Source: Eubacteriales bacterium
Lineage (GTDB): Bacteria; Bacillota; Clostridia; Oscillospirales; CAG-272
Direction: 5' to 3'
NCBI GenBank assembly: GCA_045593725.1
Contig: JAZNXE010000011.1
Coordinates: forward strand, 1 to 60,464
DNA: 60,464 bases
The notes below the pieces were generated by a model. That model searched no databases, was not told the DNA's origin, and saw only the letters and a program-made list of their open reading frames with translations. How positions within the stretch are numbered: the first letter of the stretch is position 1; the number at the start of each line of letters is the position of its first letter. Made by a program: the position numbers and the translations under genes. Positions 1 through 60,464 of this stretch are shown one piece after another.

Positions 1-126
1 CCCTTTACACAAGGGAGGCTCATGGTGAAACCCGTTTACGGGTAGCAAGTATCCATTGCATGGCTGGCAGGCCAATAAAAGCGCACTTGTGCGCAGCCAG
101 TAGTATTAGGGCTATGCCCGAAAATG

Positions 127-159
127 AAATACCCCCCGTTACGGGGGGATATTTATTTT
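127..159 (+). terminator. GC-rich hairpin, probable intrinsic terminator of an upstream gene
   Basis: CCCCCCG-TTA-CGGGGGG inverted repeat followed by AT/T-rich tract. Confidence 0.5.
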
Positions 160-668
160 ATGCTATGTTTTGGCTCAAATTCGGCTTTTACTGTGGAAGT
201 TTATTGGAAACCTCCAATGCTTTTTGCTTTATGAAATCCTGCGTTTTGGAAGTGCTTTTGGAAGTCTGCCGTAGGGTTATTATAACGCGAAAATTTCCGG
301 TTGTGAATACAAAAAAGGAAGTGTTTGCAAAAAGGTTGCGAGTGGAGGAGATAAGAAAATAAATTTGGTATGAAAACTAATCTGTTATCGACGATTTTTT
401 GCAAACTTTGGCAAAATTTATGAAGCACCTTGATTTATCAAAGCTTTTGTGCTAATATAATAATATAAAGCAAAAAATTTTTACGGAAGAGGTTGACATC
501 TATGTTGGAATTTGCGCGAGTCTTTCATAGCCGGACAGACAGGGATCATACTGTCCTCTTTTTGCGCGTCCAAAAACAGAACGATTGAACAAAGCCATCT
601 GTAAGACGAGGAATGCGTCTTGCTGATGGCTTTTGCGTTTTTTATACTCAAAGGAAAGGAACAGAAAT

Positions 669-1937
669 ATGCCAAGTCTTTATTTGCCGTATGTAAATAT
701 TGCGCTCGACTCGTTTGCGCTGCTTATTACGCTTATCATTCTTGCCACGTTTGTGGGCGAATTTTCAAATAAGAACATAGGTTCAAAGCACTTTTTAATT
801 TTTCAGGTTTCGATTGCAATAGCTTTGGTTGCCGACATTATCGGTTGGCTTGGTGAAGGACACCCCTCCTTGTCGGTGATGACTTTAACCGCAAACACCG
901 TTATGGCGTGCGCTTGTCGCGTAGCGATCATCGGTTTTATGGGATATTTGATTGCAAGTCTTTATGCCAATAGCCGCGCAGCTGTTTGTATTTTGACGAT
1001 ATTCCGTGTTTTGTGCGGACTTTCTGTTCTGTTTTGTATCGGCAACGCGTTTTTCGGTTATGCATTCTACGTCAATGAGCAAGGTCACCACGTGCATAGT
1101 GAAAATAGCGCGCTGGGAGTGATATATCTGATGTATCCGATCCTTGCGGTGTTCACTATTATTCTAATGACATTCTTCGCAAAAAGCTCCGCAAAGATCA
1201 ATCGTTTTGCATTCTTCATTTACACGCTCTTTCCCGTTGCGGGAGTTATCATAGACTATACGTTTCACGGTCTGTCTCTGACCTGCGTAGGCTTTACGAT
1301 CAGTATTTTGGTAATTTATATGAGCATTTATCTGACACGAAAGAAAGAGCTTGAAGCGCAACGAAATGCTTTGATGCTCTCGCAAATCAACCCTCATTTT
1401 GTATATAATACGCTTTCCACGATCGCCTCTATGTGCGACGTCTCCCCCAAGCAGGCAAAATATCTCACCATCGACTTTTCGCAATATCTGCGCAGGAACA
1501 TTAACGCTCTGACAAGCGAAGCGTTGATTCCTTTCACGCAAGAGATGGAGCACGTGGAGTATTATCTGAAAATCGAGAAGGCAAGATTCGGGGAACGCAT
1601 CAACGTTATTTATTCGATTCAACGTAAGGATTTCAGCGTTCCTCCTCTGACGGTTCAGCCGCTGGTCGAAAACGCGATAAAGCACGGAATTACGAAGAAA
1701 GCGAGCGGTGGAACGATCAAGCTCTCTACGTTTGAAGAAGATAACAATTACGTCGTTGAAATTATTGATGACGGCATGGGCTTTGATACGGAAAACATGG
1801 AAGTGCACGTTGGACTTCAAAACGTGCGAAGCAGGATCGCGGCGATGTGCCGTGGGGAGTTGACCGTGAAAAGCACGGTTGGCGTAGGAACGAGAGTAAG
1901 GCTCGAAATACCGAAGAAGAAAGGAAAGCGGCGATGA
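669..1937 (+). CDS. Membrane sensor histidine kinase, LytS/YehU-type (His_kinase + HATPase_c)
   Basis: About 7 hydrophobic segments, then SQINPHFVYNTL (H-box), QPLVENAIKHG (N-box), DDGMGF and VGVGT (G-boxes). ATG at 669 follows AAGGAAAGGA. Confidence 0.92.
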   Translation: MPSLYLPYVNIALDSFALLITLIILATFVGEFSNKNIGSKHFLIFQVSIAIALVADIIGWLGEGHPSLSVMTLTANTVMACACRVAIIGFMGYLIASLYANSRAAVCILTIFRVLCGLSVLFCIGNAFFGYAFYVNEQGHHVHSENSALGVIYLMYPILAVFTIILMTFFAKSSAKINRFAFFIYTLFPVAGVIIDYTFHGLSLTCVGFTISILVIYMSIYLTRKKELEAQRNALMLSQINPHFVYNTLSTIASMCDVSPKQAKYLTIDFSQYLRRNINALTSEALIPFTQEMEHVEYYLKIEKARFGERINVIYSIQRKDFSVPPLTVQPLVENAIKHGITKKASGGTIKLSTFEEDNNYVVEIIDDGMGFDTENMEVHVGLQNVRSRIAAMCRGELTVKSTVGVGTRVRLEIPKKKGKRR

Positions 1938-2737
1938 ACATATTGGCAGTTGACGATGAATATTACGCCCTTGAGCTGATGAAGCATGCGCTTGAGGAGG
2001 TTGCGGCGGGAGCTACCGTGTATCTTTGCCGTGACGTAAAAAGCGCGTTGCAGACCGCAACAAAGACAAAAATAGACGTTGCCTTTCTCGATATACATAT
2101 GCCCGAGATGAACGGCGTTGAGCTCGCCCGCGAATTAAAGCTACTGAATCCAAAGGTAAATATCGTATTTGCCACGGGATTTTCGGAGTATATGAAGGAA
2201 GGAATCGACCTTCGTATGAGTGGATACATAATGAAACCCATTACACCCGAGGCGGTTAAGACCGAACTCGAAAATTTGCGAAATCCAATCGAGTGGAGTA
2301 GGGAAAAACGCATTAGAATCCTGACCTTCGGAAACTTTGACGTTTTCGTTGACGGCGAGCCGTTAAAATTTGAGAGAAAGCAGGCAAAAGAGATTCTGGC
2401 GTATCTGGTAGACAAAAAAGGAACGTCAGCAACCTACCCCGAGCTTGCGGCGATGCTTTGGGAGGACGAGGAATACGACAGAACAAAGCAAAAGAATCTT
2501 CAGGTCTATATCGCAAGCCTTGTCAAAACGCTACATTCGGTTGAAGTCAAAGACCTGATTTTGAAAAACAGACAAGGTATTCTCCTGAACACGAGAATCG
2601 TGGATTGCGATTACTACCGTTTTCTTGAAGGCGACACACGGGCAATCAATTCCTTTACAGGACAGTATATGAGCGCATATTCCTGGGCGGAATTTACCGT
2701 GGGGTATCTGGAAAACCAACTGCAAAAAATCAAATAA
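1934..2737 (+). CDS. Response regulator, REC domain + winged-helix (SARP-like) output
   Basis: MNILAVDDE...FLDIHMPEMNG...GYIMKP receiver; C-terminal TFGNFDVFVDG...KEILAYLVD...LWED; ATGA overlap with the kinase stop. Confidence 0.9.
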   Translation: MNILAVDDEYYALELMKHALEEVAAGATVYLCRDVKSALQTATKTKIDVAFLDIHMPEMNGVELARELKLLNPKVNIVFATGFSEYMKEGIDLRMSGYIMKPITPEAVKTELENLRNPIEWSREKRIRILTFGNFDVFVDGEPLKFERKQAKEILAYLVDKKGTSATYPELAAMLWEDEEYDRTKQKNLQVYIASLVKTLHSVEVKDLILKNRQGILLNTRIVDCDYYRFLEGDTRAINSFTGQYMSAYSWAEFTVGYLENQLQKIK

Positions 2738-2744
2738 ACAGATC

Positions 2745-2782
2745 GGCACTCGGGCTAAAAAGCTTGAGTGCCTGTTTTTTTG
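2745..2782 (+). terminator. Intrinsic terminator of the two-component operon
   Basis: GGCACTCGGGCT-AAAA-AGCTTGAGTGCC followed by a T run. Confidence 0.8.
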
Positions 2783-2797
2783 AAAAAATTTTCCTTT

Positions 2798-2830
2798 TGT
2801 AGTCACGGTGTAGTCATTGGGTGGTAAAAT
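2798..2830 (+). promoter_or_regulatory. Activator-dependent promoter: TGTAGTCA direct repeat (11-bp period) over the -35 region plus extended -10
   Basis: TGTAGTCA at 2798-2805 and 2809-2816; TGgTAAAAT at 2822-2830; no consensus -35. Confidence 0.55.
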
Positions 2831-2924
2831 GGTGCATACAAAGCTCAAACTGTCGAGTTTTGAGAAAAAGAGCGGTTAGGGAACGCTCGAAATTATTTAT
2901 TTTTCTGTAAAGGAGAAGCAAATC

Positions 2925-3545
2925 ATGAAAAAAAGAAGAACACTCATCATCTCCCTGTTGCTTGTTGCAGCACTTTGCCTTGGTATCGGTTATGCGGCGT
3001 TGGCTACAAGAACCTTGACACTTACAGGTAACGCAAGCTTTAACTCGTCAGCAACACATTTGAACGTAAACTTTATTGACAGACTCGATCCCGAGCTTCC
3101 TGAAGGAAACACAGATGCTCAGGCAACCGCATCCGTTGCGGGGCAGACCGCATCCTTCAACCTTAACGGCTTGGTTAAGGGCGAGAAAGCAACCTTTACC
3201 TACATCATACAGAACCAGCACAGCGCAGACGTTTCCGCAAAGCTCACCGACTGTGTTGAAAGCTATGACATTATCCTTGGTTCGGGAGCAGGTTCAATCG
3301 TAGAAGATGCAGAGGAAGCCGATTATGTAGCCATCTCTCATAAGGCATACAAGGCGACTAAGTCCGACGACGGCTATACAATAGACACTTCGGCTGAATG
3401 GAAAGAAACAAGTGACATTCTTGACTACGAAAACTACATGGCAATTATTGTGGAAGTAGAGCTTAAGTTTGAGCCGATCGATCTTGTTTCGATCAACAAC
3501 TACACTCTCACCATCCACTTCGACCCTGTATATCCCCAGAATTAA
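2925..3545 (+). CDS. Exported protein with SipW-class signal peptide (TasA/CalY/BsaA-like fibre subunit candidate)
   Basis: MKKRR + hydrophobic core + GIGYAAL followed by a beta-strand (TLTLTGNASF); directly upstream of a SipW-type peptidase; RBS AAGGAG. Confidence 0.7.
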   Translation: MKKRRTLIISLLLVAALCLGIGYAALATRTLTLTGNASFNSSATHLNVNFIDRLDPELPEGNTDAQATASVAGQTASFNLNGLVKGEKATFTYIIQNQHSADVSAKLTDCVESYDIILGSGAGSIVEDAEEADYVAISHKAYKATKSDDGYTIDTSAEWKETSDILDYENYMAIIVEVELKFEPIDLVSINNYTLTIHFDPVYPQN

Positions 3546-3599
3546 GCTTTAAAACATTTGCAATGATTTGATCATCGATGAGTGAAAGGAGGACCGCAA

Positions 3600-4727
3600 A
3601 TGACGAAGGATAAGAAAGTTCTTTATAGTATTTCTACGCTTGTATTTGCGGTCCTCCTTGCAGCACTCTTTGTTGATTTTACAAGCAGCAAGCTTTTGGC
3701 GGCAGGATTGCTTCTTCCATTGGCGATTCTTGTACGAGCAGTCGTGAAAAAAAGGAGCTCACTTTCGATAAACAAAAAAGAGGTTATTCTGCTTTGCACC
3801 ATTATCGGCACGCTGTACGTCGTGCTTTTGCAATTGTCGGGGCTGATATTCGGGTTTTACAAAAATCCCTATTTTGTATCCCCCATGCCCATTTTTACGG
3901 CAATTCTTCCACTTGCTGTTATCGTCATTGCAACAGAAGTTATCCGATCTACTCTTTTAGCGCAAAAAGATTCCTTTGCGAGCGTTTTGGCGTTTCTATC
4001 CTGCATACTTGCAGAGGTGCTTTCATTTTCCAACCTTTTGTCTATTATAAGCTTTAACTACTTTATGGATCTGGTTGGTATCACGCTTTTCCCCACGATT
4101 AGTGCAAACATTTACTACCATTACGCATCTCGCCGCTTCGGTATGATTCCCAATATTGTGTTCCGATTGATTACGACGTTGTATATTTACTTTTTACCGT
4201 CGGTCACGGCGATATCTGATGCGTTATTTGCTTTTATTAAAATCTTCTTACCGATCGTGATGCTTTCCTTGATTTCTTCTCTTTTTGAAAAGAAAAAGAA
4301 AAACGCAGTGCAAAAATTCAAAAAACTATCGGTTGTCGGCACCGTGTTCGTCGTCCTCGTAATGGTTGCGGGCATGATGCTCATTTCCTGTCAGTTCCGA
4401 TTCGGTGCGATCGTTATTGCAACGGAAAGTATGACGGGTGAGATTAATAAGGGCGATATGATCATCTACGAAAGGTATGATGATCAAGTCATCAAAGAAG
4501 GACAGGTTATCGTCTTTCAGAAAAATCAAAATAACATTGTTCACAGAGTTGTGCAAATCGAGTATATAGATGATGAGATTCGATACATCACCAAGGGAGA
4601 CGCCAACGCGGATATCGATATCGGATACATTACCGACAAGAATATCGTGGGGGTGACCGAGATGAAGGTCTCCTACATTGGATTTCCCACTCTATGGCTC
4701 AGAGAATTGCTTGAAGGCAGCAACTAA
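3600..4727 (+). CDS. sipW: Signal peptidase I, SipW/archaeal (S26B) type, with a long N-terminal multi-pass membrane domain
   Basis: VIATESM (Ser), KGD, IVHRV (His), YITKGDAN (Asp) motifs; about 250 aa hydrophobic N-terminus; RBS AAAGGAGG before ATG 3600. Confidence 0.82.
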   Translation: MTKDKKVLYSISTLVFAVLLAALFVDFTSSKLLAAGLLLPLAILVRAVVKKRSSLSINKKEVILLCTIIGTLYVVLLQLSGLIFGFYKNPYFVSPMPIFTAILPLAVIVIATEVIRSTLLAQKDSFASVLAFLSCILAEVLSFSNLLSIISFNYFMDLVGITLFPTISANIYYHYASRRFGMIPNIVFRLITTLYIYFLPSVTAISDALFAFIKIFLPIVMLSLISSLFEKKKKNAVQKFKKLSVVGTVFVVLVMVAGMMLISCQFRFGAIVIATESMTGEINKGDMIIYERYDDQVIKEGQVIVFQKNQNNIVHRVVQIEYIDDEIRYITKGDANADIDIGYITDKNIVGVTEMKVSYIGFPTLWLRELLEGSN

Positions 4728-4753
4728 ATTCAGAAGAAAGGAGGTTTACTGAA

Positions 4754-6424
4754 ATGTCGGAAAAAGAAAAGAAAAAGCGTGCGCTTTACCGAAAAAACCG
4801 TGAAAAATGGATCTTTACGCAAACGGTAGTGGCTGTCGTGGTTGCGGTGGCAATTCTGATATCCTCTATCGTTGCATATCAGCTTAACAAGACCTATTAC
4901 ATCGGTTACCGCGAGGGCGGTTCGATCGATTATAACGTCTTTTTGAAGGACAATGAGTTTTTCGAGGAAAATCATCTGGGAAAGGATCAATCTTACGTTG
5001 CTTCTCTGATCGATAAGATCATTGCGGATTACAGCTATGAGATCGATATGGATACCGATGACGTAAATTATAAATATTCATATTCTATTACGTCGCGCTT
5101 GGAGATCATAGATGATACGTCCAAGGTTGCGATATTTAATCCGGAGCAAGAATTGGTCAGCGTTCAGAACAAGTCACAAAGCAGCTCGAACCGATTGCAC
5201 ATCAATGAGATCGTCGTGATCAACTACGACGAGTACAATGATCTTGCAAACAAGTTCCTTGACACCTACGAGCTGACAAGCACCACAAGTAATATCGTGG
5301 TGACGCTGGAAGTAGATGTACTCAGTGATTGCAACGCATTTTCGGGAAGTGCCGTGGACACCTATACTTCCGAACTTCGTATTCCTCTTACGACCAAAAC
5401 GGTCAATATAAAAATGACATCTGCTGTTCCGGACGCAGAAGCAAAAATGATCGCTTGCACGAGAGGTGCGGGTGCAGAGGTGTTCATGACTACCGCTATT
5501 GTTCTGGGAGTGGTAGATATTCTTATGATCCTGCTTCTCGTAGCATTCATTTTCTTTACGAGAACACCCGATATTACCTATACTGCGCGCGTCAAGAAAA
5601 TACTGTCGCAGTATAAGTCCTATATCCAGAAGATCAACAATCTGTTTGAAACGCACGGCTACCAGATCCTTATGGTCAATACGTTTGATGAGATGCTGGA
5701 GATCCGAGATACGATTCAAGCACCTATCCTTATGTATGAAAATGAGGATAAAACCTGTGCGAAATTTATGATACCCACAGACAGTAAGCTTCTTTACGTA
5801 TACAAAATTGAGGTCGAGGGCTATACAGAACCCGAGATCGAGAAGAAAGAAGAACCGATTCCCACAACGATCGTGAAGCCCAATATCACGAATGTCGTTC
5901 GTCCCGTGGTAAAGGTGGTTGTAAACACACCGCCCGCTCCCGAGAAAGAACCCGAGCCCGAGCCCGAAATCGAAACGATTTTGGAGGAGCCCGAGGTGGA
6001 AGCGGACGAGTCGGTAGAGGTAATCGCCACGACAGAAGAGGTCGAGGAAACGGAAGAGCCGGATCCCGAGATCGAAGAGCTGATTGCGGCAATTCCCGAG
6101 GTCGAAGAGGTTGAGGAGATCGGAGTGGACGTGATCGACGTATGTTGGAAGGAACGTCCCGATAAAACCTATCGCTACGATCCCGATGGAAACGTGGTGG
6201 ATAACGGAGACATCGTTCTCGTTCCGACCAGGGACGTTCATAGCGACAAGAAGATCGTTCGCGAGGCAGAGGTCTCTCGCGGCAATTACAAGATGGATCC
6301 CGCAACGCTGGACCATCCCCTAAAGAAGATCATCGGTGTCGTTCGCCGCAAGGCGGAGCAGGTTTTCACCGCACTGATTACCTCCGAGGAGAAGGACTCC
6401 GAGGATAAAGACGAAACAAGATAA
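4754..6424 (+). CDS. DUF5305-like two-TM membrane protein with Glu/Pro-rich linker and small C-terminal beta domain
   Basis: TM, then IDYNVFLKDNEFFEE...YVASLIDKI extracellular domain recalled from SipW-cluster proteins, second TM, cytoplasmic FDEMLEIRDTIQAPILM, EPEPEPE linker. Confidence 0.6.
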   Translation: MSEKEKKKRALYRKNREKWIFTQTVVAVVVAVAILISSIVAYQLNKTYYIGYREGGSIDYNVFLKDNEFFEENHLGKDQSYVASLIDKIIADYSYEIDMDTDDVNYKYSYSITSRLEIIDDTSKVAIFNPEQELVSVQNKSQSSSNRLHINEIVVINYDEYNDLANKFLDTYELTSTTSNIVVTLEVDVLSDCNAFSGSAVDTYTSELRIPLTTKTVNIKMTSAVPDAEAKMIACTRGAGAEVFMTTAIVLGVVDILMILLLVAFIFFTRTPDITYTARVKKILSQYKSYIQKINNLFETHGYQILMVNTFDEMLEIRDTIQAPILMYENEDKTCAKFMIPTDSKLLYVYKIEVEGYTEPEIEKKEEPIPTTIVKPNITNVVRPVVKVVVNTPPAPEKEPEPEPEIETILEEPEVEADESVEVIATTEEVEETEEPDPEIEELIAAIPEVEEVEEIGVDVIDVCWKERPDKTYRYDPDGNVVDNGDIVLVPTRDVHSDKKIVREAEVSRGNYKMDPATLDHPLKKIIGVVRRKAEQVFTALITSEEKDSEDKDETR

Positions 6425-6447
6425 CACAAAAAGGAGAGTGATTTACA

Positions 6448-7893
6448 ATGAAAATGTGGATGAAAACCGTGCTTTGTATCTCACTCTCCCTTATGTGTTT
6501 GTTTGTGGGGATCGGTTATTGTGCCATGTCTGGCTTTTTGAATATATCCGGTGAGATTCAGGTTTTGCCAAGAGAGCCTGAGGGACTGCACATTTCGAGT
6601 ATCGAGCTGTATACGCAAAGCGGTGTAGTTACCCCCGAATTCAACCGTGTGCTGCCGACGAATCTGCAGAGTACGGTTTATATAAACACCCCGGGTGCAA
6701 GCATAACCTACAAGATCACTGTTAACAACAAAACCGATGTGACCTATTGGTATTTGGGAACAGAAGCCCTTGAGGGTGTGGCAGACAACGACCTGATAAA
6801 CTCGTCGGGGGGCGTGTTCATCACCACCAAAGATCACTACGAAAATAACAGCTCTTATTTCGATCAGTCCGACTGGATTCCACCCCAGACCGAGCGTGTG
6901 TTTTACGCGACATATACCTTTGGAGGCAACGCAATGGGGAGCGTTTCCACGCTTGTGAACTTTAGCTTTGGTATGAATATGGGATCGGTGTCCGACGGAT
7001 TTCTTAAGGTCTTGAATGACAAGGTATCCCCCTACGGCTATTACTATCTCGCAGATGCCTTTAACCAAAACTATTCTCAAAACGGCAGCACGGTAATCGG
7101 TAATATTGGCGATGACGAAGAAATTTTCAACAACTTGTTTGGAGCGGACCTTTCGGTCAACGTAGACGGTGTGGATATGCCGGTTACCATTATGGTGGAA
7201 CGTAAGAACGTAGACGGGAAAGCCAATTCGGGCGACAGCTACAACGGAAACAATGCTCCTTCGGGTTGTGAATATACGATATACGTTACCGTAGATGATT
7301 TGAGTTCGCCAAACGGTAAGGCAACGGTGCATGCCGTATCCTACACCTGCGGAGCAGACGGCATCTGGTATCAGATCGGAGAACTGTATGAGGGTGAGAG
7401 TTCGATCGTGGATTACGATAGCTCGGACGGAGTTTACGAAGGCGCATTCGACGTAGACAATTGGATTGCTACTCAAAATGAGTATGCGGTTACGGACGAC
7501 ATTTCCTATAAGGTTGGTTATGAGCAAGGAACGCAATACGATAAGATCAATACGATAGAAGAATTGATGTCGGTAAATGACCAAGAGTTCTATAACAAGG
7601 TCAATAACAATAGCGGAAAGCTGTTAAAGCCCGTATGCAACATTCTGTATAGCTATACCCACAATAACGGTCAGTATACCGAAACCGAGAATGCTTCTAA
7701 CAGATATAAGCAGGGATATGCTGCGCTAAAATCCGCATTTGACAAGATCAAGCCGTACTGCCTGATCGCAAACGGAGCGCAGGAGGTCAAGGTTCAAAAC
7801 GCAAGTAGCTTGAGCCGTGCCGAGCTTATTCAGATGATAGAGGAGATACAGCATGCTTACGATTATTATCTTGCGGTAAATCTGAACGATTGA
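6448..7893 (+). CDS. Second exported protein with SipW-class signal peptide (possible tip adhesin or minor subunit)
   Basis: Hydrophobic core ending GIGYCAM then LNISGEIQV, matching the 2925 protein; ITYKITVNN also parallels FTYIIQN; N/D/Y/G-rich body. Confidence 0.65.
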   Translation: MKMWMKTVLCISLSLMCLFVGIGYCAMSGFLNISGEIQVLPREPEGLHISSIELYTQSGVVTPEFNRVLPTNLQSTVYINTPGASITYKITVNNKTDVTYWYLGTEALEGVADNDLINSSGGVFITTKDHYENNSSYFDQSDWIPPQTERVFYATYTFGGNAMGSVSTLVNFSFGMNMGSVSDGFLKVLNDKVSPYGYYYLADAFNQNYSQNGSTVIGNIGDDEEIFNNLFGADLSVNVDGVDMPVTIMVERKNVDGKANSGDSYNGNNAPSGCEYTIYVTVDDLSSPNGKATVHAVSYTCGADGIWYQIGELYEGESSIVDYDSSDGVYEGAFDVDNWIATQNEYAVTDDISYKVGYEQGTQYDKINTIEELMSVNDQEFYNKVNNNSGKLLKPVCNILYSYTHNNGQYTETENASNRYKQGYAALKSAFDKIKPYCLIANGAQEVKVQNASSLSRAELIQMIEEIQHAYDYYLAVNLND

Positions 7894-7954
7894 CATGGCG
7901 TTGCCTCGAGCAACCGCAGAGCTTTTGGGACTCGAAGCCCACGTAAAGCTCCTC

Positions 7955-8011
7955 GACGAGGCAAGACACGGCAAGGCTTTCGAGGGACTGCTTAACAGAT
8001 ACTTCAGGTAA
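7955..8011 (+). pseudogene. 3'-terminal fragment of a reverse rubrerythrin (NADH peroxidase) gene
   Basis: Translates DEARHGKAFEGLLNRYFR*, the characteristic C-terminus of clostridial reverse rubrerythrins; lies in a 38-aa ORF from ATG 7895 not in the ORF track. Confidence 0.7.
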
Positions 8012-8062
8012 GCGCCGAAGTCTACACATAAAGGCAAGTATTAACATAGCTTCACGCAATCC

Positions 8063-8093
8063 GAAAGGCAGAGCAGCTCTGCCTTTCTTTTTT
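8063..8093 (+). terminator. Intrinsic terminator
   Basis: GAAAGGCAGAGC-A-GCTCTGCCTTTC followed by a T run. Confidence 0.85.
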
Positions 8094-8144
8094 GCTTTTT
8101 AGTCAAAGACAGACTTTGATATAAAACTATAATTTAATAATGTG

Positions 8145-8173
8145 TTGAAAAAAACTCAAGAATGTGTTATAAT
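8145..8173 (+). promoter_or_regulatory. Sigma-A promoter
   Basis: TTGAAA-17-TATAAT with TG extension. Confidence 0.7.
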
Positions 8174-8215
8174 TGGAAAGAATTTTGTTTTACAAAGAGA
8201 AAGGTGATGGTCAAA

Positions 8216-9016
8216 ATGGCAAAAAAGTATAGAATAATTGACTCACACTGCCATATATATCCGGATAAAATAGCGCAAAAGGCATCTGATGCTACGGGAC
8301 ACTTTTATGATCTTCCGTCAAGTCTTGACGGAAAGATATCCACGCTTCTTGAGCGCGGAGAAAAAGCGGGAATAGATTGCTTCGTTGTACAGTCGGTTGC
8401 GACCACACCAAAGCAGGTTTCAAGCATCAACAACTTTATAGCAGAGTCGGTGGCGCAGAGCGACGGCAGATTTATCGGGCTTGGAACGCTTCATCCCGAC
8501 AGTGAGGATATGGAAGCCGATGTTAATGAAATAATCGGTCTTGGATTGAGGGGAGTGAAGATTCACCCTGATATTCAGCAGGTGAGATTAGACGACCCGC
8601 GTATGCATAAAATGTACGAGCTTTGCGAGGGCAGACTTCCTATGCTTATACATACAGGGGACTATCGATACGATAATTCAAACCCCAACCGAATGATGCC
8701 AATACTCGATAAATACCCCAATTTAACTGTTATCGGTGCTCATTTTGGAGGGTGGTCTATATGGGAGGATGCTACTGAAAAGATGTGCGGGTACAAAAAC
8801 TTTTTTGTGGACTGCTCATCATCGTTGTATGCCATGACACCCGAAAAAGCCAAGGAGCTTATTATGACATACGGAACGGATAGAGTGCTGTTTGGTACGG
8901 ACTATCCGTTGTGGACACCCGAAACCGAGATAGAAAGATTCATGCAAATAGATCTTACGGAGGAGCAGAGAGAGGAAATTTTTTCCGGTAATGCTACCAA
9001 ATTATTTCTCAAATAA
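8216..9016 (+). CDS. Amidohydrolase family (TIM-barrel metal-dependent hydrolase)
   Basis: IDSHCH, GVKIHP, IHTG, AHFGG, LFGTDYP motifs. Confidence 0.9.
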   Translation: MAKKYRIIDSHCHIYPDKIAQKASDATGHFYDLPSSLDGKISTLLERGEKAGIDCFVVQSVATTPKQVSSINNFIAESVAQSDGRFIGLGTLHPDSEDMEADVNEIIGLGLRGVKIHPDIQQVRLDDPRMHKMYELCEGRLPMLIHTGDYRYDNSNPNRMMPILDKYPNLTVIGAHFGGWSIWEDATEKMCGYKNFFVDCSSSLYAMTPEKAKELIMTYGTDRVLFGTDYPLWTPETEIERFMQIDLTEEQREEIFSGNATKLFLK

Positions 9017-9045
9017 TAGAAATAGTTCTTATGTGAGGTACTAAA

Positions 9046-9477
9046 ATGTATTTTGATGATCTTGAAATAGGTATGACGGTAGAGATTTCACCCACCGTTA
9101 TAGAAAAAGAAAAAATGGTGGATTTTGCTCGAATGTATGATAATATCCCCCTGCACACAGACGAAGAATATGCAAAAAGCTCTCCCTTTGGACAGCTGAT
9201 TGCCCCAGGTGTTATGTCTTTTGTGTCTGTATGGGCAAAATACCTTGAGGTGGATTTTTTCGGCAGGGAGCTGCTTGCGGGGAAATCCACAAAAATAGAG
9301 TGGCTCAAGCCTGTATTTGCCGAGGATGTCTTGGCAGGGAAGGCAACCGTTACGAATTTAGTAAAAAGAAATGAAAAAAACGGGTTGGTTGAAATTTCTA
9401 TCGAAGCCTACAACCAAAACGGAGAACTTGTTCTTACCAATATTACCGAGGCTATTGTAAAACGCAGACAGATATAA
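9046..9477 (+). CDS. MaoC-family (hotdog) acyl-CoA dehydratase
   Basis: MYFDDLEIG...FA..YDNIPLHTDEEYAK.SPFGQLIAPG...WLKPVFAED. Confidence 0.88.
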   Translation: MYFDDLEIGMTVEISPTVIEKEKMVDFARMYDNIPLHTDEEYAKSSPFGQLIAPGVMSFVSVWAKYLEVDFFGRELLAGKSTKIEWLKPVFAEDVLAGKATVTNLVKRNEKNGLVEISIEAYNQNGELVLTNITEAIVKRRQI

Positions 9478-9485
9478 ACCTAATA

Positions 9486-9514
9486 AGGGACTGCATCTAA
9501 ATGACGCAGTCCCT
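9486..9514. terminator. Bidirectional terminator between convergent genes
   Basis: AGGGACTGC...GCAGTCCCT inverted repeat. Confidence 0.7.
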
Positions 9515-9535
9515 CTTCAATTTTTTTATTAACGG

Positions 9536-12046
9536 TTATTTTTTCGGAGAAGCAGTATCTGCTCCGTCGCCAACGAGTCCGAGGCGCTCCGCTGCTTCCT
9601 GCCGCATTTTGTATTTGAGAATTTTGCCTGCCGCATTCATGGGAAAGCTCTCCACAAACTCGATATACTTTGGAACCTTATGACGAGCCATACTTGCCTT
9701 GATATATTCGCTCATCTCCTCAACGGTGACGCTTCCCGGCTCCTTGAGTATGATGCACGCCATAATTTCCTCGCCATATTTTTTGTCGGGGACACCGATA
9801 ACCTGAACATCCTTAGTCATCGGGTGAGTATAAATAAACTCCTCGATCTCCTTGGGGTAAATATTCTCGCCGCCGCGAATGATCATATCCTTAAGGCGTC
9901 CTGTGATCTTATAGTTTCCATTTTCGTCATAGCAAGCAAGGTCCCCAGAGTGGAGCCAACCGTCTTTATCAATAGTTTCCTTTGTGGCATCGGGCATTTT
10001 GTAGTATCCCTTCATAGTGTTATATCCCTTGGCGCAGAATTCTCCGTTCACGCCCGGACCAACCTCTTCTCCCGTTTCAGGATCGATTATCTTGCACATT
10101 ACGTGAGGGAACGCGCATCCTACCGTTTCGGTACGAACCTCCAGCGGATCCGTCCAGGAGCTCATAGTATTGCCGGGGGCGCACTCGGTCTGTCCATATA
10201 CGCTAACAATACCCGTCATATTCATCTCGTCGGGACGTGCCGCACGTCTCATAAGCTCGGGGGGACATCCTGCTCCCGCCATAATTCCGGTTCTCATATA
10301 TGAGAAGTCCGTGCTGCGGTAGTTCGGATGATTGAACATTGCTATAAACATAGTAGGAACGCCGTTGAAGCAGGTGATCTTTTCTTGGTTAATACAAGCA
10401 AGAGAAGACTTCGCGGAGAAATACGGCATTGGGCACATAGTCGTACCGTGGGTCATTGATGCGGTCATAGACAGTGTCATTCCAAAGCAATGGAACATTG
10501 GAACCTGTATCATCATTCTGTCCGCCGTGGAGAGTCCCATTCGGTCTCCGATACATTTTCCGTTGTTTACTACGTTGTAGTGTGTGAGCATAACTCCCTT
10601 TGGGAAGCCTGTGGTACCCGATGTGTATTGCATATTGCAAACGTCGCTGGGCTTTACGGCGGCAGCCATTCGGGCTACCTGCTCGCGGCTGACAAGCTTA
10701 TATCTATCCATAGCCTCGTCAAAGGTAAGACAGCCCTCCTGCTTGAATCCAACTGTGATAACGTTGCGAAGGAAGGGAAGCTTCTTTGCGTGGAGAGGCT
10801 CTCCCGCAACAGTGTTTTTTAACTCGGGACAGATAGTGTTGATAATTTCCTTGTAATTGGAGTCAAGACAGCTTTCTATCATAACGAGAGTATGAGTGTC
10901 GGACTGGCGGAGCAGATATTCTGCCTCGTGAATCTTATAAGCAGTATTGACCGTAACCAGAACAGCGCCTATCTTGGTCGTTGCCCAGAAGGTGATATAC
11001 CAAGCGGGAAGGTTAGTTGCCCAGATAGCCACCTTAGAGCCTGCCTTTACGCCCAGAGAAACGAGAGCGCGGGCAAAACGGTCCACATCCTCGCGGAACT
11101 GTGAGTAGGTACGGGTATAATCAAGAGTTGTGTACTTAAAGCAGTATTGATCAGGAAATTCATCTGCTACTCTGTCAAGCACCTTGGAAAAGGTAAGATC
11201 GATAAGCTCATCCTTCTTCCAAATGTACTGTCCCGATCCGTCATGGTTGAAATAAAGGCTCTTTTTCATATCCCTGGTGGAATGGAAATGGGACATATAA
11301 TTCACGAAATGAGGGAAGATAATCTCGGGATCCTGAAGATCGGGAAGCCACTCGGGCTTCCATTCCAGCGAGATAAATGCATCGTAATTTACAGACGAGA
11401 GGGCGCGCATTACATCCTCTATTGGCATAGTACCCTCACCTATAAGCTGATATACGCCGTTATCGTCGGAGTCGCGTACGTGAACGTGAGCGATATATGC
11501 GCCGAGATTTTTTATTGTCTGATCACCCGATTCACCGTTATCTCTGTACGGGTGATGAACGTCCCACAGAGCCGCCAGATTATCACTGGCAAAGCTGTCG
11601 AGTATAGCGCGAAGACGCTGGGTGTCTGCATAAATTCCACTTGTTTTTATTAAGATGCTTACGTTGTTTTCTGCTGCTACCGGCAAAATCTCCTTGAGCG
11701 CGGAATATACCGCAGACTCATTTTCCTTTAAGGCGCAGGTTACAACGTAGGGAACTCTCGCATTATGAGCTATTTCAATCAGATTCCTGAGGCTTGATAC
11801 CGCATTTTCATCGGAGGAGATATCCAGAGAGGTATCGAAGCAGGGAATAGATATGCCCTTTTCTCTAAGTTGACGAACTGTTGCGGCGGTATTGTACTTG
11901 TGGAATGGACCGCCCTTTTCCATTAACGGATCAAATTTGGTAAGGTTATATACCTCCACGCCCGAGAATCCCATATCGATGGCGACATCGAGCATTTCAT
12001 CAAAGGAAAGATCAGGCCATCCTCTTGTGGAAAATGAAAGCTTCAT
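9536..12046 (-). CDS. Fusion: sugar phosphate isomerase/epimerase-like TIM barrel + acyl-CoA synthetase (AMP-binding)
   Basis: N-terminal MKLSFST..GFSGVE, WDVHH, HVHVRD, SLEW; C-terminal YTSGTTGFPKG, YGQTE, GWLHSGD, GRLKDMIIRGGENIYP, GKILK. Confidence 0.9.
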   Translation of the reverse strand: MKLSFSTRGWPDLSFDEMLDVAIDMGFSGVEVYNLTKFDPLMEKGGPFHKYNTAATVRQLREKGISIPCFDTSLDISSDENAVSSLRNLIEIAHNARVPYVVTCALKENESAVYSALKEILPVAAENNVSILIKTSGIYADTQRLRAILDSFASDNLAALWDVHHPYRDNGESGDQTIKNLGAYIAHVHVRDSDDNGVYQLIGEGTMPIEDVMRALSSVNYDAFISLEWKPEWLPDLQDPEIIFPHFVNYMSHFHSTRDMKKSLYFNHDGSGQYIWKKDELIDLTFSKVLDRVADEFPDQYCFKYTTLDYTRTYSQFREDVDRFARALVSLGVKAGSKVAIWATNLPAWYITFWATTKIGAVLVTVNTAYKIHEAEYLLRQSDTHTLVMIESCLDSNYKEIINTICPELKNTVAGEPLHAKKLPFLRNVITVGFKQEGCLTFDEAMDRYKLVSREQVARMAAAVKPSDVCNMQYTSGTTGFPKGVMLTHYNVVNNGKCIGDRMGLSTADRMMIQVPMFHCFGMTLSMTASMTHGTTMCPMPYFSAKSSLACINQEKITCFNGVPTMFIAMFNHPNYRSTDFSYMRTGIMAGAGCPPELMRRAARPDEMNMTGIVSVYGQTECAPGNTMSSWTDPLEVRTETVGCAFPHVMCKIIDPETGEEVGPGVNGEFCAKGYNTMKGYYKMPDATKETIDKDGWLHSGDLACYDENGNYKITGRLKDMIIRGGENIYPKEIEEFIYTHPMTKDVQVIGVPDKKYGEEIMACIILKEPGSVTVEEMSEYIKASMARHKVPKYIEFVESFPMNAAGKILKYKMRQEAAERLGLVGDGADTASPKK

Positions 12047-13446
12047 TCGATTTCCTCCTCATAGACTATCTTGTTAAGAGCGCTCAAATAAGCCTGTATT
12101 CCCGCGCCAACGATATCGGTGGAGATACCTATGCCCGAATATACCTTATCTCCCGCGCGAAGCTTAACAACGGTTTGCCCCATAGCTTCGCGACCTTCTG
12201 TTACTGCCTGAAGCTGAAAGTCATCAAGCTCATAGTGGCAGCCGGTAATCTTTTCGATAGCCTGAAACGCCGCGTCGATAGAGCCATCGCCAATGTAAAC
12301 ACCCTCCACGGTGCTGTCATTCTTCACGAGCTTTATGTGAGCTGTTGCCGATATAGTATTTCCCGACGTGATAACGTAGGTGTCCAGCTTGTAGGTGGAG
12401 GGGACCTGCATAGCCGAGGATGCTACTATGGCATCAAGCTCCTTTAAGGTCACCTTTTCCTTTTTCTCCGCAATCTGCTTGAAGGCGGTATAAACTGTCT
12501 GCGTGTCTTCGCCGGAGAGGTCGTATCCGAGTCTTACCGTAGCTGCCGCAACAGCCTCCTCGGTGTCATGCAGAGTGAGGAATATTTCATTATCCTTGGA
12601 TTCAACGGCAGTGTTTTGAACCTTGCCCGTATGGTAGAGCCTATCTATTTGTGAAATGATTTTGCTAAGTTGATTTGCTTTTACGTCAATACAGGTGTTC
12701 AAAGAATCTGCCTTTGCGGTAAGTATTCGGGTGATGTTTTCGAGAGATACCTCTGAGCCTGAATGGCATACGGCGCGAATCTGCTCTGCGCCCTGAGCGG
12801 TTGCCATAATTGCACATGCATCAGCCATAGCGATAGTGTTGGCGCAGCTAACTCCAAGGATTACCTTGTCAAGGCTGGGTATAGAATCATACTGAGCTTT
12901 AATAAACTCAGCAAATTCGACGGGAAGCATTGTTCCTGCCGTGTCACAAAGAGTTACGGTGGTAGCGCCCGCGCTGATAGCGGTTTCTACCGCTTTAGCG
13001 AGAAAATCACTTTCGCTGCGGGTGGCATCCTCCGCGACGAACTCTACGTCTGGGCAGAGCGCGCGACACGCGGTAACGGTTCGGCTGATAGCTTCAAGCA
13101 TGGCGTCGGGCTTTTTGTGGAAAAGATATTCTATTTGTACAGCGCTTGTAGAAGCGCAGACCTGAAGGCGGGGATTTTTGGCATTTTTTAAAGCCGCCCA
13201 GGTTCTTTCAATACTTTCGTCATCCACTAATTCTACAGGAACAGCGATACGGCTGTTGTTAACTGCGGATGCGATAGATTTTATCAAAAGGGAGTCAACA
13301 CGCAGGTCGGTTATACCGTCAAGCTCAATCAAATCCACACCGATTTTGTCCAGGAGCTTTGTAAGCTCTATTTTTTCTTTAAATGTGAGGCGCAGATCCT
13401 CGGAGGTCTGCTTCATTGTCGCGTCACTGATTACAATCTTTCTCAT
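12043..13446 (-). CDS. 2-isopropylmalate synthase-like protein with degenerate catalytic site and intact LeuA regulatory domain
   Basis: LeuA-like EDATRS, DTAG and C-terminal GDGSIDA/AVTEGREAMG/STDIV; DTTLRDGEQ is replaced by DATMKQTS and HCHND by SCANT. Confidence 0.82.
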   Translation of the reverse strand: MRKIVISDATMKQTSEDLRLTFKEKIELTKLLDKIGVDLIELDGITDLRVDSLLIKSIASAVNNSRIAVPVELVDDESIERTWAALKNAKNPRLQVCASTSAVQIEYLFHKKPDAMLEAISRTVTACRALCPDVEFVAEDATRSESDFLAKAVETAISAGATTVTLCDTAGTMLPVEFAEFIKAQYDSIPSLDKVILGVSCANTIAMADACAIMATAQGAEQIRAVCHSGSEVSLENITRILTAKADSLNTCIDVKANQLSKIISQIDRLYHTGKVQNTAVESKDNEIFLTLHDTEEAVAAATVRLGYDLSGEDTQTVYTAFKQIAEKKEKVTLKELDAIVASSAMQVPSTYKLDTYVITSGNTISATAHIKLVKNDSTVEGVYIGDGSIDAAFQAIEKITGCHYELDDFQLQAVTEGREAMGQTVVKLRAGDKVYSGIGISTDIVGAGIQAYLSALNKIVYEEEIE

Positions 13447-13467
13447 GATTCGTTGTCTCCTTGTCTA

Positions 13468-13735
13468 AATAAAAAAATCCCCAAGCCGAGAAACGGCTTC
13501 AGGGACGAATTAATTCGCGGTACCACCCTGATTATACCCTAAAAAAGGGAAATCACTCAAAAACCCCATTCAGGGTCTTACCTTGTAACGGAGGTTGCCG
13601 TGTCCCATTACTTGCTTTCGCTTTGATGGGACCGACTCGGGAAGGAGTATGCCCAAACCGCGCGTGTCGGCTCACACCAAACGCCGATTCTCTGGTACGC
13701 TTCAATAAGGGCAAGATTTCCGTCATTGTCTTTCA
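13468..13735 (-). promoter_or_regulatory. T-box riboswitch, predicted Leu (CUC) specifier
   Basis: Minus strand: GA motif GACAATGACGGAA/TTCCCGAGTC, AGAGA...GGTGTGAG apical motifs, specifier CTC (plus-strand 13645-13647), T-box AGGGTGGTACCGCG...CGTCCCT, terminator with U tract. Confidence 0.88.
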
Positions 13736-13883
13736 TATAATAAATTATAACGATGAGTATATTTAACCACCAAATCAGCGCTTTGTCAAGTAGAAAATAT
13801 TAAAAAGCACCAATTTTGACAATAATGTACAAAAAATATCTCGTATTTTTTGAAATTTTGTGCACTTTTTAATAAAAAAATAT

Positions 13884-13912
13884 TTGACTTTTTTGCGCAA
13901 AAATGATAAAAT
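13884..13912 (+). promoter_or_regulatory. Sigma-A promoter of the Ile T-box operon
   Basis: TTGACT-17-TAAAAT with TG extension. Confidence 0.75.
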
Positions 13913-13932
13913 TAATCATAGCATTAAAAATA

Positions 13933-14186
13933 AAGACTGTGACGAAGACGGTACCGGTACAATAGGCACACAGAGAGTCGGCGTTTGGTGCGAGCCGATT
14001 GCAAAAAACCGATCTACCCATCACTTCCGAGTCGGAAATTCGAGCTTTGAGTTAGAGTTTCACGTTTCCCGCGTTAAGGGCAAGGACTTATAGGTCCTAA
14101 GTGGCGGTTTTCCGTAATTTGAGTGGTTCCGCGGGTATTTTGCACTCGTCTCAGAATTTTGATTCCTGAGGCGTTTTTGTTTTTTT
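13933..14186 (+). promoter_or_regulatory. T-box riboswitch, predicted Ile (AUC) specifier
   Basis: GACTGTGACGAAG/CTTCCGAGTC stem I base, AGAGA...GGTGCGAG, specifier ATC at 14020-14022, T-box GAGTGGTTCCGCG (14121-14133)...CGTCTC, terminator with U tract. Confidence 0.9.
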
Positions 14187-14202
14187 GAAGGAGGTTTTAC
14201 TT

Positions 14203-16470
14203 ATGTCAAATCAATCTGATGTTAAACAGCTTGAAAAGGTAGCGTTGCGCATACACGAGATGCGCCAGATTATGGGCTATACGATTTCGCAGATGGCAGA
14301 GTTGACTGATGTTTCTGAGGAAATGTATTGCTCGTATGAGTCGGGTAGCATAGATCTGCCCTTCACGTTTATACATAAATGCGCGAAGGCTTACGGCATA
14401 GAGATTACAGACCTTTTGGAGGGACATAGCGCAAAGCTTTCAGGATATACCGTTACTCGAAAGGGCAAGGGAATTACTACAGCTGAGGAGGACGGTATTA
14501 CTATTCAGGCTATCGCTTCTCAGTTCCGAAAAAAGCTTGCTGCTCCTTATTGGGTGACCTATCCTTATTCCGATGAGCTCCAGAAGCTCCCCATTCACAC
14601 GGTAACCCATTCTGGTCAGGAATTTGATATGGTAATCAATGGTTCCCTGCGTTTCCGCATTGGAGATCACGAGGAGATTTTGCGTGAGGGAGATAGTATT
14701 TTCTTCAATTCCTCCACTCCCCACGGTATGATTGCCATAGATAATAAAGATTGCGTTTTTCTTTCGGTCGTTATGGCAAGTGATGCTACCGACCAGCCTA
14801 TGTATCTTGGCTCCGACCTGCAGAATGCAGTGAGAGAGCCTCTCCTGTGCGAAAAGTTTATCCAGACTCAGGAGGACGAAAACGGAGTTCTTCTCGATGT
14901 CAATTACATTGACGAGGATAAATATAACTTTGCTTTTGATACGGTTGATGAGATCGCACGCAGAGAGCCGAATAAATTGGCTATGATCCACGTTGCCAAC
15001 GATATGACCGCGAGAAGATTCACCTTTAAGGATATCAAGGATGCTTCATCGCAGGCAGCAAATTACTTTAAATCGCTTGGAATCAAGAAGGGCGACCGTG
15101 TGCTTTTGGTGCTTAAGCGTCACTATCAGTTCTGGTTTGCGATTCTTGGTCTTCATAAGATAGGCGCGATAGCTATTCCAGCAACCAATCAGCTTCTTGA
15201 ACACGATTTTACCTATCGTTTTCAGGCGGCAGGCGTCAGCGCGGTGCTTTGTACGGCTGACGGAGATACGGCGCATCAGATAGAGTTGGCTGAGAACTCA
15301 TTGGGAATCTCGCTGACTAAGGTTCTCGTTGGAGGAAAGAGAGACGGATGGCGCGACTTTGATGCTGAATATTCACTTTTCAGCCGTCGATACCTTCGCG
15401 CCGAGGATGCTCCTTGCGGAAACGATCCTATGCTGATGCTCTTTACCTCTGGAACAACTGGTTATCCCAAGATGGCTGCGCACTCATATAAATATGCGCT
15501 TGGTCATTTCGTTACCGCAAAATATTGGCATTTGTGCGAAAAGGACGGACTCCATTTCACCATTTCAGAGACCGGTTGGGGTAAAGCCCTGTGGGGTAAG
15601 CTGTACGGTCAATGGCTTTGTGAGTGTGCGGTATTCGTGTACGACTTCGACCGATTCGATGCGGAGAAGATACTTCCGCTCTTTAAACAATACAATATAA
15701 CCACCTTCTGTGCGCCGCCTACCATGTACAGGATGCTTATCAAACAGGATATTAGCCGATTTGATCTTTCCTCCATTCGCCACGCGACTACTGCGGGTGA
15801 GGCGCTTAACCCCGAGGTTTTCTATCAGTTTGAGAAGGCTACGGGACTTCGTATAGCCGAGGGCTTCGGTCAGACCGAGATGACGCTCGGTATCGGAAAC
15901 CTGCGCGGCACACAGATCAAGCCTGGCGCAATGGGTAAGCCTGTTCCCGGATATGGAATAGACCTTGCTGATGCCGACGGAAATCCCGTTGCCGACGGTG
16001 TGAACGGAGAGATTGTTATTCGCACCGAGCCTAAGACGAGCTGTGGCGTATTCCTTGGATATTATCTAAATGAAGAAGCCACAAAGGGCGTATGGCACGA
16101 CGGTATGTATCACACGGGAGATCTTGCATGGCGTGATGAGGACGGATATTACTGGTACGTTGGACGCGCTGATGACGTTATCAAGTCATCGGGATACCGT
16201 ATAGGTCCGTTTGAAATTGAATCTACTATTATGGAGCTTCCTTACGTCCTTGAGTGCGGAGTATGCGCCGCTCCCGATGAGGTAAGAGGTCAGGTCGTTA
16301 AGGCTTGTATCGTTCTCGTTCCAGGGACTGAGGAGAGCGAGGAGCTTAAGAAGGATATTCAGAATTACGTAAAGCTGCACACGGCTCCTTACAAATACCC
16401 GAGAATAGTAGAATTCCGCAAGGAATTACCCAAGACTATCAGCGGTAAGATTATCCGCAACAAGCTTTAA
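14203..16470 (+). CDS. Fusion: XRE helix-turn-helix + cupin + short/medium-chain acyl-CoA synthetase (copy 1)
   Basis: N-terminal XRE HTH, cupin HSGQEF...GDSIFFNSSTPHGM, then FTSGTTGYPK, GFGQTE, YHTGD, GRADDVIKSSGYRIGPFE, PKTISGKI. Confidence 0.9.
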   Translation: MSNQSDVKQLEKVALRIHEMRQIMGYTISQMAELTDVSEEMYCSYESGSIDLPFTFIHKCAKAYGIEITDLLEGHSAKLSGYTVTRKGKGITTAEEDGITIQAIASQFRKKLAAPYWVTYPYSDELQKLPIHTVTHSGQEFDMVINGSLRFRIGDHEEILREGDSIFFNSSTPHGMIAIDNKDCVFLSVVMASDATDQPMYLGSDLQNAVREPLLCEKFIQTQEDENGVLLDVNYIDEDKYNFAFDTVDEIARREPNKLAMIHVANDMTARRFTFKDIKDASSQAANYFKSLGIKKGDRVLLVLKRHYQFWFAILGLHKIGAIAIPATNQLLEHDFTYRFQAAGVSAVLCTADGDTAHQIELAENSLGISLTKVLVGGKRDGWRDFDAEYSLFSRRYLRAEDAPCGNDPMLMLFTSGTTGYPKMAAHSYKYALGHFVTAKYWHLCEKDGLHFTISETGWGKALWGKLYGQWLCECAVFVYDFDRFDAEKILPLFKQYNITTFCAPPTMYRMLIKQDISRFDLSSIRHATTAGEALNPEVFYQFEKATGLRIAEGFGQTEMTLGIGNLRGTQIKPGAMGKPVPGYGIDLADADGNPVADGVNGEIVIRTEPKTSCGVFLGYYLNEEATKGVWHDGMYHTGDLAWRDEDGYYWYVGRADDVIKSSGYRIGPFEIESTIMELPYVLECGVCAAPDEVRGQVVKACIVLVPGTEESEELKKDIQNYVKLHTAPYKYPRIVEFRKELPKTISGKIIRNKL

Positions 16471-16499
16471 TACGTATCCTTGAAGAAAAGAGGTGTAGT

Positions 16500-18776
16500 A
16501 TGGAACAACCAATAGACATAAAAATAAAACAGATCGCCGACCGTATTCGAGAGTTGCGCCTTATTTCCGGACTGTCTATTGCCGATATGGCTGAGCGTAC
16601 GGGAATCAGTGAGAGCGAATACGAGGAATGCGAGAATGGAAACAGAAATCTTAGTATTGCCTTTCTGTACCATTGCGTGCTTATTTTCGGCGTCGATATG
16701 AGCGATATTCTTGAGGGTAAAAGCCCCAAGCTTCGCTCGTATGCCCTCACAAGAAGAGGAGAGGGGCAGAGAATAGAGGAAGCTCACAATATGGTTGGAT
16801 ACAACCTTGCCTCGGGCTTCCGCAACCGTATCGCGCTTCCTCTCTATATGGAGATGAAATACCACGAGGGTGCGGAAAACGAGAACATAGAGCAGGTTAC
16901 ACACGAGGGACAAGAGTGTGATATCGTAATAAACGGTCGGATGAAGATCCAGATCGGCGAGCATACCGAGATACTCAATCCCGGTGATTGTATATACTAT
17001 GATTCGGGTACTCCTCATGGAATGATAGCTATAGGCGGAGAGGATTGCTCGTTCTACGCGATTGTGCTTCGCAATCAGGCAGCAAGAGAGGGTGAGCAGG
17101 CTGCCGTGTCTTCAACGGCAACCCAGCGACGTGACGAGGATAAACAGCAGAGAATTTATCAGGATTTTATTACCACAACCGAGAAGGATGGTATTCTTAC
17201 CGAAATTTCCTTTAAGAATGAGGATAAATTCAACTTTGCCTTTGACGTTGTTGATGCGCTTGGTACTCGTAAGCCCGATAAGCTTGCAATGCTTTATGTG
17301 GGAGAGGATGGTACAGAGCGTAGATTTACCTTCCAGGATATGAAAAGGGAATCTGCAAGAGTTGCAAACTACTTTACTTCTATCGGAATAAAGAAGGGTG
17401 ACCGCGTGATGCTGGTGCTTAAGCGTCACTACCAGTTCTGGTTCTCTATCCTTGCTTTGAACAAGCTTGGCGCAATTGCAATTCCCGCACCTAATCAGCT
17501 CTTGGAGAAGGATTTTGAGTATAGATTTAATGCAGGCGGTATTAAGGCGATCGTTTGTACGGCTGACGGTGATGTGGCAGATTCCGTAGATGCGGCTTCA
17601 GCCAAGTGCCCCGGACTTGAGCACAAAATCATTGTGGGAGGCATCCGCGATGGTTGGCGTAGCTTTGACGACGAATACGGAATATACAGCAGCCACTATT
17701 TCCGCACCGAGAATTCTCCTTGCGGAGATGACCCCATGCTGATGTTCTTTACGTCCGGAACCTCGGGATACCCCAAGATCGCGGCGCATAACCATAAGTA
17801 TCCTCTCGGACACTTTATTACGGCAAAGTATTGGCATCAGGTAAACCCCGACGGATTGCACCTTACGATATCCGACACGGGCTGGGCAAAGGCTATGTGG
17901 GGTAAGCTGTACGGTCAATGGCTGTGCGAGGCAGCGACCTTCGTATATGATTTCGACCGTTTTGATGCCGAGCATATCCTCCCGCTCTTCAAGAAATATA
18001 ATATAACCACCTTCTGCGCGCCTCCTACGATGTACAGAATGCTCATTAAGCAGGATCTGTCGCGCTTTGATCTTTCCAGCATAGAGCACGCATCTACCGC
18101 AGGTGAGGCGCTCAATCCTGAGGTGTTCCGTCAGTTTGAGAACCACACGGGACTTAAGATAATGGAAGGCTTCGGTCAGTCCGAGAGTACGCTTATTATA
18201 GGAAATCTTGCGGGCGGAAGCCACAAGATAGGTTCTATGGGTAAGCCTACGCCTCTTTACGACGTGCATTTGCTTAGTCCTGACGGCGACGAGGTAGAGG
18301 CGGGAGAGAGCGGAGAGATATGTATCAATATCTCTGACGGTCTGCCCTGCGGTCTTGCTTACGCTTATGAGGGGAACCCCCAGATTACAGCCGAGACTTG
18401 GAAGGACGGCTTTTATCACACGGGAGATCTTGCGTGGTGCGACGAGGACGGCTTCCTTTGGTATGTGGGACGCGCGGACGACGTTATTAAATCCTCGGGA
18501 TACAGGATTGGTCCGTTTGAGATTGAGAACGTAATTATGGAGCTTCCCTACGTTCTTGAGTGTGGAGTTTCGGCAGCCCCTGACGAGATTCGCGGACAGG
18601 TCGTTAAAGCAAGTATAGTTCTTGTCAAGGGATATGAGGGAACCGACGAGCTTAAGAAGGAAATTCAGAACTACGTTAAATCTCGTACGGCACCCTATAA
18701 GTATCCGAGAATAGTAGAATTCCACGAGAGCTTGCCGAAAACGACCAGTGGAAAAATTATAAGAAAAAAGCTTTAA
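16500..18776 (+). CDS. Fusion: XRE helix-turn-helix + cupin + acyl-CoA synthetase (copy 2, paralog)
   Basis: Same architecture and long identical stretches with 14203..16470 (e.g. WGKLYGQWLCE, FCAPPTMYRMLIKQD). Confidence 0.9.
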   Translation: MEQPIDIKIKQIADRIRELRLISGLSIADMAERTGISESEYEECENGNRNLSIAFLYHCVLIFGVDMSDILEGKSPKLRSYALTRRGEGQRIEEAHNMVGYNLASGFRNRIALPLYMEMKYHEGAENENIEQVTHEGQECDIVINGRMKIQIGEHTEILNPGDCIYYDSGTPHGMIAIGGEDCSFYAIVLRNQAAREGEQAAVSSTATQRRDEDKQQRIYQDFITTTEKDGILTEISFKNEDKFNFAFDVVDALGTRKPDKLAMLYVGEDGTERRFTFQDMKRESARVANYFTSIGIKKGDRVMLVLKRHYQFWFSILALNKLGAIAIPAPNQLLEKDFEYRFNAGGIKAIVCTADGDVADSVDAASAKCPGLEHKIIVGGIRDGWRSFDDEYGIYSSHYFRTENSPCGDDPMLMFFTSGTSGYPKIAAHNHKYPLGHFITAKYWHQVNPDGLHLTISDTGWAKAMWGKLYGQWLCEAATFVYDFDRFDAEHILPLFKKYNITTFCAPPTMYRMLIKQDLSRFDLSSIEHASTAGEALNPEVFRQFENHTGLKIMEGFGQSESTLIIGNLAGGSHKIGSMGKPTPLYDVHLLSPDGDEVEAGESGEICINISDGLPCGLAYAYEGNPQITAETWKDGFYHTGDLAWCDEDGFLWYVGRADDVIKSSGYRIGPFEIENVIMELPYVLECGVSAAPDEIRGQVVKASIVLVKGYEGTDELKKEIQNYVKSRTAPYKYPRIVEFHESLPKTTSGKIIRKKL

Positions 18777-18792
18777 TAGCGAGATTGTAAAT

Positions 18793-19461
18793 ATGGAACA
18801 TAAAAGATTAACTCTTTTTGCGGGGCATTATGGCAGCGGCAAAACCAATATTGCCGTTAATTACGCTATGCTTTTGGCAGAGGAAGGGAAGAAGGTCTGT
18901 ATTGCAGATCTGGATATTGTAAATCCGTATTTCAGAACCAAGGACAGCGAATGCGAATTGAGAGAAAAGGGAATTACTCTTATTTCTCCTCAATACGCAA
19001 ATACTAACGTAGATCTCCCTGCGCTTCCCGCAGAGAGCTACAGGTTGGTTCAGGATAGGTCCATATTCGGTATTATTGACGTAGGCGGCGACGATAGAGG
19101 CGCCTATGCCCTCGGTAGATTTTCGGATGCTATAAAGGCAGAGGGGAACTACCGTATGGCTTTCGTCATCAATAGGTACAGACCGCTTACATCTACCGTA
19201 GAGGATACGGTGGAAATTATGAGAGAAATCGAGGCGGCATGCGGAATTCGTTTTAACTGTATCGTCAACAACTCCAACATAGGCACTGAAACAACCAAAG
19301 AAATTCTTCTTGATTCGGTTGAGTTTGCCCAAGGAGTCAGTCGTGTGACAGGACTGCCGATATGGTTCCATACCGCTGAGAAAAATATAGTTGAGGGAAT
19401 TTCGGAAATTCCGATAATGCCCCTGACACTTCAAAAGAAATACTTTGATTTACCAAACTGA
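18793..19461 (+). CDS. P-loop NTPase associated with 2-oxoacid oxidoreductase operons
   Basis: GHYGSGKT Walker A, DLDIVNPYFR, DVGGD. Confidence 0.8.
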   Translation: MEHKRLTLFAGHYGSGKTNIAVNYAMLLAEEGKKVCIADLDIVNPYFRTKDSECELREKGITLISPQYANTNVDLPALPAESYRLVQDRSIFGIIDVGGDDRGAYALGRFSDAIKAEGNYRMAFVINRYRPLTSTVEDTVEIMREIEAACGIRFNCIVNNSNIGTETTKEILLDSVEFAQGVSRVTGLPIWFHTAEKNIVEGISEIPIMPLTLQKKYFDLPN

Positions 19462-19511
19462 CAGAATAAAAATATTTGTTAGCTGGCGGTCATTGAAATA
19501 GGAGGAAAAGT

Positions 19512-19718
19512 ATGGCTAAAGTAACCTTTAATGCGGATATGTGTAAGGGCTGTGGCTTGTGTGTTGACGCATGTCCCAAGAAATGTCTGGCGATTGCGCA
19601 GGATAAGCTTAACCCTAAGGGATATTCCCCCGCATTTATGCAAGAGCAGGAAAAATGTATTGGCTGCGCATTTTGTGCGACTATGTGTCCCGATTGCATT
19701 ATAACAGTAGAAAAGTAA
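19512..19718 (+). CDS. 2[4Fe-4S] ferredoxin, delta subunit of 2-oxoacid:ferredoxin oxidoreductase
   Basis: CKGCGLCVDACP and CIGCAFCATMCP. Confidence 0.92.
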   Translation: MAKVTFNADMCKGCGLCVDACPKKCLAIAQDKLNPKGYSPAFMQEQEKCIGCAFCATMCPDCIITVEK

Positions 19719-19739
19719 GATTAGTGAATGGAGAAAATT

Positions 19740-20801
19740 ATGGCAGAAAGAATTTTAATGAAGGGTAATGAGGCGATTGCAGAGGCTGCTATCAGAGCGG
19801 GCTGCCGTCACTATTTTGGATATCCTATTACACCTCAAACCGAGATTGCCGCATACATGGCAAAGAAAATGCCTAAGATCGGCGGAGTATTTCTTCAGGC
19901 AGAGAGCGAGATCGCCTCTATCAATATGGTATATGGAGCGGCGGCGGCAGGAATGCGTGTTATGACCTCATCTTCCAGCCCCGGAATTTCACTCAAGGCA
20001 GAAGGACTAAGTTACATAGCAGGCTCTGACGTTCCCGCGCTTGTCGTTAACGTACAGCGCGGAGGTCCCGGACTTGGAGGAATCCAGCCTTCGCAGTCTG
20101 ACTATTTTCAGGCTACAAAGGGTGGCGGTCACGGTGACTACCGTATGATCGTTCTTGCACCTGCTTCGGTTCAGGAAATGGCAAGTCTTACTATCAAGGG
20201 CTTCGATCTTGCGGATAAGTATTGTATTACCTCTATGATTCTCGCAGACGGAACCATCGGTCAGATGATGGAGCCAATCACCTTTGAGGATACTGAGCCA
20301 ACGGTGTATGAGAAGCCTTGGGCACTTACAGGTACCGAGTGCAAGCGTCCCCACAATATAGTAAATTCGCTTTATCTTAAGCCTGATGAGCTTGAGAAGA
20401 AGAACTTCGAACGCTTCGAGAAGTATGCTGAAATAGAGAAGAACGAGGCTATGTGGGAGGAATATATGATGGACGATGCAGAGATTTGTGTCGTTGCATT
20501 CGGCATTGCTTCCAGAATAGCTAAAAATGCAGTAGCAGAGGCGCGCAAAGCAGGAATTAAGGTTGGTCTTATTCGTCCTATCACGCTTTGGCCCTTCCCA
20601 ACCGCAGCACTCAGAGCGGCGGCAGATAAGGTTAAGTCATTTATCTGTGTAGAGCTTAGTATGGGTCAGATGATTGAGGACGTAAAGCTTGCTACCGAAA
20701 GCAAGCGACCTGTTGCGCTTTGCAACCGCACGGGCGGTATGATTCCTACTCCCGATGAGGTACTTGCTGCAATACATAAGGCAGAGAAAGGAGAATTCTG
20801 A
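19740..20801 (+). CDS. vorB: 2-oxoisovalerate (3-methyl-2-oxobutanoate):ferredoxin oxidoreductase alpha-type subunit
   Basis: [42 protein letters not shown]. Confidence 0.85.
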
Positions 20802-20803
20802 TT

Positions 20804-21562
20804 ATGGCAATAGTATTTGAAAAACCGAAAGCATTGACAGATGCGCCGTTTCATTACTGTCCCGGATGTCCTCACGGTATAATTCACCGTTTGGTAGCCG
20901 AGGCTATGGACGAGCTTGGCATTGAAGGCAAGGCAATAGGAGTAGCGCCTGTTGGCTGCGCGGTTATGGCATACGATTATTTCGGCTGTGATATGATAGA
21001 AGCTCCTCACGGAAGAGCGCCTGCTGTTGCTACGGGCATTAAGCGTTGCCGTCCTGACAATATCGTATTTACCTACCAGGGTGACGGTGACCTTGCGTCG
21101 ATCGGTATGGCTGAAACGGTTCATTCGGCAGCACGAAACGAGAATATTACCGTTATTTTCGTAAATAACGCGATCTACGGTATGACAGGTGGACAGATGG
21201 CTCCTACCAGCCTTCCGGGGCAGGTTACCCAGACTTCTCCCTACGGACGTGACGTAAACCATTGCGGATGGCCTATAAAGGTTAGCGAGATGCTTGCGAC
21301 GCTCGAAGGACCCGCATACATAACCCGTGTTGCTGTAAATAACGTTAAGAACGTAAAAAATGCCAAGAAGGCAATCAAGAAGGCGTTCCAGAATCAGATG
21401 GAGGGTAAGGGATTCTCGTTTGTAGAGGTTGTTTCCGCTTGTCCTACCAACTGGGGAATGACTCCCAAGCAAGCGCTTGAATGGGTAGAGAGCGATATGC
21501 TTCCTTACTATCCCATAGGAGTTTATAAGGATAGATCTGAGAAGGAGGCTGCTGCAGAATGA
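20804..21562 (+). CDS. 2-oxoacid:ferredoxin oxidoreductase beta (TPP-binding) subunit
   Basis: HYCPGC, PVGC, YQGDGD...[15 protein letters not shown]. Confidence 0.92.
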
Positions 21563-22098
21563 AAACCACGGAAATTCTTATAGCGGGATTTGGCGGCCAG
21601 GGAATTCTTTTTTCAGGAAAGTTCTTGGCTTATAAGGGACTTTTAGAGGAGCTTCAGGTTTCCTGGCTTCCTTCATACGGACCTGAAATGCGCGGAGGCA
21701 CGGCAAACTGTAACGTAATTCTTTCTGATACACCCGTTGGATCACCTATTATCACAAGCCCCAACGTGCTTGTAGCCATGAATCTTCCTTCTCTTGAAAA
21801 GTACGTAGATTCGGTAATTTCAGGTGGACAGATATACGTTGATTCCTCTTTGATAGACGCAAAGGTAGAGAGAGATGACGTAGAGGTGTTCTATATTCCC
21901 GCAACTCAGATGGCAAAGGAAGAGGGAATTTCCAGCCTCGCTAATATGATTATAGTTGGACATCTTCTCGAAAATCACCCCGAGCTTTCCTTTGATGGAG
22001 TTGACGCGGTGGTAGAGAAGCTCGTCCCTGCCAAGAAGGCTGCTCTTAAAGAGCTTAATATAAAGGCTCTCAGCCTCGGAAAAAATTATAATAAGTAA
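21559..22098 (+). CDS. 2-oxoacid:ferredoxin oxidoreductase gamma subunit
   Basis: [18 protein letters not shown]. Confidence 0.92.
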
Positions 22099-22115
22099 TT
22101 TTGGAGAAAAATATT

Positions 22116-23150
22116 ATGAGTAACAAGCAGTTGGATTGGGCAAATCTTGGCTTTGGATATGTCCAGACAGATAAAAGATTTGTAGCAAACTTCAAGAACG
22201 GAGCATGGGAAGAGGGATATCTTACCGAGGATGCAACCGTTGTACTTAACGAGTGTGCAGGTGTTTTTCAGTATGCACAGACTGTATTCGAGGGCTTGAA
22301 GGCATATCGTACCGAGGACGGACGTATTGTTACCTTCCGCCCCGACCTTAACGCAAAGCGTATGGCTGACAGTGCAAGAAGACTTGAAATGCCCGCATAT
22401 CCCGAAGATAAGTTTGTTGAGGCAGTAGAGGCTGTTGTTGCGGCAAATGCTGATTTCGTTCCCCCTTATGGATCCGGCGCGACGATGTACCTTCGTCCCT
22501 TTATGTTCGGAAGCAATCAAGTTATCGGTGTAAAGCCCGCTACCGAATATCAGTTCCGTATATTTGCAACTCCCGTTGGACCTTACTTCAAGGGCGGTGT
22601 AAAGCCGCTGACTCTTCGCGTATGCGACCTTGACCGTGCGGCTCCTCGCGGAACCGGACACATAAAGGCAGGTCTTAACTATGCAATGAGCTTACACGCA
22701 ATCGTTGATGCACACAATCAGGGCTACGACGAGAATATGTACCTTGATTCCGCAACGAGAACAAAGGTAGAGGAAACCGGTGGAGCAAACTTCATATTCG
22801 TTACTAAGGACAACAAGCTGGTAACACCTAAATCGGATACTATTCTTCCTTCTATTACAAGACGCTCGCTTTGCTATGTTGCAAAGGAATATCTTGGAAT
22901 GGAGGTTGAGGAGCGAGAGGTTCTTCTTGACGAGGTTAAGGATTTTGCTGAGTGCGGACTTTGCGGTACGGCAGCGGTTATTTCTCCTGTGGGAAAGGTC
23001 GTTGATCACGGCACAGAGATATGCTTCCCCAGCGGAATGACCGAAATGGGTCCCGTTCTTAAGAAGCTGTACGATACCTTGACCGGTATCCAGATGGGAA
23101 GAATAGAAGCTCCCGAGGGTTGGATACACGAGGTTAAGATAAAAGCGTAA
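22116..23150 (+). CDS. ilvE: Branched-chain amino acid aminotransferase
   Basis: FEGLKAY, FRPDLNAKR, YLRPF, GTGHIKAGLNY, EETGGAN, GTAAVISP. Confidence 0.95.
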   Translation: MSNKQLDWANLGFGYVQTDKRFVANFKNGAWEEGYLTEDATVVLNECAGVFQYAQTVFEGLKAYRTEDGRIVTFRPDLNAKRMADSARRLEMPAYPEDKFVEAVEAVVAANADFVPPYGSGATMYLRPFMFGSNQVIGVKPATEYQFRIFATPVGPYFKGGVKPLTLRVCDLDRAAPRGTGHIKAGLNYAMSLHAIVDAHNQGYDENMYLDSATRTKVEETGGANFIFVTKDNKLVTPKSDTILPSITRRSLCYVAKEYLGMEVEEREVLLDEVKDFAECGLCGTAAVISPVGKVVDHGTEICFPSGMTEMGPVLKKLYDTLTGIQMGRIEAPEGWIHEVKIKA

Positions 23151-23191
23151 ATGATATTACCTTGCCGACCGTAATGGAATGGTGAAAAAGT

Positions 23192-23240
23192 AAAAAAGCG
23201 GACGTAAGTGAACGTTTAATTCACTTACGTCCGCTTTTTT
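23192..23240 (+). terminator. Intrinsic terminator ending the Ile T-box operon
   Basis: AAAAAAGCGGACGTAAGTGAA / TTCACTTACGTCCGCTTTTTT inverted repeat. Confidence 0.85.
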
Positions 23241-23548
23241 GTCGTTCAATATGAGAAATTACAAAACAAAATTTTATTATTAAAAATATTAATAATACTA
23301 TATAAATTTGATTTTGCAAACAGGGAATTGATAGCTAAATATCAAACTTTTTCGTGCTCTCTGGAGCCAAGAAGGGAAGAATTGATATTTTGCGATATAA
23401 TAACACCCATTTTTTAAAAGAAATGTAAAAAAAAGTAAATTATAAATTCAAAATGTGAAAAAACACCCTATTTTTGGGCAAATTGAAAGTTTTTTTGAAA
23501 AAGATTTCTTTTTTGAGAAGGAATTTCGGTCAAATTTAAAATTTGCTA

Positions 23549-23615
23549 TTGCATATTTTGGTGGATTGATTTATAATAATATCACCGAAGTGGGGAAAAG
23601 TGGAGCGTAGTGGTG
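23549..23615 (+). promoter_or_regulatory. dcw promoter with MraZ-binding repeats
   Basis: TTGCAT-17-TATAAT, then GTGGGG, GTGGAG, GTGGTG at 23590, 23600 and 23610 (10-bp period). Confidence 0.82.
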
Positions 23616-23708
23616 AAAAAACGGCGTAGAAGTCATTTGAAACCCACAAGCTTTCATAACCATATATAAAGAAATGATAAAAAGCATCTACGAAAGGAGG
23701 CAAAACAG

Positions 23709-24131
23709 ATGTTCTCGGGCGAATTCAAACACAGTATCGACGCAAAAAACAGATTGTTTATACCCGCAAAGCACCGTGAAGAGCTTGGAGAAAGCTTTAT
23801 GGTGGCAAAAAGCATCCGTGAAAATTGCCTCAAGGTGTATTCCATGGAGGAGTGGGAGGAGTACATCAGCCCTATCCTCAAGATGGAAAGAAAGGCTTCA
23901 GAGGCTATACTCAGAGCATTGCACAGAGATGCTTCTCAGGTATCTCCCGATTCTCAGGGAAGAATAGTTATTCCTGCCGCACTTGTAGTTTATGCGGGAA
24001 TCAGCAAGAGCGCGGTGGTAGTAGGCTGCGGTAAATACGCTGAGATATGGTCGGAAGAGAACTATGAGGCTATGGTAAGCGGCGAGAATATCGAGGATAT
24101 GAAGAATCTTCTTGAATCCTACGGACTCTGA
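23709..24131 (+). CDS. mraZ: Division/cell wall cluster transcriptional repressor MraZ
   Basis: MFSGEFKHSIDAKNRLFIP...DSQGRIVIP...AEIWS. Confidence 0.95.
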   Translation: MFSGEFKHSIDAKNRLFIPAKHREELGESFMVAKSIRENCLKVYSMEEWEEYISPILKMERKASEAILRALHRDASQVSPDSQGRIVIPAALVVYAGISKSAVVVGCGKYAEIWSEENYEAMVSGENIEDMKNLLESYGL

Positions 24132-24140
24132 CGGTGAACC

Positions 24141-25094
24141 ATGGGTGAGGAGAATAAAAGCATAGAATTTTCCCATCGCTCGGTGTTGCTTTACGAGTGT
24201 ATGGATGGGCTTGACATAAAGCCTGACGGAATATACGTGGACGGAACCGCGGGTGGCGCGGGTCATTCCTCCGAAATAGCAAGGCGCTTGGAGAGCGGAA
24301 GGCTTATAGCTATCGATCAGGACGAGACGGCGGTAGCGGTAGCCACTCAAAGATTAAACGCCTTGGGCAAAAATACCACTGTGGTGCGCAGCAACTTTTC
24401 CAATATCGCGCGCGTGTGCGAGGAGCTTGGAATTGATGCCATAGACGGAGTTCTCCTGGATTTGGGAGTTTCGTCGTATCAGCTTGACACGGCTGACAGA
24501 GGCTTCTCATACAGCGCAGATGCTCCGCTGGATATGAGAATGGATAATCGCAACACTCTTACGGCTTACGGTGTGGTAAATACCTACTCAACCGAGCAGC
24601 TCAAAAAAATTCTTTTTGAGTACGGTGAGGAGCGGTACGCGCCTGCCATAGCGTCAGCGATAGCAAAGCACAGAGAAAAAGCTCCCATAAAAACGACTGG
24701 GGAGCTTAGCGATATAATAAAATACGCGATACCGCCATCCGCAAGGGAGGGCGGACATCATCCCGCCAAGCGGAGCTTTCAGGCTATACGCATTGAAGTA
24801 AACGCCGAGCTTGACGTTATCGAGCCTGCTATAAGGGCGGCGGTAGAAAGATTAAACAAGGGCGGAAGGATAGCCATAATAACCTTCCATTCCTTAGAGG
24901 ACAGGATAGTAAAGCAGACCTTCGCGTCCTTAGCGTCGGGATGCACATGCCCAAAGGATTTTCCAGTGTGCGTTTGCGGAAACAAGCCTAAGGTAAGGCT
25001 GGTGAACCGAAAGCCCATACTTCCAAGCAAGGAAGAGCTTGAGGAAAATCCGCGTTCACGAAGCGCAAAGCTTCGCGTAGCCGAAAAGATTTAA
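24141..25094 (+). CDS. rsmH: 16S rRNA m4C1402 methyltransferase
   Basis: VDGTAGGAGHS, DLGVSS, FQAIRIEVN, FHSLEDR, NPRSRSAKLR. Confidence 0.96.
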   Translation: MGEENKSIEFSHRSVLLYECMDGLDIKPDGIYVDGTAGGAGHSSEIARRLESGRLIAIDQDETAVAVATQRLNALGKNTTVVRSNFSNIARVCEELGIDAIDGVLLDLGVSSYQLDTADRGFSYSADAPLDMRMDNRNTLTAYGVVNTYSTEQLKKILFEYGEERYAPAIASAIAKHREKAPIKTTGELSDIIKYAIPPSAREGGHHPAKRSFQAIRIEVNAELDVIEPAIRAAVERLNKGGRIAIITFHSLEDRIVKQTFASLASGCTCPKDFPVCVCGNKPKVRLVNRKPILPSKEELEENPRSRSAKLRVAEKI

Positions 25095-25138
25095 CATCAG
25101 GACAAAATAGAAACAAAATTTGAGGGGGTATTTAAGCA

Positions 25139-25987
25139 ATGGCAGAGTACAACAACGATTCCTACAATCGCTGTATCGCGGAGCTTCGCACACGTTACAG
25201 GGGCAGAGCCGTTTCTAACAATATGAAAAATGAGATGGCTGCGCTTATGGAAAAGGAAGCTTCAAGTAGAGATAATACTCCCGAGAGCTACATACTTTTT
25301 GATTCTCGCTCAAAGATAGCCGACAGCTATCGCAGCGGAACGTACAACGGAAGCAAATATATGACCTCTGATGATTTTGTCCGTTACTTCAAGAGCCGCA
25401 GAGCCTTCTATATGCCCTCCACCGTTAAGGCGGAGGAAGCAAAGGCGGAGGCTGCGAAGAACTCAGCTGTTCCCGCAAGAAAGAACGGCGCGTCCTCAAC
25501 GGGGATGACTCGCTCGGAGTCAGGCTCAAAGGAGGGTCACATACAAGGTCTGCTGTCTATCGCTAAGGAATTCGCAAAAAAATGGTTCCCTGTAGAAAGC
25601 CGAGAGAACAGGGGACAGGGCAGACGCTTCAGAGTGCCTGTATCCGCCATGGCGGGAATAGCGGTATTCGCCATATCCATGAGCCTTATAGTAAGCGGCT
25701 CGGTAATGGTGGGAAGCGCTACGGGACAGGTAGGACGTCTTGACAGTGAGATAGCATCCCTCAAGGTGGAGGAAGCAGACCTTCAGGGAAAGCTTGATCT
25801 GAAATATACTGTGGAAGAAATAGAGGCTGACGCTAAAAAGCTGGGCATGGTAAAAAGACAGTATGCGGATAGCGAATACATAGTGCTTGACGGCGGTGAG
25901 GAGATAGAGATATACGACGCTAAGGAAGAAGAAAATCTTGGACTTTCGGCTCTCCTGTCGGCGTTCGGTATAGACCCTAAGAATTAA
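25139..25987 (+). CDS. FtsL-like septum protein with long cytoplasmic N-terminus
   Basis: Position between rsmH and the PBP gene; single TM near aa 170-193, coiled coil, EEIEADAKKLGM motif. Confidence 0.6.
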   Translation: MAEYNNDSYNRCIAELRTRYRGRAVSNNMKNEMAALMEKEASSRDNTPESYILFDSRSKIADSYRSGTYNGSKYMTSDDFVRYFKSRRAFYMPSTVKAEEAKAEAAKNSAVPARKNGASSTGMTRSESGSKEGHIQGLLSIAKEFAKKWFPVESRENRGQGRRFRVPVSAMAGIAVFAISMSLIVSGSVMVGSATGQVGRLDSEIASLKVEEADLQGKLDLKYTVEEIEADAKKLGMVKRQYADSEYIVLDGGEEIEIYDAKEEENLGLSALLSAFGIDPKN

Positions 25988-26074
25988 GCAAATAGAATAA
26001 AGAAAAAACAGCAAACATAATATGTAAAGAATTCACAAAATTCCGAGTAAGGACTCGGAAAGAAGGAGAGATAA

Positions 26075-28426
26075 ATGAACGACGGTCCCAACAAAACGAG
26101 AGCGATAAAACGCTCAACGCTCGTGGGAATCTTAATCTTTGCCGCGTTCGGAGCGCTTCTATTGAGAATTCTGATTATACAGACGGTCAGCTTTGAAAAG
26201 TATCAGTCTAAGGTCATCAATCAGATGACTACAGAGTCGCCCGTAGCGGCAAACCGAGGCAAGATATACGACAGGAACGGAAACGTACTTGCCACTAACG
26301 TGACCACATACAGAGTGTTTATATCCCCGTCGGGAATAAGCGCGGCTGAAAAGAAAGACGGTAAGAAGTATTCGGATATAATTGCCAAGGGGCTTTCCGA
26401 GCTTCTTGAGGAAGTCAGCTACGAAAAGGTATATGAGCAAGCAACTAAATATACCGATAAGCTTGACAGAACCATAGTTCAGAAGGTATATGAAGAAAAG
26501 GCTGACGAGATAAGAAAATTTATAGCGGATAACAAATTTGAACAGATGATATTCCTTGAGGCGCAAAGTACACGGTATTATCCCAACAACAGCTTGGCGG
26601 CTCACATTCTGGGCTTTACAAGCAGTGATGGAGAAGGACTTTACGGACTGGAGCTTCAATATGACGAATATCTTGGCGGAGTTGACGGATACTACATAAA
26701 GGCGCGCGACTCCTACGGAAACGTAATGCCCTTTGAATATTCAAGCTATATCGAGGCAATAGACGGATATAATCTTACAACGACTATTGACAGTAACGTT
26801 CAGGCATTCCTTGAGGCAGAGCTTGCGGCAACCACCGAAAAGTACGCCGCCCAAAACCGCGCCTGCGGAATAGTTATGGATGTAAAGACGGGCGCTATAC
26901 TTGCTATGGCAACCTCTTCGCCCTTTAATCTTAATGACCCGTGGGGGCTTGACGACGTTTCCAAGAGCAGACTTGAACAGCTTGAGCTTGAAGGCTTTGA
27001 CAAGCAGAGCGATGAATATAACGACCTTTCCAGAGAGCTTTTGACAACTATGTGGTCAAACAAGGCGGTTACGGAAAGCTATATTCCCGGTTCGACATTT
27101 AAGATAATAACCTCCTCAATGGCTCTTGAGGAAAAGAAGGTCAGTCTTACGGAGGGAGTAAATTGCCCCGGTCACAAGACGGTGTTGGGTCAGGTAATAC
27201 ACTGTCACGAGAGAGAAGGACACGGAATGCTTTCCTTTGCGCAGGGCTTACAGCAGTCCTGTAACGTATGGTTTATGACCCTCGGTCAGCGGGTAGGTAT
27301 AGAGAGATATCAGGATTACGTAGAAACATTTGGATATACCGAAAAAACGGGAATAGACCTTCCGGGTGAGGGAAACAGTATTTTTAATCCCGAAATGAGT
27401 GAGCTTGACCTGGCTATTTACGCCTTCGGTCAGAACTTTAACGTAACTCCCATACAGCAGATAACCGCTGTGGCGTCGGTAGCCAACGGCGGAACGCTTC
27501 TCACTCCCTATCTTGTGGAGCAGATAAGCGACGATGCGGGAAATATAATATTTCAGCACGATACACAGGTGAAACGCGAAACGGTCAGCAAGGAAACCTG
27601 TGAGCTTATCTCAGATATACTTGAAGAAGGCGTTTCGGGAGAGGGCGGCGCGAAGAACGCTTACGTTGCGGGATATAGAGTAGCCGCTAAGACGGGTACG
27701 TCTGAGAAAAAGGAAAGAGAATGTCCCTTGTGCGGAAGCGCGGGTAAGCCCATAGAGATAGACGGTGAAGCATATTTTATTTGCAGTATATGCAAGCATA
27801 TAGGCGACAGGAGTGATTTTGCGGAGAGTGAGCAGTACGTTTGCTCAACAGTGGCGTATGCTCCCGCAGACGACCCTCAGATAGCCGTAATAATAATGGT
27901 AGATGAACCGCAGGGCTACGGTCTTTACGGAAGCACGGTTGCCGCGCCTTACGTGGCGAACGTTTTGGAAAACGCGATGCCCTACCTTGGAATTGAAGCA
28001 ATATATACCGATGCCGAGCTTGCGAAGATGGCAACAAAGGCGGGAAGCTATAAGGGCTGGTCGGTAGAGCGCGCTATCGAGTATATAGAACGCGCGGGAC
28101 TTGATTATAAGGTCATAGGAAACGGCGAGGTGGTAAAATCTCAGATGCCCGCCGCAGGTACATATATTGAGAAGATTTCGGGTAAGATAGTGCTATATAC
28201 AGAGGGAAGCCCTGATGAGATGGTCAGCGTTCCCGACCTTAGCGGTATGGTTGCCGCTACTGCAAATCAAGCGCTTGTAAATCTTGACCTGAATATAAAA
28301 ATAGAGGGTAGCGCAAGCTATCTTTCGGGTACGGGATACAGAGTGGTATCCCAGTCGGTTCCCGCGGGAACTAAAGTAGCTAAGGGAACGGTAGTGACCG
28401 TAACCTTTGCTAAAAAGAGCTCTTAA
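26075..28426 (+). CDS. Class B penicillin-binding protein (FtsI/SpoVD-like) with two PASTA domains
   Basis: RGKIYDRNG, RYYP, GLE..YD, PGSTFK (SxxK), SCN (SxN), KTG; C-terminal PASTA repeats. Confidence 0.93.
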   Translation: MNDGPNKTRAIKRSTLVGILIFAAFGALLLRILIIQTVSFEKYQSKVINQMTTESPVAANRGKIYDRNGNVLATNVTTYRVFISPSGISAAEKKDGKKYSDIIAKGLSELLEEVSYEKVYEQATKYTDKLDRTIVQKVYEEKADEIRKFIADNKFEQMIFLEAQSTRYYPNNSLAAHILGFTSSDGEGLYGLELQYDEYLGGVDGYYIKARDSYGNVMPFEYSSYIEAIDGYNLTTTIDSNVQAFLEAELAATTEKYAAQNRACGIVMDVKTGAILAMATSSPFNLNDPWGLDDVSKSRLEQLELEGFDKQSDEYNDLSRELLTTMWSNKAVTESYIPGSTFKIITSSMALEEKKVSLTEGVNCPGHKTVLGQVIHCHEREGHGMLSFAQGLQQSCNVWFMTLGQRVGIERYQDYVETFGYTEKTGIDLPGEGNSIFNPEMSELDLAIYAFGQNFNVTPIQQITAVASVANGGTLLTPYLVEQISDDAGNIIFQHDTQVKRETVSKETCELISDILEEGVSGEGGAKNAYVAGYRVAAKTGTSEKKERECPLCGSAGKPIEIDGEAYFICSICKHIGDRSDFAESEQYVCSTVAYAPADDPQIAVIIMVDEPQGYGLYGSTVAAPYVANVLENAMPYLGIEAIYTDAELAKMATKAGSYKGWSVERAIEYIERAGLDYKVIGNGEVVKSQMPAAGTYIEKISGKIVLYTEGSPDEMVSVPDLSGMVAATANQALVNLDLNIKIEGSASYLSGTGYRVVSQSVPAGTKVAKGTVVTVTFAKKSS

Positions 28427-28478
28427 GCTCGGCGCGTGCGCCACGGAAGTTGAAGTATAACGATTTTCGGGGGTGCGT

Positions 28479-29963
28479 ATGCGTTTTGAAAGACTTCTTT
28501 TTGATGCGGGACTTGAATGTCCTTGCGAACTCGAGAGCAAGATATGCTCGGGTGTCGTTACCGATTCAAGGAAGGTAACTAAGGATTGTATTTTTGTCTG
28601 CATTTGCGGCTCGGTGTGTGACGGACATGACCATATCGAGGAGGCAATCAAGGCGGGCGCTTCGGTTATAGTTGCAGAGAATGTGCGTGGCGTGTGTGTG
28701 GGTGGTGCCGCAATAATTCTTGTTGAAAACACAAGGCTAACGGCTTCTTTGCTCTATAACTCGTGGTTTGGCTCGCCTGCGGCAGACCTCAGGATAATAG
28801 GGGTTACGGGAACTAACGGAAAGACCTCCACAGCCCTTATGATGCTCAGCATTTTTGAGGAGGCAGGATATCCCTGCGGCTTTTTGGGGACTGTTGGGTA
28901 TATGTCGGTGGGTAGGCGTATGATAGCGGAAGCCGAAATGACTACCCCTGACCCGATGACACTGTATTCTGCCTTGGCGCAGATGAAGAAGGATGGAGCG
29001 GAGTACGTTTTCATGGAGGTCAGCTCCCACTCATTGGCTCAGAGCAGGATCGGAGCAATAAGCTTTGATACTGCTGTCTTTACTAATCTCAGTGAGGATC
29101 ATCTTGATTTTCACGGAGATATGGAGAAATATTATAAGGCTAAAGAAATATTGTTTTCTCAATGCCGTCGGGCGGTCATAAATATTGATGACGCGGCGGG
29201 AGGGCGGCTTTTTCGCTCTTTAGAGGATAGCGGTGTGGATAAAAAAAGCTGTTCTCTTGAGGAGGGGGACTTTTGCGCTCTTATGCCAAAGCCCATAGGC
29301 TCATTAGGAAGCGAATACGCACTGAAAACCGCTAAGGGTCTGTATAGGGTATTTTTGCCCCTTGCGGGAGAATTTCAGATAATGAACTCCTTACAGGCGG
29401 CAGCGGTAGCGCTTATGCACGGCATCCCCATAGATAGGATACGCAGAGCATTCGCCGCTACGAAAGGAATATCGGGAAGAATGGAGCCCTTCAAGGGACA
29501 CGAAAAGCAGAATTTTGATATTTTCATAGATTACGCCCATACTCCCGACGCCCTTGAAAAGCTGCTAAGAAGCGTGAGAGCCTTCAAGGACGACAAGGCA
29601 AGAGTTATTCTTCTGTTCGGTTGCGGAGGAGAGCGCGAAAAAGAAAAGAGAAGTATGATGGGACAAATAGCCTCCCGATTGGCTGATCTTACCCTTGTGA
29701 CCTCGGATAATCCCAGAGGGGAAGTGCCGAGTCAGATAATATCGGATATACTTAAGGGGATAGACAAGGAAAAGGCTTATGCGGTTATTGAGGACCGCAG
29801 AAGAGCCATAGAGGAAGCTATATGTACATACGCGAGGCGCGGAGATGTTCTGCTCCTTGCGGGTAAGGGGCATGAGACCTATCAGATAGACGGTTCGGGA
29901 AAGCACCCATTTGACGAAAGAGAGATAGTAAAGGAAGCTTTGAGTAAGCTTTACGATAAATAA
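28479..29963 (+). CDS. murE: UDP-MurNAc-dipeptide--meso-DAP ligase
   Basis: GVTGTNGKTS, TTPD, MEVSSH, DYAHTPD, DNPR (meso-DAP motif), AGKGHE. Confidence 0.95.
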   Translation: MRFERLLFDAGLECPCELESKICSGVVTDSRKVTKDCIFVCICGSVCDGHDHIEEAIKAGASVIVAENVRGVCVGGAAIILVENTRLTASLLYNSWFGSPAADLRIIGVTGTNGKTSTALMMLSIFEEAGYPCGFLGTVGYMSVGRRMIAEAEMTTPDPMTLYSALAQMKKDGAEYVFMEVSSHSLAQSRIGAISFDTAVFTNLSEDHLDFHGDMEKYYKAKEILFSQCRRAVINIDDAAGGRLFRSLEDSGVDKKSCSLEEGDFCALMPKPIGSLGSEYALKTAKGLYRVFLPLAGEFQIMNSLQAAAVALMHGIPIDRIRRAFAATKGISGRMEPFKGHEKQNFDIFIDYAHTPDALEKLLRSVRAFKDDKARVILLFGCGGEREKEKRSMMGQIASRLADLTLVTSDNPRGEVPSQIISDILKGIDKEKAYAVIEDRRRAIEEAICTYARRGDVLLLAGKGHETYQIDGSGKHPFDEREIVKEALSKLYDK

Positions 29964-29989
29964 GTTTTGACGAAAGGGAAGAGAAAGAG

Positions 29990-31444
29990 ATGAAGGTTAA
30001 TGTTGGTTGTAACGCTTTGACTATGTCCGAGCTTGCTAATATTTGCGGCGGTATGCTTTGCTATGCAGGCGGCCAAACCAATCGCGACGTACCGTTCAGA
30101 TCTGTTTGTACCGACTCGCGTGAAACAGAGAGAGATTCTCTCTTTGTAGCCTTGGGCGGAGCGCGTGTTGACGGACACGACTATATACACGCGGCTCTTT
30201 CTCTCGGAAGTGAGTGCGTTCTTTGCGAGCGTATTCCCGAAGCGTTGAATGACAGAAGGTACGTAGCCCTTGTGGTTAACGATACTCTTAAGGCTGTTGG
30301 AGAGCTTGCAAAGGCATACGACCGCAGAATTAACAATAAAAAGGTAGCAATTACGGGCAGTGTGGGAAAGACCACCACAAAGGAATTTGTGGCGGCTGTT
30401 CTCTCTGAAAATCTTCGTCTGCATAAGACAGAGGGTAACTATAACAGCACTATCGGTATGCCTCTTTCCTTGCTTACTATGAGGAATGATACAGAGGTAT
30501 CTGTTCTTGAAATGGGGATGAGCAATCTGGGTGAGATAGAGTATCTTTCCAAGATAGCAGAGCCTGATATAGCTATAATAACCAATATAGGCTCTTCTCA
30601 CATGGAATATCTGGGAAGCAGAGAAAATATAAGCCGCGCCAAGCTTGAGATAGTAAAGGGGCTTAAGGCGGACGGAATTGTGCTTCTTAACGGCGACGAG
30701 CCGCTTTTGCGCAACCGCGAGGAGCTTGACGGAAAGGATTTCAGATACGTGGGCTTTGCCGAGGACTGCCATTTTAAGGCGCAGAACGTGCGCTGTTCTA
30801 TGGGCAGAACCGTATTTGATATTTGCTACGATGGAAGGCTTGTAGAAAACGTAACTATTCCCGCTATGGGTAACCATAACGTGTATGCCGCGCTCTTTGC
30901 TTATGCGGTAGGCGTAAATATGGGACTTTCCGATGATGCTATATGCCACGGTCTTGCTTGCTTTAAGGCGGTGGGAATGCGCCAGAATATCTATGATATC
31001 GGTGATATTACTGTTATAGAGGACTGCTATAACGCAAGTCCCGAGTCTATGAAGGCGGCTATCCGTGTTCTTGACGAGGTAGTAAGACAGAAGCAGAGAG
31101 GAAGAATGACGGCGCTTCTTGGAGATATGTATGAGCTTGGCGCAAACGAGGGCGCCTTCCACGAGGAAGTCGGAATGGAATTTGCCAGACGCGGGGGAGC
31201 TGCGCTCTTTACCTTTGGTCAGCTTGCCGATATGATAGCCAACGGCGCTATGCTTGGCGGAATGTCGTGTGAGAATATTTACAGGAACTGCAACGTAAGA
31301 TGTCCCGAGATAAGCGGTGAGATGCTTCTGCACGCTCTCCGTCCGGGGGATACGCTTCTTGTTAAGGCAAGCCGAGGCGCAGCCGCTGAGAGAGTCCTCA
31401 GATACTTAGAGGAAAATCAAGATAGACTTTTTGGTTTGAAGTAA
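29990..31444 (+). CDS. murF: UDP-MurNAc-tripeptide--D-Ala-D-Ala ligase
   Basis: AITGSVGKTTTKE, LEMGM, DCYNASPES, LGDMYELG, VKASR. Confidence 0.95.
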   Translation: MKVNVGCNALTMSELANICGGMLCYAGGQTNRDVPFRSVCTDSRETERDSLFVALGGARVDGHDYIHAALSLGSECVLCERIPEALNDRRYVALVVNDTLKAVGELAKAYDRRINNKKVAITGSVGKTTTKEFVAAVLSENLRLHKTEGNYNSTIGMPLSLLTMRNDTEVSVLEMGMSNLGEIEYLSKIAEPDIAIITNIGSSHMEYLGSRENISRAKLEIVKGLKADGIVLLNGDEPLLRNREELDGKDFRYVGFAEDCHFKAQNVRCSMGRTVFDICYDGRLVENVTIPAMGNHNVYAALFAYAVGVNMGLSDDAICHGLACFKAVGMRQNIYDIGDITVIEDCYNASPESMKAAIRVLDEVVRQKQRGRMTALLGDMYELGANEGAFHEEVGMEFARRGGAALFTFGQLADMIANGAMLGGMSCENIYRNCNVRCPEISGEMLLHALRPGDTLLVKASRGAAAERVLRYLEENQDRLFGLK

Positions 31445-31460
31445 GGCGGTATAAAAGTAA

Positions 31461-32453
31461 ATGTTTAATGAAATGTTGACAGAATTTGTCATAGCGGGGG
31501 TATCGTCGTTTTTGCTTACGGTGATACTCTCCCGTTGTATTATTCCAATTTTAGTGGCAAAAAAGGCAGGTCAGCCCATACGCAAAGAAGGTCCTCAATC
31601 ACATATGAGCAAGGCGGGAACTCCAACAATGGGAGGAATAGCCTTTATTCTGGCAATAGCTATGGCGCTTACCGGTATCAGTATATGGTACGCTATAAGC
31701 GCTAAGCAGAATGAGCTTATCCCCATGGCGCTTACTATGGCTCTTGCCGTGATGAACGGTATGATAGGCTTTTTTGACGACTACAAAAAGCTTGTGAAGA
31801 AGGAGAACGAGGGACTGAAGGCGGGTCAGAAGTTTTTACTTCAGGTGCTTGCGGCAATAGCCTATGTAGTTTTTCTTAAGGCGCTTGGATATATAGATAC
31901 GTCGATTCATATCCCTTTTACGACCATAAACGTAGAGCTTGGTATAGTTTACTATATTTTTGCGGTCATCCTTATAGTCGGTGTAGTTAACAGTGTGAAT
32001 CTTACCGACGGACTTGACGGACTTGCGTCAACGGTTACCCTGGTGGTGGCTGTATTCTTCTCCATCTTGGCGTTTTCTTATCTTGATTCCTCATTGGCAA
32101 TGATATCCGCGGTTCTTGTAGGAGCAATGCTGGGCTTTTTAATATTCAACCATCATCCCGCAAAGGTGTTTATGGGAGATACAGGCTCACTTTTCCTTGG
32201 AGGAGCGGTAACGGGCGCGGCGTTTATGATAAACGAGCCTATGATAATAATAATCGCGGGGGGAGTTTACGTATTTGAGGCGATATCTGTTATATTGCAG
32301 GTTGGCTTTTTCAAGATGACGCATAAGCGTATCTTCAAATGCGCTCCTGTGCATCACCATTTTGAGGCCTGCGGCTGGTCGGAGGTAAAGGTAGTAAGCG
32401 TATTTTCTCTTGTTACGGCACTATTGTGTGTTCTGGCGTGGTTCGGTATATAA
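31461..32453 (+). CDS. mraY: Phospho-N-acetylmuramoyl-pentapeptide transferase
   Basis: KAGTPTMGG, FDD, NLTDGLDG, FMGDTGS, PVHHHFE. Confidence 0.96.
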   Translation: MFNEMLTEFVIAGVSSFLLTVILSRCIIPILVAKKAGQPIRKEGPQSHMSKAGTPTMGGIAFILAIAMALTGISIWYAISAKQNELIPMALTMALAVMNGMIGFFDDYKKLVKKENEGLKAGQKFLLQVLAAIAYVVFLKALGYIDTSIHIPFTTINVELGIVYYIFAVILIVGVVNSVNLTDGLDGLASTVTLVVAVFFSILAFSYLDSSLAMISAVLVGAMLGFLIFNHHPAKVFMGDTGSLFLGGAVTGAAFMINEPMIIIIAGGVYVFEAISVILQVGFFKMTHKRIFKCAPVHHHFEACGWSEVKVVSVFSLVTALLCVLAWFGI

Positions 32454-32486
32454 GCTTACAAAAATAAAATAATTCAAGGCAGGGAG

Positions 32487-33797
32487 GTGTTGATTTTGGA
32501 AAATAGAAATGAAGAACAAGATCAAAATCTGCCTGCTTTTGACGTTAAAGAAAAGAAATCTCTTAAAATAAGGATAAAGAGCGCCCTTGAGAAAAGGGAG
32601 GAGGATATGGCGGTTAATGACGTCATATTTACCGAAAAGCTCACTCCTGCCGAGGCAGAGGACGAGAGAAAGCCGCTTAACAAGGGAAGCGTTGATATGT
32701 GGTTCCTTTTGTGGACTATGCTGCTTATCTGCTTCGGCGCGGTAATGTCTTACAGCGCCAGCGCGGTATATGCCGAGAAAAATTACGACAGCGCCACCTA
32801 TTTTTTGTGGAGATACATAATCTTTACAGTAGCTTCGGTAGCCGTCACGGCAGTGTTTGTGGCGTTTGCCAGACCTTGGTTCTGGAGAGTGTTCGGAGTT
32901 GGCTCATACATAGCGGCTATTCTTCTGCTCATATTGGTTATATTTATAGGCGATACGGGGGGAGGAGCGCAAAGATGGATAGAGGTAGGACCAATAACCA
33001 TTCAGCCCTCTGAGATAGCCAAAATGGCTGTGGTAATGGTGCTTGCTCTGTATATGTCGAAATATGAAAAGCAGATAAATTCCACTCATAAATTCGGGGG
33101 GAATTTCAAGCACGGATTTTTCATTCCTATGATAATAATAGGCATACTCTGCGCCTTGATAATTCTTCAGCCTCACCTTTCGGGAACTATAATCGTCGGT
33201 CTTATCGGAGTGATGGTAATGTTTCTGGCGGGAACACGAATAAAGTGGCTTGCCATATTCGTTGGTATTATCGGCGTAGTGGGAATACTGTTTATCTCGT
33301 TTTTCGGATACTCTATGGAGCGAGTACAGATATGGCTCAATATCGACAGCGTTGACCCTCTCGGAGAGGCATGGCAGACGCTTCAGGGACTTTACGCCAT
33401 TGGCTCTGGCGGATTTTTCGGACTCGGACTCGGAAGCAGCCGACAGAAATTCGGATACGTTTCTCAGCCTCAGAACGACTTTATATTTACAATTATTTGC
33501 GAGGAGCTGGGCTTTGTAGGGGCGTTTGTGCTTGTATTCCTTTTCGCGCTGTTGGTGTGGAGAGGTATAAAGATAGGCAGAAGCGCACCCGACAAGTTTT
33601 GTGCCTTGGTTGTGTGGGGACTTACCCTTAAGATAGCCTTACAGGTGCTGATGAATATAGCCGTGGTAACCAATTCAATGCCTAACACGGGAATATCACT
33701 GCCCTTCTTCAGCTCGGGAGGCTCCTCGCTTATGCTCCAGATATTTGAGGTGGGAATAATTCTTTCCATATCCAGGTTTTCAACACAGAAAAAATAA
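32487..33797 (+). CDS. ftsW: SEDS peptidoglycan polymerase FtsW/SpoVE
   Basis: GAQRWI, QPSEIAK, GSGG..GLG, DFIF.IICEELG, PNTGISLPFFSSGGSS; start codon uncertain. Confidence 0.9.
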   Translation: MLILENRNEEQDQNLPAFDVKEKKSLKIRIKSALEKREEDMAVNDVIFTEKLTPAEAEDERKPLNKGSVDMWFLLWTMLLICFGAVMSYSASAVYAEKNYDSATYFLWRYIIFTVASVAVTAVFVAFARPWFWRVFGVGSYIAAILLLILVIFIGDTGGGAQRWIEVGPITIQPSEIAKMAVVMVLALYMSKYEKQINSTHKFGGNFKHGFFIPMIIIGILCALIILQPHLSGTIIVGLIGVMVMFLAGTRIKWLAIFVGIIGVVGILFISFFGYSMERVQIWLNIDSVDPLGEAWQTLQGLYAIGSGGFFGLGLGSSRQKFGYVSQPQNDFIFTIICEELGFVGAFVLVFLFALLVWRGIKIGRSAPDKFCALVVWGLTLKIALQVLMNIAVVTNSMPNTGISLPFFSSGGSSLMLQIFEVGIILSISRFSTQKK

Positions 33798-33821
33798 CTG
33801 TATAAGGGGACAGCAGACATA

Positions 33822-34964
33822 ATGAGAGTATTATTTAGCGGCGGAGGCACGGGTGGACACATAAGTCCTGCTCTTGCCATGGCTGATATAATAAAAAGTA
33901 ACCTTCCCGGCTCGGAGATAGCCTTTGTGGGAACAGAATACGGAATAGAAAATTCTCTTATACCTCAGGCGGGATATAAGCTTTATCACGTAAACGTTAA
34001 GGGAATACGCCGTTCCTTTTCGGTGTCAAACGCCAAGGCGCTGTATCTTGCCTTGACCTCACCCGTGAAAGCAAGAAAAATAATAAAGGATTTCGCCCCC
34101 GATATCGTTATAGGTACAGGTGGATACGCTTGTTGGCCCGCTCTTAAAGCCGCGGCTGATATGGGAATACCCACAATGATTCACGAATCAAACGCTCTGC
34201 CCGGTATGGCTGTGCGCAGATTGCAGAAGGACGTGGATATCATAATGACTAATTTCGAGTCAACCAAGGAGCTGCTTTCCCCTGAGGCTAAGGTAATAAA
34301 CGTAGGAAATCCCCTTCGTTCAGCGTGCAGTACGCTTACCCGCGAACAGGCAAGGAAGAAGCTTGGTATAGGGGATGACGTAAAATTTGTTGTTCTTTCC
34401 TTTGGGGGAAGTATGGGAGCGGAGCGAGTGAACCGCGCGGCGGCTGAGATGATGGGCAATTTTGCGTCTAAGCATAAGGATATAATGTGCTTCCATATTG
34501 GAGGAAAAAAGAATTTTGAAAGTGCGAGAAGCTATTTCTCCGCTTATGGCTTGGAGCGCGACGGGCGATTTGTGCTTATGGAATATACGGGAGAGCTGCC
34601 TACCTATATGGCGGCGGCAGACGCCGTAATATGCCGAGCTGGGGCTATGACACTTACGGAAATAGCAAAAATGGGAAAGCCCTCGGTAATAATACCTTCT
34701 CCCAACGTGGTTGACGACCACCAGTACAAGAACGCAAAGGCACTTGCAGATGCTGATGCGGCAATGGTTATATGCGAGGATGAGCTGAACATTGACGGAA
34801 AATGTATGGTCTGCGAGGCTATGGAAAGACTTTATTGCGACTCCGAGCTGCGTAAGCGGATGAGCGAAAATATTAAAAAATTTGCGAAGCCCGATGTGGA
34901 GAAGAGCATATACGAGGCTATTTGCGGATTGCTGGATAGCTATAAAAATAATTCCAAGGGATGA
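33822..34964 (+). CDS. murG: Lipid I GlcNAc transferase
   Basis: GGGTGGHI, GTGGY, HESN, GNP, GGSMGA, RAGA, HQYKNA. Confidence 0.96.
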   Translation: MRVLFSGGGTGGHISPALAMADIIKSNLPGSEIAFVGTEYGIENSLIPQAGYKLYHVNVKGIRRSFSVSNAKALYLALTSPVKARKIIKDFAPDIVIGTGGYACWPALKAAADMGIPTMIHESNALPGMAVRRLQKDVDIIMTNFESTKELLSPEAKVINVGNPLRSACSTLTREQARKKLGIGDDVKFVVLSFGGSMGAERVNRAAAEMMGNFASKHKDIMCFHIGGKKNFESARSYFSAYGLERDGRFVLMEYTGELPTYMAAADAVICRAGAMTLTEIAKMGKPSVIIPSPNVVDDHQYKNAKALADADAAMVICEDELNIDGKCMVCEAMERLYCDSELRKRMSENIKKFAKPDVEKSIYEAICGLLDSYKNNSKG

Positions 34965-34970
34965 ATGATA

Positions 34971-34999
34971 AAAAGAGGTTGCGGAGCAACCTCTTTTTT
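34971..34999 (+). terminator. Intrinsic terminator after murG
   Basis: AAAAGAGGTTGC-GGA-GCAACCTCTTTT. Confidence 0.8.
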
Positions 35000-35000
35000 G

Positions 35001-35029
35001 TTGACAAATTCTTGTGAATGATATATAAT
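35001..35029 (+). promoter_or_regulatory. Consensus sigma-A promoter of ftsQ
   Basis: TTGACA-17-TATAAT. Confidence 0.8.
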
Positions 35030-35074
35030 TATAGTTAATAGAGTGTAGGTGAAACTAAGGGTAAGGAAAAGAAG

Positions 35075-35899
35075 ATGAAAAAAGTCGGGATAAAACACAG
35101 AGTAGAACAGCTTATAGCTAATAAGAGGGTAAGACGTATAGTGCTTATCCTTTTGTGCGCTATTGTTGCTTTGTGCGTATTTCGGCTCCTTTTACTTCTA
35201 TTTCCAGTAAAAGAATTTGAGATACAGGGCGATACGAAATACGACCTTAATGAGATAGTAAACGCAGCGGGAATAAGGACTGGTGACAGGCTTTACGGAC
35301 TAAGCAAGAGCAAGGCAGAAAAAAGACTTCTTGAAAAGTGTCCTTACATAGAAAGCGTAAAAATAGAGCGCAGGTTTCCCAATACCGTATGCTTTGTTAT
35401 TAAGGAAAGAGGCTCGGGCTGGTATCTTCAGGTGGGTGAGGATTTTTATGCATTGGATTATGACCTGAGGGTGCTGATGGAGACCTTTGACGAGCAGATG
35501 CTTAAGGACAGAGGACTGACAAAGCTTATTCTACCCGAACCTGAGAGCGCTATTGCGGGACGACATCCCGAATTCGGAAAAGGGGATGAAAGGCTGGTCA
35601 GCGAGACGCTGAGGATAATAGACGTCATAAGAACCAATGATATTAAGGACAGACTTAGTCTTGTTGACCTATCAAACCGCTTTGAGATAAAGATGGTGGT
35701 TGACGGTACATACTCTGTGGACTTCGGGGATATGGAGGATGCGGATAAAAAAATCGAGATGCTCCTCAAAACAATCGCCGATGCGCAGGATAACGGATAT
35801 GTAGGGGGAGAGATAAACTTTATTACACCCTCAAACGTGGGATTCAGAGGATATTTCTCTGACGTTTCCGAAAAGAATGAAGGCAACGGAAAAGATTAA
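35075..35899 (+). CDS. ftsQ: Cell division protein FtsQ/DivIB
   Basis: N-terminal TM, POTRA domain (PYIESVKIERRFPNTVCFVIKER), position in dcw cluster. Confidence 0.82.
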   Translation: MKKVGIKHRVEQLIANKRVRRIVLILLCAIVALCVFRLLLLLFPVKEFEIQGDTKYDLNEIVNAAGIRTGDRLYGLSKSKAEKRLLEKCPYIESVKIERRFPNTVCFVIKERGSGWYLQVGEDFYALDYDLRVLMETFDEQMLKDRGLTKLILPEPESAIAGRHPEFGKGDERLVSETLRIIDVIRTNDIKDRLSLVDLSNRFEIKMVVDGTYSVDFGDMEDADKKIEMLLKTIADAQDNGYVGGEINFITPSNVGFRGYFSDVSEKNEGNGKD

Positions 35900-35932
35900 A
35901 TGTAAAAAATTATTGAATTTTTTAAAAAACTA

Positions 35933-35961
35933 TTGCAAAAACGCGAATAATATATTATTAT
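35933..35961 (+). promoter_or_regulatory. Promoter of ftsZ copy 1
   Basis: TTGCAA-17-TATTAT. Confidence 0.65.
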
Positions 35962-35993
35962 AATATATATAATTATGTGCGGAGGATGTAAAA

Positions 35994-37121
35994 ATGACTT
36001 TTGAACACGATGATAGCTACCAGAGCGGCGTATGTATAAAGGTGGTTGGAGTAGGCGGAGGCGGTAACAATGCCGTTAACCGTATGATAGCTTCCAACGT
36101 AAGAGGTGTTGAATTTGTTTCTATCAATACCGACAGACAGGCACTTAAAAATTCGCTTGCTCCTAATCAGGTGGCAATCGGAGAGAAGATTACCAAGGGT
36201 TTTGGAGCAGGTGCCAATCCCTCCATTGGAACAAGGTCTGCCGAGGAGTCGCTTGAGGATATAAAGGCTGCTCTCGCAGGCGCCGATATGGTATTCGTTA
36301 CCGCGGGTATGGGCGGCGGAACGGGTACGGGTGCTGCTCCCGTTGTGGCTAAGATAGCTCACGATATGGATATACTTACAGTAGGTATCGTAACTAAGCC
36401 CTTCGCTTTCGAAGGAAAGAGAAGAATGGAACAGGCGCTGGCGGGAATTGAGGAGTTCAGTCAGTATGTTGATTCTCTCGTTGTTATTCCCAACGAAAGA
36501 CTTAAGCTGGTTACCGACAGCAGAATCACTCTCTTTAACGCATTCTCTGAGGCTGATGACATTCTCCGCAAGGGTGTACAGAGCATTTCCGAGCTTATCA
36601 ACGTAGAGCAGTTTATTAACCTTGACTTTGCGGACGTTACCTCTGTAATGGCTCATTCGGGTCTTGCTCACATGGGTATAGGAAGCGCTACGGGTAAGGA
36701 TAAGGCTCAGGAGGCTGCAAGTATGGCTATTGCCAGCCCCTTGCTGGAAACATCTATTAAGGGTGCTACGGGCGTTATCATAAGCTTCTCGGTTTCTCCC
36801 GATGTAGGTCTTGAGGACGTTGACCTTGCTGCTAATATGGTTACCAATGAATGCAATCCCGATGCTAACATCATATTCGGCGTTGGATTTGACGAAAACC
36901 TCGAGGACGAAATGAGAATAACCATTATAGCTACCGGCTTTACAAAGGAAACTAATGAAGCTCCTGCAAAAGAGGATTCAAAGCCTGTGGAAGAATCGGC
37001 TAAGACTGCAGCTATCGATCCTAAGGCAGAGAATGTAGAGGAGGCTGCTCCCATAAAGGTAGCTTCTCAAAAGAATTCTAACGCTCTTGACCTTGATGAC
37101 ATTCTTGGAGATTTGTTTTAA
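35994..37121 (+). CDS. ftsZ: Cell division GTPase FtsZ, copy 1
   Basis: [34 protein letters not shown]; C-terminus [11 protein letters not shown]. Confidence 0.96.
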
Positions 37122-37144
37122 TCAAATTGCAAAGTAAACAAGCA

Positions 37145-37188
37145 AACGCTACGGCAGACGGTAAGTTTTGCCGTAGCGTTATTATTTT
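37145..37188 (+). terminator. Terminator between the ftsZ copies
   Basis: AACGCTACGGCA...TGCCGTAGCGTT followed by T-rich tract. Confidence 0.75.
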
Positions 37189-37221
37189 GTAAAAAAAAGT
37201 ATATAAATTTTTCTAAAACTA

Positions 37222-37250
37222 TTGCAAAATTCATCGAAATATATTATTAT
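37222..37250 (+). promoter_or_regulatory. Promoter of ftsZ copy 2
   Basis: TTGCAA-17-TATTAT, same hexamers and upstream AAAACTA context as copy 1. Confidence 0.65.
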
Positions 37251-37287
37251 ATAAGAGAAGGATATTTACAAAGCGGAGGAAAAGAAA

Positions 37288-38346
37288 ATGGGATTTGAAC
37301 AGTTTGACAATAATGAATATGGCGTAAACATAAAGGTTGTGGGAGTCGGCGGTGGCGGAAATAACGCTGTTAACCGAATGATTGCCTCCGAGGTTAAGGG
37401 TGTAGAGTTTATCGCCATAAATACCGATAAGCAGGCGCTGAAGAAATCGGTTGCGCCAAAGCAGCTTGCAATAGGAGAAAAGATTACTAACGGCTTTGGT
37501 GCCGGCTCTAATCCCGAGTTAGGAAAGAGAGCGGCGGACGAGGCGTACAACGATATAAAGAAGCTGCTTTCGGGCGCGGATATGGTGTTTGTTACCGCAG
37601 GAATGGGAGGCGGAACGGGTACGGGAGCTACTCCTATCGTTGCAAAGGCGGCAAGAGAGATGGATATACTTACCGTAGGTGTAGTTACAACTCCCTTTGG
37701 CTTCGAGGGCAAAAAGAGAATGCTTCAGGCAGAAGAAGGAATAAAGGAAATAAGCCAGTACGTTGACTCACTTGTTGTTATCCCCAACGAAAGACTGAAG
37801 CTGGTTGCGGATTCAAGAATTACTCTTGCTACTGCCTTTTCTGAGGCTGACGAGGTTCTTCGCAGGGGTGTTCAGAGTATTTCCGACCTTATAAACGTAC
37901 CGGGATTTATCAACATAGACTTTGCGGACGTCACCTCGGTTCTTGCTAACTCGGGTGTTGCATATATGGGTATGGGTAAGGCTACGGGTAAGGATAAGGC
38001 TCAGGAAGCGGCTATGATGGCTATATCCAGTCCCTTGCTTGAAACCTCTATAAAGGGCGCCAAGGGTGTTATCATAAGTATTTCCGCTTCTGCCGACGTA
38101 GGACTTGAGGACGTTGACCTGGCTTCTACTATGATAGCTAATGAGTGTAACTCGGACGCAAGTGTTATCTGGGGAGTTGCCTTTGACCCTGAGCTTGAGG
38201 ACGAAATGAGAATTACTATCATAGCGGCAGATTTTGAGGTTGAGGAAGAGGACGTTGAGGCTGCCATTATCGAAGCAAATTCCGAGATAAAGGAAGAGCC
38301 CGCCGCAAAGCCTGTGAACGACGATTTCTTTGACGGATTGTTTTAA
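37288..38346 (+). CDS. ftsZ: Cell division GTPase FtsZ, copy 2
   Basis: [37 protein letters not shown]; C-terminus NDDFFDGLF. Confidence 0.96.
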
Positions 38347-38349
38347 TGC

Positions 38350-38380
38350 AAAAAGTTCCCTGATTTTCAGGGAACTTTTT
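38350..38380. terminator. Bidirectional terminator
   Basis: AAAAAGTTCCCTGA-TTT-TCAGGGAACTTTTT between convergent genes. Confidence 0.85.
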
Positions 38381-39719
38381 ACTTTATAACATCTATTTTT
38401 TCTATTCCGTAATAGTGCATCAGCTCTATTGCGTTGCTGTCTATGACCTCTCCGCTTATCACGATAGGAACTGCGGGTGGGCAGGATACGGTAGGGGTGG
38501 CGCAGATTCTTCCTTCGGCATCCTGTATCCTTATTATCTCGCTGTTGGAAAATATTGCCTCCCGAATAGACATTTTGCAATAGGGCGGAGTTAGCAGAGA
38601 GGGCGTATCATTACCCAGCGGTGCTTTAGGCTTGAGGCAACAAAAGGCGTTGTATATACGCTCAAGGTCACTGTCCGAGTTTTCGGGCGTTATCATTAAC
38701 ACCGCATAATCAGAGTCCGCAAATTCTATTTCTATACCAAAGCGGGACAGATGCTTGGAAAGCTCGACACCCGAATATCCGCACTTGATTTTTGAAAAGA
38801 CTAATTTCAGCTCCTCGGTATCATTGCACGGAAAGCCGGATGCCAAAAGTTTATCTTTCAAAATCCGCACTTTTTTCATACATTTCGAAAGGAGCGCGCT
38901 ATATCCCTTTGTGATATACGCATTGCACATATCAAGGGACTGCAAAATAAGATATGAAGGACTTGTGGATGCAAAGACCGACATAGTATTTCGTATTTCT
39001 TCAATGGAAAAATCCTTATAATCCTTTGATATATGAAGATATGCTCCGCCGGTAAGCACGGGGAGTGTCTTGTGCGCCGAGTCACAGCACATATCCGCAC
39101 CGAGCGCCAACGGATGCTCAGAGGGCTCTTTAAAGGCGAGATATGCTCCGTGAGCGTTATCTACCATCAGAGGCAAACCGTGTCTGCGGCAGACCTTGGC
39201 GAGTCCTTTGACATCGGCTACATTGCCCAGATAATCGGGAGAAGTAATATAGACCGCGTGGGGAAGCGCTTTTGAGTTTTTTAGTGCATTTTCCAAATCT
39301 TGCGGTGTTATTTCGCAGGAGCAGAGGTGTAAAAATTCATTTGGGTATATCCACTCAACGTCTATATCCAAAATCCCACAAGCATATATAAATGCTTTAT
39401 GGGCATTTCGCGCCGCGAGGATTTTTGTTCGCTCATTGGCAGGCGTTTTTTTTCTTATGAGGGCAAGCATAGTCTTTATTGATAGGCTTGAGCCTTCGGT
39501 GGAATAAAAGCTGTGACCGCTACCGAAAAGGGAAGTGGCATTTTCCTCGCTCTCTGCTATTATGCCCGAAGCAGCGCCGAGCATGTCAGCTCCGTTTATC
39601 TCGGTGATGTCCAAGGCCTCACAGCCCAGAAAGATTTTTCCCTTATGCCCCGGCATATGAAAGCGCGATACGTCCCCTTGCGCGTATTTCCTTACAAAAT
39701 CGGCAACAGGTGTGGTCAT
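38379..39719 (-). CDS. Orn/Lys/Arg decarboxylase (PLP-dependent, YaaO-like)
   Basis: FHMPGHKG, DITEI.G.D, RNAHK, DNAHGA, SAHKTLP, STSPSY, PPAVPIV..GE. Confidence 0.9.
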   Translation of the reverse strand: MTTPVADFVRKYAQGDVSRFHMPGHKGKIFLGCEALDITEINGADMLGAASGIIAESEENATSLFGSGHSFYSTEGSSLSIKTMLALIRKKTPANERTKILAARNAHKAFIYACGILDIDVEWIYPNEFLHLCSCEITPQDLENALKNSKALPHAVYITSPDYLGNVADVKGLAKVCRRHGLPLMVDNAHGAYLAFKEPSEHPLALGADMCCDSAHKTLPVLTGGAYLHISKDYKDFSIEEIRNTMSVFASTSPSYLILQSLDMCNAYITKGYSALLSKCMKKVRILKDKLLASGFPCNDTEELKLVFSKIKCGYSGVELSKHLSRFGIEIEFADSDYAVLMITPENSDSDLERIYNAFCCLKPKAPLGNDTPSLLTPPYCKMSIREAIFSNSEIIRIQDAEGRICATPTVSCPPAVPIVISGEVIDSNAIELMHYYGIEKIDVIK

Positions 39720-41092
39720 ACGTCCTCGACCTCTGCGACCTGTATCATAACGGCGCACTCAATACGCTTTTTGAAAAGCGCGCAGCCGTATTTGTATACA
39801 CCGTTTATGCTGCCCGTTGCGTGATACGAGTTAGCGGCGCATCCGCCCGAGCAATATAGTCTTGCCCAGCAATCCTTACATTCCTCACGGGCGTATGCGT
39901 TACAGGAGCGGAAGCAATCCTGTATTTCGGTGTTGGTAACTCCGTCGTAGATGTTTCCAAGGCTGTATTTGGGGTCACCCACGAACTGGTGGCAGGGGAA
40001 GAGCTCACCCCAAGGGGTTACCGCCATATACTCCGTGCCCGAGCCGCAGCCTGTTATTCTTTTGTAGATACAAGGGCCGTGCGTAAGGTCAAGCATATAG
40101 TGATAGAAGGTAAAGGGTCTGCCTTCTTTTTTTCTCTTTATCATTTCCTTGGCGAGTATCTCATACTGCTCAAACAGCTTGGGAAGGTCCTCATCTGTCA
40201 GCGCGTATGGGTCGCTGGGGGGACACACCACAGGCTCCATGCTAAGCTCTTTAAATCCAAGGTCAGCCATGTGGAAAAGGTCGTTTGTGAAATCCACGTT
40301 ATTATGGGTAAACGTACCGCGGACGTAATAGTCCTTGCCTCCGCGCTTTTCCACAAGGCGCAAAAACTTTGGGACTATTTTTTCGTAGCTACCGTTACCC
40401 GCGTAGTCGCGGCGGAAGTGGTCGTTTACCTCGGGTCTTCCGTCAAGGCTGAGCACCACGTTGCTCATTTCCTTGTTGAGAAAATCTATGACCTCGTCGT
40501 CTATGAGTATTCCGTTAGTCGTAAGTGTAAAGCGGAAGTTCTTGTTGTGCTTCTTTTCAATGCTTCTCGCGTATGCCACAAGCTGCTTAACAACATCCCA
40601 GTTCATAAGAGGCTCACCCCCAAAGAAGTCAACCTCAAGGTTTCTGCGGTTTCCCGAGTTTTCAATAAGAAAATCAAAGGCGCGCTTTCCTACCTCGAAG
40701 CTCATCAGCGCTCTGTCGCCCTGATATTTTCCCTGACTTGCAAAGCAGTATGAGCAGTTGAGGTTACAGGTATGGGCCACGTGTAAGCACAGAGCCTTTA
40801 TTACCTTACTGTTGTTCTTGTAATTACAGGCAAGCTCCTCGTATTCGTCCTTGGCAAACAGCTTTTTTGCTTCGATAAGTGATTCTATGTCACCTATGCA
40901 CTCAAGGACCTCTTCCTTTGTGACCTCGGGTAGGTGGCTGTATTTCTTGAGAATAGCCGCTACTATTTCATCCTTGGAGCTATTCTCATACATTTCGATT
41001 ATATCGTAAGCTACGTCGTCCACAGTATGCACAGAGCCGCTTGCAGTATCCAGAACTATGTTGTATCCGTTAAGTTTATATTGATGTACCAT
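39716..41092 (-). CDS. scfB: SCIFF ranthipeptide radical SAM/SPASM maturase
   Basis: KALCLHVAHTCNLNCSYCF, DFFGGEP, SPASM GPC....GCGSG...PCHQF...CKDCWARLYCSGGC; downstream of a SCIFF peptide. Confidence 0.95.
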   Translation of the reverse strand: MVHQYKLNGYNIVLDTASGSVHTVDDVAYDIIEMYENSSKDEIVAAILKKYSHLPEVTKEEVLECIGDIESLIEAKKLFAKDEYEELACNYKNNSKVIKALCLHVAHTCNLNCSYCFASQGKYQGDRALMSFEVGKRAFDFLIENSGNRRNLEVDFFGGEPLMNWDVVKQLVAYARSIEKKHNKNFRFTLTTNGILIDDEVIDFLNKEMSNVVLSLDGRPEVNDHFRRDYAGNGSYEKIVPKFLRLVEKRGGKDYYVRGTFTHNNVDFTNDLFHMADLGFKELSMEPVVCPPSDPYALTDEDLPKLFEQYEILAKEMIKRKKEGRPFTFYHYMLDLTHGPCIYKRITGCGSGTEYMAVTPWGELFPCHQFVGDPKYSLGNIYDGVTNTEIQDCFRSCNAYAREECKDCWARLYCSGGCAANSYHATGSINGVYKYGCALFKKRIECAVMIQVAEVEDV

Positions 41093-41167
41093 AATCTATT
41101 CCTTTTGTGTAACCTTAAAATCAAAACGCTGTCCGTTATAGACAGCGTTTTTTGAGTTGCGGGAAAA

Positions 41168-41317
41168 TTAGTTGTTTTCCTTATTTTCGCACTGCTGATT
41201 TGCAACGCCGCAAGAAGTTTTGCAAGCGGACTGGCAAGAAGTCTGGCACTCGCCGCAGCCTCCGTTCTTAACGGTCTTTGCGATATCCTTAGTTTCAATT
41301 GTCTTAATTCTGCTCAT
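41168..41317 (-). CDS. scfA: Six-cysteine ranthipeptide SCIFF precursor (49 aa, not in ORF track)
   Basis: Hand translation MSRIKTIETKDIAKTVKNGGCGECQTSCQSACKTSCGVANQQCENKENN; RBS GGAGG upstream. Confidence 0.96.
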   Translation of the reverse strand: MSRIKTIETKDIAKTVKNGGCGECQTSCQSACKTSCGVANQQCENKENN

Positions 41318-41409
41318 AATAAAGACCTCCGTATAACTTGAAATTTACTAATTCAGTATAGCATAAAGCGATTATTTTGTCAATAGTATAATGCTATTTT
41401 TTTGTGTTT

Positions 41410-42255
41410 TTAAGAGTGTGAATATCTTGTGGTATATACGTGATTCTCATTGGGAGAGAGCACAAGATGTCCGTCAGGGATATTAAGACCGTTTACCTTA
41501 CCTGCCTGAGGCTCAAGGCAAACGTAATCCTCCTTGCCTCTGGCATTCCATGTTATCCAGTGGTCGAAGTTCTCGGATACGGTGTATATGAAATTATCCA
41601 CGGTTACCGTATGTCCCGCGGCGGAATAGTAGCCGCACATTGCCACATCTCTGGCGGGAGAGCCTGTAACGAATTTCTTTTCAACGTCTGTAAGCTCTAT
41701 GTATCTGCCTGTGGGGATATCGTTGACAGCCTCCTGACGCTCCTTTACGGGGAAGGTAAACTGACCGTAGGGGATAGCGAAGGTGGTGTGTAGGCAGAAG
41801 GTATATGGCATATTCTTGTCGCCTATGTTCTTTATGTCAAATTTTTGGGAAAGTCCCTTATCGTCTATGGAATACGTAACAGTCATTTCAAAGTCGAAGG
41901 GATATACAGTGCCATTCCTGTTCACGAATTTCATAGTTACTGAGGTATCCGTTTGGTCTTCCACACAGAAGGGCTGGAAAAGCACAAGGCCGTGAAGATG
42001 AGAGTTGGTTCTCGGTTCGTTGACGGGAAGGGTATATTCTACGCCCTCAAAGGTAAATTTTCCCTCATAGGTTCTGTTAGCGGGAAGAAGTATAGGCGAG
42101 CCTTGAAGATAAGGGTTCGTGTCTATCTGGCTCTCGTCAACCAAGGGGCGGAGAACATTTTTTGAATTGTAAAGAAGATATACCAGATTTCCGCCCAGTC
42201 TGGGGCAAACGCCCGCAACCCAAGGACCTTTTTTTAAAACAATAACGTCTTTCAT
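41410..42255 (-). CDS. Aldose 1-epimerase family protein
   Basis: GSPILLP.NR, HLHGL, YPFDF, LHTTF, YVCLEP. Confidence 0.85.
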   Translation of the reverse strand: MKDVIVLKKGPWVAGVCPRLGGNLVYLLYNSKNVLRPLVDESQIDTNPYLQGSPILLPANRTYEGKFTFEGVEYTLPVNEPRTNSHLHGLVLFQPFCVEDQTDTSVTMKFVNRNGTVYPFDFEMTVTYSIDDKGLSQKFDIKNIGDKNMPYTFCLHTTFAIPYGQFTFPVKERQEAVNDIPTGRYIELTDVEKKFVTGSPARDVAMCGYYSAAGHTVTVDNFIYTVSENFDHWITWNARGKEDYVCLEPQAGKVNGLNIPDGHLVLSPNENHVYTTRYSHS

Positions 42256-42325
42256 TGGTTGTTGCTCCTTAAGTATTTGATGTATAAATTATATAATACC
42301 TGACTTTTGTTGTCAATACAGTAAT

Positions 42326-43084
42326 TTAATCCTCTGAATAGTTTTTTATGCCCTGCATTTTGCCTATCTGGCGAAATCCGTCTATCTCTCCGCGTTGTAT
42401 CGCGCCGAATATGCGGTAGCGAAGCCCCTTGTTTTCGCGCTCCAGTGTGGCAAGGAGCTTTTTCATTTTCTCGCGCTCGGTATTTCCGTCAGCGGGGCAG
42501 GGGGATTTCACAACGGGAAGGTCAGACTTTGAGGCAAAGTAGCGCACGTCCTTCTCCGGCATATATATCATAGGTCTGATGAGTGTTATGCCTGTGTTTG
42601 AAAGATAGGTAACGGGCTGGAAGCATCCAAGCCTACCCTCGTAGAAAAGATTGAGCATAAAGGTTTCAACCACGTCGTCAAAGTGGTGACCGAGAGCTAC
42701 CTTGTTAAAGCCTATGTCCCTTGCATATCCGTAAAGCGCGCCACGACGCATCTTGGCGCAAAGAGAGCAGGGATTTTTTTCTTTTCGCACGTCAAATATT
42801 ACCTTGGATATCTGAGTGGGAACTATGTGATATTCTACTCCAAGCTCGTCGCACAGAGCTTTTATGGCAGAAAAATCCACCCCATCAAAGCCCATATCCA
42901 CGGTTACGGCACAAAGCTCGAATTTTTTTGGGTAAAAGCGTCTGAGGTCAGCCATAGCGCAGAGAAGGGTGAGAGAGTCTTTTCCCGCCGATACACCTAC
43001 GGCTATCCTGTCGCCTTCCTCTATCATATTGTAGTCATCTACGCCTCGTCTGACGTAGCTGAGGACTCGTTTTATATTTTCCAT
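42326..43084 (-). CDS. ttcA: tRNA 2-thiocytidine biosynthesis TtcA-family PP-loop protein
   Basis: VSAGKDS, PCSLCAKMRRG, GHHFDD, IRPM, CPAD. Confidence 0.85.
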   Translation of the reverse strand: MENIKRVLSYVRRGVDDYNMIEEGDRIAVGVSAGKDSLTLLCAMADLRRFYPKKFELCAVTVDMGFDGVDFSAIKALCDELGVEYHIVPTQISKVIFDVRKEKNPCSLCAKMRRGALYGYARDIGFNKVALGHHFDDVVETFMLNLFYEGRLGCFQPVTYLSNTGITLIRPMIYMPEKDVRYFASKSDLPVVKSPCPADGNTEREKMKKLLATLERENKGLRYRIFGAIQRGEIDGFRQIGKMQGIKNYSED

Positions 43085-43093
43085 AAAGCTTCC

Positions 43094-43849
43094 TTATTCA
43101 AAAGACATAGTGTCGTAAATTTTTCGCGCTCTCTCGCTCATCTGCCCTCTATCCTTTCCATCGTAAAGGAAAAGGGGAGCTGTAACCTTTATGCCCGAGG
43201 CACCGCCCTTTGTAGCCGATATAAGCACCATGGAGGGGGAGCTTTCGCTGTCAGCGTGTACGAAGGTCATTATTTTTGGCTCAAGGCGGTTCTTTCGCAT
43301 AGCCGCTATTATATCGGTAAGACGGTCGGGACGCCATACGGCATAAAATTTGCCCCCGTGCTTAAGCAAACGAAAAGCGGCGGCGCAGAAATCGTCTATA
43401 TCTCCGCAGACCTCGTGACGGGCTATATATTTATAGTCGCATTCGTTGCGCTTCCCGCTGTCTGTCTTCATATAGGGAGGGTTTGAGAATACTACGTCAG
43501 CTTCTCCCTCTATATCCGATGGAACAGCTTTTGTGACATCCTTACACAGAACGCTTATTTTTCCATCCATCCCGTTCAGGCGCACGTTACGCTGGGCAAT
43601 ATCGGCAAAATCCTTCTGTATCTCAAGGGCGCTTATTTTTGAAAATCTGTTTCTAGCCATTAAAAGAAGTGAAATTATTCCCGTACCCGCGCCAAGCTCC
43701 GCGGCTGTGCCTTTGGGCTGCGGCTTTATAAAGGAAGCTAACAAAAAGGCGTCTGTACCAAAGGTAAGTCCGTCCTTTTTCTGTATTATCCTTATATGCT
43801 CGTTTACGTCGTCAAAACGCTCGTCCTCAGCAATAACCGTATCTATCAC
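43094..43849 (-). CDS. tRNA1(Val) A37 N6-methyltransferase (YabB/TrmN6-like)
   Basis: FGTDAFLL, ELGAGTG, SNPPY, IARHE. Confidence 0.88.
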   Translation of the reverse strand: MIDTVIAEDERFDDVNEHIRIIQKKDGLTFGTDAFLLASFIKPQPKGTAAELGAGTGIISLLLMARNRFSKISALEIQKDFADIAQRNVRLNGMDGKISVLCKDVTKAVPSDIEGEADVVFSNPPYMKTDSGKRNECDYKYIARHEVCGDIDDFCAAAFRLLKHGGKFYAVWRPDRLTDIIAAMRKNRLEPKIMTFVHADSESSPSMVLISATKGGASGIKVTAPLFLYDGKDRGQMSERARKIYDTMSFE

Positions 43850-43928
43850 CGTTACCTCCCTCCTACATAAAAACGAAAGGTTGCTGCAAAGAATGCAACA
43901 ACCCCGTCTATGTACCGATAATTATAAA

Positions 43929-44099
43929 TTATTCAGCAACAGGAGCGTCAACAGGGCAAGCCTCTGCGCACGCACCGCACTCGATGCACTCGTCAGCATT
44001 GATGTTGTACTTGCCGTCACCCTCAGCGATAGCGTTTACGGGGCAAGCCTCTGTGCAAGCACCACAAGCGATGCACTCATCGGAAATTCTGTAAGCCAT
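43929..44099 (-). CDS. fdx: Clostridial-type 2[4Fe-4S] ferredoxin (56 aa)
   Basis: [20 protein letters not shown]...[12 protein letters not shown]; RBS GGAGG. Confidence 0.95.
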
Positions 44100-44340
44100 G
44101 ATAAAATACCTCCATATATTTTGGTTACACATACATTGTATCATAATAATTTTTAAATGCAATAGAATTTTTTAAATTTTTTTATAAAACTGAAAAAAAT
44201 TTCAGGAAAAAGGCAAGCAAATTACATTTTATGGAAGAAAGCGCGGTGCTTACTATTTTTTACTAAGGACAGCTTTTGACAAAATACGCATATATCGTGT
44301 GCTAAAATAATGAAAGAAAGACAAAGAACGGAGGTCTGAG

Positions 44341-44703
44341 ATGTTAAAAAAGAATTGTTTGCTCCAAATGAGCGAAAAAGGGGACGAGCTTTTGATAAGC
44401 CTGTCGGGTGAGATAGACCATCACAGCGCGGTCAGAGTACGTAACGAAATAGACGGACGGATAATGGAAATGCGCCCGGCAAGGGCGGTTATTGAGCTGT
44501 CTATGATAGATTTTATGGATAGCTCGGGACTGGGACTGATTATGGGTCGATACTCGAAGATGCAGACAATAGGAGGCGAGCTGGTGCTTCGCGACCCCAA
44601 TGAAAGGCTTGTACGGATATTTAAGCTCGCCGGACTTGAAAAGATAGTGGGGATAGAATACACAAGTGAAAAGGAGAGGGAAAATGAAGACCAAAGGAAC
44701 TAA
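44341..44703 (+). CDS. spoIIAA: Anti-sigma F factor antagonist
   Basis: GEIDHH, FMDSSGLG STAS motif; operon context. Confidence 0.92.
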   Translation: MLKKNCLLQMSEKGDELLISLSGEIDHHSAVRVRNEIDGRIMEMRPARAVIELSMIDFMDSSGLGLIMGRYSKMQTIGGELVLRDPNERLVRIFKLAGLEKIVGIEYTSEKERENEDQRN

Positions 44704-45151
44704 AAACCGTTTTTCGGCGCAGGTGCTGAATGAAATGAAATTAAGATTGCCCTCGCTGTCTGTGAACGAGGGGGCGGCAAGAGCGGCTGTGGCGGCGTTC
44801 TGCTCACAGCTTGACCCTTCGGCAAGTGACATAGCCGATATAAAATGCGCTGTTTCCGAGGCGGTAACAAATTGCATAGTTCACGCTTATCGGGATACCA
44901 TCGGTGTTATATACATAACCGTCCGTCTGTGCGAGGGAAATCTCGTCCGTATAGAAATAAAGGACAAGGGCTGCGGCATAGAGAACGTAGAGGAGGCAAG
45001 ACAGCCCCTTTATACTACCGATGCCGCCAACGAGAGGAGCGGAATGGGCTTTACGGTTATGGAGAGCTTTTGTGATAAGGTGAGGGTATTTTCGGGATGC
45101 AAAAAGGGAACTACTGTGACGCTGTTCAAATATCTGAAGGCGAGGGAATAG
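44684..45151 (+). CDS. spoIIAB: Anti-sigma F factor
   Basis: NEG.AR, SEAVTNCIVHAY, D.GCGI, ERSGMGFTVME. Confidence 0.93.
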   Translation: MKTKGTKNRFSAQVLNEMKLRLPSLSVNEGAARAAVAAFCSQLDPSASDIADIKCAVSEAVTNCIVHAYRDTIGVIYITVRLCEGNLVRIEIKDKGCGIENVEEARQPLYTTDAANERSGMGFTVMESFCDKVRVFSGCKKGTTVTLFKYLKARE

Positions 45152-45909
45152 AGAATTGCGCCGAGGACAAGCGGGGCTACGGTCAGAACAGAGAGCTTAT
45201 AGGTATAGCTCAGGGCGATAATGAGCAAGAGGCTATGAAAGCCTGTGAGCTTCTTATAGAAAACAATTACGGATTGGTGCGGAGCATAGCTCTCAGATTT
45301 CGAGAGCGTGGTATGGAGCTTGAGGATTTGATGCAGATAGGCACCATAGGGCTGCTCAAGGCTATACGAAGCTTCGACCTTGAGCGGGGAACCTGCTTTT
45401 CTACCTACGCCGTGCCTATGATATTCGGAGAAATACGGAGGGCACTCCGCGACGACGGACCCATAAAGGTGGGGAGATATTATAAAAAGCTTGGCATCCA
45501 GCTGATAAGGGTGAGGAATGATATCATCAATAACGAGGGCAGAGAGCCTCACGTAAAGGAATTGGCACAGGCGGTGGGGGTGTCTGCCGAGGAAGCCGCG
45601 ATGGCACTTGATGCCATGGTACCCCCAAGCTCACTTTCCGACTTCGTGTACGGAGAGGAGGAAGGAGCGGTGCTGGAGGATATCCTTGCCGATACCGACA
45701 GTATTGATGAAAATCAACGTTTCTTTGACAGAATGGCGCTAAGGGAAGCAATAGCTAAAATGTCGGAGCAGTGGCAAAAAATACTGCTGCTCAGATACTT
45801 CAGAAACAAGACTCAGCAGCAGGTAGCGGATATACTCGGGCTTTCACAGGTGAAGGTCTCAAGAGAGGAGAAAAAAATAGTCGCGTTTCTACAAAATGAG
45901 ATGAGATAG
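45097..45909 (+). CDS. sigF: Sporulation sigma factor F (start uncertain)
   Basis: EDLMQIGTIGLLKAI..FD, FSTYAVPMIFGEIRR.LRDDG, LGLSQVKVSR.EK; third gene of spoIIA. Confidence 0.88.
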   Translation: MQKGNYCDAVQISEGEGIENCAEDKRGYGQNRELIGIAQGDNEQEAMKACELLIENNYGLVRSIALRFRERGMELEDLMQIGTIGLLKAIRSFDLERGTCFSTYAVPMIFGEIRRALRDDGPIKVGRYYKKLGIQLIRVRNDIINNEGREPHVKELAQAVGVSAEEAAMALDAMVPPSSLSDFVYGEEEGAVLEDILADTDSIDENQRFFDRMALREAIAKMSEQWQKILLLRYFRNKTQQQVADILGLSQVKVSREEKKIVAFLQNEMR

Positions 45910-46037
45910 AAGGGCAAAAGACAACACCTGACATAATTTTAACAAAAAAGGAATTTTTTTTGCAAATATACTTGATATCTGATAAAATTTGTGGTATATT
46001 ATAGGATGGAAATTAAATGAAAGGTGGATATACCAAA

Positions 46038-47333
46038 ATGACTTACAACAAAAAATCAGTTGAAAACATTGACGTAGCAGGAAAAAGAGTTCTTGTTCGT
46101 TGCGATTTCAACGTACCTCTTAAGGATGGCGTTATTACCTCTGATAAGAGAATTGTAGAGGCACTTCCCACTATCAAGTATCTTCTCGGCAAGGGCGCAA
46201 AGGTCGTTCTTTGCTCTCATATGGGTAAGCCCCACGCTATCTTCACCGAAGGCTTTGGACTTACCAAGAAGGAAAAGGCAAAGGTTGAGGCTCTCCCCGT
46301 AGAGGAGCAGGCTGCCGCAAAGGCTGAGCTTCTTGAAAAGGCTCTCGGAGATAAGAAAAAGTTCACACTCAAGCCTGTTGCTGACAGACTCAACGAGCTT
46401 CTCGGCGACAAGGTTACCTTCGCAGAGGATATTATAGGTCCTGACGCAAAGGCTAAGGTTGCTGCTCTTAAGGAAGGTGAGGCTGTTCTTATTGAGAACG
46501 TACGCTTTGACGCAAGAGAAACCAAGAATGGCGCGGACTTCGCTAAGGAGCTGGCTGATTTTGCTGAGATATACGTAAATGACGCATTCGGCTCGGCGCA
46601 CAGAGCGCACGCATCTACCGCTGGAGTTGCCGCATATCTTCCCGCAGTGTGCGGATACCTTATTCAGAAGGAGATAGACGTTATGGGCAAGGCTCTTGCT
46701 GATCCCGCGCGTCCCTTCGTTGCAATACTTGGAGGAGCTAAGGTTTCCGATAAGATCGGCGTTATCAACAACCTCATTGAAAAGGTTGATACCCTTATCA
46801 TTGGCGGCGGCATGGCTTATACCTTCTTCAAGGCAGCAGGCAACGACGTAGGAAATTCTCTTTGCGAGGAGGACAAGCTTGACCTTGCTAACGAGATGGT
46901 AGCAAAGGCTAAGGCAAAGGGAGTTAACTTTATGATTCCCGTTGACAACGTAATCGCAACCGAGTATGACGAGAACGCGGAGAACAAGATCGTTGACTCC
47001 GACGATATTCCCGCAGGCTGGATGGGACTTGATATCGGTCCTAAGACACGCGAGATGTTTGCAAAGGCAATCGCAGGTGCAGGTACGGTAGTATGGAACG
47101 GACCTATGGGCGTTTCCGAGTGGAAGAACTTCGCAGCAGGAACCGAGGCTGTTGCCGCTGCTGTGGCTAACAGCGGAGCAATCTCTATAATCGGTGGCGG
47201 TGACTCTGCCGCTGCTGTTGAGAAGCTTGGCTTTGCCGACAGAATGACACACATTTCCACAGGCGGAGGAGCATCTCTTGAGTTCCTTGAGGGTAAGGAC
47301 CTTCCCGGTATTTCTTGCCTTCTTGACAAGTAA
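46038..47333 (+). CDS. pgk: Phosphoglycerate kinase
   Basis: [39 protein letters not shown]. Confidence 0.97.
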
Positions 47334-47407
47334 TTAAAATAAAAAACACTGCGCCGCAAGATTGCGGCGCAGTTTAAAGCTTTATAAAACATAAGGAGAA
47401 CATAAAA

Positions 47408-48175
47408 ATGAATCCCGCAAAGAGAAGAACGGTCATTGCCGGCAACTGGAAGATGAACTTCACACCTGCCGAGGCAACGGCTTTTATAAATGAGATAAAG
47501 CCTATGGTAGAGGGCAAAGACAACTGCGATATAATCTTTTGCGCTCCCTACGTTACTATTTCTGCCGCTATGGAGGCAGCTAAAGGCTCTAACATCAAAA
47601 TAGGCGCTGAGAACGTACACTACGAAGCGAAGGGCGCTTTTACGGGTGAGGTTTCCGCGCAGATGCTTACCTCTATCGGCGTTGAGTACGTAATTATCGG
47701 ACACAGCGAGAGAAGACAGTATTTTGGCGAGACCGATACCACTGTAAATCTTAGAACAAAGGCAGCTCTTGCCGCAGGCATGAAGGTTATTCTTTGCCTT
47801 GGAGAGGTCAAAGAGCAAAGACTTGCAGGTATTACCAACGAGGTAGTCGCAATGCAGACCAAGCTCGATCTTGCCGATATTGACGCTGAGGCACTTAAAA
47901 ATGTTATAATCGCTTATGAGCCTGTATGGGCTATTGGTACAGGACTTACCGCTACTCCCGAGCAGGCAGAGGAAACCTGCGGAGCTATCCGTAGCGTGCT
48001 TGCACAGATGTACGGAGCAGAGGTAGCACAAACCGTTACCATTCAGTACGGCGGTTCTATGAACGACGCTAACGCGGCTGAGCTTCTCGCAAAGCCAAAC
48101 GTTGACGGCGGTCTTATCGGCGGAGCTTCCCTTGTAGCAAAGAAGTTTACCGCCATTGTTGATGCCGCGCAGTAA
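47408..48175 (+). CDS. tpiA: Triosephosphate isomerase
   Basis: GNWKMN, GHSERR, AYEPVWAIGTG, YGGS, GGAS. Confidence 0.97.
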   Translation: MNPAKRRTVIAGNWKMNFTPAEATAFINEIKPMVEGKDNCDIIFCAPYVTISAAMEAAKGSNIKIGAENVHYEAKGAFTGEVSAQMLTSIGVEYVIIGHSERRQYFGETDTTVNLRTKAALAAGMKVILCLGEVKEQRLAGITNEVVAMQTKLDLADIDAEALKNVIIAYEPVWAIGTGLTATPEQAEETCGAIRSVLAQMYGAEVAQTVTIQYGGSMNDANAAELLAKPNVDGGLIGGASLVAKKFTAIVDAAQ

Positions 48176-48184
48176 ATAAAAGAG

Positions 48185-48217
48185 AAAGCAGCCTTGAATG
48201 CTCAAGGCTGCTTTTTT
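48185..48217. terminator. Terminator after tpiA (usable in both directions)
   Basis: AAAGCAGCCTTGA-ATGC-TCAAGGCTGCTTT with T tract on + and T-rich tract on -. Confidence 0.85.
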
Positions 48218-48244
48218 GATGTTTTTGCACCACACAACACATTC

Positions 48245-48273
48245 ATTATATCACATTGAAAGAAGCTTGTCAA
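48245..48273 (-). promoter_or_regulatory. Consensus sigma-A promoter facing the tpiA terminator
   Basis: Minus strand TTGACA-17-TATAAT with TG extension. Confidence 0.65.
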
Positions 48274-48359
48274 TACTTTATCAATAAAATATCAGTTATA
48301 ATGACCAAATTCTCTGTAATAAACAAAAAATATTTATAAACTTTATACAAAATACCATC

Positions 48360-48388
48360 TTGCAAAAGCAAAAAAAGTATGCTATAAT
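48360..48388 (+). promoter_or_regulatory. Sigma-A promoter of an ORF-less unit
   Basis: TTGCAA-17-TATAAT with TG extension. Confidence 0.7.
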
Positions 48389-48392
48389 AAAG

Positions 48393-48913
48393 CCAGAAAG
48401 GATGGTACGGGCCAATGAGAAATTAAATTGACCGCTAAAAACAAAGTAGGATAGGAAACCAACCGATAGTTTAAAAATGAAAATAGGACGGTACACTCCA
48501 ATGAAAAAGTGAATACGAAACTTCAAGGCAGGCGTAAAGAAAACACGAAAAAGCGTTCCGTAGTGCGGTAGTGATGCGAGTGAGGAGTTTATATAGATGA
48601 GCCTCTTAAGCTACTAAAAAGCTTAGGACGGCGGGTTTAAATCGGAACGAAAAAGTGACGCGGCAGAGAAGTTGAAAATATCGCCTTTTACAGATAATAG
48701 TACAAGAAAAACAAAGGGTATTCTCCTTAGAGAATTGGATTTTAGTGTTTGAGGGATGTAGTAGATGTGTAAAGGGTAGAACAGGAAAGAGAGGATTAAG
48801 AAAGATGTTAGATATCAAGAGTGAACAGAAGTGACCCTTGATTGCAGTGTGAAGAAATTGCAGTCGAGGGTCATTTCTACGTTTATACGGTGGCAGCGAA
48901 GGCTGCTTTTTTT
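48393..48913 (+). ncRNA. Candidate ~520-nt purine-rich RNA carrying minigenes
   Basis: Bounded by a consensus promoter and two hairpins (48828-48877; GGCAGC-GAAG-GCTGCT + T run at 48892-48913); no + strand ORF of 60 aa or more. Confidence 0.4.
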
Positions 48914-49038
48914 GCTTTAAATTTATGAAATAGATTTGTAAAAAAGGTATTGAAATTCAAAAAAAGAAATGATATAATGTATTCAGAAACCCAAAGGGTC
49001 ACCGATTGGGTTAATGAATTTAAAGGGGATATGTAACT

Positions 49039-49689
49039 ATGAAAAAGTTTAAGTGTAAGGTTTGCAAGGCTGTTTTTGACTCAGAAGCAGAGCCGGTATG
49101 CCCTATCTGCAAGGTAAAGGGAGATAAGCTTGAAGAGATAGTGGAGGCTCCTGCAAATAAATACGCCGGAACCCAGACCGAAAAGAATCTTGAGGCTGCT
49201 TTTGCGGGTGAATCTCAGGCAAGGAATAAATATACTTATTTTGCGTCTGTGGCAAAGAAGGAAGGCTACGAGCAGATATCCGCGCTCTTCTTAAAGACAG
49301 CGGATAACGAGAAGGAGCACGCAAAAATGTGGTTTAAGGAGCTGAACGGTATAGGAAATACCGCAGAGAACCTTGCACACGCCGCAGAGGGCGAAAACTA
49401 CGAGTGGACAGATATGTATGAGGGCTTTGCCAAGACCGCCGAGGAGGAGGGCTTTGTTGAGCTTGCTAAAAAATTCCGTCTGGTAGCTGCTATTGAGAAG
49501 CACCATGAAGAGAGGTATCGTGCGCTCCTCAAGAACGTTGAAACAGCGGCTGTGTTTGAAAAGAGCGAGGTAAAGGTGTGGGAATGCCGCAATTGCGGTC
49601 ATATAGTTGTTGGTACAAAGGCTCCCGAGCTTTGTCCTACCTGTGCGCATCCTCAGAGCTACTTTGAAATTCACGCGGAGAATTATTAA
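49039..49689 (+). CDS. rbr: Rubrerythrin with extra N-terminal rubredoxin-like domain
   Basis: CKVC...[29 protein letters not shown]-terminal CRNCG...CPTC; promoter TTGAAA-17-TATAAT at 48950-48978. Confidence 0.93.
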
Positions 49690-49776
49690 TTATATAAGTA
49701 AGCCTCTCATAATGGGAGGCTTCTTGTGTTAAAATAGACAGAAAGAGCAATAATATAGAAAGTAAGGGTGAATAAA

Positions 49777-50085
49777 ATGTCAGTTGTTTTGGTAAATAAA
49801 AATAATTTTGAGGAAGAGGTTATAAAAAGTGACCGCCCCGTACTTCTTGATTTTTTTGCAAGCTGGTGCGGACCCTGCCGTATGCTGTCGCCGATCGTAG
49901 AGAAGATAGGTGAGGAGCATCCCGAATATAAGGTGTGCAAGATAAATGTTGATGAGGAGACGGAGCTTGCTGAGAGATTTGAGGTAATGAGTATTCCATC
50001 TCTTTTCGTTCTAAAGAACGGAGAGGTAGTTAACGCGTCGGTGGGAGCGCTCCCCGAGGCGCAGATACTTGCCATGCTTAAATAA
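49777..50085 (+). CDS. trxA: Thioredoxin
   Basis: DFFASWCGPC, MSIP. Confidence 0.95.
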   Translation: MSVVLVNKNNFEEEVIKSDRPVLLDFFASWCGPCRMLSPIVEKIGEEHPEYKVCKINVDEETELAERFEVMSIPSLFVLKNGEVVNASVGALPEAQILAMLK

Positions 50086-50087
50086 AT

Positions 50088-51017
50088 ATGGATAACAGAG
50101 TATTTGATACTGTAATTATCGGAGGAGGTCCCGCGGGCTATACGGCGGCGCTTTACGCCGCAAGGGCGGGACTCGATACTCTTGTGCTTGAAAAATTCAG
50201 CGCAGGGGGTCAGATGACCGAAACTCAAGCTATTGACAATTATCCCGGCCTTGATGAGGGAATCGACGGTTTTTCCTTGGGGGATAAAATGAGAAAGGGC
50301 GCGGAGCGGTTCGGAGCAGTTACCAGACAGACCGAGGTGCTTTCAGCAGAGCTTGACGCCTGTCCGAAGAAAATAATCACAGACAGCGGAGATGTGTTGG
50401 CAAAAACGGTTATAATCGCAACGGGAGCAACTCATAAGCATTTGGGTATTGAGCACGAAGGTGAGCTTGTGGGCAGAGGAGTAGGCTATTGCGCCGCTTG
50501 CGACGGAATGATGTTTCGAGGCAAGACGGTTGCTGTGGTTGGCGGAGGCAACTCGGCGGCTGCAGACGCAATGATACTTTCCCGTCTGTGCAAGAAGGTC
50601 TATCTTATACACCGCAGAGATACACTGAGGGCTACCAGGATATACCATGAGCCGCTTATGAAGGCGGAAAACGTGGAGTTTATTTGGAATAGCCGCGTGA
50701 GTGAGCTTCTGTTTGACAGAAAGCTAAACGGTATTGCGGTGGAGGACGTGAATAGCGGAAAACGCTCAGAGCTATCTGTTGACGGATTGTTCATCAGCAT
50801 AGGTCGTTCTCCCGCCTCGGATATGTTTGACCGACAGCTTATCCTTGATGAAAACCGATATATCGTAGCCGACGAAACGACCAAAACCAATATAGAAGGA
50901 GTTTTTGCCGTTGGTGACGTCAGGACAAAGAGTGTCAGACAGATAGTCACAGCGGCTTCCGACGGAGCCGTAGCGGTACATTTTGCCGAAGAATATCTGG
51001 CAGAGAAGAGAGCTTAG
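50088..51017 (+). CDS. trxB: Thioredoxin-disulfide reductase
   Basis: GGGPAG, CAACDG, VGGGNSA, HRRD, FAVGD. Confidence 0.95.
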   Translation: MDNRVFDTVIIGGGPAGYTAALYAARAGLDTLVLEKFSAGGQMTETQAIDNYPGLDEGIDGFSLGDKMRKGAERFGAVTRQTEVLSAELDACPKKIITDSGDVLAKTVIIATGATHKHLGIEHEGELVGRGVGYCAACDGMMFRGKTVAVVGGGNSAAADAMILSRLCKKVYLIHRRDTLRATRIYHEPLMKAENVEFIWNSRVSELLFDRKLNGIAVEDVNSGKRSELSVDGLFISIGRSPASDMFDRQLILDENRYIVADETTKTNIEGVFAVGDVRTKSVRQIVTAASDGAVAVHFAEEYLAEKRA

Positions 51018-51043
51018 CAAAACAAAGGGAGAACCTCAGGAAA

Positions 51044-51110
51044 TGATATAATCCCCTTAGTGTGGTATTGAAAATTTTTTCAGTGTCCACACTAAGGGGA
51101 TTATTTTATA
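51044..51110. repeat. Long inverted repeat between convergent genes
   Basis: ATAATCCCCTTAGTGTGG (51048-51065) / CCACACTAAGGGGATTAT (51087-51104). Confidence 0.8.
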
Positions 51111-51145
51111 AAATAACTGTCAGTCCTTAATAGTTTTTTGTTGGT

Positions 51146-52042
51146 TTAATGATGATGGTGGTGATGGTGGTTCGTTTCGTCACAGTCTGATTTTATGTTA
51201 CATTTTCGGTCGTGACATTGTTCGCCTTCCTGTTCAAGCTCAAGGGTCGAATGTATGATTCCGTGTTCTGATAGTTCCTTTTTTGCCGCATCCTTGATGA
51301 AGTGCGGGTCTGCGCCGATAACTATATGCATAGTTGCGTAGTGCTTCTGCCCGTCTATGGTCCACACGTGAATGTGGTGAACGTCAAGAATTCCGTCTAT
51401 TTTTAACAGGTGCTCTTTAAGCTCCGGAATATGAATATCGCGGGGAGTTTTCTCAAGGAATATATCAAATATCTCGCTTAAATATTTTATCGAATTTACA
51501 AGGATAAATACAGCCACGCATATTGACATGATAGGGTCAATAACAGCAATGTTTGTAAAGCGCATAATAATAGCCCCCAGCAGGACGACTATCCATCCAA
51601 GCGCATCCTCAAGCATATGAAGATTGACAGCTCTTTGATTTACCGATTTCCCTTGGCGGGTGAACAAAGCTGCGCTGAGGTTGACGAGTACCCCGATAAC
51701 GGCAAAAAATATCATTCCGCTATAATTTATTGGCGTAGGATTGATTATCCGTGTTATAGCCTTGTAAATTACCGCCGCAGAGCCTATCAGAAGTATCAAC
51801 GACGTAATAAGCCCTCCTATGACCGAGTATCTGGCATAGCCGTAGGTATATTTCTCATCCGAAGCGCCTTTGCTTTTCTTCTCAAGCAAATATGAAATCC
51901 CAATGCTCGCCGCATCTCCTATATCGTGAACCGAATCGGAAATTATGGCTACGCTTCCTGTAAGTATGCCGCCTACAAATTCAAAAATTGAGAAAGCAAG
52001 ATTTAATACAAACGCAAGTAAAATGTTTCTTTCCGCTTTCAT
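51146..52042 (-). CDS. czcD: Cation diffusion facilitator (Zn/Co/Cd efflux)
   Basis: SDSVHDIGD, YTYGY.R, LHMLED, DVHHIHVW, C-terminal poly-His. Confidence 0.92.
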   Translation of the reverse strand: MKAERNILLAFVLNLAFSIFEFVGGILTGSVAIISDSVHDIGDAASIGISYLLEKKSKGASDEKYTYGYARYSVIGGLITSLILLIGSAAVIYKAITRIINPTPINYSGMIFFAVIGVLVNLSAALFTRQGKSVNQRAVNLHMLEDALGWIVVLLGAIIMRFTNIAVIDPIMSICVAVFILVNSIKYLSEIFDIFLEKTPRDIHIPELKEHLLKIDGILDVHHIHVWTIDGQKHYATMHIVIGADPHFIKDAAKKELSEHGIIHSTLELEQEGEQCHDRKCNIKSDCDETNHHHHHHH

Positions 52043-52054
52043 AATTCCTCCCTG

Positions 52055-52175
52055 TTGACAGAAAATAAAATTTATGGTACAATGTTGTTACCGAACATAC
52101 CGTTCAATAATATTGTATTTTGTTAGGTATATAAAGTCAATATATATTTGGCATGGATAGTTCGATACCGAACAT
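52055..52175. promoter_or_regulatory. Face-to-face promoters with probable TetR (SczA-like) operators
   Basis: + TTGACA(52055)-17-TACAAT; - TTGACT(52140)-17-TACAAT; imperfect palindrome TACCGAAC-ATACC-GTTCAATA between them; TACCGAACAT repeated at 52166. Confidence 0.65.
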
Positions 52176-52200
52176 TTAAAAAAATTTGTACGGAGGGAAA

Positions 52201-52752
52201 ATGGATAGACGGCAAAGGAAGACCAGAGAAGCTATATTCAATGCCTTTAGTGAGCTTCTTTCAAAAAAGCATTATAACCGAATCACGGTAGGGGAGATAA
52301 TTGAAAATGCCGACATAGGCAGAGCCACCTTCTATGCTCATTTTGAAACCAAGGACTATTTGCTCAAGGAGCTTTGCGAGGAGCTGTTTTGCCATATATT
52401 CGATTCCTCTGGACAGGGGGAAGAAAATCACGTGCATATTTTTGATTGTGACGCACCGCCATCCGTGTTTATACATCTTTTACAGCATCTACAAAAAAAT
52501 GACTTGAACATATTAAAATTGTTGTCTTGTGAAAATAACGAGCTGTTTTTGAGATATTTTAAGGAAAATCTAAAGGAGCTTATAAACAGACAGCTTCCCA
52601 TTTTCGCACACAAAAAGCCCGAGAAATTGCCCGAGAGCTTTTGGGTAAATCACATATCAAATTGCTTTGTAGAAGCTATCCGGTGGTGGGTAGAAAACGG
52701 AATGAAGGAAAGTCCCCAGACCTTATCGGAATATTTTATGTCGGTAATATAA
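52201..52752 (+). CDS. sczA: TetR-family regulator, SczA-like zinc sensor
   Basis: MDRR..KT, ADIGRATFYAHF, ELCEELFCHIF and H.L.HLQKN resembling streptococcal SczA; divergent from czcD. Confidence 0.75.
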   Translation: MDRRQRKTREAIFNAFSELLSKKHYNRITVGEIIENADIGRATFYAHFETKDYLLKELCEELFCHIFDSSGQGEENHVHIFDCDAPPSVFIHLLQHLQKNDLNILKLLSCENNELFLRYFKENLKELINRQLPIFAHKKPEKLPESFWVNHISNCFVEAIRWWVENGMKESPQTLSEYFMSVI

Positions 52753-52779
52753 AAATTCCTAAAACATGGAGAAAACGCA

Positions 52780-53013
52780 ATGAAAAGCAAGAAGAGAGAG
52801 CCGTGGAGAGTGATTGTTTTCATTATTGCAGTAGCATTTATCGTGTTTATGTGGGTAAAAGATATTGTTACTATATACACTACGATGCCAAGAGAACAGG
52901 TAATCCCGCTTATTGTTACTACTCTTGCTGTTTCCTTGCTTAAGGTTGGCATAATGGCAGGGGTGATATTGTCGATAAAATGGATTATTGGCAAGGTGAA
53001 GAAGAGAAAATAA
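52780..53013 (+). CDS. Small two-TM membrane protein
   Basis: RBS GGAG, two hydrophobic segments, basic ends, followed by a terminator. Confidence 0.7.
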   Translation: MKSKKREPWRVIVFIIAVAFIVFMWVKDIVTIYTTMPREQVIPLIVTTLAVSLLKVGIMAGVILSIKWIIGKVKKRK

Positions 53014-53018
53014 AGCTG

Positions 53019-53056
53019 ACAAGGGCTGAGCAAAATACTGTTCAGCCCTTGTTTTT
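53019..53056 (+). terminator. Intrinsic terminator
   Basis: ACAAGGGCTGA...TCAGCCCTTGT + T run. Confidence 0.8.
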
Positions 53057-53565
53057 GTATCAGTATATGCCAAAATCACTCCTTTGGATAGAGAGTCAGC
53101 TTGTCTTCCTTCGGGCGGTAAACTTCGGGAAATATCTTTTTTGCGTCCCCATGTTCCTGTAATTTTAATTGATTGGTAAGGCAATTCACATTAAAATCGT
53201 GGGTGTGCCGTTGATATATTTGCGTGTGCGAGGTATTTTAGGGGCAATGAGATTCAAAGCTATGGATGAAAGACCGTAAATTGCAAGGGCTATCAATGGC
53301 TTTTCAGGCTCCTTAAGCTCGGTTGCCAGATCTGCGCCTGTTGAGCCGATCCCCACTTATTTACGTAGAAATGAATATTACGCTTTTCGAAATAGGGCGG
53401 CGGCTCTCCCAAACGACCGTTTCGGGATGTATAGCCTCCACCTCAAGCACGCGCCGTATCCGATGCTTTTGGTATGTTCTTCGGGGGAAACAAACAGAAT
53501 TTCGAGTTCCTTGTGATGCGTTTCTTTGTTGATCTTTAATTCCTTGTAATAATTTAAGAAAATCC

Positions 53566-53595
53566 TTGACAGTAGCCTTGGATATGTGATATAAT
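53566..53595 (+). promoter_or_regulatory. Sigma-A promoter of the terminal membrane operon
   Basis: TTGACA-18-TATAAT with TG extension. Confidence 0.75.
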
Positions 53596-53643
53596 ATGGC
53601 GTCTGTTATCACGTTGATTTTTACTGTGTTAAGGAGAATCCCG

Positions 53644-55161
53644 ATGTCGTTTTCGCTGCTTTCAATCGCTATTATCGCCGTTACCGCGGCAGTTATATAC
53701 AGAGAAGTCCGAAAGGGATACAGGCACGGGTTATCAAGGTCGCTTATCAGCTTGTCGATCTTGATCTTCTGTGCTGTATTTGCTTCTCTCGTTTCTGTTT
53801 GGATAACCAAGCCCATCGGGGCATTGGTAATCGAGATTTTGCGTAGTACGGGCGTGCTTAACTTGTTAAGCGGAACGCTGGCACTTTTTGTGGGCATTGT
53901 CAAAATGCTCGTAAATATCATAATTTCGCTGCTGCTCTTCCTGCCTACCTTCTACATATTGAGAGCACTCGTTACTTACCTTGTGAAAATAATAATAGCG
54001 GCAGTCACCGCAAAGTCAAACAAAGGTAGGTCCAAAGGAAGTGCGGTGTATTTGTCGGAGGATGCTCCTTTCTACGTCGTCAATGATAAAAAGCTCGGCG
54101 CGCTGGTTGGCGCGCTGTCAGGCTTTATTATAGCCGTTGTGGTATTTATGCCGCTTATGGGCTTGCTGAAGAGCGCGGACGATATCGCGGATACCCTGAA
54201 GGAGATGACCGATATTCCCGCGGTGGAAAACTCAAAGGGACTTGACATTCTTGACCGTTACGCTAACGACGCATCGGGAACTGTGCTTTACACCTGCGGC
54301 GGTGGAGTTATCTATGATATAACGACCCGTACGAATGCGTACGGATATACCTCCTGCCTTAACGATGAGATAAAGGCTATCAGAGAAACCAATCTTACGG
54401 AAACGGCGGTAGAGCTTTACGAGTCGGGCGCTATAACGCTTGAAAACTCCGAAATTATAGAAAAATTCCTTGATAAAGTAGACCGTTCGCTCTTCCTGAA
54501 ACTGGTTATGGCTGACGTACTTAAAAACGTTTCTTCGAGATGGCTTGAATATCAGCCTTATATGGGAATTGCAAGACCTAGCTTCAGCAGCTACAGCGAG
54601 ATAGATAACTTTTTCAATTCTGTTCTCTACGTTTGTACCTCCACGAGTATCGAAACCTATGATGCGGACATAAGAACTATCGTCGCACTGATAAGGATAT
54701 TTGAGGAGTATCCCATACTTAATACTCGCGACTATAAGAGCTTTATGACCGATTTTGTCGAGGAAAATGCTCTTCAGAGCATTGAAGCGGAGCTTCGAAA
54801 AAATCCGCATATGAATTCTGTTCACGTTGCGATAGACGATTTGATTATGAACATAATTGCCTCCGAGTTTGAACTGGAGAAATATTCGCTTAGCCAAAAA
54901 ACGAATTTATATAACGGTATTGCATCTGTTCTTAACGATGCAAGGGGACTTAGCGGTTACGTAAAGAGTACGGCTATAGCCAACGGAATATCCGAAAAGT
55001 TTGAGTCGTGCGGAGTATATGTGCCGTCAAATCTTGAAAACCGCATAGCAAACTTGCTGTCCTATAAGTTATCTGACAGTTCGGAATTAACGGGAACTGC
55101 AGTGGAAAGTATCTTCGAGGAATATATGAAGGAGAAGGACCAGGGCGAAGGCGATAAATAA
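53644..55161 (+). CDS. CvpA-like membrane protein with large C-terminal helical domain
   Basis: KGYRHGLSRSLISL and DKKLGALVGALSG resemble CvpA-family motifs; about 4 TMs; RBS AAGGAG before ATG 53644. Confidence 0.6.
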   Translation: MSFSLLSIAIIAVTAAVIYREVRKGYRHGLSRSLISLSILIFCAVFASLVSVWITKPIGALVIEILRSTGVLNLLSGTLALFVGIVKMLVNIIISLLLFLPTFYILRALVTYLVKIIIAAVTAKSNKGRSKGSAVYLSEDAPFYVVNDKKLGALVGALSGFIIAVVVFMPLMGLLKSADDIADTLKEMTDIPAVENSKGLDILDRYANDASGTVLYTCGGGVIYDITTRTNAYGYTSCLNDEIKAIRETNLTETAVELYESGAITLENSEIIEKFLDKVDRSLFLKLVMADVLKNVSSRWLEYQPYMGIARPSFSSYSEIDNFFNSVLYVCTSTSIETYDADIRTIVALIRIFEEYPILNTRDYKSFMTDFVEENALQSIEAELRKNPHMNSVHVAIDDLIMNIIASEFELEKYSLSQKTNLYNGIASVLNDARGLSGYVKSTAIANGISEKFESCGVYVPSNLENRIANLLSYKLSDSSELTGTAVESIFEEYMKEKDQGEGDK

Positions 55162-55192
55162 AGCGTATAAAAACAGACGAAGGAGAGAATCA

Positions 55193-55891
55193 ATGGAACA
55201 GATCATAACGTCGATCATTGTGGCATTTCTGATTATATTGGAAATAGTGCTGTATTTCATTTTGTCGGCAACCGTGCTTCCAAAAATCGTTAAGATAAAG
55301 TGCTCTGTTCGAAGCAGCACGGACAGAGGATTGAAAAAATACATATATCCTAGCGGACGTGCGATATCCTATGAGCCGCATCCCTCGGTGAGAAAATACA
55401 TTCAAAGATATATACTTTTTACCAACGACGGATACAAGTATATAAAGTGTAGATTGGATCGCGGAATTGACAAGCTTGTTTTTTCGGTAGTAATGTTTAA
55501 CAACGAGAACCGCGTGATAGACGTGCTTGAGCTTACCGCAACAAATAAAGGTGAAAACGAAACCCGCTCCGTGCTTCTTCATCAGGATACATCATACGTA
55601 TCTGTAGCTGTGGATTCTGTAAATGGGAATAAGATGTTCAACGAGGTTATAATGGAGTGCAGGCTTTGGAGGCTTTGGGTATATAGCCTTTCGATAGCCG
55701 CCCTGAATTTTCTTCAGCTGATCTTCACAAAGGACATGATAGCTCTTTACGACAAATGGTTCTTTAAGAGCGGAATAGCAAATTCATTTCGCGTAGAGAT
55801 GCTACTTTTTGCTTCCTTCGGCATAGCCGCCGTATCGGGCGCGATCGTTTTCCTCAAAGCCAGAGGAAAGAGAGTAAGGTGGAGAATATGA
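55193..55891 (+). CDS. Hypothetical membrane protein (TM, beta-rich domain, two TMs)
   Basis: RBS AAGGAG; hydrophobic N-terminus and two C-terminal hydrophobic segments. Confidence 0.75.
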   Translation: MEQIITSIIVAFLIILEIVLYFILSATVLPKIVKIKCSVRSSTDRGLKKYIYPSGRAISYEPHPSVRKYIQRYILFTNDGYKYIKCRLDRGIDKLVFSVVMFNNENRVIDVLELTATNKGENETRSVLLHQDTSYVSVAVDSVNGNKMFNEVIMECRLWRLWVYSLSIAALNFLQLIFTKDMIALYDKWFFKSGIANSFRVEMLLFASFGIAAVSGAIVFLKARGKRVRWRI

Positions 55892-56523
55892 AAAGCATAA
55901 ACGACAACCTTTTGGCAAAGGGTGTTTACGATCATTTTCAAGTCGGCGGATACTTCACGGTAAAGGAATACATTATTGTTAAGCAAGACGGCAAGCGTTG
56001 CTTACTTTTGCGATTTAAAAATGAGATGAAAACCAATGTAAACACCGTCGAATTCACTGTTAAACAGTTGGATTCCAAAAACAAACAGATACACAGCGCA
56101 ACGATAAAATATGACGGTCTGAATATCCGTTCAAGGGCGTATTACAGTGCCGAGCAGGGTATAGTGCTTGACGACGCGTGCGAGAATTTTATAGTACAGA
56201 TGAGATACGTCATAAGCGATAAGGTCAAATACGTCTTCAAAAAAGGACTTGTAACGGCTCATTATGACGCGAGAGGATACGTAGTTCCAAAGCCCTCGTT
56301 CAAGCGTGAGTGTAAGGTGTCACTCAAAAGCAGGAGCGCAAAGCTTGGCAGGGGATACGGCTGGGTAGCTCTCTTGTCGTTCGTCCTTCTCGTTATCGCC
56401 GTCGTTATACTGATATACCGCGGAAATAACAGCTATAAAAACAAAAATTATTCAGACTTGAACACGGTAACAGTTTCACAGCAATACTCAAACAGAAACG
56501 ATAAAAACCAAAGCAGGAGTTAA
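55879..56523 (+). CDS. Hypothetical protein, beta-rich domain with C-terminal TM anchor
   Basis: Overlaps upstream stop (alternative ATG 55888 gives ATGA coupling); TM WVALLSFVLLVIAVVILI. Confidence 0.75.
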   Translation: MENMKSINDNLLAKGVYDHFQVGGYFTVKEYIIVKQDGKRCLLLRFKNEMKTNVNTVEFTVKQLDSKNKQIHSATIKYDGLNIRSRAYYSAEQGIVLDDACENFIVQMRYVISDKVKYVFKKGLVTAHYDARGYVVPKPSFKRECKVSLKSRSAKLGRGYGWVALLSFVLLVIAVVILIYRGNNSYKNKNYSDLNTVTVSQQYSNRNDKNQSRS

Positions 56524-56525
56524 TC

Positions 56526-59500
56526 ATGCTGAAATACAGCAATAAGATAACTAAACTAACAGACAGCCAGAAGATACGTATCCTCAGCGGAGTGGGTAGC
56601 ATTTCGGGAAAGGATATGAAAAATCTCGGTATTCCTACGCTTGCCGTCGGCAATATGAAGAATTACGGCAGAAGCATATATCCTCATACGACCTCGATAT
56701 GTCATTCGTGGAACACGGGGCTTTGGAGTGACGTTGCGAAGGCTAAGGTGAAAATGATGGCAAATGAGGGCATCGGCTTTGCCATAGCCCCCGGTGCTAA
56801 GATCAAGCTTTCTCCCTACCGCAAGGAAACCACAGAAGATCCATACCTCGCGTCCCTTCTTTCGGGCGCTTATATGAAGGCGGCGACTGACGCGGGAATG
56901 AGAAGCGGAGCATCTGGATATTACCTTACAGAGGCAGATGTTCGGTGGCTTGACGCATCTCCAAACAATAGAATACTGAACGAATATTTTGCTATGCCGT
57001 ATGCGTACGCTTCCGAAATATCGTCATCGTCCTGTGTTGTCACAGACAACAGAACACCGAACTATGCGTATGCCGACAGTTGTGAGCAGATAAGGAGCTT
57101 TATATCGGGCAATACCGAGTTTTTCGTTTGCGAAAAGGCGACCGAAGATAGTACGGTAAAGCTTGTTTCAGAAGGTGTTATATGCCTTGAGGGCTCCGCA
57201 AACGCATTAAGTGCGGCGCTTACCAGATACAGAAAGCTGAAAAAGCTTATGGAAGAGGGAAGGGACGTTACTCTTTTACAGCTTGAAGAGGAAGTGAAAA
57301 ACGGAACGGCAATTTCCGACGAGGCTGTAGACGAGGCGCTCGATCGCGCCTTGGATTTCCTCTTTTCCTGCGCGGGAGAATTGAGAGTGCAGTCACTTAC
57401 CGAGGAAGATGAAAACGCGCTGGCGCTCAAAGCCACGCTTGAGTCCACCGTGCTTTTGAAAAATAAGGGCTCATTGCTTCCTTTGCCAAAGAGTAAGAGT
57501 ATATTTATCATAGACGCATACTCGCCGAGAGAGGATGAGAATACCTTTGTCGGAGAGTGCAAGAAATTTTTCGAGGCAAGGGGATATTCTGTAAGCGCGG
57601 AAAAGGTGCAGATTTTTGACGACACTGACAGTAAGCACAGAATAGACAGACTGGTGTCATCTGTAAGCAAAGGCGATGTGATTTTGCTGCTTCTCGGCGC
57701 TGGACACGGCGCGGAGCGTCAGATACATCTTTCCGAAAAACTTACACTGCCACCTAATCAGCTTTACCTTGCAAATAAATTTGAGAACACCGAACGAAAG
57801 GTAATCTCGGTCATTTTTTCCGAGCACGCCACAGATGTTGATTTTACCAGAAGCTTTGACAGCGTTATATACGCTCCGTTGCCCGTAAAATACAGCGCAC
57901 AGGCACTTGCCGATATCGTTTCGGGCAAATACAATCCCACAGGACGCCTTGCATACACCCTTTATGCGGGGAGCGAGATGTCATTAAAAAAAGGAGCTGC
58001 CTACATTCAGAATTACCGAATGAAAACAGGTCCGTTTATCGGGTACAGATATTACGATATGGCGGGCTTGAGGGTCGGATATCCCTTTGGACACGGACTT
58101 TCATATACCGAGTTTTTGTACTCGGATATATCCGTTGACGATGATACGGTATCGTTTACCGTAAAAAATTGCGGCAGAGAAATAGGAAGTGAGGTGGCGC
58201 AGATATACGTCGGCATGGACGGCTCTGCAGTGCTTCGTCCCAAGAAGGAGCTTTGCGGCTTTGTAAAAATAAGGCTAAAGCCCATGGAAGAGAAGCGTAT
58301 TTCTATAAGAATAAGACTTCCAAAGGTATTCTGTGATGGCGGAGCTTTGCTTGAAAAGGGAAAATACATCGTCTACGTGGGAGCTTCGGTGTCGGATATC
58401 AGACTGAGAAGCACCTATCTTGCAGGCGATGCTGTGCTTGAGAAAAACGAAGAGCGATTGTCAGACTATTTGCAATCACACTCAAATATTTTAAACGACA
58501 ATTACACGTTGGAGGCAAATTACGGCGTTATGAAAAAGGGAATTACAAATATAATTACGGGAGGAATTGCTCTCGTTCTGTCGATAGTATTGGCTGTCTT
58601 TAATATTACCACGCATCTGGGCTCACTTGTATTGGGTATTGTTTCGGGAGTGCTCGCACTCTGCGCTATAGTGCTGCTTATCGTGGAGATATTTCAGAGA
58701 AGCCGCGCTCACGCAGATGAGCGTGAGAGAATAAGGCAGGAAAACCAAGAACATTTTGCGGATGCGGAGCAGATCCCCGTTCTTTCCACCGATAAAATGT
58801 TTGAGGATCAGTTTGATACCGTCAAGGAAGAAAATACATACTTTGATCAGGTAGTTGAGTTCAACAGTAAGGTTGATTATTCCGAATATATAGACGACCA
58901 GTTCCGTATAAGCGACGCGGCATCCGAATTTAAGCGCTTTGCGTTTGAGCGCGGATATAAGCTTGATCGCGGAGTTGCTGAAAACCTCTTTGCGTCACTC
59001 AGCGTTTCGAAGATGTTGGTGCTTAACGGCACATCTGCCGATGACTTTAATTCTCTTGTGCTGTTGCTTTCCGAATATTTCGGATGCGCTGTCTGCCTTG
59101 ACAATTCTGCTGATCTCCACGAGAATGCCGAGAATGTCTTCCACGGCTACGATTCCGAGGGATACGGAGTAAAGAAGAATATATTTAAGGCACTCGAAAA
59201 TGCCGCAAGCATGCCTGATAAGGTACATATTTCGGCCATAGACGATATCACTGCGGACAACGCGGGTGATTGGATAGTACCTCTTATGAGATACCTGAGA
59301 TCCTACAAGAGAAGAAACGAGATCGTTATGCCCGACGAAACTGGAAAGAACGTAGGATACACTATTGGTAACAACCTCTGGATAATGATAAGACTTGCGG
59401 ACACTCAGACCGCGGACAGCCTGCCCGTAGATATTCTCAAGTGCGCGTCAGTCATAAACCTTTCCTTCGTCAAGTGCCAGGTAATGGACGATCAGATACC

Positions 59501-60008
59501 CTCTCACGGCTTTACCTCATACCAGATGGAACATATGAAGGGTCAGGTTGCGGGTAAATACGAGGTTTCCGAAGAAATATGGAAGAAGATAGACAAGATC
59601 GAGAAGTACGCCAAGGGATATTCGAATTATACCATCGGCAACAAGCTGTGGCTTGACGTAGAAAAGCATATGGAGATACTGCTTGCCTGTGGAGTTGAGG
59701 TTGATGAAGCTATCGATGCGGCTTTGGCTATAAGAGTGCTGCCATCCATAACAGCATCACTTAAGGATAAGCTGACCAAAGAGGATAAGACGGTCTTGCA
59801 GACGGTGGAATTTGTTTTCGGCGTTGACGCCAATATGCAGTATATAAAGGCGTATATCGACAGCCTTACGGTGAAGCAACCCATAATCGAGAGCGTTGAG
59901 CCCGAAGCTGTAGAAGAGGTTACCGAAGCGATAGCAGAAGAGCCCAAAGAGGGGCTTGCGGAAGATAGTGTAAGTGAGTCCTCGGACGAACAAAAAACAG
60001 AGCAATAA
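56526..60008 (+). CDS. Fusion: GH3 beta-glucosidase-like (N, C and Fn3 domains) + two TMs + degenerate McrB-like AAA+ domain
   Basis: LGIP, SWN, APG, TEDPYL, ESTVLLKN, NPTGRL, FIGYRYYD, YPFGHGLSYTEF, EVAQIY, RPKKELCGF.K, VGAS; TM hairpin about 58545-58695; C-terminal FASLSVSKMLVLNG, IDDI, IGNK, AIDAALAIRVLP. Confidence 0.8.
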   Translation: MLKYSNKITKLTDSQKIRILSGVGSISGKDMKNLGIPTLAVGNMKNYGRSIYPHTTSICHSWNTGLWSDVAKAKVKMMANEGIGFAIAPGAKIKLSPYRKETTEDPYLASLLSGAYMKAATDAGMRSGASGYYLTEADVRWLDASPNNRILNEYFAMPYAYASEISSSSCVVTDNRTPNYAYADSCEQIRSFISGNTEFFVCEKATEDSTVKLVSEGVICLEGSANALSAALTRYRKLKKLMEEGRDVTLLQLEEEVKNGTAISDEAVDEALDRALDFLFSCAGELRVQSLTEEDENALALKATLESTVLLKNKGSLLPLPKSKSIFIIDAYSPREDENTFVGECKKFFEARGYSVSAEKVQIFDDTDSKHRIDRLVSSVSKGDVILLLLGAGHGAERQIHLSEKLTLPPNQLYLANKFENTERKVISVIFSEHATDVDFTRSFDSVIYAPLPVKYSAQALADIVSGKYNPTGRLAYTLYAGSEMSLKKGAAYIQNYRMKTGPFIGYRYYDMAGLRVGYPFGHGLSYTEFLYSDISVDDDTVSFTVKNCGREIGSEVAQIYVGMDGSAVLRPKKELCGFVKIRLKPMEEKRISIRIRLPKVFCDGGALLEKGKYIVYVGASVSDIRLRSTYLAGDAVLEKNEERLSDYLQSHSNILNDNYTLEANYGVMKKGITNIITGGIALVLSIVLAVFNITTHLGSLVLGIVSGVLALCAIVLLIVEIFQRSRAHADERERIRQENQEHFADAEQIPVLSTDKMFEDQFDTVKEENTYFDQVVEFNSKVDYSEYIDDQFRISDAASEFKRFAFERGYKLDRGVAENLFASLSVSKMLVLNGTSADDFNSLVLLLSEYFGCAVCLDNSADLHENAENVFHGYDSEGYGVKKNIFKALENAASMPDKVHISAIDDITADNAGDWIVPLMRYLRSYKRRNEIVMPDETGKNVGYTIGNNLWIMIRLADTQTADSLPVDILKCASVINLSFVKCQVMDDQIPSHGFTSYQMEHMKGQVAGKYEVSEEIWKKIDKIEKYAKGYSNYTIGNKLWLDVEKHMEILLACGVEVDEAIDAALAIRVLPSITASLKDKLTKEDKTVLQTVEFVFGVDANMQYIKAYIDSLTVKQPIIESVEPEAVEEVTEAIAEEPKEGLAEDSVSESSDEQKTEQ

Positions 60009-60020
60009 GGAGCGCTTATT

Positions 60021-60464
60021 ATGAATTACGGTGTTTGTTCCGTATTTGCAAATTTACCAACTCTTTTAACGTCAAAGATCGCCATCATAGTTTACGTGGC
60101 GGTGATACTTGTTTCTATAATTGCTATTATGCTGATACTTTTAACAAAGGAGTCGGAGAAGAATAGCGGTGAAGTAAAAATAATCGGAAAGGTCAATGCT
60201 ACAGCCGTAGGTACGCCCGCTTGTGACGAGGATGTGGAAGAAGGCGACGCACAAAGGTTTTGTATGCTGAGCGAGATAGAGAGCAGGAAGGAAAGCTACT
60301 CGGGGAAGAGATACGATAAGGATATAACACTTGAGAGCTTTTGTAAGGATTTTCGCGATTACGCGGCAAGCAGACTGAAGCTCTACTACGATATAGCGGA
60401 TATACGTCGCTTTGTGGCGGGACTGGGACTTTCACACATAATCATATTACAGGGAATGTCGGGA
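60021..60464 (+). CDS. Membrane-anchored McrB-like AAA+ NTPase, truncated by the window edge (not in ORF track)
   Basis: Hand translation: N-terminal TM (IAIIVYVAVILVSIIAIMLILL), then FCKDFRDYAASRLKLYY...IRRFVAGLGLSHIIILQGMSG, the start of a Walker A; RBS AAGGAG. Confidence 0.72.
   Translation, partial: MNYGVCSVFANLPTLLTSKIAIIVYVAVILVSIIAIMLILLTKESEKNSGEVKIIGKVNATAVGTPACDEDVEEGDAQRFCMLSEIESRKESYSGKRYDKDITLESFCKDFRDYAASRLKLYYDIADIRRFVAGLGLSHIIILQGMSG

Follow-up and report, generated by a model that had tools for sequence, protein, structure and literature searches.

The locus studied here lies in a 60,464-nt stretch of DNA (hereafter the window) from a gut bacterium of the order Eubacteriales, and is organized as two divergent operons, which we call the Leu arm and the Ile arm. 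A sequence-only reading of positions 9536-23240 had described two back-to-back T-box leaders controlling three acyl-CoA ligases, a four-subunit VOR-type 2-oxoacid:ferredoxin oxidoreductase and IlvE, with none of the ilvBCD or leuBCD genes in the locus. All the listed elements were recovered, and no ilvBCD or leuBCD gene was found within the locus. However, that reading had missed two genes, encoding a LeuA homologue (pseudoLeuA) and a P-loop NTPase, as well as the domains fused to the ligases, i.e. an HTH and a cupin domain on two of them and a TIM barrel on the third. Next to the locus lie genes encoding an Amidohydro_2 protein and a MaoC dehydratase.

The divergent T-box leaders

Both leaders were matched by the T-box model RF00230, whose gathering score is 93 bits. 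The Leu leader (13498-13735, minus strand) scored 107.7 bits (E 7e-23 across the entire window), above this threshold, and the Ile leader (13930-14156, plus strand) 92.9 bits (E 8.8e-21), 0.1 bit short of it; orthologous Ile leaders from five related loci reached 102-122 bits. The specifiers are the branched-chain amino acid codons that the earlier reading called for: CUC for leucine (13645-13647, complement) and AUC for isoleucine (14020-14022, plus strand). Among 66 aligned orthologous leaders the Ile specifier is invariably ATC (66/66), and the Leu specifier varies only synonymously (CTG in 44, CTC in 15 and CTT in 7). The genome contains seven T-boxes, these two being the sole Ile and Leu ones. 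At the same position other leaders carry GUC, UUC, UGG and UGC, with ValS-, PheS-, TrpB- and CysE-like genes downstream, respectively (named from a reading of their N-terminal sequences). Because the codons match the downstream genes of these four other leaders, the specifier position is validated within the genome.

The antiterminator UGGN cores are GGUGGUACCGCG and GAGUGGUUCCGCG, each with a hairpin and a U run on its 3' side. The genome encodes two copies of tRNA-Leu(GAG), whose ACCA end matches UGGU in the Leu leader. No tRNA-Ile gene was found in the assembly; it is probably located in the unassembled rRNA operons. The intrinsic terminator of the Leu T-box (13471-13505, minus strand) is a hairpin followed by UUUUUUU, with an MFE of -20.5 kcal/mol and z of -2.3. 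That of the Ile T-box (14147-14186, plus strand) consists of a hairpin followed by GUUUUUGUUUUUUU, with an MFE of -12.6 kcal/mol and z of only -1.2; its sequence is conserved in the leader alignment.

Each leader is preceded by a putative promoter. In the Leu arm (13761-13790, minus strand) the -35 hexamer TTGACA, 18 nt and the -10 hexamer TTAAAT were read by eye; this promoter was not listed by a consensus promoter scan, and both hexamers are kept in the 66-sequence alignment. The Ile-arm promoter (13884-13912, plus strand) reads TTGACT, 17 nt, TAAAAT with a TG element (10/12 matches), and its -35 hexamer and upstream A-tract are conserved. At the distal ends, a terminator-like hairpin closes the Leu-arm operon just past the ligase stop codon (9485-9515, minus strand; 13-pair stem, weak T tail), and a long palindromic terminator closes the Ile arm (23193-23239; 20-pair stem with A and T runs on its flanks).

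Genes of the isoleucine arm

The first two genes, HClig1 (755 aa; 14203-16470, plus strand) and HClig2 (758 aa; 16500-18776, plus strand), encode proteins sharing 59% identity and the same architecture: HTH_3, Cupin_2 and an AMP-forming short branched-chain acyl-CoA ligase. They are separated by 29 nt that contain no T-box here. Their top NCBIfam model is MbcS (NF047394), at 424 and 420 bits, respectively, below the equivalog cut-off of 850. Against structure 3ETC they score 605.6 and 626.5 bits (aligned 53-570), in line with the earlier claim of branched-acid ligases. 3ETC is MacsMa of Methanosarcina acetivorans, which is described as preferring 2-methylbutyrate (PMC10455477). The ligase domains of both proteins align with MacsMa end to end, and the Trp of the AKYW motif is kept in both, aligned with chain index 260 of 3ETC; it is probably the Trp259 named in PMC10455477, assuming a numbering offset. 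In contrast to MacsMa and MbcS, each protein bears an extra N-terminal HTH and cupin module of about 235 aa. Judged by these scores, HClig1 and HClig2 are relatives of MbcS and MacsMa, and equivalogs of neither. We consider HClig1 a candidate 2-methylbutyrate-CoA ligase and HClig2 a candidate isobutyrate-CoA ligase.

Since MbcS is the top model for both proteins, the ligases might chiefly feed branched acyl-CoA primers into membrane branched-chain fatty acids, the role of MbcS in Staphylococcus aureus, with the link to amino acids being secondary. MbcS supports the synthesis of branched-chain fatty acids according to two reports (PMC10026030, PMC11167679). The scores are, however, half of the MbcS equivalog cut-off, and control by tRNA-Ile and tRNA-Leu T-boxes, together with co-transcription with VOR and IlvE, favours amino-acid supply, which makes this explanation improbable.

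The next gene encodes a CbiA/ParA-like P-loop NTPase (222 aa; 18793-19461, plus strand) with the Walker A motif GHYGSGKT. No Cys is invariant among 42 sequences of this protein. Its predicted model (pLDDT 87) is nearest to the folds of SRP GTPases and ATPase-type HypB, at a TM of about 0.5-0.6. It is a candidate accessory or maturation factor of VOR.

Four VOR genes follow on the plus strand. The delta subunit (68 aa; 19512-19718) is a ferredoxin-like protein with two [4Fe-4S] sites, bearing two CxxCxxCxxxCP motifs, CKGCGLCVDACP and CIGCAFCATMCP. The alpha subunit, VorB (357 aa; 19728-20801), exceeds the cut-off of its family (NF005507; 550.8 bits versus 399). The TPP-binding beta subunit (252 aa; 20804-21562; TPP_enzyme_C) matches NCBIfam 2-oxoacid:acceptor oxidoreductase beta families, each under its cut-off, and the gamma subunit (179 aa; 21559-22098; POR, 105.6 bits) matches gamma-subunit families, likewise under the cut-offs. 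The last gene encodes a type II IlvE (349 aa; 22101-23150, plus strand), which passes the cut-offs of both NF009897 (461.6 bits versus 307) and TIGR01123 (383.2 bits versus 250). VOR and IlvE are confined to the Ile arm, outside Leu control.

VOR enzymes are used anabolically in methanogens. The enzyme of the locus shares the four-subunit composition (delta, alpha, beta, gamma) of VORs from archaea and anaerobes, but its genes differ from the known ones in that they follow the genes of ligases and of a dedicated P-loop NTPase and are T-box-controlled; this arrangement therefore implies the reductive direction. VOR and IlvE are reversible, and gut Clostridia are known to make branched acids, which would suit a catabolic cluster oxidizing branched-chain amino acids to acyl-CoAs and further to branched fatty acids. 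However, T-boxes turn genes on under scarcity of the cognate amino acid, AMP-forming ligases run toward acyl-CoA with no ATP conserved, and neither a phosphotransacylase/kinase pair nor an ADP-forming synthetase was found at the locus. Of all the explanations weighed here we regard catabolism as the least credible, and the flux most likely runs toward amino acids.

Genes of the leucine arm

The Leu arm begins with pseudoLeuA (467 aa; 12043-13446, minus strand), composed of HMGL-like and LeuA_dimer domains (PF08502, 103 bits). Its score of 303 bits against an IPMS cut-off of 532 is below every IPMS cut-off. With LeuA of Neisseria meningitidis (3rmj) it has in common the DRE-TIM barrel fold signature and the LeuA_dimer regulatory domain, whereas the Arg-Asp and His-x-His metal/substrate motifs are replaced: 'DTTLRDGEQS' reads 'DATMK--QTS', 'HCHND' reads 'SCANT', and a 4-residue gap falls at the 'gera' stretch past 'vng'. 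The motif substitutions recur throughout a set of 51 sequences, in which residues 330-467, the regulatory domain, hardly vary. As judged from these motifs, pseudoLeuA is a catalytically dead LeuA homologue. A further difference from LeuA is the translational coupling of its gene to that of an acyl-CoA ligase, the pseudoLeuA stop codon and the ligase start codon overlapping by 4 nt here and in 54/54 loci. We suppose that pseudoLeuA and the HTH-cupin modules of the Ile arm act as sensors.

The coupled ligase, TIMlig (836 aa; 9536-12046, minus strand), combines a xylose-isomerase-like TIM barrel (about residues 1-260; AP_endonuc_2, 80.8 bits versus a cut-off of 31.1) with an AMP-forming acyl-CoA ligase (AMP-binding, 300.5 bits). 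Its top NCBIfam model, PRK12583, gives 657.6 bits, below the cut-off of 832, and no close solved relative was found, the top PDB match (256 bits) covering the C-terminal half only. The barrel retains D162, H165, H187, H189, D192 and E228, aligned with the metal-site motifs of MJ1311 (3wqo), and has K134/T135 in place of the first Glu of MJ1311. From regulatory logic alone, TIMlig is a candidate isovalerate-CoA ligase. As most of the metal-site residues are kept, it may also perform extra or different chemistry.

The Leu arm is present in 53/53 related loci with at least 4.8 kb of upstream sequence. It has no VOR or IlvE of its own, and TIMlig lacks a characterized close relative. The latter two features, together with metal-site residues that argue against an inert linker and with the Amidohydro_2 and MaoC-dehydratase neighbours (Amidohydro_2 homologues occur in 19/80 related loci), could mean that, while the Ile arm works as we propose below, the Leu arm does not activate isovalerate, its TIM barrel, ligase and LeuA-like protein instead making a leucine precursor from another source or having some other leucine-linked function. 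On the other hand, the first Glu of the barrel is substituted, no further VOR-type enzyme or Leu pathway gene was found in the genome assembly, and a third isoacid is the simplest explanation both for the Leu specifier and for the strictness with which this arm is paired, divergently, with the VOR-bearing one. This alternative appears unlikely, albeit less so than the other two considered above.

A putative branched-acid salvage regulon

The host genome is small (1.3 Mb) and 97.7% complete. Its assembly comprises 42 contigs, and the gene absences given here refer to the assembled sequence and fall short of proof. The loss of ilvBCD and leuBCD from the genome, which the sequence-only reading had led us to look for, was borne out for ilvC, ilvD, leuB and leuCD, none of which was found in the assembly, and no functional leuA was found there either, pseudoLeuA being the sole LeuA_dimer protein. 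The Iso_dh and aconitase families are represented in the assembly by one protein each, an NADP-IDH and a PRK11413 hydratase, respectively. The assembly has no BrnQ and a single BPD_transp_2 permease. Thus, the genes for activation, carboxylation and amination of isoacids lie together in the locus of a genome from whose assembly the de novo route is absent.

Based on these observations, we suggest, with a probability of about 0.75, that the locus is a starvation-induced salvage regulon converting isovalerate, 2-methylbutyrate and isobutyrate into leucine, isoleucine and valine by reductive carboxylation. In the proposed route, an AMP-forming ligase would convert the branched acid to its acyl-CoA, VOR working in reverse with CO2 and reduced ferredoxin would yield the 2-oxoacid, and IlvE would transaminate the latter to the amino acid. 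A PFOR encoded in the genome is a possible ferredoxin reducer. Each of the two divergent promoters would drive its own T-box leader with its intrinsic terminator. Uncharged tRNA-Leu(GAG) would allow read-through into pseudoLeuA and TIMlig, and uncharged tRNA-Ile into HClig1, HClig2, the P-loop protein, VOR and IlvE. The single VOR would presumably serve the Leu arm as well.

The cluster was found in many gut and ruminant-hindgut MAGs, a distribution anticipated by the sequence-only reading. The segment from HClig2 through VorC, including the P-loop gene, is present in 48/49 related loci with at least 6.2 kb of downstream sequence, and IlvE is adjacent in only 16/46. A T-box core motif, missed by the earlier reading and absent here, lies 5' of the HClig2 orthologue in 21 of 63 related loci, with a valine specifier in each case (GTC in 20, GTA in one). 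Two of these 21, scored with Rfam, gave 89.6 and 67.5 bits, both below the gathering score, and no Val T-box at the gathering threshold was found in six related loci. The presence of a Val T-box before HClig2 in relatives lends independent support to the assignment of ligases to acids, which we infer for each of the three enzymes. It also fits one ligase per acid, with the acids for isoleucine and valine both placed under Ile control in this genome, as previously suggested. As this lineage has no Val T-box before HClig2, valine supply would therefore be slaved to isoleucine sensing.

The cluster is no strict replacement of the de novo pathway: among the genomes sampled, ilvC was found in 12/30 of those that match the fused ligases strongly and in 21/35 of those that do not, these genomes being kin and thus non-independent.

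The underlying chemistry has been known since the 1960s; the isoacid carboxylation route of rumen anaerobes was reportedly described by Allison, Bryant and Doetsch (1962), Allison, Bucklin and Robinson (1966), Robinson and Allison (1969) and Allison and Peel (1971). The carboxylation of isoacids to leucine, isoleucine and valine in rumen anaerobes is also mentioned in a later source that cites these reports (PMC7356843). The proposed route matches the rumen one in its overall chemistry (branched acid, carboxylation, amination), and the habitat is similar, i.e. that of rumen and hindgut anaerobes. Our literature searches found no publication that names these genes or assigns them. While the rumen work consists of physiology and labelling, the present analysis offers a defined gene set, tRNA-sensing control and accessory proteins, all derived from sequence.

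The leaders of the locus share the Stem I specifier, the UGGN acceptor pairing and the terminator/antiterminator switch with the synthetase and ilv-leu T-boxes of Firmicutes (RF00230), of which the Leu-CUC T-box of Bacillus subtilis ilv-leu is an example. In contrast to these classic T-boxes, they would govern the salvage of fermentation acids instead of a de novo pathway or a synthetase, and they form a divergent pair, which in some relatives becomes a triple with one leader per ligase.

Two divergent arms and their T-box leaders

The minus-strand arm encodes a LeuA-like protein of 467 aa (12043-13446) and TIMlig (836 aa, 9536-12046), in which a xylose-isomerase-like TIM barrel is fused to an AMP-forming acyl-CoA ligase; their genes are joined by a 4-nt overlap. 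The plus-strand arm opens with two proteins of HTH_3, Cupin_2 and AMP-binding architecture that share 59% identity, HClig1 (755 aa, 14203-16470) and HClig2 (758 aa, 16500-18776). These are followed by a CbiA/ParA-like P-loop protein (222 aa, 18793-19461), the VOR-type oxidoreductase, consisting of a two-cluster ferredoxin-like delta subunit (68 aa, 19512-19718), VorB (550.8 bits against a cut-off of 399), the TPP beta subunit and the gamma subunit, and a type II IlvE (461.6 bits against a cut-off of 307). The arm ends in a palindromic terminator with a 20-pair stem (23193-23239). Its intergenic distances range from a 4-nt overlap up to 50 nt, and promoter-like matches inside the operon occur at chance level (22 found, 20.9 expected). 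All the elements listed in the sequence-only reading, i.e. the T-box leaders, three ligases, VOR and IlvE, were correct, but that list omitted the LeuA-like gene, the P-loop gene and the additional domains of all three ligases.

Downstream of the plus arm starts the dcw cell-division cluster, which is closed by tandem FtsZ genes (35994-37121 and 37288-38346, plus strand; 375 and 352 aa, both with Tubulin and FtsZ_C domains). At 38379-41092, on the minus strand, the gene of a radical-SAM protein (458 aa) overlaps that of an Orn/Lys/Arg-decarboxylase-fold protein (459 aa). On the other side of the locus, genes of an Amidohydro_2 protein (284 aa, unmatched in NCBIfam) and of a MaoC-like dehydratase (143 aa) lie convergent to the minus-arm ligase gene (8162-9477, plus strand).

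Rfam identified a T-box at 13498-13735 of the minus strand (107.7 bits) and another at 13930-14156 of the plus strand (92.9 bits, E = 8.8e-21), the latter 0.1 bit below the gathering score; its orthologues in five related loci score 102-122 bits. Each leader terminates in a hairpin followed by a U run, and both are therefore transcription-attenuation switches. The interval separating them has two divergent promoters, that of the plus arm being TTGACT-17-TAAAAT and that of the minus arm, identified by eye, TTGACA-18-TTAAAT. A search for RNA sequencing runs covering the locus found none.

When aligned to the Rfam model, the minus leader has CUC and the plus leader AUC at the specifier position. 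This position rule was checked on the five other T-boxes of the genome, with the downstream genes named from their N-terminal sequences: GUC precedes an 886-aa ValS-like gene, UUC a PheS-alpha-like gene, UGG a TrpB-like gene, UGC a serine-acetyltransferase-like gene and AAC (Asn) an AspS-like gene on contig C32. The leaders were also aligned across the window and 65 of the 68 related loci having both flanking genes; three loci with spacers of 208, 2266 and 3220 nt, outside the 600-1000 nt range, were left out. The hexamers of both promoters are kept across this 66-sequence alignment, the isoleucine specifier is ATC in every leader (66/66), and the leucine specifier is CTG in 44, CTC in 15 and CTT in 7, thus varying only among synonymous leucine codons, as expected of a true specifier. 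The earlier proposal that both switches read branched-chain amino acid (BCAA) codons was therefore borne out.

Two gene copies of tRNA-Leu(GAG) have an ACCA end matching the UGGU of the leucine leader. No tRNA-Ile gene was present among the 36 tRNAs found in the assembly, an absence that we assume to reflect unassembled rRNA operons, where the tRNA-Ile and tRNA-Ala genes probably sit; tRNA-Ala and tRNA-Asn genes were likewise absent from this set.

Ligase identities and the missing de novo pathway

In both HClig1 and HClig2 the ligase domain can be aligned over its full extent with PDB 3ETC (605.6 and 626.5 bits), which is MacsMa of Methanosarcina acetivorans, an enzyme whose preferred acyl substrate is 2-methylbutyrate according to PMC10455477. 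The Trp of the AKYW motif is kept in both proteins at the aligned position and is probably the pocket Trp259 named in that source. MbcS, to which PMC10026030 and PMC11167679 ascribe branched-acid activation in S. aureus, is the top NCBIfam model for both ligases, at about half its equivalog cut-off. TIMlig has no characterised close relative, and we infer that it is an isovalerate ligase because it stands behind the leucine switch and the locus follows a one-ligase-per-switch pattern.

The source genome (1.30 Mb in 42 contigs, of which C11 is the window; completeness rated 97.7%) was searched for the de novo BCAA pathway. Neither ilvC nor ilvD was found in the assembly. The single Iso_dh protein, a candidate for leuB, is an NADP isocitrate dehydrogenase (655 bits versus 335), and the single aconitase-family protein, a candidate for leuCD, is a 755-aa PRK11413 hydratase (1211 bits) encoded by the adjoining gene; both candidates were rejected. 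The dead LeuA of the locus is the sole LeuA_dimer protein of the genome. The only candidate for ilvB, also rejected, is an AHAS-like TPP gene on contig C41 (stretch L096, 5495-7109, minus strand), which is split into two overlapping frames of 182 and 370 aa that reach 150 and 239 bits versus 538; it adjoins the gene of a 1201-aa PFOR and could have arisen by frameshift, by decay of ilvB or by misassembly. Thus the loss of ilvBCD and leuBCD, which the sequence-only reading had raised for the genome as a whole, holds in this assembly for ilvC, ilvD, leuB and leuCD, with a split ilvB-like gene remaining. Given the high completeness of the assembly, this gene content suggests that the organism is unable to make BCAAs de novo.

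No BrnQ transporter was found in the assembly, and the genome encodes a single BPD_transp_2 permease. Its POR_N enzymes are the 1201-aa PFOR, the VOR of the locus and IorA, the locus VOR being the sole VOR-type enzyme of the assembly.

Among related genomes, 12 of the 30 sampled with a strong fused-ligase match also had ilvC, as did 21 of the 35 that lacked such a match, the other 14 of the 35 having neither; these genomes were taken in list order and are kin, so the counts carry no statistics. The cluster does not strictly replace the de novo pathway across these relatives.

Conservation of the cluster and a third switch in relatives

Scanning species-representative genomes with HClig1 yielded 514 stretches encoding relatives, and the best 80 of these 514 loci were compared. 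Most belong to MAGs labelled Oscillospiraceae, Faecousia, Clostridia or Eubacteriales, and many derive from the hindgut of goat, sheep, yak, deer and buffalo. The pair of dead LeuA and TIM-ligase occurs in all 53 loci that extend 4.8 kb or more upstream of HClig1, and HClig2, the P-loop gene and VorDBAC occur in 48 of the 49 that extend 6.2 kb or more downstream. All nine core genes were found in 45 of the best 80, most of the others being interrupted by contig ends. IlvE is a less constant member: of 46 loci, 30 have no class IV aminotransferase after VorC, and in the 16 that have one its identity is at least 70% in 7 and lower in 9. Matches at E <= 1e-20, many of them full length, were obtained in 243 of 301 sampled genomes of the same order, a count that includes generic ligase matches. 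The cluster thus recurs in gut MAGs, including many from ruminant hindgut, as the earlier reading had suggested should be checked. Amidohydro_2 homologues (40-46% identity) adjoin it, at either end, in 19 of the best 80 loci.

In 63 loci holding both HTH-cupin ligase genes, the spacer between them was inspected. A T-box core motif lies before HClig2 in 21, within spacers of 332-500 nt, and its specifier is GTC in 20 and GTA in one, both valine codons; in the other 42 the spacer measures 9-282 nt and lacks the motif. Two of the 21 were run against Rfam, which confirmed them at 89.6 and 67.5 bits, both below the gathering score, and no valine T-box reached the gathering threshold in six loci examined. 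Where three switches exist, the isoleucine switch is thus paired with HClig1, the valine switch with HClig2 and the leucine switch with the TIM-ligase. The spacer of the window is only 29 nt long, likewise in its closest relatives, so that, in this lineage, the isoleucine switch would govern the valine ligase together with VOR and IlvE. In one related locus (L064) the 282-nt spacer has no core motif, yet its valine-specifier column is still GTC, and it may be a decaying remnant of such a T-box.

The T-box logic and the AMP-forming ligases lead us to infer that the pathway runs in the biosynthetic direction. Uncharged tRNA-Ile would antiterminate the plus leader and so allow synthesis of the two HTH-cupin ligases, of VOR with its P-loop companion and of IlvE. 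The ligases would activate 2-methylbutyrate and isobutyrate at the expense of ATP, the acyl-CoAs would be carboxylated using reduced ferredoxin, possibly supplied by PFOR, and transamination of the products would give Ile and Val. Uncharged tRNA-Leu would antiterminate the minus leader, giving the TIM-ligase and its dead LeuA partner, and the isovaleryl-CoA formed would share VOR and IlvE of the plus arm. The leucine route would then need basal or isoleucine-triggered expression of that arm, which is the weak point of the model.

Accessory proteins and relation to known systems

Compared with LeuA of N. meningitidis (3rmj), the LeuA-like protein has DATMK--QTS opposite DTTLRDGEQS, SCANT opposite HCHND and a 4-residue gap at the 'gera' stretch after 'vng', which indicates that the catalytic signature is lost. 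These substitutions are kept across 51 homologues, the C-terminal regulatory domain hardly varies, and all of 54 loci show the 4-nt overlap with the ligase gene. The protein is therefore a stable pseudoenzyme and most plausibly a leucine-binding partner of TIMlig; a complex prediction with the TIMlig barrel (residues 1-265) scored 0.02 and 0.22 against a mark of 0.32 and gave no verdict. The barrel keeps D162, H165, H187, H189, D192 and E228, aligned to the metal-site motifs of MJ1311 (3wqo), and has K134/T135 in place of the first Glu, so it does not appear simply degenerate.

The HTH-cupin module weakly resembles PuuR and had no match among PDB sequences. No conserved operator was found; the region separating the two promoters varies across the alignment, and GC-cored palindromes near them in the window are not kept in the 66 sequences. 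The P-loop protein model (pLDDT 87) shows a generic SIMIBI NTPase fold, nearest to SRP GTPases and ATPase-type HypB. With this fold and no invariant Cys in 42 homologues, we rejected a NifH-like ATP-driven reductase; that it helps VOR is a guess from gene position.

A tentative and rather doubtful suggestion is that each ligase recruited its own ligand-sensing module as a second control layer under the T-boxes, with the P-loop NTPase as a dedicated VOR helper. On that reading, the leucine-binding LeuA regulatory domain, persisting in a dead and translationally coupled paralogue, would have been exapted as feedback sensor of the TIM-ligase, a non-homologous entry enzyme, and the HTH-cupin ligases could be BirA-like, also binding DNA or sensing Ile, Val or the acid. 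As a possible pseudoenzyme turned sensor, the dead LeuA is a clear-cut candidate.

A second candidate acid-to-amino-acid module lies on contig C31 (stretch L095, 258-8964). It encodes an SNF symporter, a 547-aa AMP-binding ligase, an SSF symporter, IorA (579 aa), IorB (189 aa), a PaaK-like ligase (454 aa) and a 151-aa protein with a pair of ACT domains, and it may be an aromatic counterpart converting arylacetates to aromatic amino acids. The ACT protein stands beside a ligase, as the dead LeuA does in the window. No T-box was found on this contig.

It has been recognised since the 1960s that many fibre-degrading rumen and gut anaerobes need branched-chain volatile fatty acids and convert them to amino acids. 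The locus constitutes a complete candidate gene set for this route (three ligases, VOR, IlvE and accessory proteins), whose regulatory wiring spells out at the RNA level the amino acid that each part serves. By implication, a bacterium of 1.3 Mb that lacks ilv/leu genes relies on the fermentation acids of its neighbours. This bears on cross-feeding models, isoacid feed supplements and the prediction of auxotrophy from MAGs, as standard pathway calls would rate such genomes BCAA auxotrophs.

We found no publication on the gene set, the T-box wiring or the accessory proteins in the literature searchable here; PMC2494555 makes no mention of ferredoxin, oxidoreductase or CoA ligase, and PMC11304471 concerns 2-oxoglutarate enzymes, not isoacids. 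Relative to that literature, these three features are new. T-boxes, VOR, IlvE and ligases of the MacsMa/MbcS type are all of known kinds, and the isoacid carboxylation pathway of rumen bacteria, as cited in PMC7356843, has the same chemistry.

Follow-up and report, generated by a model that had tools for sequence, protein, structure and literature searches.

A candidate McrBC-derived, membrane-sited GTPase operon with a dead GH3 fold and a dead McrB-like domain in a Eubacteriales bacterium

Gene content and boundaries of the operon

The DNA analyzed here, called the window in the following, is a stretch of 60,464 nucleotides from a Eubacteriales bacterium and constitutes one whole contig. Close to its end lie five tightly packed genes for membrane proteins, g1 to g5, all on the plus strand, of which g5 is unfinished at the contig end, inside the Walker A motif. 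The window spans the contig from end to end, so that it is the assembly which interrupts the operon, not the choice of the window. The following features were assigned:

53018..53053, plus strand: terminator-like hairpin of the upstream gene, a 15-pair stem followed by a T run; upstream boundary of the operon
53566..53595, plus strand: promoter-like site of the sigma-70 type, TTGACA-18-TATAAT, with 12/12 matches and TG ahead of the -10 box
53645..55161 (ORF opens at 53596), plus strand: g1, polytopic membrane protein whose C-terminal domain of about 330 residues is soluble and whose N-terminal part is weakly CvpA-like (ORF, hydrophobicity)
55193..55891, plus strand: g2, transmembrane helix, cytoplasmic beta domain and C-terminal transmembrane helices (ORF, hydrophobicity)
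55879..56523, plus strand: g3, cytoplasmic Ig-like beta sandwich (residues 11-129), transmembrane helix (159-185) and short outside tail (AF2 pLDDT 85.9)
56526..60008, plus strand: g4, whole ORF (ORF call)
56526..58460, plus strand: N-terminal GH3-like pseudoenzyme of g4 with barrel, alpha/beta domain and Fn3-like domain (profile and structure-sequence matches)
58551..58685, plus strand: two-helix membrane hairpin of g4, residues 676-720, both flanks basic in 6/6 orthologues
58836..60008, plus strand: C-terminal inactivated McrB-like GTPase domain of g4 (full-length alignment with live domains, motifs lost)
60021..60464, open at the contig end, plus strand: g5, first 148 residues of a membrane-anchored McrB-like GTPase, 54% identical to the orthologue at locus L015

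An earlier note on this DNA had proposed that one promoter drives at least five packed genes for membrane proteins, and the closer analysis bears this out: the promoter-like site is the top-scoring of 26 in the region, the gaps between the called ORFs from g1 to g5 measure 31, -13, 2 and 12 bases, and all five products contain hydrophobic segments. Since the promoter-like site directly abuts the first ATG of the g1 ORF (53596), the start of g1 is more likely the ATG at 53645 behind AAGGAGA at 53632-53638, a correction by 49 bases. The 500-base spacer ahead of the promoter yielded nothing credible in Rfam. The genomic context is housekeeping in nature, with the dcw cluster, thioredoxin genes, a CDF transporter and a TetR regulator.

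How does the operon continue? In relatives the beginning of g5 is followed by the rest of this gene, the McrC-like g6, the twin GTPase gene g7 and genes for transglutaminase-bearing giant surface proteins, in agreement with the earlier expectation of a continuation. In the assembly of the genome studied here the second half of g5 and the whole of g6 and g7 are missing; we infer their presence from the relatives and from contig C34 of the same genome, which opens inside a transglutaminase protein. In many genomes the catalytic domains of g5 and g7 are nearly identical and their membrane anchors different, that is, the two live GTPases exhibit domain-limited concerted evolution, which breaks short-read assemblies exactly at the end of the window. 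With moderate confidence, the window can be said to contain the 5' half of an operon that comprises about nine genes around a McrBC-derived, membrane-sited GTPase module devoid of nuclease.

Distribution and synteny

A search for related loci with the single protein g4 found no relatives; an alignment-based scan then found them and confirmed at least 604 matching stretches in species-representative genomes. Of 301 genomes of the order, 24 have genes similar to g6, as does a single one among 400 others drawn from across the phylum, and the operon is found in records labelled Clostridia as well as in records labelled Anaeroplasmataceae/Acholeplasmatales. The genes occur together in many genomes, as the earlier note had asked to be checked. 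The order GTPase, McrC-like protein, GTPase is seen in 36 of 70 loci, and 32 of these 36 then carry proteins matching the g8/g9 surface-protein queries in BLAST. The fusion of the GH3 fold to the dead GTPase domain is located directly upstream of this core in 28 of the 70 loci. The giant downstream proteins contain N-terminal signal anchors, transglutaminase-like cores and adhesin-type repeats; Transglut_core was detected in 21 of the 46 downstream proteins scanned and undetected in 25.

The upstream membrane proteins g1, g2 and g3

Many loci with the core lack g1 to g3 upstream, suggesting that these three genes are accessory. Several hydrophobic segments are situated in the N-terminal part of g1. 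The designation of g1 as CvpA-like in the earlier note is weakly supported, as the scores against Colicin_V (PF02674; E 0.0064; 16.9 and 17.9 bits) fall below the curated cut-off of 29.3 bits; in the ESM Atlas one look-alike cluster carries Colicin_V on 20% of its members. Searching the ESM Atlas with g1 and g3 returned only unnamed Bacillota clusters. Orthologues of g1 stand at the head of the operon in loci L014, L015, L017, L018, L061, L066 and L116.

The g2 protein has one hydrophobic segment near the N-terminus and one or two near the C-terminus, and its domain shows a weak profile likeness to that of g3 (hhalign E 3.3e-4, probability 38%), which leaves kinship unproven. For g3 itself the family comprises 743 clusters. 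Its long forms carry LRR_5 in 13/13 cases tested, and BspA-LRR proteins of 380-2513 residues are headed by the g3 module, an arrangement also seen in loci L016 and L077. g3 is a short version of this module, which in other genomes serves as N-terminal anchor of BspA-type LRR giants. Structural comparison of the g3 domain retrieved generic Ig-like sandwiches only (among them a Kir-channel cytoplasmic domain, E 4.5e-3), and Foldseek with the g3 model gave no match at E <= 0.001.

The g4 protein combines a dead GH3 fold and a dead McrB-like domain

The N-terminal part of g4 is clearly related to glycoside hydrolases of family GH3, as residues 50-633 align to the solved beta-glucosidase structure 7ms2 (E 2.7e-47) and as Glyco_hydro_3_C (E 1.4e-22) and the Fn3-like domain (E 4e-11) are detected. 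The N-terminal GH3 model of Pfam did not match the g4 of the window. An assignment of g4 to GH3 by NCBIfam was rejected, the matches being partial and far under the cut-offs (146.9 versus 1300 bits).

What is left of the active site? The nucleophile motif (S/T)DW is found in none of 28 GH3-like domains and in none of six close orthologues, and the KH pair is likewise absent from all 28. The GRNF loop is missing throughout, due to a four-residue deletion in 27 domains and to divergent sequence in the remaining one; the acid/base glutamate is retained in 1/28, and the DGPHG loop is deleted in 6/6 close g4 orthologues. Moreover, g4 has no signal peptide, which together with the basic residues on both flanks of the membrane hairpin places the GH3 part in the cytoplasm. 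Judged from its sequence, the GH3 part of g4 is a catalytically dead cytoplasmic pseudoenzyme.

The C-terminal 390 residues of g4 align along the entire AAA+ domain of the downstream GTPases but contain GTSADDFNS in place of Walker A and IDDIT in place of Walker B. None of 39 g4 C-terminal domains retains GK[ST], DE or NNDD, and all 39 differ at the motif positions. As homology extends over the whole length and the motifs are lost, this domain is an inactivated member of the McrB family. g4 represents a clean case of pseudoenzyme recruitment, as one protein unites a dead GH3 fold with a dead GTPase domain.

The live GTPases g5 and g7

The g5 fragment has a hydrophobic segment at about residues 19-41 and stops at ...ILQGMSG, the opening of the Walker A motif GMSGTGKTS found in relatives. 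TGKT and LDEMN, both predicted for the downstream sequence by the earlier note, are indeed present there. The patterns tested were GxxGxGK[ST] for Walker A, hhDE(x)N for Walker B and N(x)xD after sensor 1; all three motifs, the third in the form NNDD, are preserved in 119 of 122 live copies, as opposed to 0/39 for the dead domains, consistent with the proposed coexistence of active and inactive subunits. The NNDD of the live copies aligns with NTAD of E. coli McrB. In addition, the domain matches AAA_5 (E 7e-7, above the curated cut-off), and the only PDB sequence matches of the GTPases are three McrB entries (best E 0.0013), which agrees with the earlier description of the AAA+ domains as McrB-like. 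The best family match is the PADLOC defence-candidate model PDC-M26A (E 1.8e-46). By these sequence criteria the AAA+ domains of g5 and g7 are of the McrB type, with predicted GTPase activity. An assignment of the AAA_5 domain to MoxR was dropped, no MoxR/RavA chain appearing among the sequence matches at E <= 1.

In a tree of the GTPases rooted on the dead domains the monophyly of the operon type receives a support of 0.577 only; eight GTPases of the signal-peptidase type form their own clade (support 0.985). Genes for Peptidase_S26 adjoin such sister two-gene pairs in loci L053, L057 (twice) and L059, and EAL/GGDEF genes adjoin them in L056, L057 and L059.

The McrC-like partner g6

The earlier note had left open whether a gene for an McrC-like nuclease follows; an McrC-like gene does follow in relatives, but without the nuclease. 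DUF2357, the N-terminal domain of McrC, was detected in 55 of 56 members of the g6 family (best E 2.1e-14). The N-terminal part was modelled by AF2 with a pLDDT of 86.1, and a long helix starts at about residue 281. The C-terminal half matches coiled-coil families only, a coiled coil of some 230 residues occupying the position of the McrC nuclease, and no D..(D/E)xK pattern exists among the invariant columns of the family. g6 is a soluble McrC-like protein lacking the PD-(D/E)xK nuclease. The structural matches with the longest alignments include the McrC chain 6ut5_G (Z 7.7, rmsd 6.6, 139 residues aligned), and 6hz4_M, another McrC chain, gave Z 6.8 and rmsd 5.5 over 141 residues; this likeness does not rise above the noise expected for helical proteins, since an unrelated STAT ranks first (Z 8.4). 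Foldseek with the g6 model gave no match at E <= 0.001, and a sequence profile of the N-terminal domain run against solved structures gave one chance match only (E 0.64).

A predicted contact between dead and live domains

Does the dead domain of g4 bind the live GTPase domain? A complex model of the two reached an ipSAE of 0.62 (0.55-0.72 between runs), as compared to 0.00 for the best of three controls; a value of 0.62 is attained by 116 of 157 solved complexes and by 2 of 215 mismatched pairs. Between runs at least 82% of the contacts coincide, and the partner pLDDT is at least 82. Furthermore, of the six invariant columns of the dead domain three (E248, N271 and E278) belong to the predicted interface, and so does W251, which is nearly invariant. 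The model thus supports binding of the dead g4 domain to the live GTPase domain, albeit hexamers of McrB have been solved, and the score may partly reflect likeness to them. The predicted interface is located on the C-terminal helical part and need not be a contact within a ring.

Proposed mechanism and alternatives

McrBC is the textbook GTP-dependent restriction motor. In the operon the McrBC core is kept, with its motifs and its partner domain, and every part dealing with nucleic acids is gone. Domain content and synteny, taken alone, suggest that a McrBC-derived motor stripped of its DNA-reading and DNA-cutting parts and anchored in the membrane probably has a job in the cell envelope. The explanation we favor, a membrane GTPase module coupled to surface proteins through transmembrane helices, has in our estimation roughly an even chance of being right. 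It could be imagined that g5, g7 and the dead domain of g4 combine into one mixed ring at the cytoplasmic side of the membrane, and that GTP hydrolysis is stimulated by entry of the DUF2357 protein g6 into this ring, much as McrC acts on McrB. The movements of the ring would be relayed outward through the transmembrane helices. As there is no NTP outside the cell, such movements could control surface proteins, namely the assembly, cross-linking, processing or retention of those bearing transglutaminase or LRR domains. Docking or regulation in the cytoplasm could be the role of the Ig-like domains and of the dead GH3 fold.

A more specific version is possible but less likely. In this version a mixed ring in which two McrB-like subunits are live and one is dead, with the nuclease-less McrC-like protein as shaft, would be a GTP-driven transmitter of force or signal across the membrane that powers or gates extracellular transglutaminase chemistry, be it isopeptide cross-linking or cleavage, to build, lock or release giant adhesin fibres, and the dead GH3 domain would be a cytoplasmic metabolite-sensing brake. 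If true, such a transmitter would be an envelope machine of a new class, present in hundreds of species of gut Firmicutes. If the coupling itself is real, it would be a new means by which Gram-positive and wall-less gut bacteria put cytoplasmic GTP to use at their surface and would bear on adhesion and colonization by poorly known gut Clostridia.

Could the operon instead serve defence, as the earlier note had considered? A membrane-bound descendant of a type IV restriction system, whose surface or membrane parts sense attack and whose GTPase complex triggers an abortive response to phages or in other conflicts, would fit the McrBC ancestry, the strong match to PDC-M26A, the patchy distribution across the order and the phylum, the occurrence in differently labelled records and the fast evolution of accessory parts, as seen in the degenerate motif positions of g4. 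However, no operon protein contains a nuclease, HEPN or other recognizable effector domain, the PADLOC models match the GTPase only (g1-g4, g6 and g8 gave none, bar a weak coiled-coil match of g6 to ZorA), the neighbors are housekeeping rather than defence or mobile genes, and most of the coding capacity is devoted to giant adhesin-like proteins. Nothing beyond the PDC-M26A match and the ancestry speaks for defence, which appears unlikely.

To a similar degree we doubt that the ring is a dedicated export or insertion motor that takes hold of the giant surface proteins, or of the anchors at their N-termini, and unfolds them or threads them into or across the membrane. Threading of polypeptides is common among AAA+ rings, giants of 600 to about 2500 residues always follow the GTPases, and the polytopic g1 could form a conduit. 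Yet the surface proteins possess ordinary N-terminal hydrophobic signal anchors that need no special export motor, g1 is absent at many loci bearing the core, no channel-forming family was detected in the operon proteins, and rings of the McrB type (6hz4, 6ut5) hold McrC and not a substrate in their pore. Finally, an envelope machine sensing or processing glycans through the GH3 domain of g4, as proposed earlier on the basis of a carbohydrate module, is highly improbable, since homology to GH3 is clear over some 590 residues but the catalytic and -1-subsite residues are lost in the 28 GH3-like domains and the domain is cytoplasmic.

Comparison with known systems

Two other systems invite comparison as to how a cytoplasmic NTPase may be linked to enzymes outside the membrane. 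MoxR-DUF58-transglutaminase operons of the TgpA type couple the gene of a cytoplasmic NTPase to that of a transglutaminase-like enzyme which is anchored in the membrane and extracytoplasmic, and FtsEX is a cytoplasmic NTPase that controls extracellular hydrolases via transmembrane helices. Both may serve as working analogies only; their NTPases belong to other families, and the operon has neither DUF58/VWA nor ABC components. With GH3 beta-glucosidases such as BglB (7ms2) g4 shares the three-domain fold, but differs by the loss of catalytic and substrate-binding residues in all copies examined and by its fusion to a membrane hairpin and a dead GTPase.

With McrBC (6hz4, 6ut5, 6ut6) the operon has in common an AAA_5/McrB-type NTPase with Walker A, DExN Walker B and the N..D signature, and a partner with the DUF2357 domain; unlike McrBC, it lacks the DNA-binding N-domain and the PD-(D/E)xK nuclease and has membrane anchors and a surface-protein context. 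The GTPase is far closer to PDC-M26A, which we infer to be a CoCoNuT-type GTPase, than to canonical McrB (E 1e-3), and the coiled coil on the McrC-like partner is likewise shared with CoCoNuT/PDC-M26 systems. In contrast to these, the operon is membrane-bound and contains no HEPN or other nuclease genes, and its partner protein matches no PDC-M26 model.

A close counterpart is CoCoPALM, a transmembrane-anchored McrB paired with a coiled-coil McrC, which Bell et al. (2024, eLife) name in passing as a class and do not analyze, announcing a forthcoming publication. That publication was not found, the relevant literature found on the term consisting of the eLife paper and its preprint. A literature search combining McrB, transglutaminase and transmembrane found nothing on such an operon (PMC3710099 is irrelevant), and one combining McrC, coiled coil, pilus and signal peptidase found only the eLife work. 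The earlier suggestion of an undescribed system holds only in part, as such a pair was already named in 2024. Shared are the membrane anchor in place of a DNA reader on the McrB-like GTPase, the McrC homologue that has a coiled coil but lacks an active nuclease, and the occurrence in Bacillota in linkage to genes for cell-surface structures. NNDD of the operon fits the 'NxD followed by a second D' given in the paper but is readable as NxxD as well, and the strong match to PDC-M26A bears only indirectly on a place in the NxD clade of McrB GTPases. The operon GTPases differ in having no FtsB-like coiled coil behind the transmembrane helix, which is deleted in L014, L015 and L050 and kept in the sister pairs L052-L059. 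A signal peptidase of the SipA/S26 type is also missing, Peptidase_S26 being absent from all operon proteins. Furthermore, two GTPases flank the McrC-like gene, a third, dead copy is carried on a dead GH3 fold, and transglutaminase-bearing giants are present. The core pair of the operon, with its presumed envelope function, resembles CoCoPALM and differs from it as a variant.

Gene content and boundaries of the operon

The window is the entire contig C11 from a 42-contig assembly (genome of 1.30 Mb, 97.7% complete) and ends with five open reading frames (g1 to g5), the products of which all contain hydrophobic segments. The tightly packed five-gene membrane operon behind one promoter that had been noticed earlier is confirmed by ORF, promoter-site and hydrophobic-segment checks. 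It is delimited by the following features:

53018-53053: strong terminator-like hairpin, closing the gene before the operon
53566-53595: promoter-like site, sigma-70 consensus at 12/12 positions plus TG extension
53566 to contig end: g1 to g5, all on the same strand, intergenic gaps of 31, -13, 2 and 12 bases

Since the promoter-like site abuts the first ATG of g1 at 53596, the ATG at 53645, which lies behind AAGGAGA, is the likelier start of this gene. The stretch of about 500 bases (53060-53560) that separates this promoter from the preceding terminator contains no convincing ORF and gives no credible Rfam match, and a 56-aa minus-strand ORF at 53186-53356 is without Pfam match. Upstream lie housekeeping genes, namely the dcw cell-wall/division cluster and genes for a sigma factor, rubrerythrin, thioredoxin and its reductase, a CDF transporter and a TetR regulator. 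The dcw cluster closes with a tandem of two full-length FtsZ paralogues (35994-37121 and 37288-38346, + strand; Tubulin and FtsZ_C domains, E 4e-49 and 1e-50).

The complete operon in relatives and its distribution

How does the operon continue beyond the contig end? On two long contigs of relatives (loci L014 and L015) the order is g1, g2, g3, g4, a TM-GTPase of 440 aa, g6 (563-591 aa), a second TM-GTPase (g7, 456-466 aa), g8 encoding a transglutaminase-core protein and g9 encoding a surface protein of more than 1100 aa. In both loci the two encoded GTPases differ in their anchors, while their catalytic domains are identical:

L014, 10180-11505 and 13247-14617: paired GTPase genes with motif-bearing ("live") domains
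L015, 7467-8867 and 10676-11998: paired live GTPase genes

At 33 further loci the catalytic-domain identity between the two copies is at least 97% in 17, 90-94% in 2, 80% in 1 and 54-68% in 13; between genomes, the GTPase domain has a median identity of 65%. Near-identical catalytic modules behind unrelated anchors suggest gene conversion. The break of contig C11 in g5, which is present in this genome only up to the contig end, comes about because the two GTPase genes share near-identical catalytic domains; the contigs of three relatives (L016, L017, L018) stop at the same point, and many public contigs are 3-4-kb pieces with g6 between partial GTPase copies. In the contigs of the window's genome g6 was not found, and a transglutaminase protein with intact Cys and His motifs is encoded at the start of the 4977-base contig C34. 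The missing stretch beyond 60464 is predicted to hold the remainder of g5, then g6 and the twin GTPase gene g7, with C34 following. Directly 3' of the transglutaminase surface protein, a 547-aa polytopic membrane protein (C34, 2444-4084, + strand; L021-L024) carries a CxxC zinc-ribbon-like motif at its N-terminus, and Pfam gives no match for residues 1-178.

Full-length g4 relatives occur in 9 of 24 same-genus genomes searched and in none of 16 genomes from other families of the order. Within the order, 24 of 301 genomes have g6-like genes, and so does one of 400 other genomes in an even sample of the phylum. When a single genome of each species was scanned for two conserved motifs of the GTPase, at least 622 matches came up, at least 604 of them confirmed. 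The best 70 of these at least 604 loci are gut and rumen MAG records, labelled Eubacteriales, Clostridia, Christensenellaceae, Pumilibacteraceae, Candidatus Scatosoma, Lachnospiraceae, Anaeroplasmataceae, Acholeplasmatales and Haloplasmataceae. The GTPase is also present in an isolate record of Pumilibacter muris (L117). Among these 70, the order GTPase, McrC-like gene, GTPase is found in 36, followed in 32 of the 36 by surface-protein genes matching g8/g9 in BLAST; 28 have a fusion of GH3-like and dead GTPase domains upstream, and a further 7 a dead domain in which no GH3 part was detected. The other loci are mostly short contigs. Transglut_core was detected in 21 of 46 downstream proteins scanned, many of which also contain AgI_II_C2, MBG or YDG repeats. 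The operon system is real and widespread; its function is predicted.

Six loci (L088, L089, L093, L095, L109, L121) with GTPases 57-64% identical to the query are labelled Haloplasmataceae, Anaeroplasma, Anaeroplasmataceae or Acholeplasmatales; if these carriers are wall-less, as the labels suggest, the function cannot depend on peptidoglycan. In locus L050 the operon is shorter, with genes for a GTPase, the McrC-like protein, a second GTPase and a transglutaminase protein, and downstream of it a 1338-aa protein (1092-5108, - strand) combines nine LRR_5 stretches with collagen triple-helix repeats.

Live and dead GTPase domains

The g5 product consists of one TM helix, an acidic linker and the beginning of an AAA+ domain, ending with ILQGMSG at the contig end. 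The operon GTPases match AAA_5 of Pfam above cut-off, and a sequence search of solved proteins hits nothing but three McrB sequences, aligned across Walker A, Walker B (LDEMNIA versus IDEINRA) and the signature motif (NNDD versus NTAD). GK[ST], DE and NNDD are all kept in 119 of 122 g5/g7-type domains from the window and all fetched loci; the three exceptions (L093, L094, L110) occupy the g4 position. By their motifs and matches these GTPases are of the McrB type.

The g4 product (1160 aa) comprises a GH3-like region, a two-helix hairpin and a C-terminal domain of about 390 residues. This last domain is homologous to the live GTPases across their entire AAA+ domain, and none of the three motifs is kept in any g4 C-terminal domain (0/39). 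The McrB-like identity and the inactive AAA+ subunit that the earlier note had proposed are both borne out by these matches and counts.

Residues 50-633 of g4 align to the solved beta-glucosidase 7ms2 (E 2.7e-47). Compared with two true GH3 enzymes, six close g4 orthologues have the DGPHG and GRNF loops deleted and the KH pair replaced, and the position of the nucleophile motif (S/T)DW reads CEK, CKN, CFH and similar. Across 28 full-length GH3-like domains the nucleophile motif and KH are kept in none and the acid/base Glu in one, and GRNF is deleted in 27, the last one being divergent there and also without GRNF. As g4 has no signal peptide and both flanks of the hairpin are basic in 6/6 orthologues, the GH3 fold and the dead GTPase domain should, by the positive-inside rule, therefore both face the cytoplasm. 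The GH3-like part is thus a predicted cytoplasmic pseudoenzyme, its active site gone.

Does the dead domain bind the live one? The complex was modelled with the live and dead domains of L015, using alignments built in this analysis (50 and 31 rows). The model reached a median ipSAE of 0.62 (runs 0.55-0.72; best of three controls 0.00), part of which may reflect the solved McrB hexamers; the ipSAE mark is reached by 116 of 157 solved complexes and by 2 of 215 mismatched pairs. The runs share at least 82% of contacts, with a partner pLDDT of at least 82. The dead domain is otherwise fast-evolving with six invariant columns, three of which (E248, N271, E278) are named interface residues; the nearly invariant W251 is also at the interface and D255 is not among the interface residues. 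The model supports binding of the dead g4 domain to the live GTPase domain. The predicted contact lies on the C-terminal helical part and is therefore no proof of a shared ring.

The McrC-like partner and the small upstream proteins

The g6 protein is soluble. Residues 1-334 score 26.6 bits against DUF2357 (cut-off 23.3), which is the N-terminal domain of McrC, and in all 55 of the 56 family members match it. The confident AF2 model of residues 1-350 (pLDDT 86.1) shows a helical bundle with a long beta hairpin and continues as a long helix. For this model Foldseek found no match. In a wide structural search McrC chains gave the longest alignments (6ut5_G: Z 7.7, rmsd 6.6, 139 aligned; 6hz4_M: Z 6.8, rmsd 5.5, 141 aligned). 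Since these Z values are within the chance range for helical proteins and the top row is an unrelated STAT, the predicted fold is consistent with McrC likeness but not decisive, and it is the Pfam profile that carries the assignment. Coiled-coil families are the only matches of the C-terminal half; no conserved nuclease motif was found in the family. A YEN(R) motif is among the invariant residues of the family and is a candidate site for stimulating the GTPases.

Many core-bearing loci have other genes upstream, and g1-g3 are therefore accessory. The g1 protein is polytopic and ends in a soluble part of about 330 residues; the CvpA likeness noticed earlier exists as a match but stays below threshold (16.9 bits versus 29.3), and in the ESM Atlas only unnamed Bacillota clusters are found. 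In g2 a TM helix is followed by a beta domain and two more TM helices, in g3 a beta domain by a single TM helix; the two beta domains may be related (hhalign E 3.3e-4, probability 38%). In the g3 model an Ig-like sandwich (residues 11-129) and the TM helix (159-185) are predicted with confidence, and the model resembles only generic sandwiches in structure search. A profile search yielded 743 clusters at 50% identity, 527 of them at E <= 1e-10, with a short form of about 200 aa, to which the window protein belongs, and longer forms mostly of 1400-2500 aa. BspA-type LRR_5 repeats lie behind the module in 13/13 longer forms scanned (380-2513 aa) and likewise in the g3 genes of L016 and L077, and because of these repeats g3 is best taken as the cytoplasmic head and membrane anchor of a surface-protein class. 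One family member of 465 aa (P0105) combines module, LRR_5 repeat and a C-terminal BRCT domain, which is odd for an extracytoplasmic tail and may reflect a mis-joined gene call.

Predicted mode of action

The data establish homology and motif state, gene order, a topology that follows from the positive-inside rule, and a supported dead-live contact. A mixed GTPase ring may assemble on the inner face of the membrane and be activated by the DUF2357 protein, as McrB is by McrC. Movement would then pass via the TM helices to the cell exterior, which has no NTP, and could serve to assemble, cross-link, cleave or retain the surface proteins that bear transglutaminase cores or LRRs. We give such a membrane ring relaying movement to surface proteins an even chance of being right. 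The nearest working analogy is FtsEX-type control of outside enzymes.

Alternatively, the operon could be a defence system: the GTPase domain matches the PADLOC defence candidate PDC-M26A (E 1.8e-46) far more strongly than McrB. No mobile or defence-related genes were found among the window neighbours, and we consider a defence role improbable. An export motor built on the anchored GTPases appears improbable to the same degree. Glycan sensing is hardly credible, as the lost active-site residues and cytoplasmic placement of the GH3 fold remove the envelope sensor from the earlier interpretation, of which the McrB-like proteins with active and inactive subunits stand.

Comparison with known systems

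CoCoPALM systems were named by Bell et al. (eLife 2024), who describe them as comprising NxD-clade McrB-like GTPases fused to an FtsB-like TM-plus-coiled-coil segment, coiled-coil McrC homologues and SipA-like signal peptidases, with their analysis deferred to a later paper; a literature search did not find that paper. Two-gene pairs of GTPase and McrC-like gene from genomes of the same taxonomic order (L052-L059) fit this description, the GTPase having a TM helix and coiled-coil segment; the eight GTPases form one clade (support 0.985), Peptidase_S26 genes neighbour L053, L057 and L059, and EAL/GGDEF genes lie nearby. The pairs of L056, L057 and L059 stand within long same-strand clusters encoding EAL or GGDEF-EAL proteins and several uncharacterised proteins of about 250 aa, and there are hints that CoCoPALM-like pairs may be under c-di-GMP control.

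The core of the window operon has already been named in print, but the architecture of the whole operon is not described in the literature searched. Like CoCoPALM, it has an anchored GTPase and a coiled-coil McrC-like partner, but its GTPases have no coiled coil and a signal peptidase is missing; it adds twin and dead GTPases, a dead GH3 fold, Ig-like anchor modules and transglutaminase giants. Because of these missing and additional parts, the operon is best classed as a variant of the CoCoPALM kind and not as a plain member.
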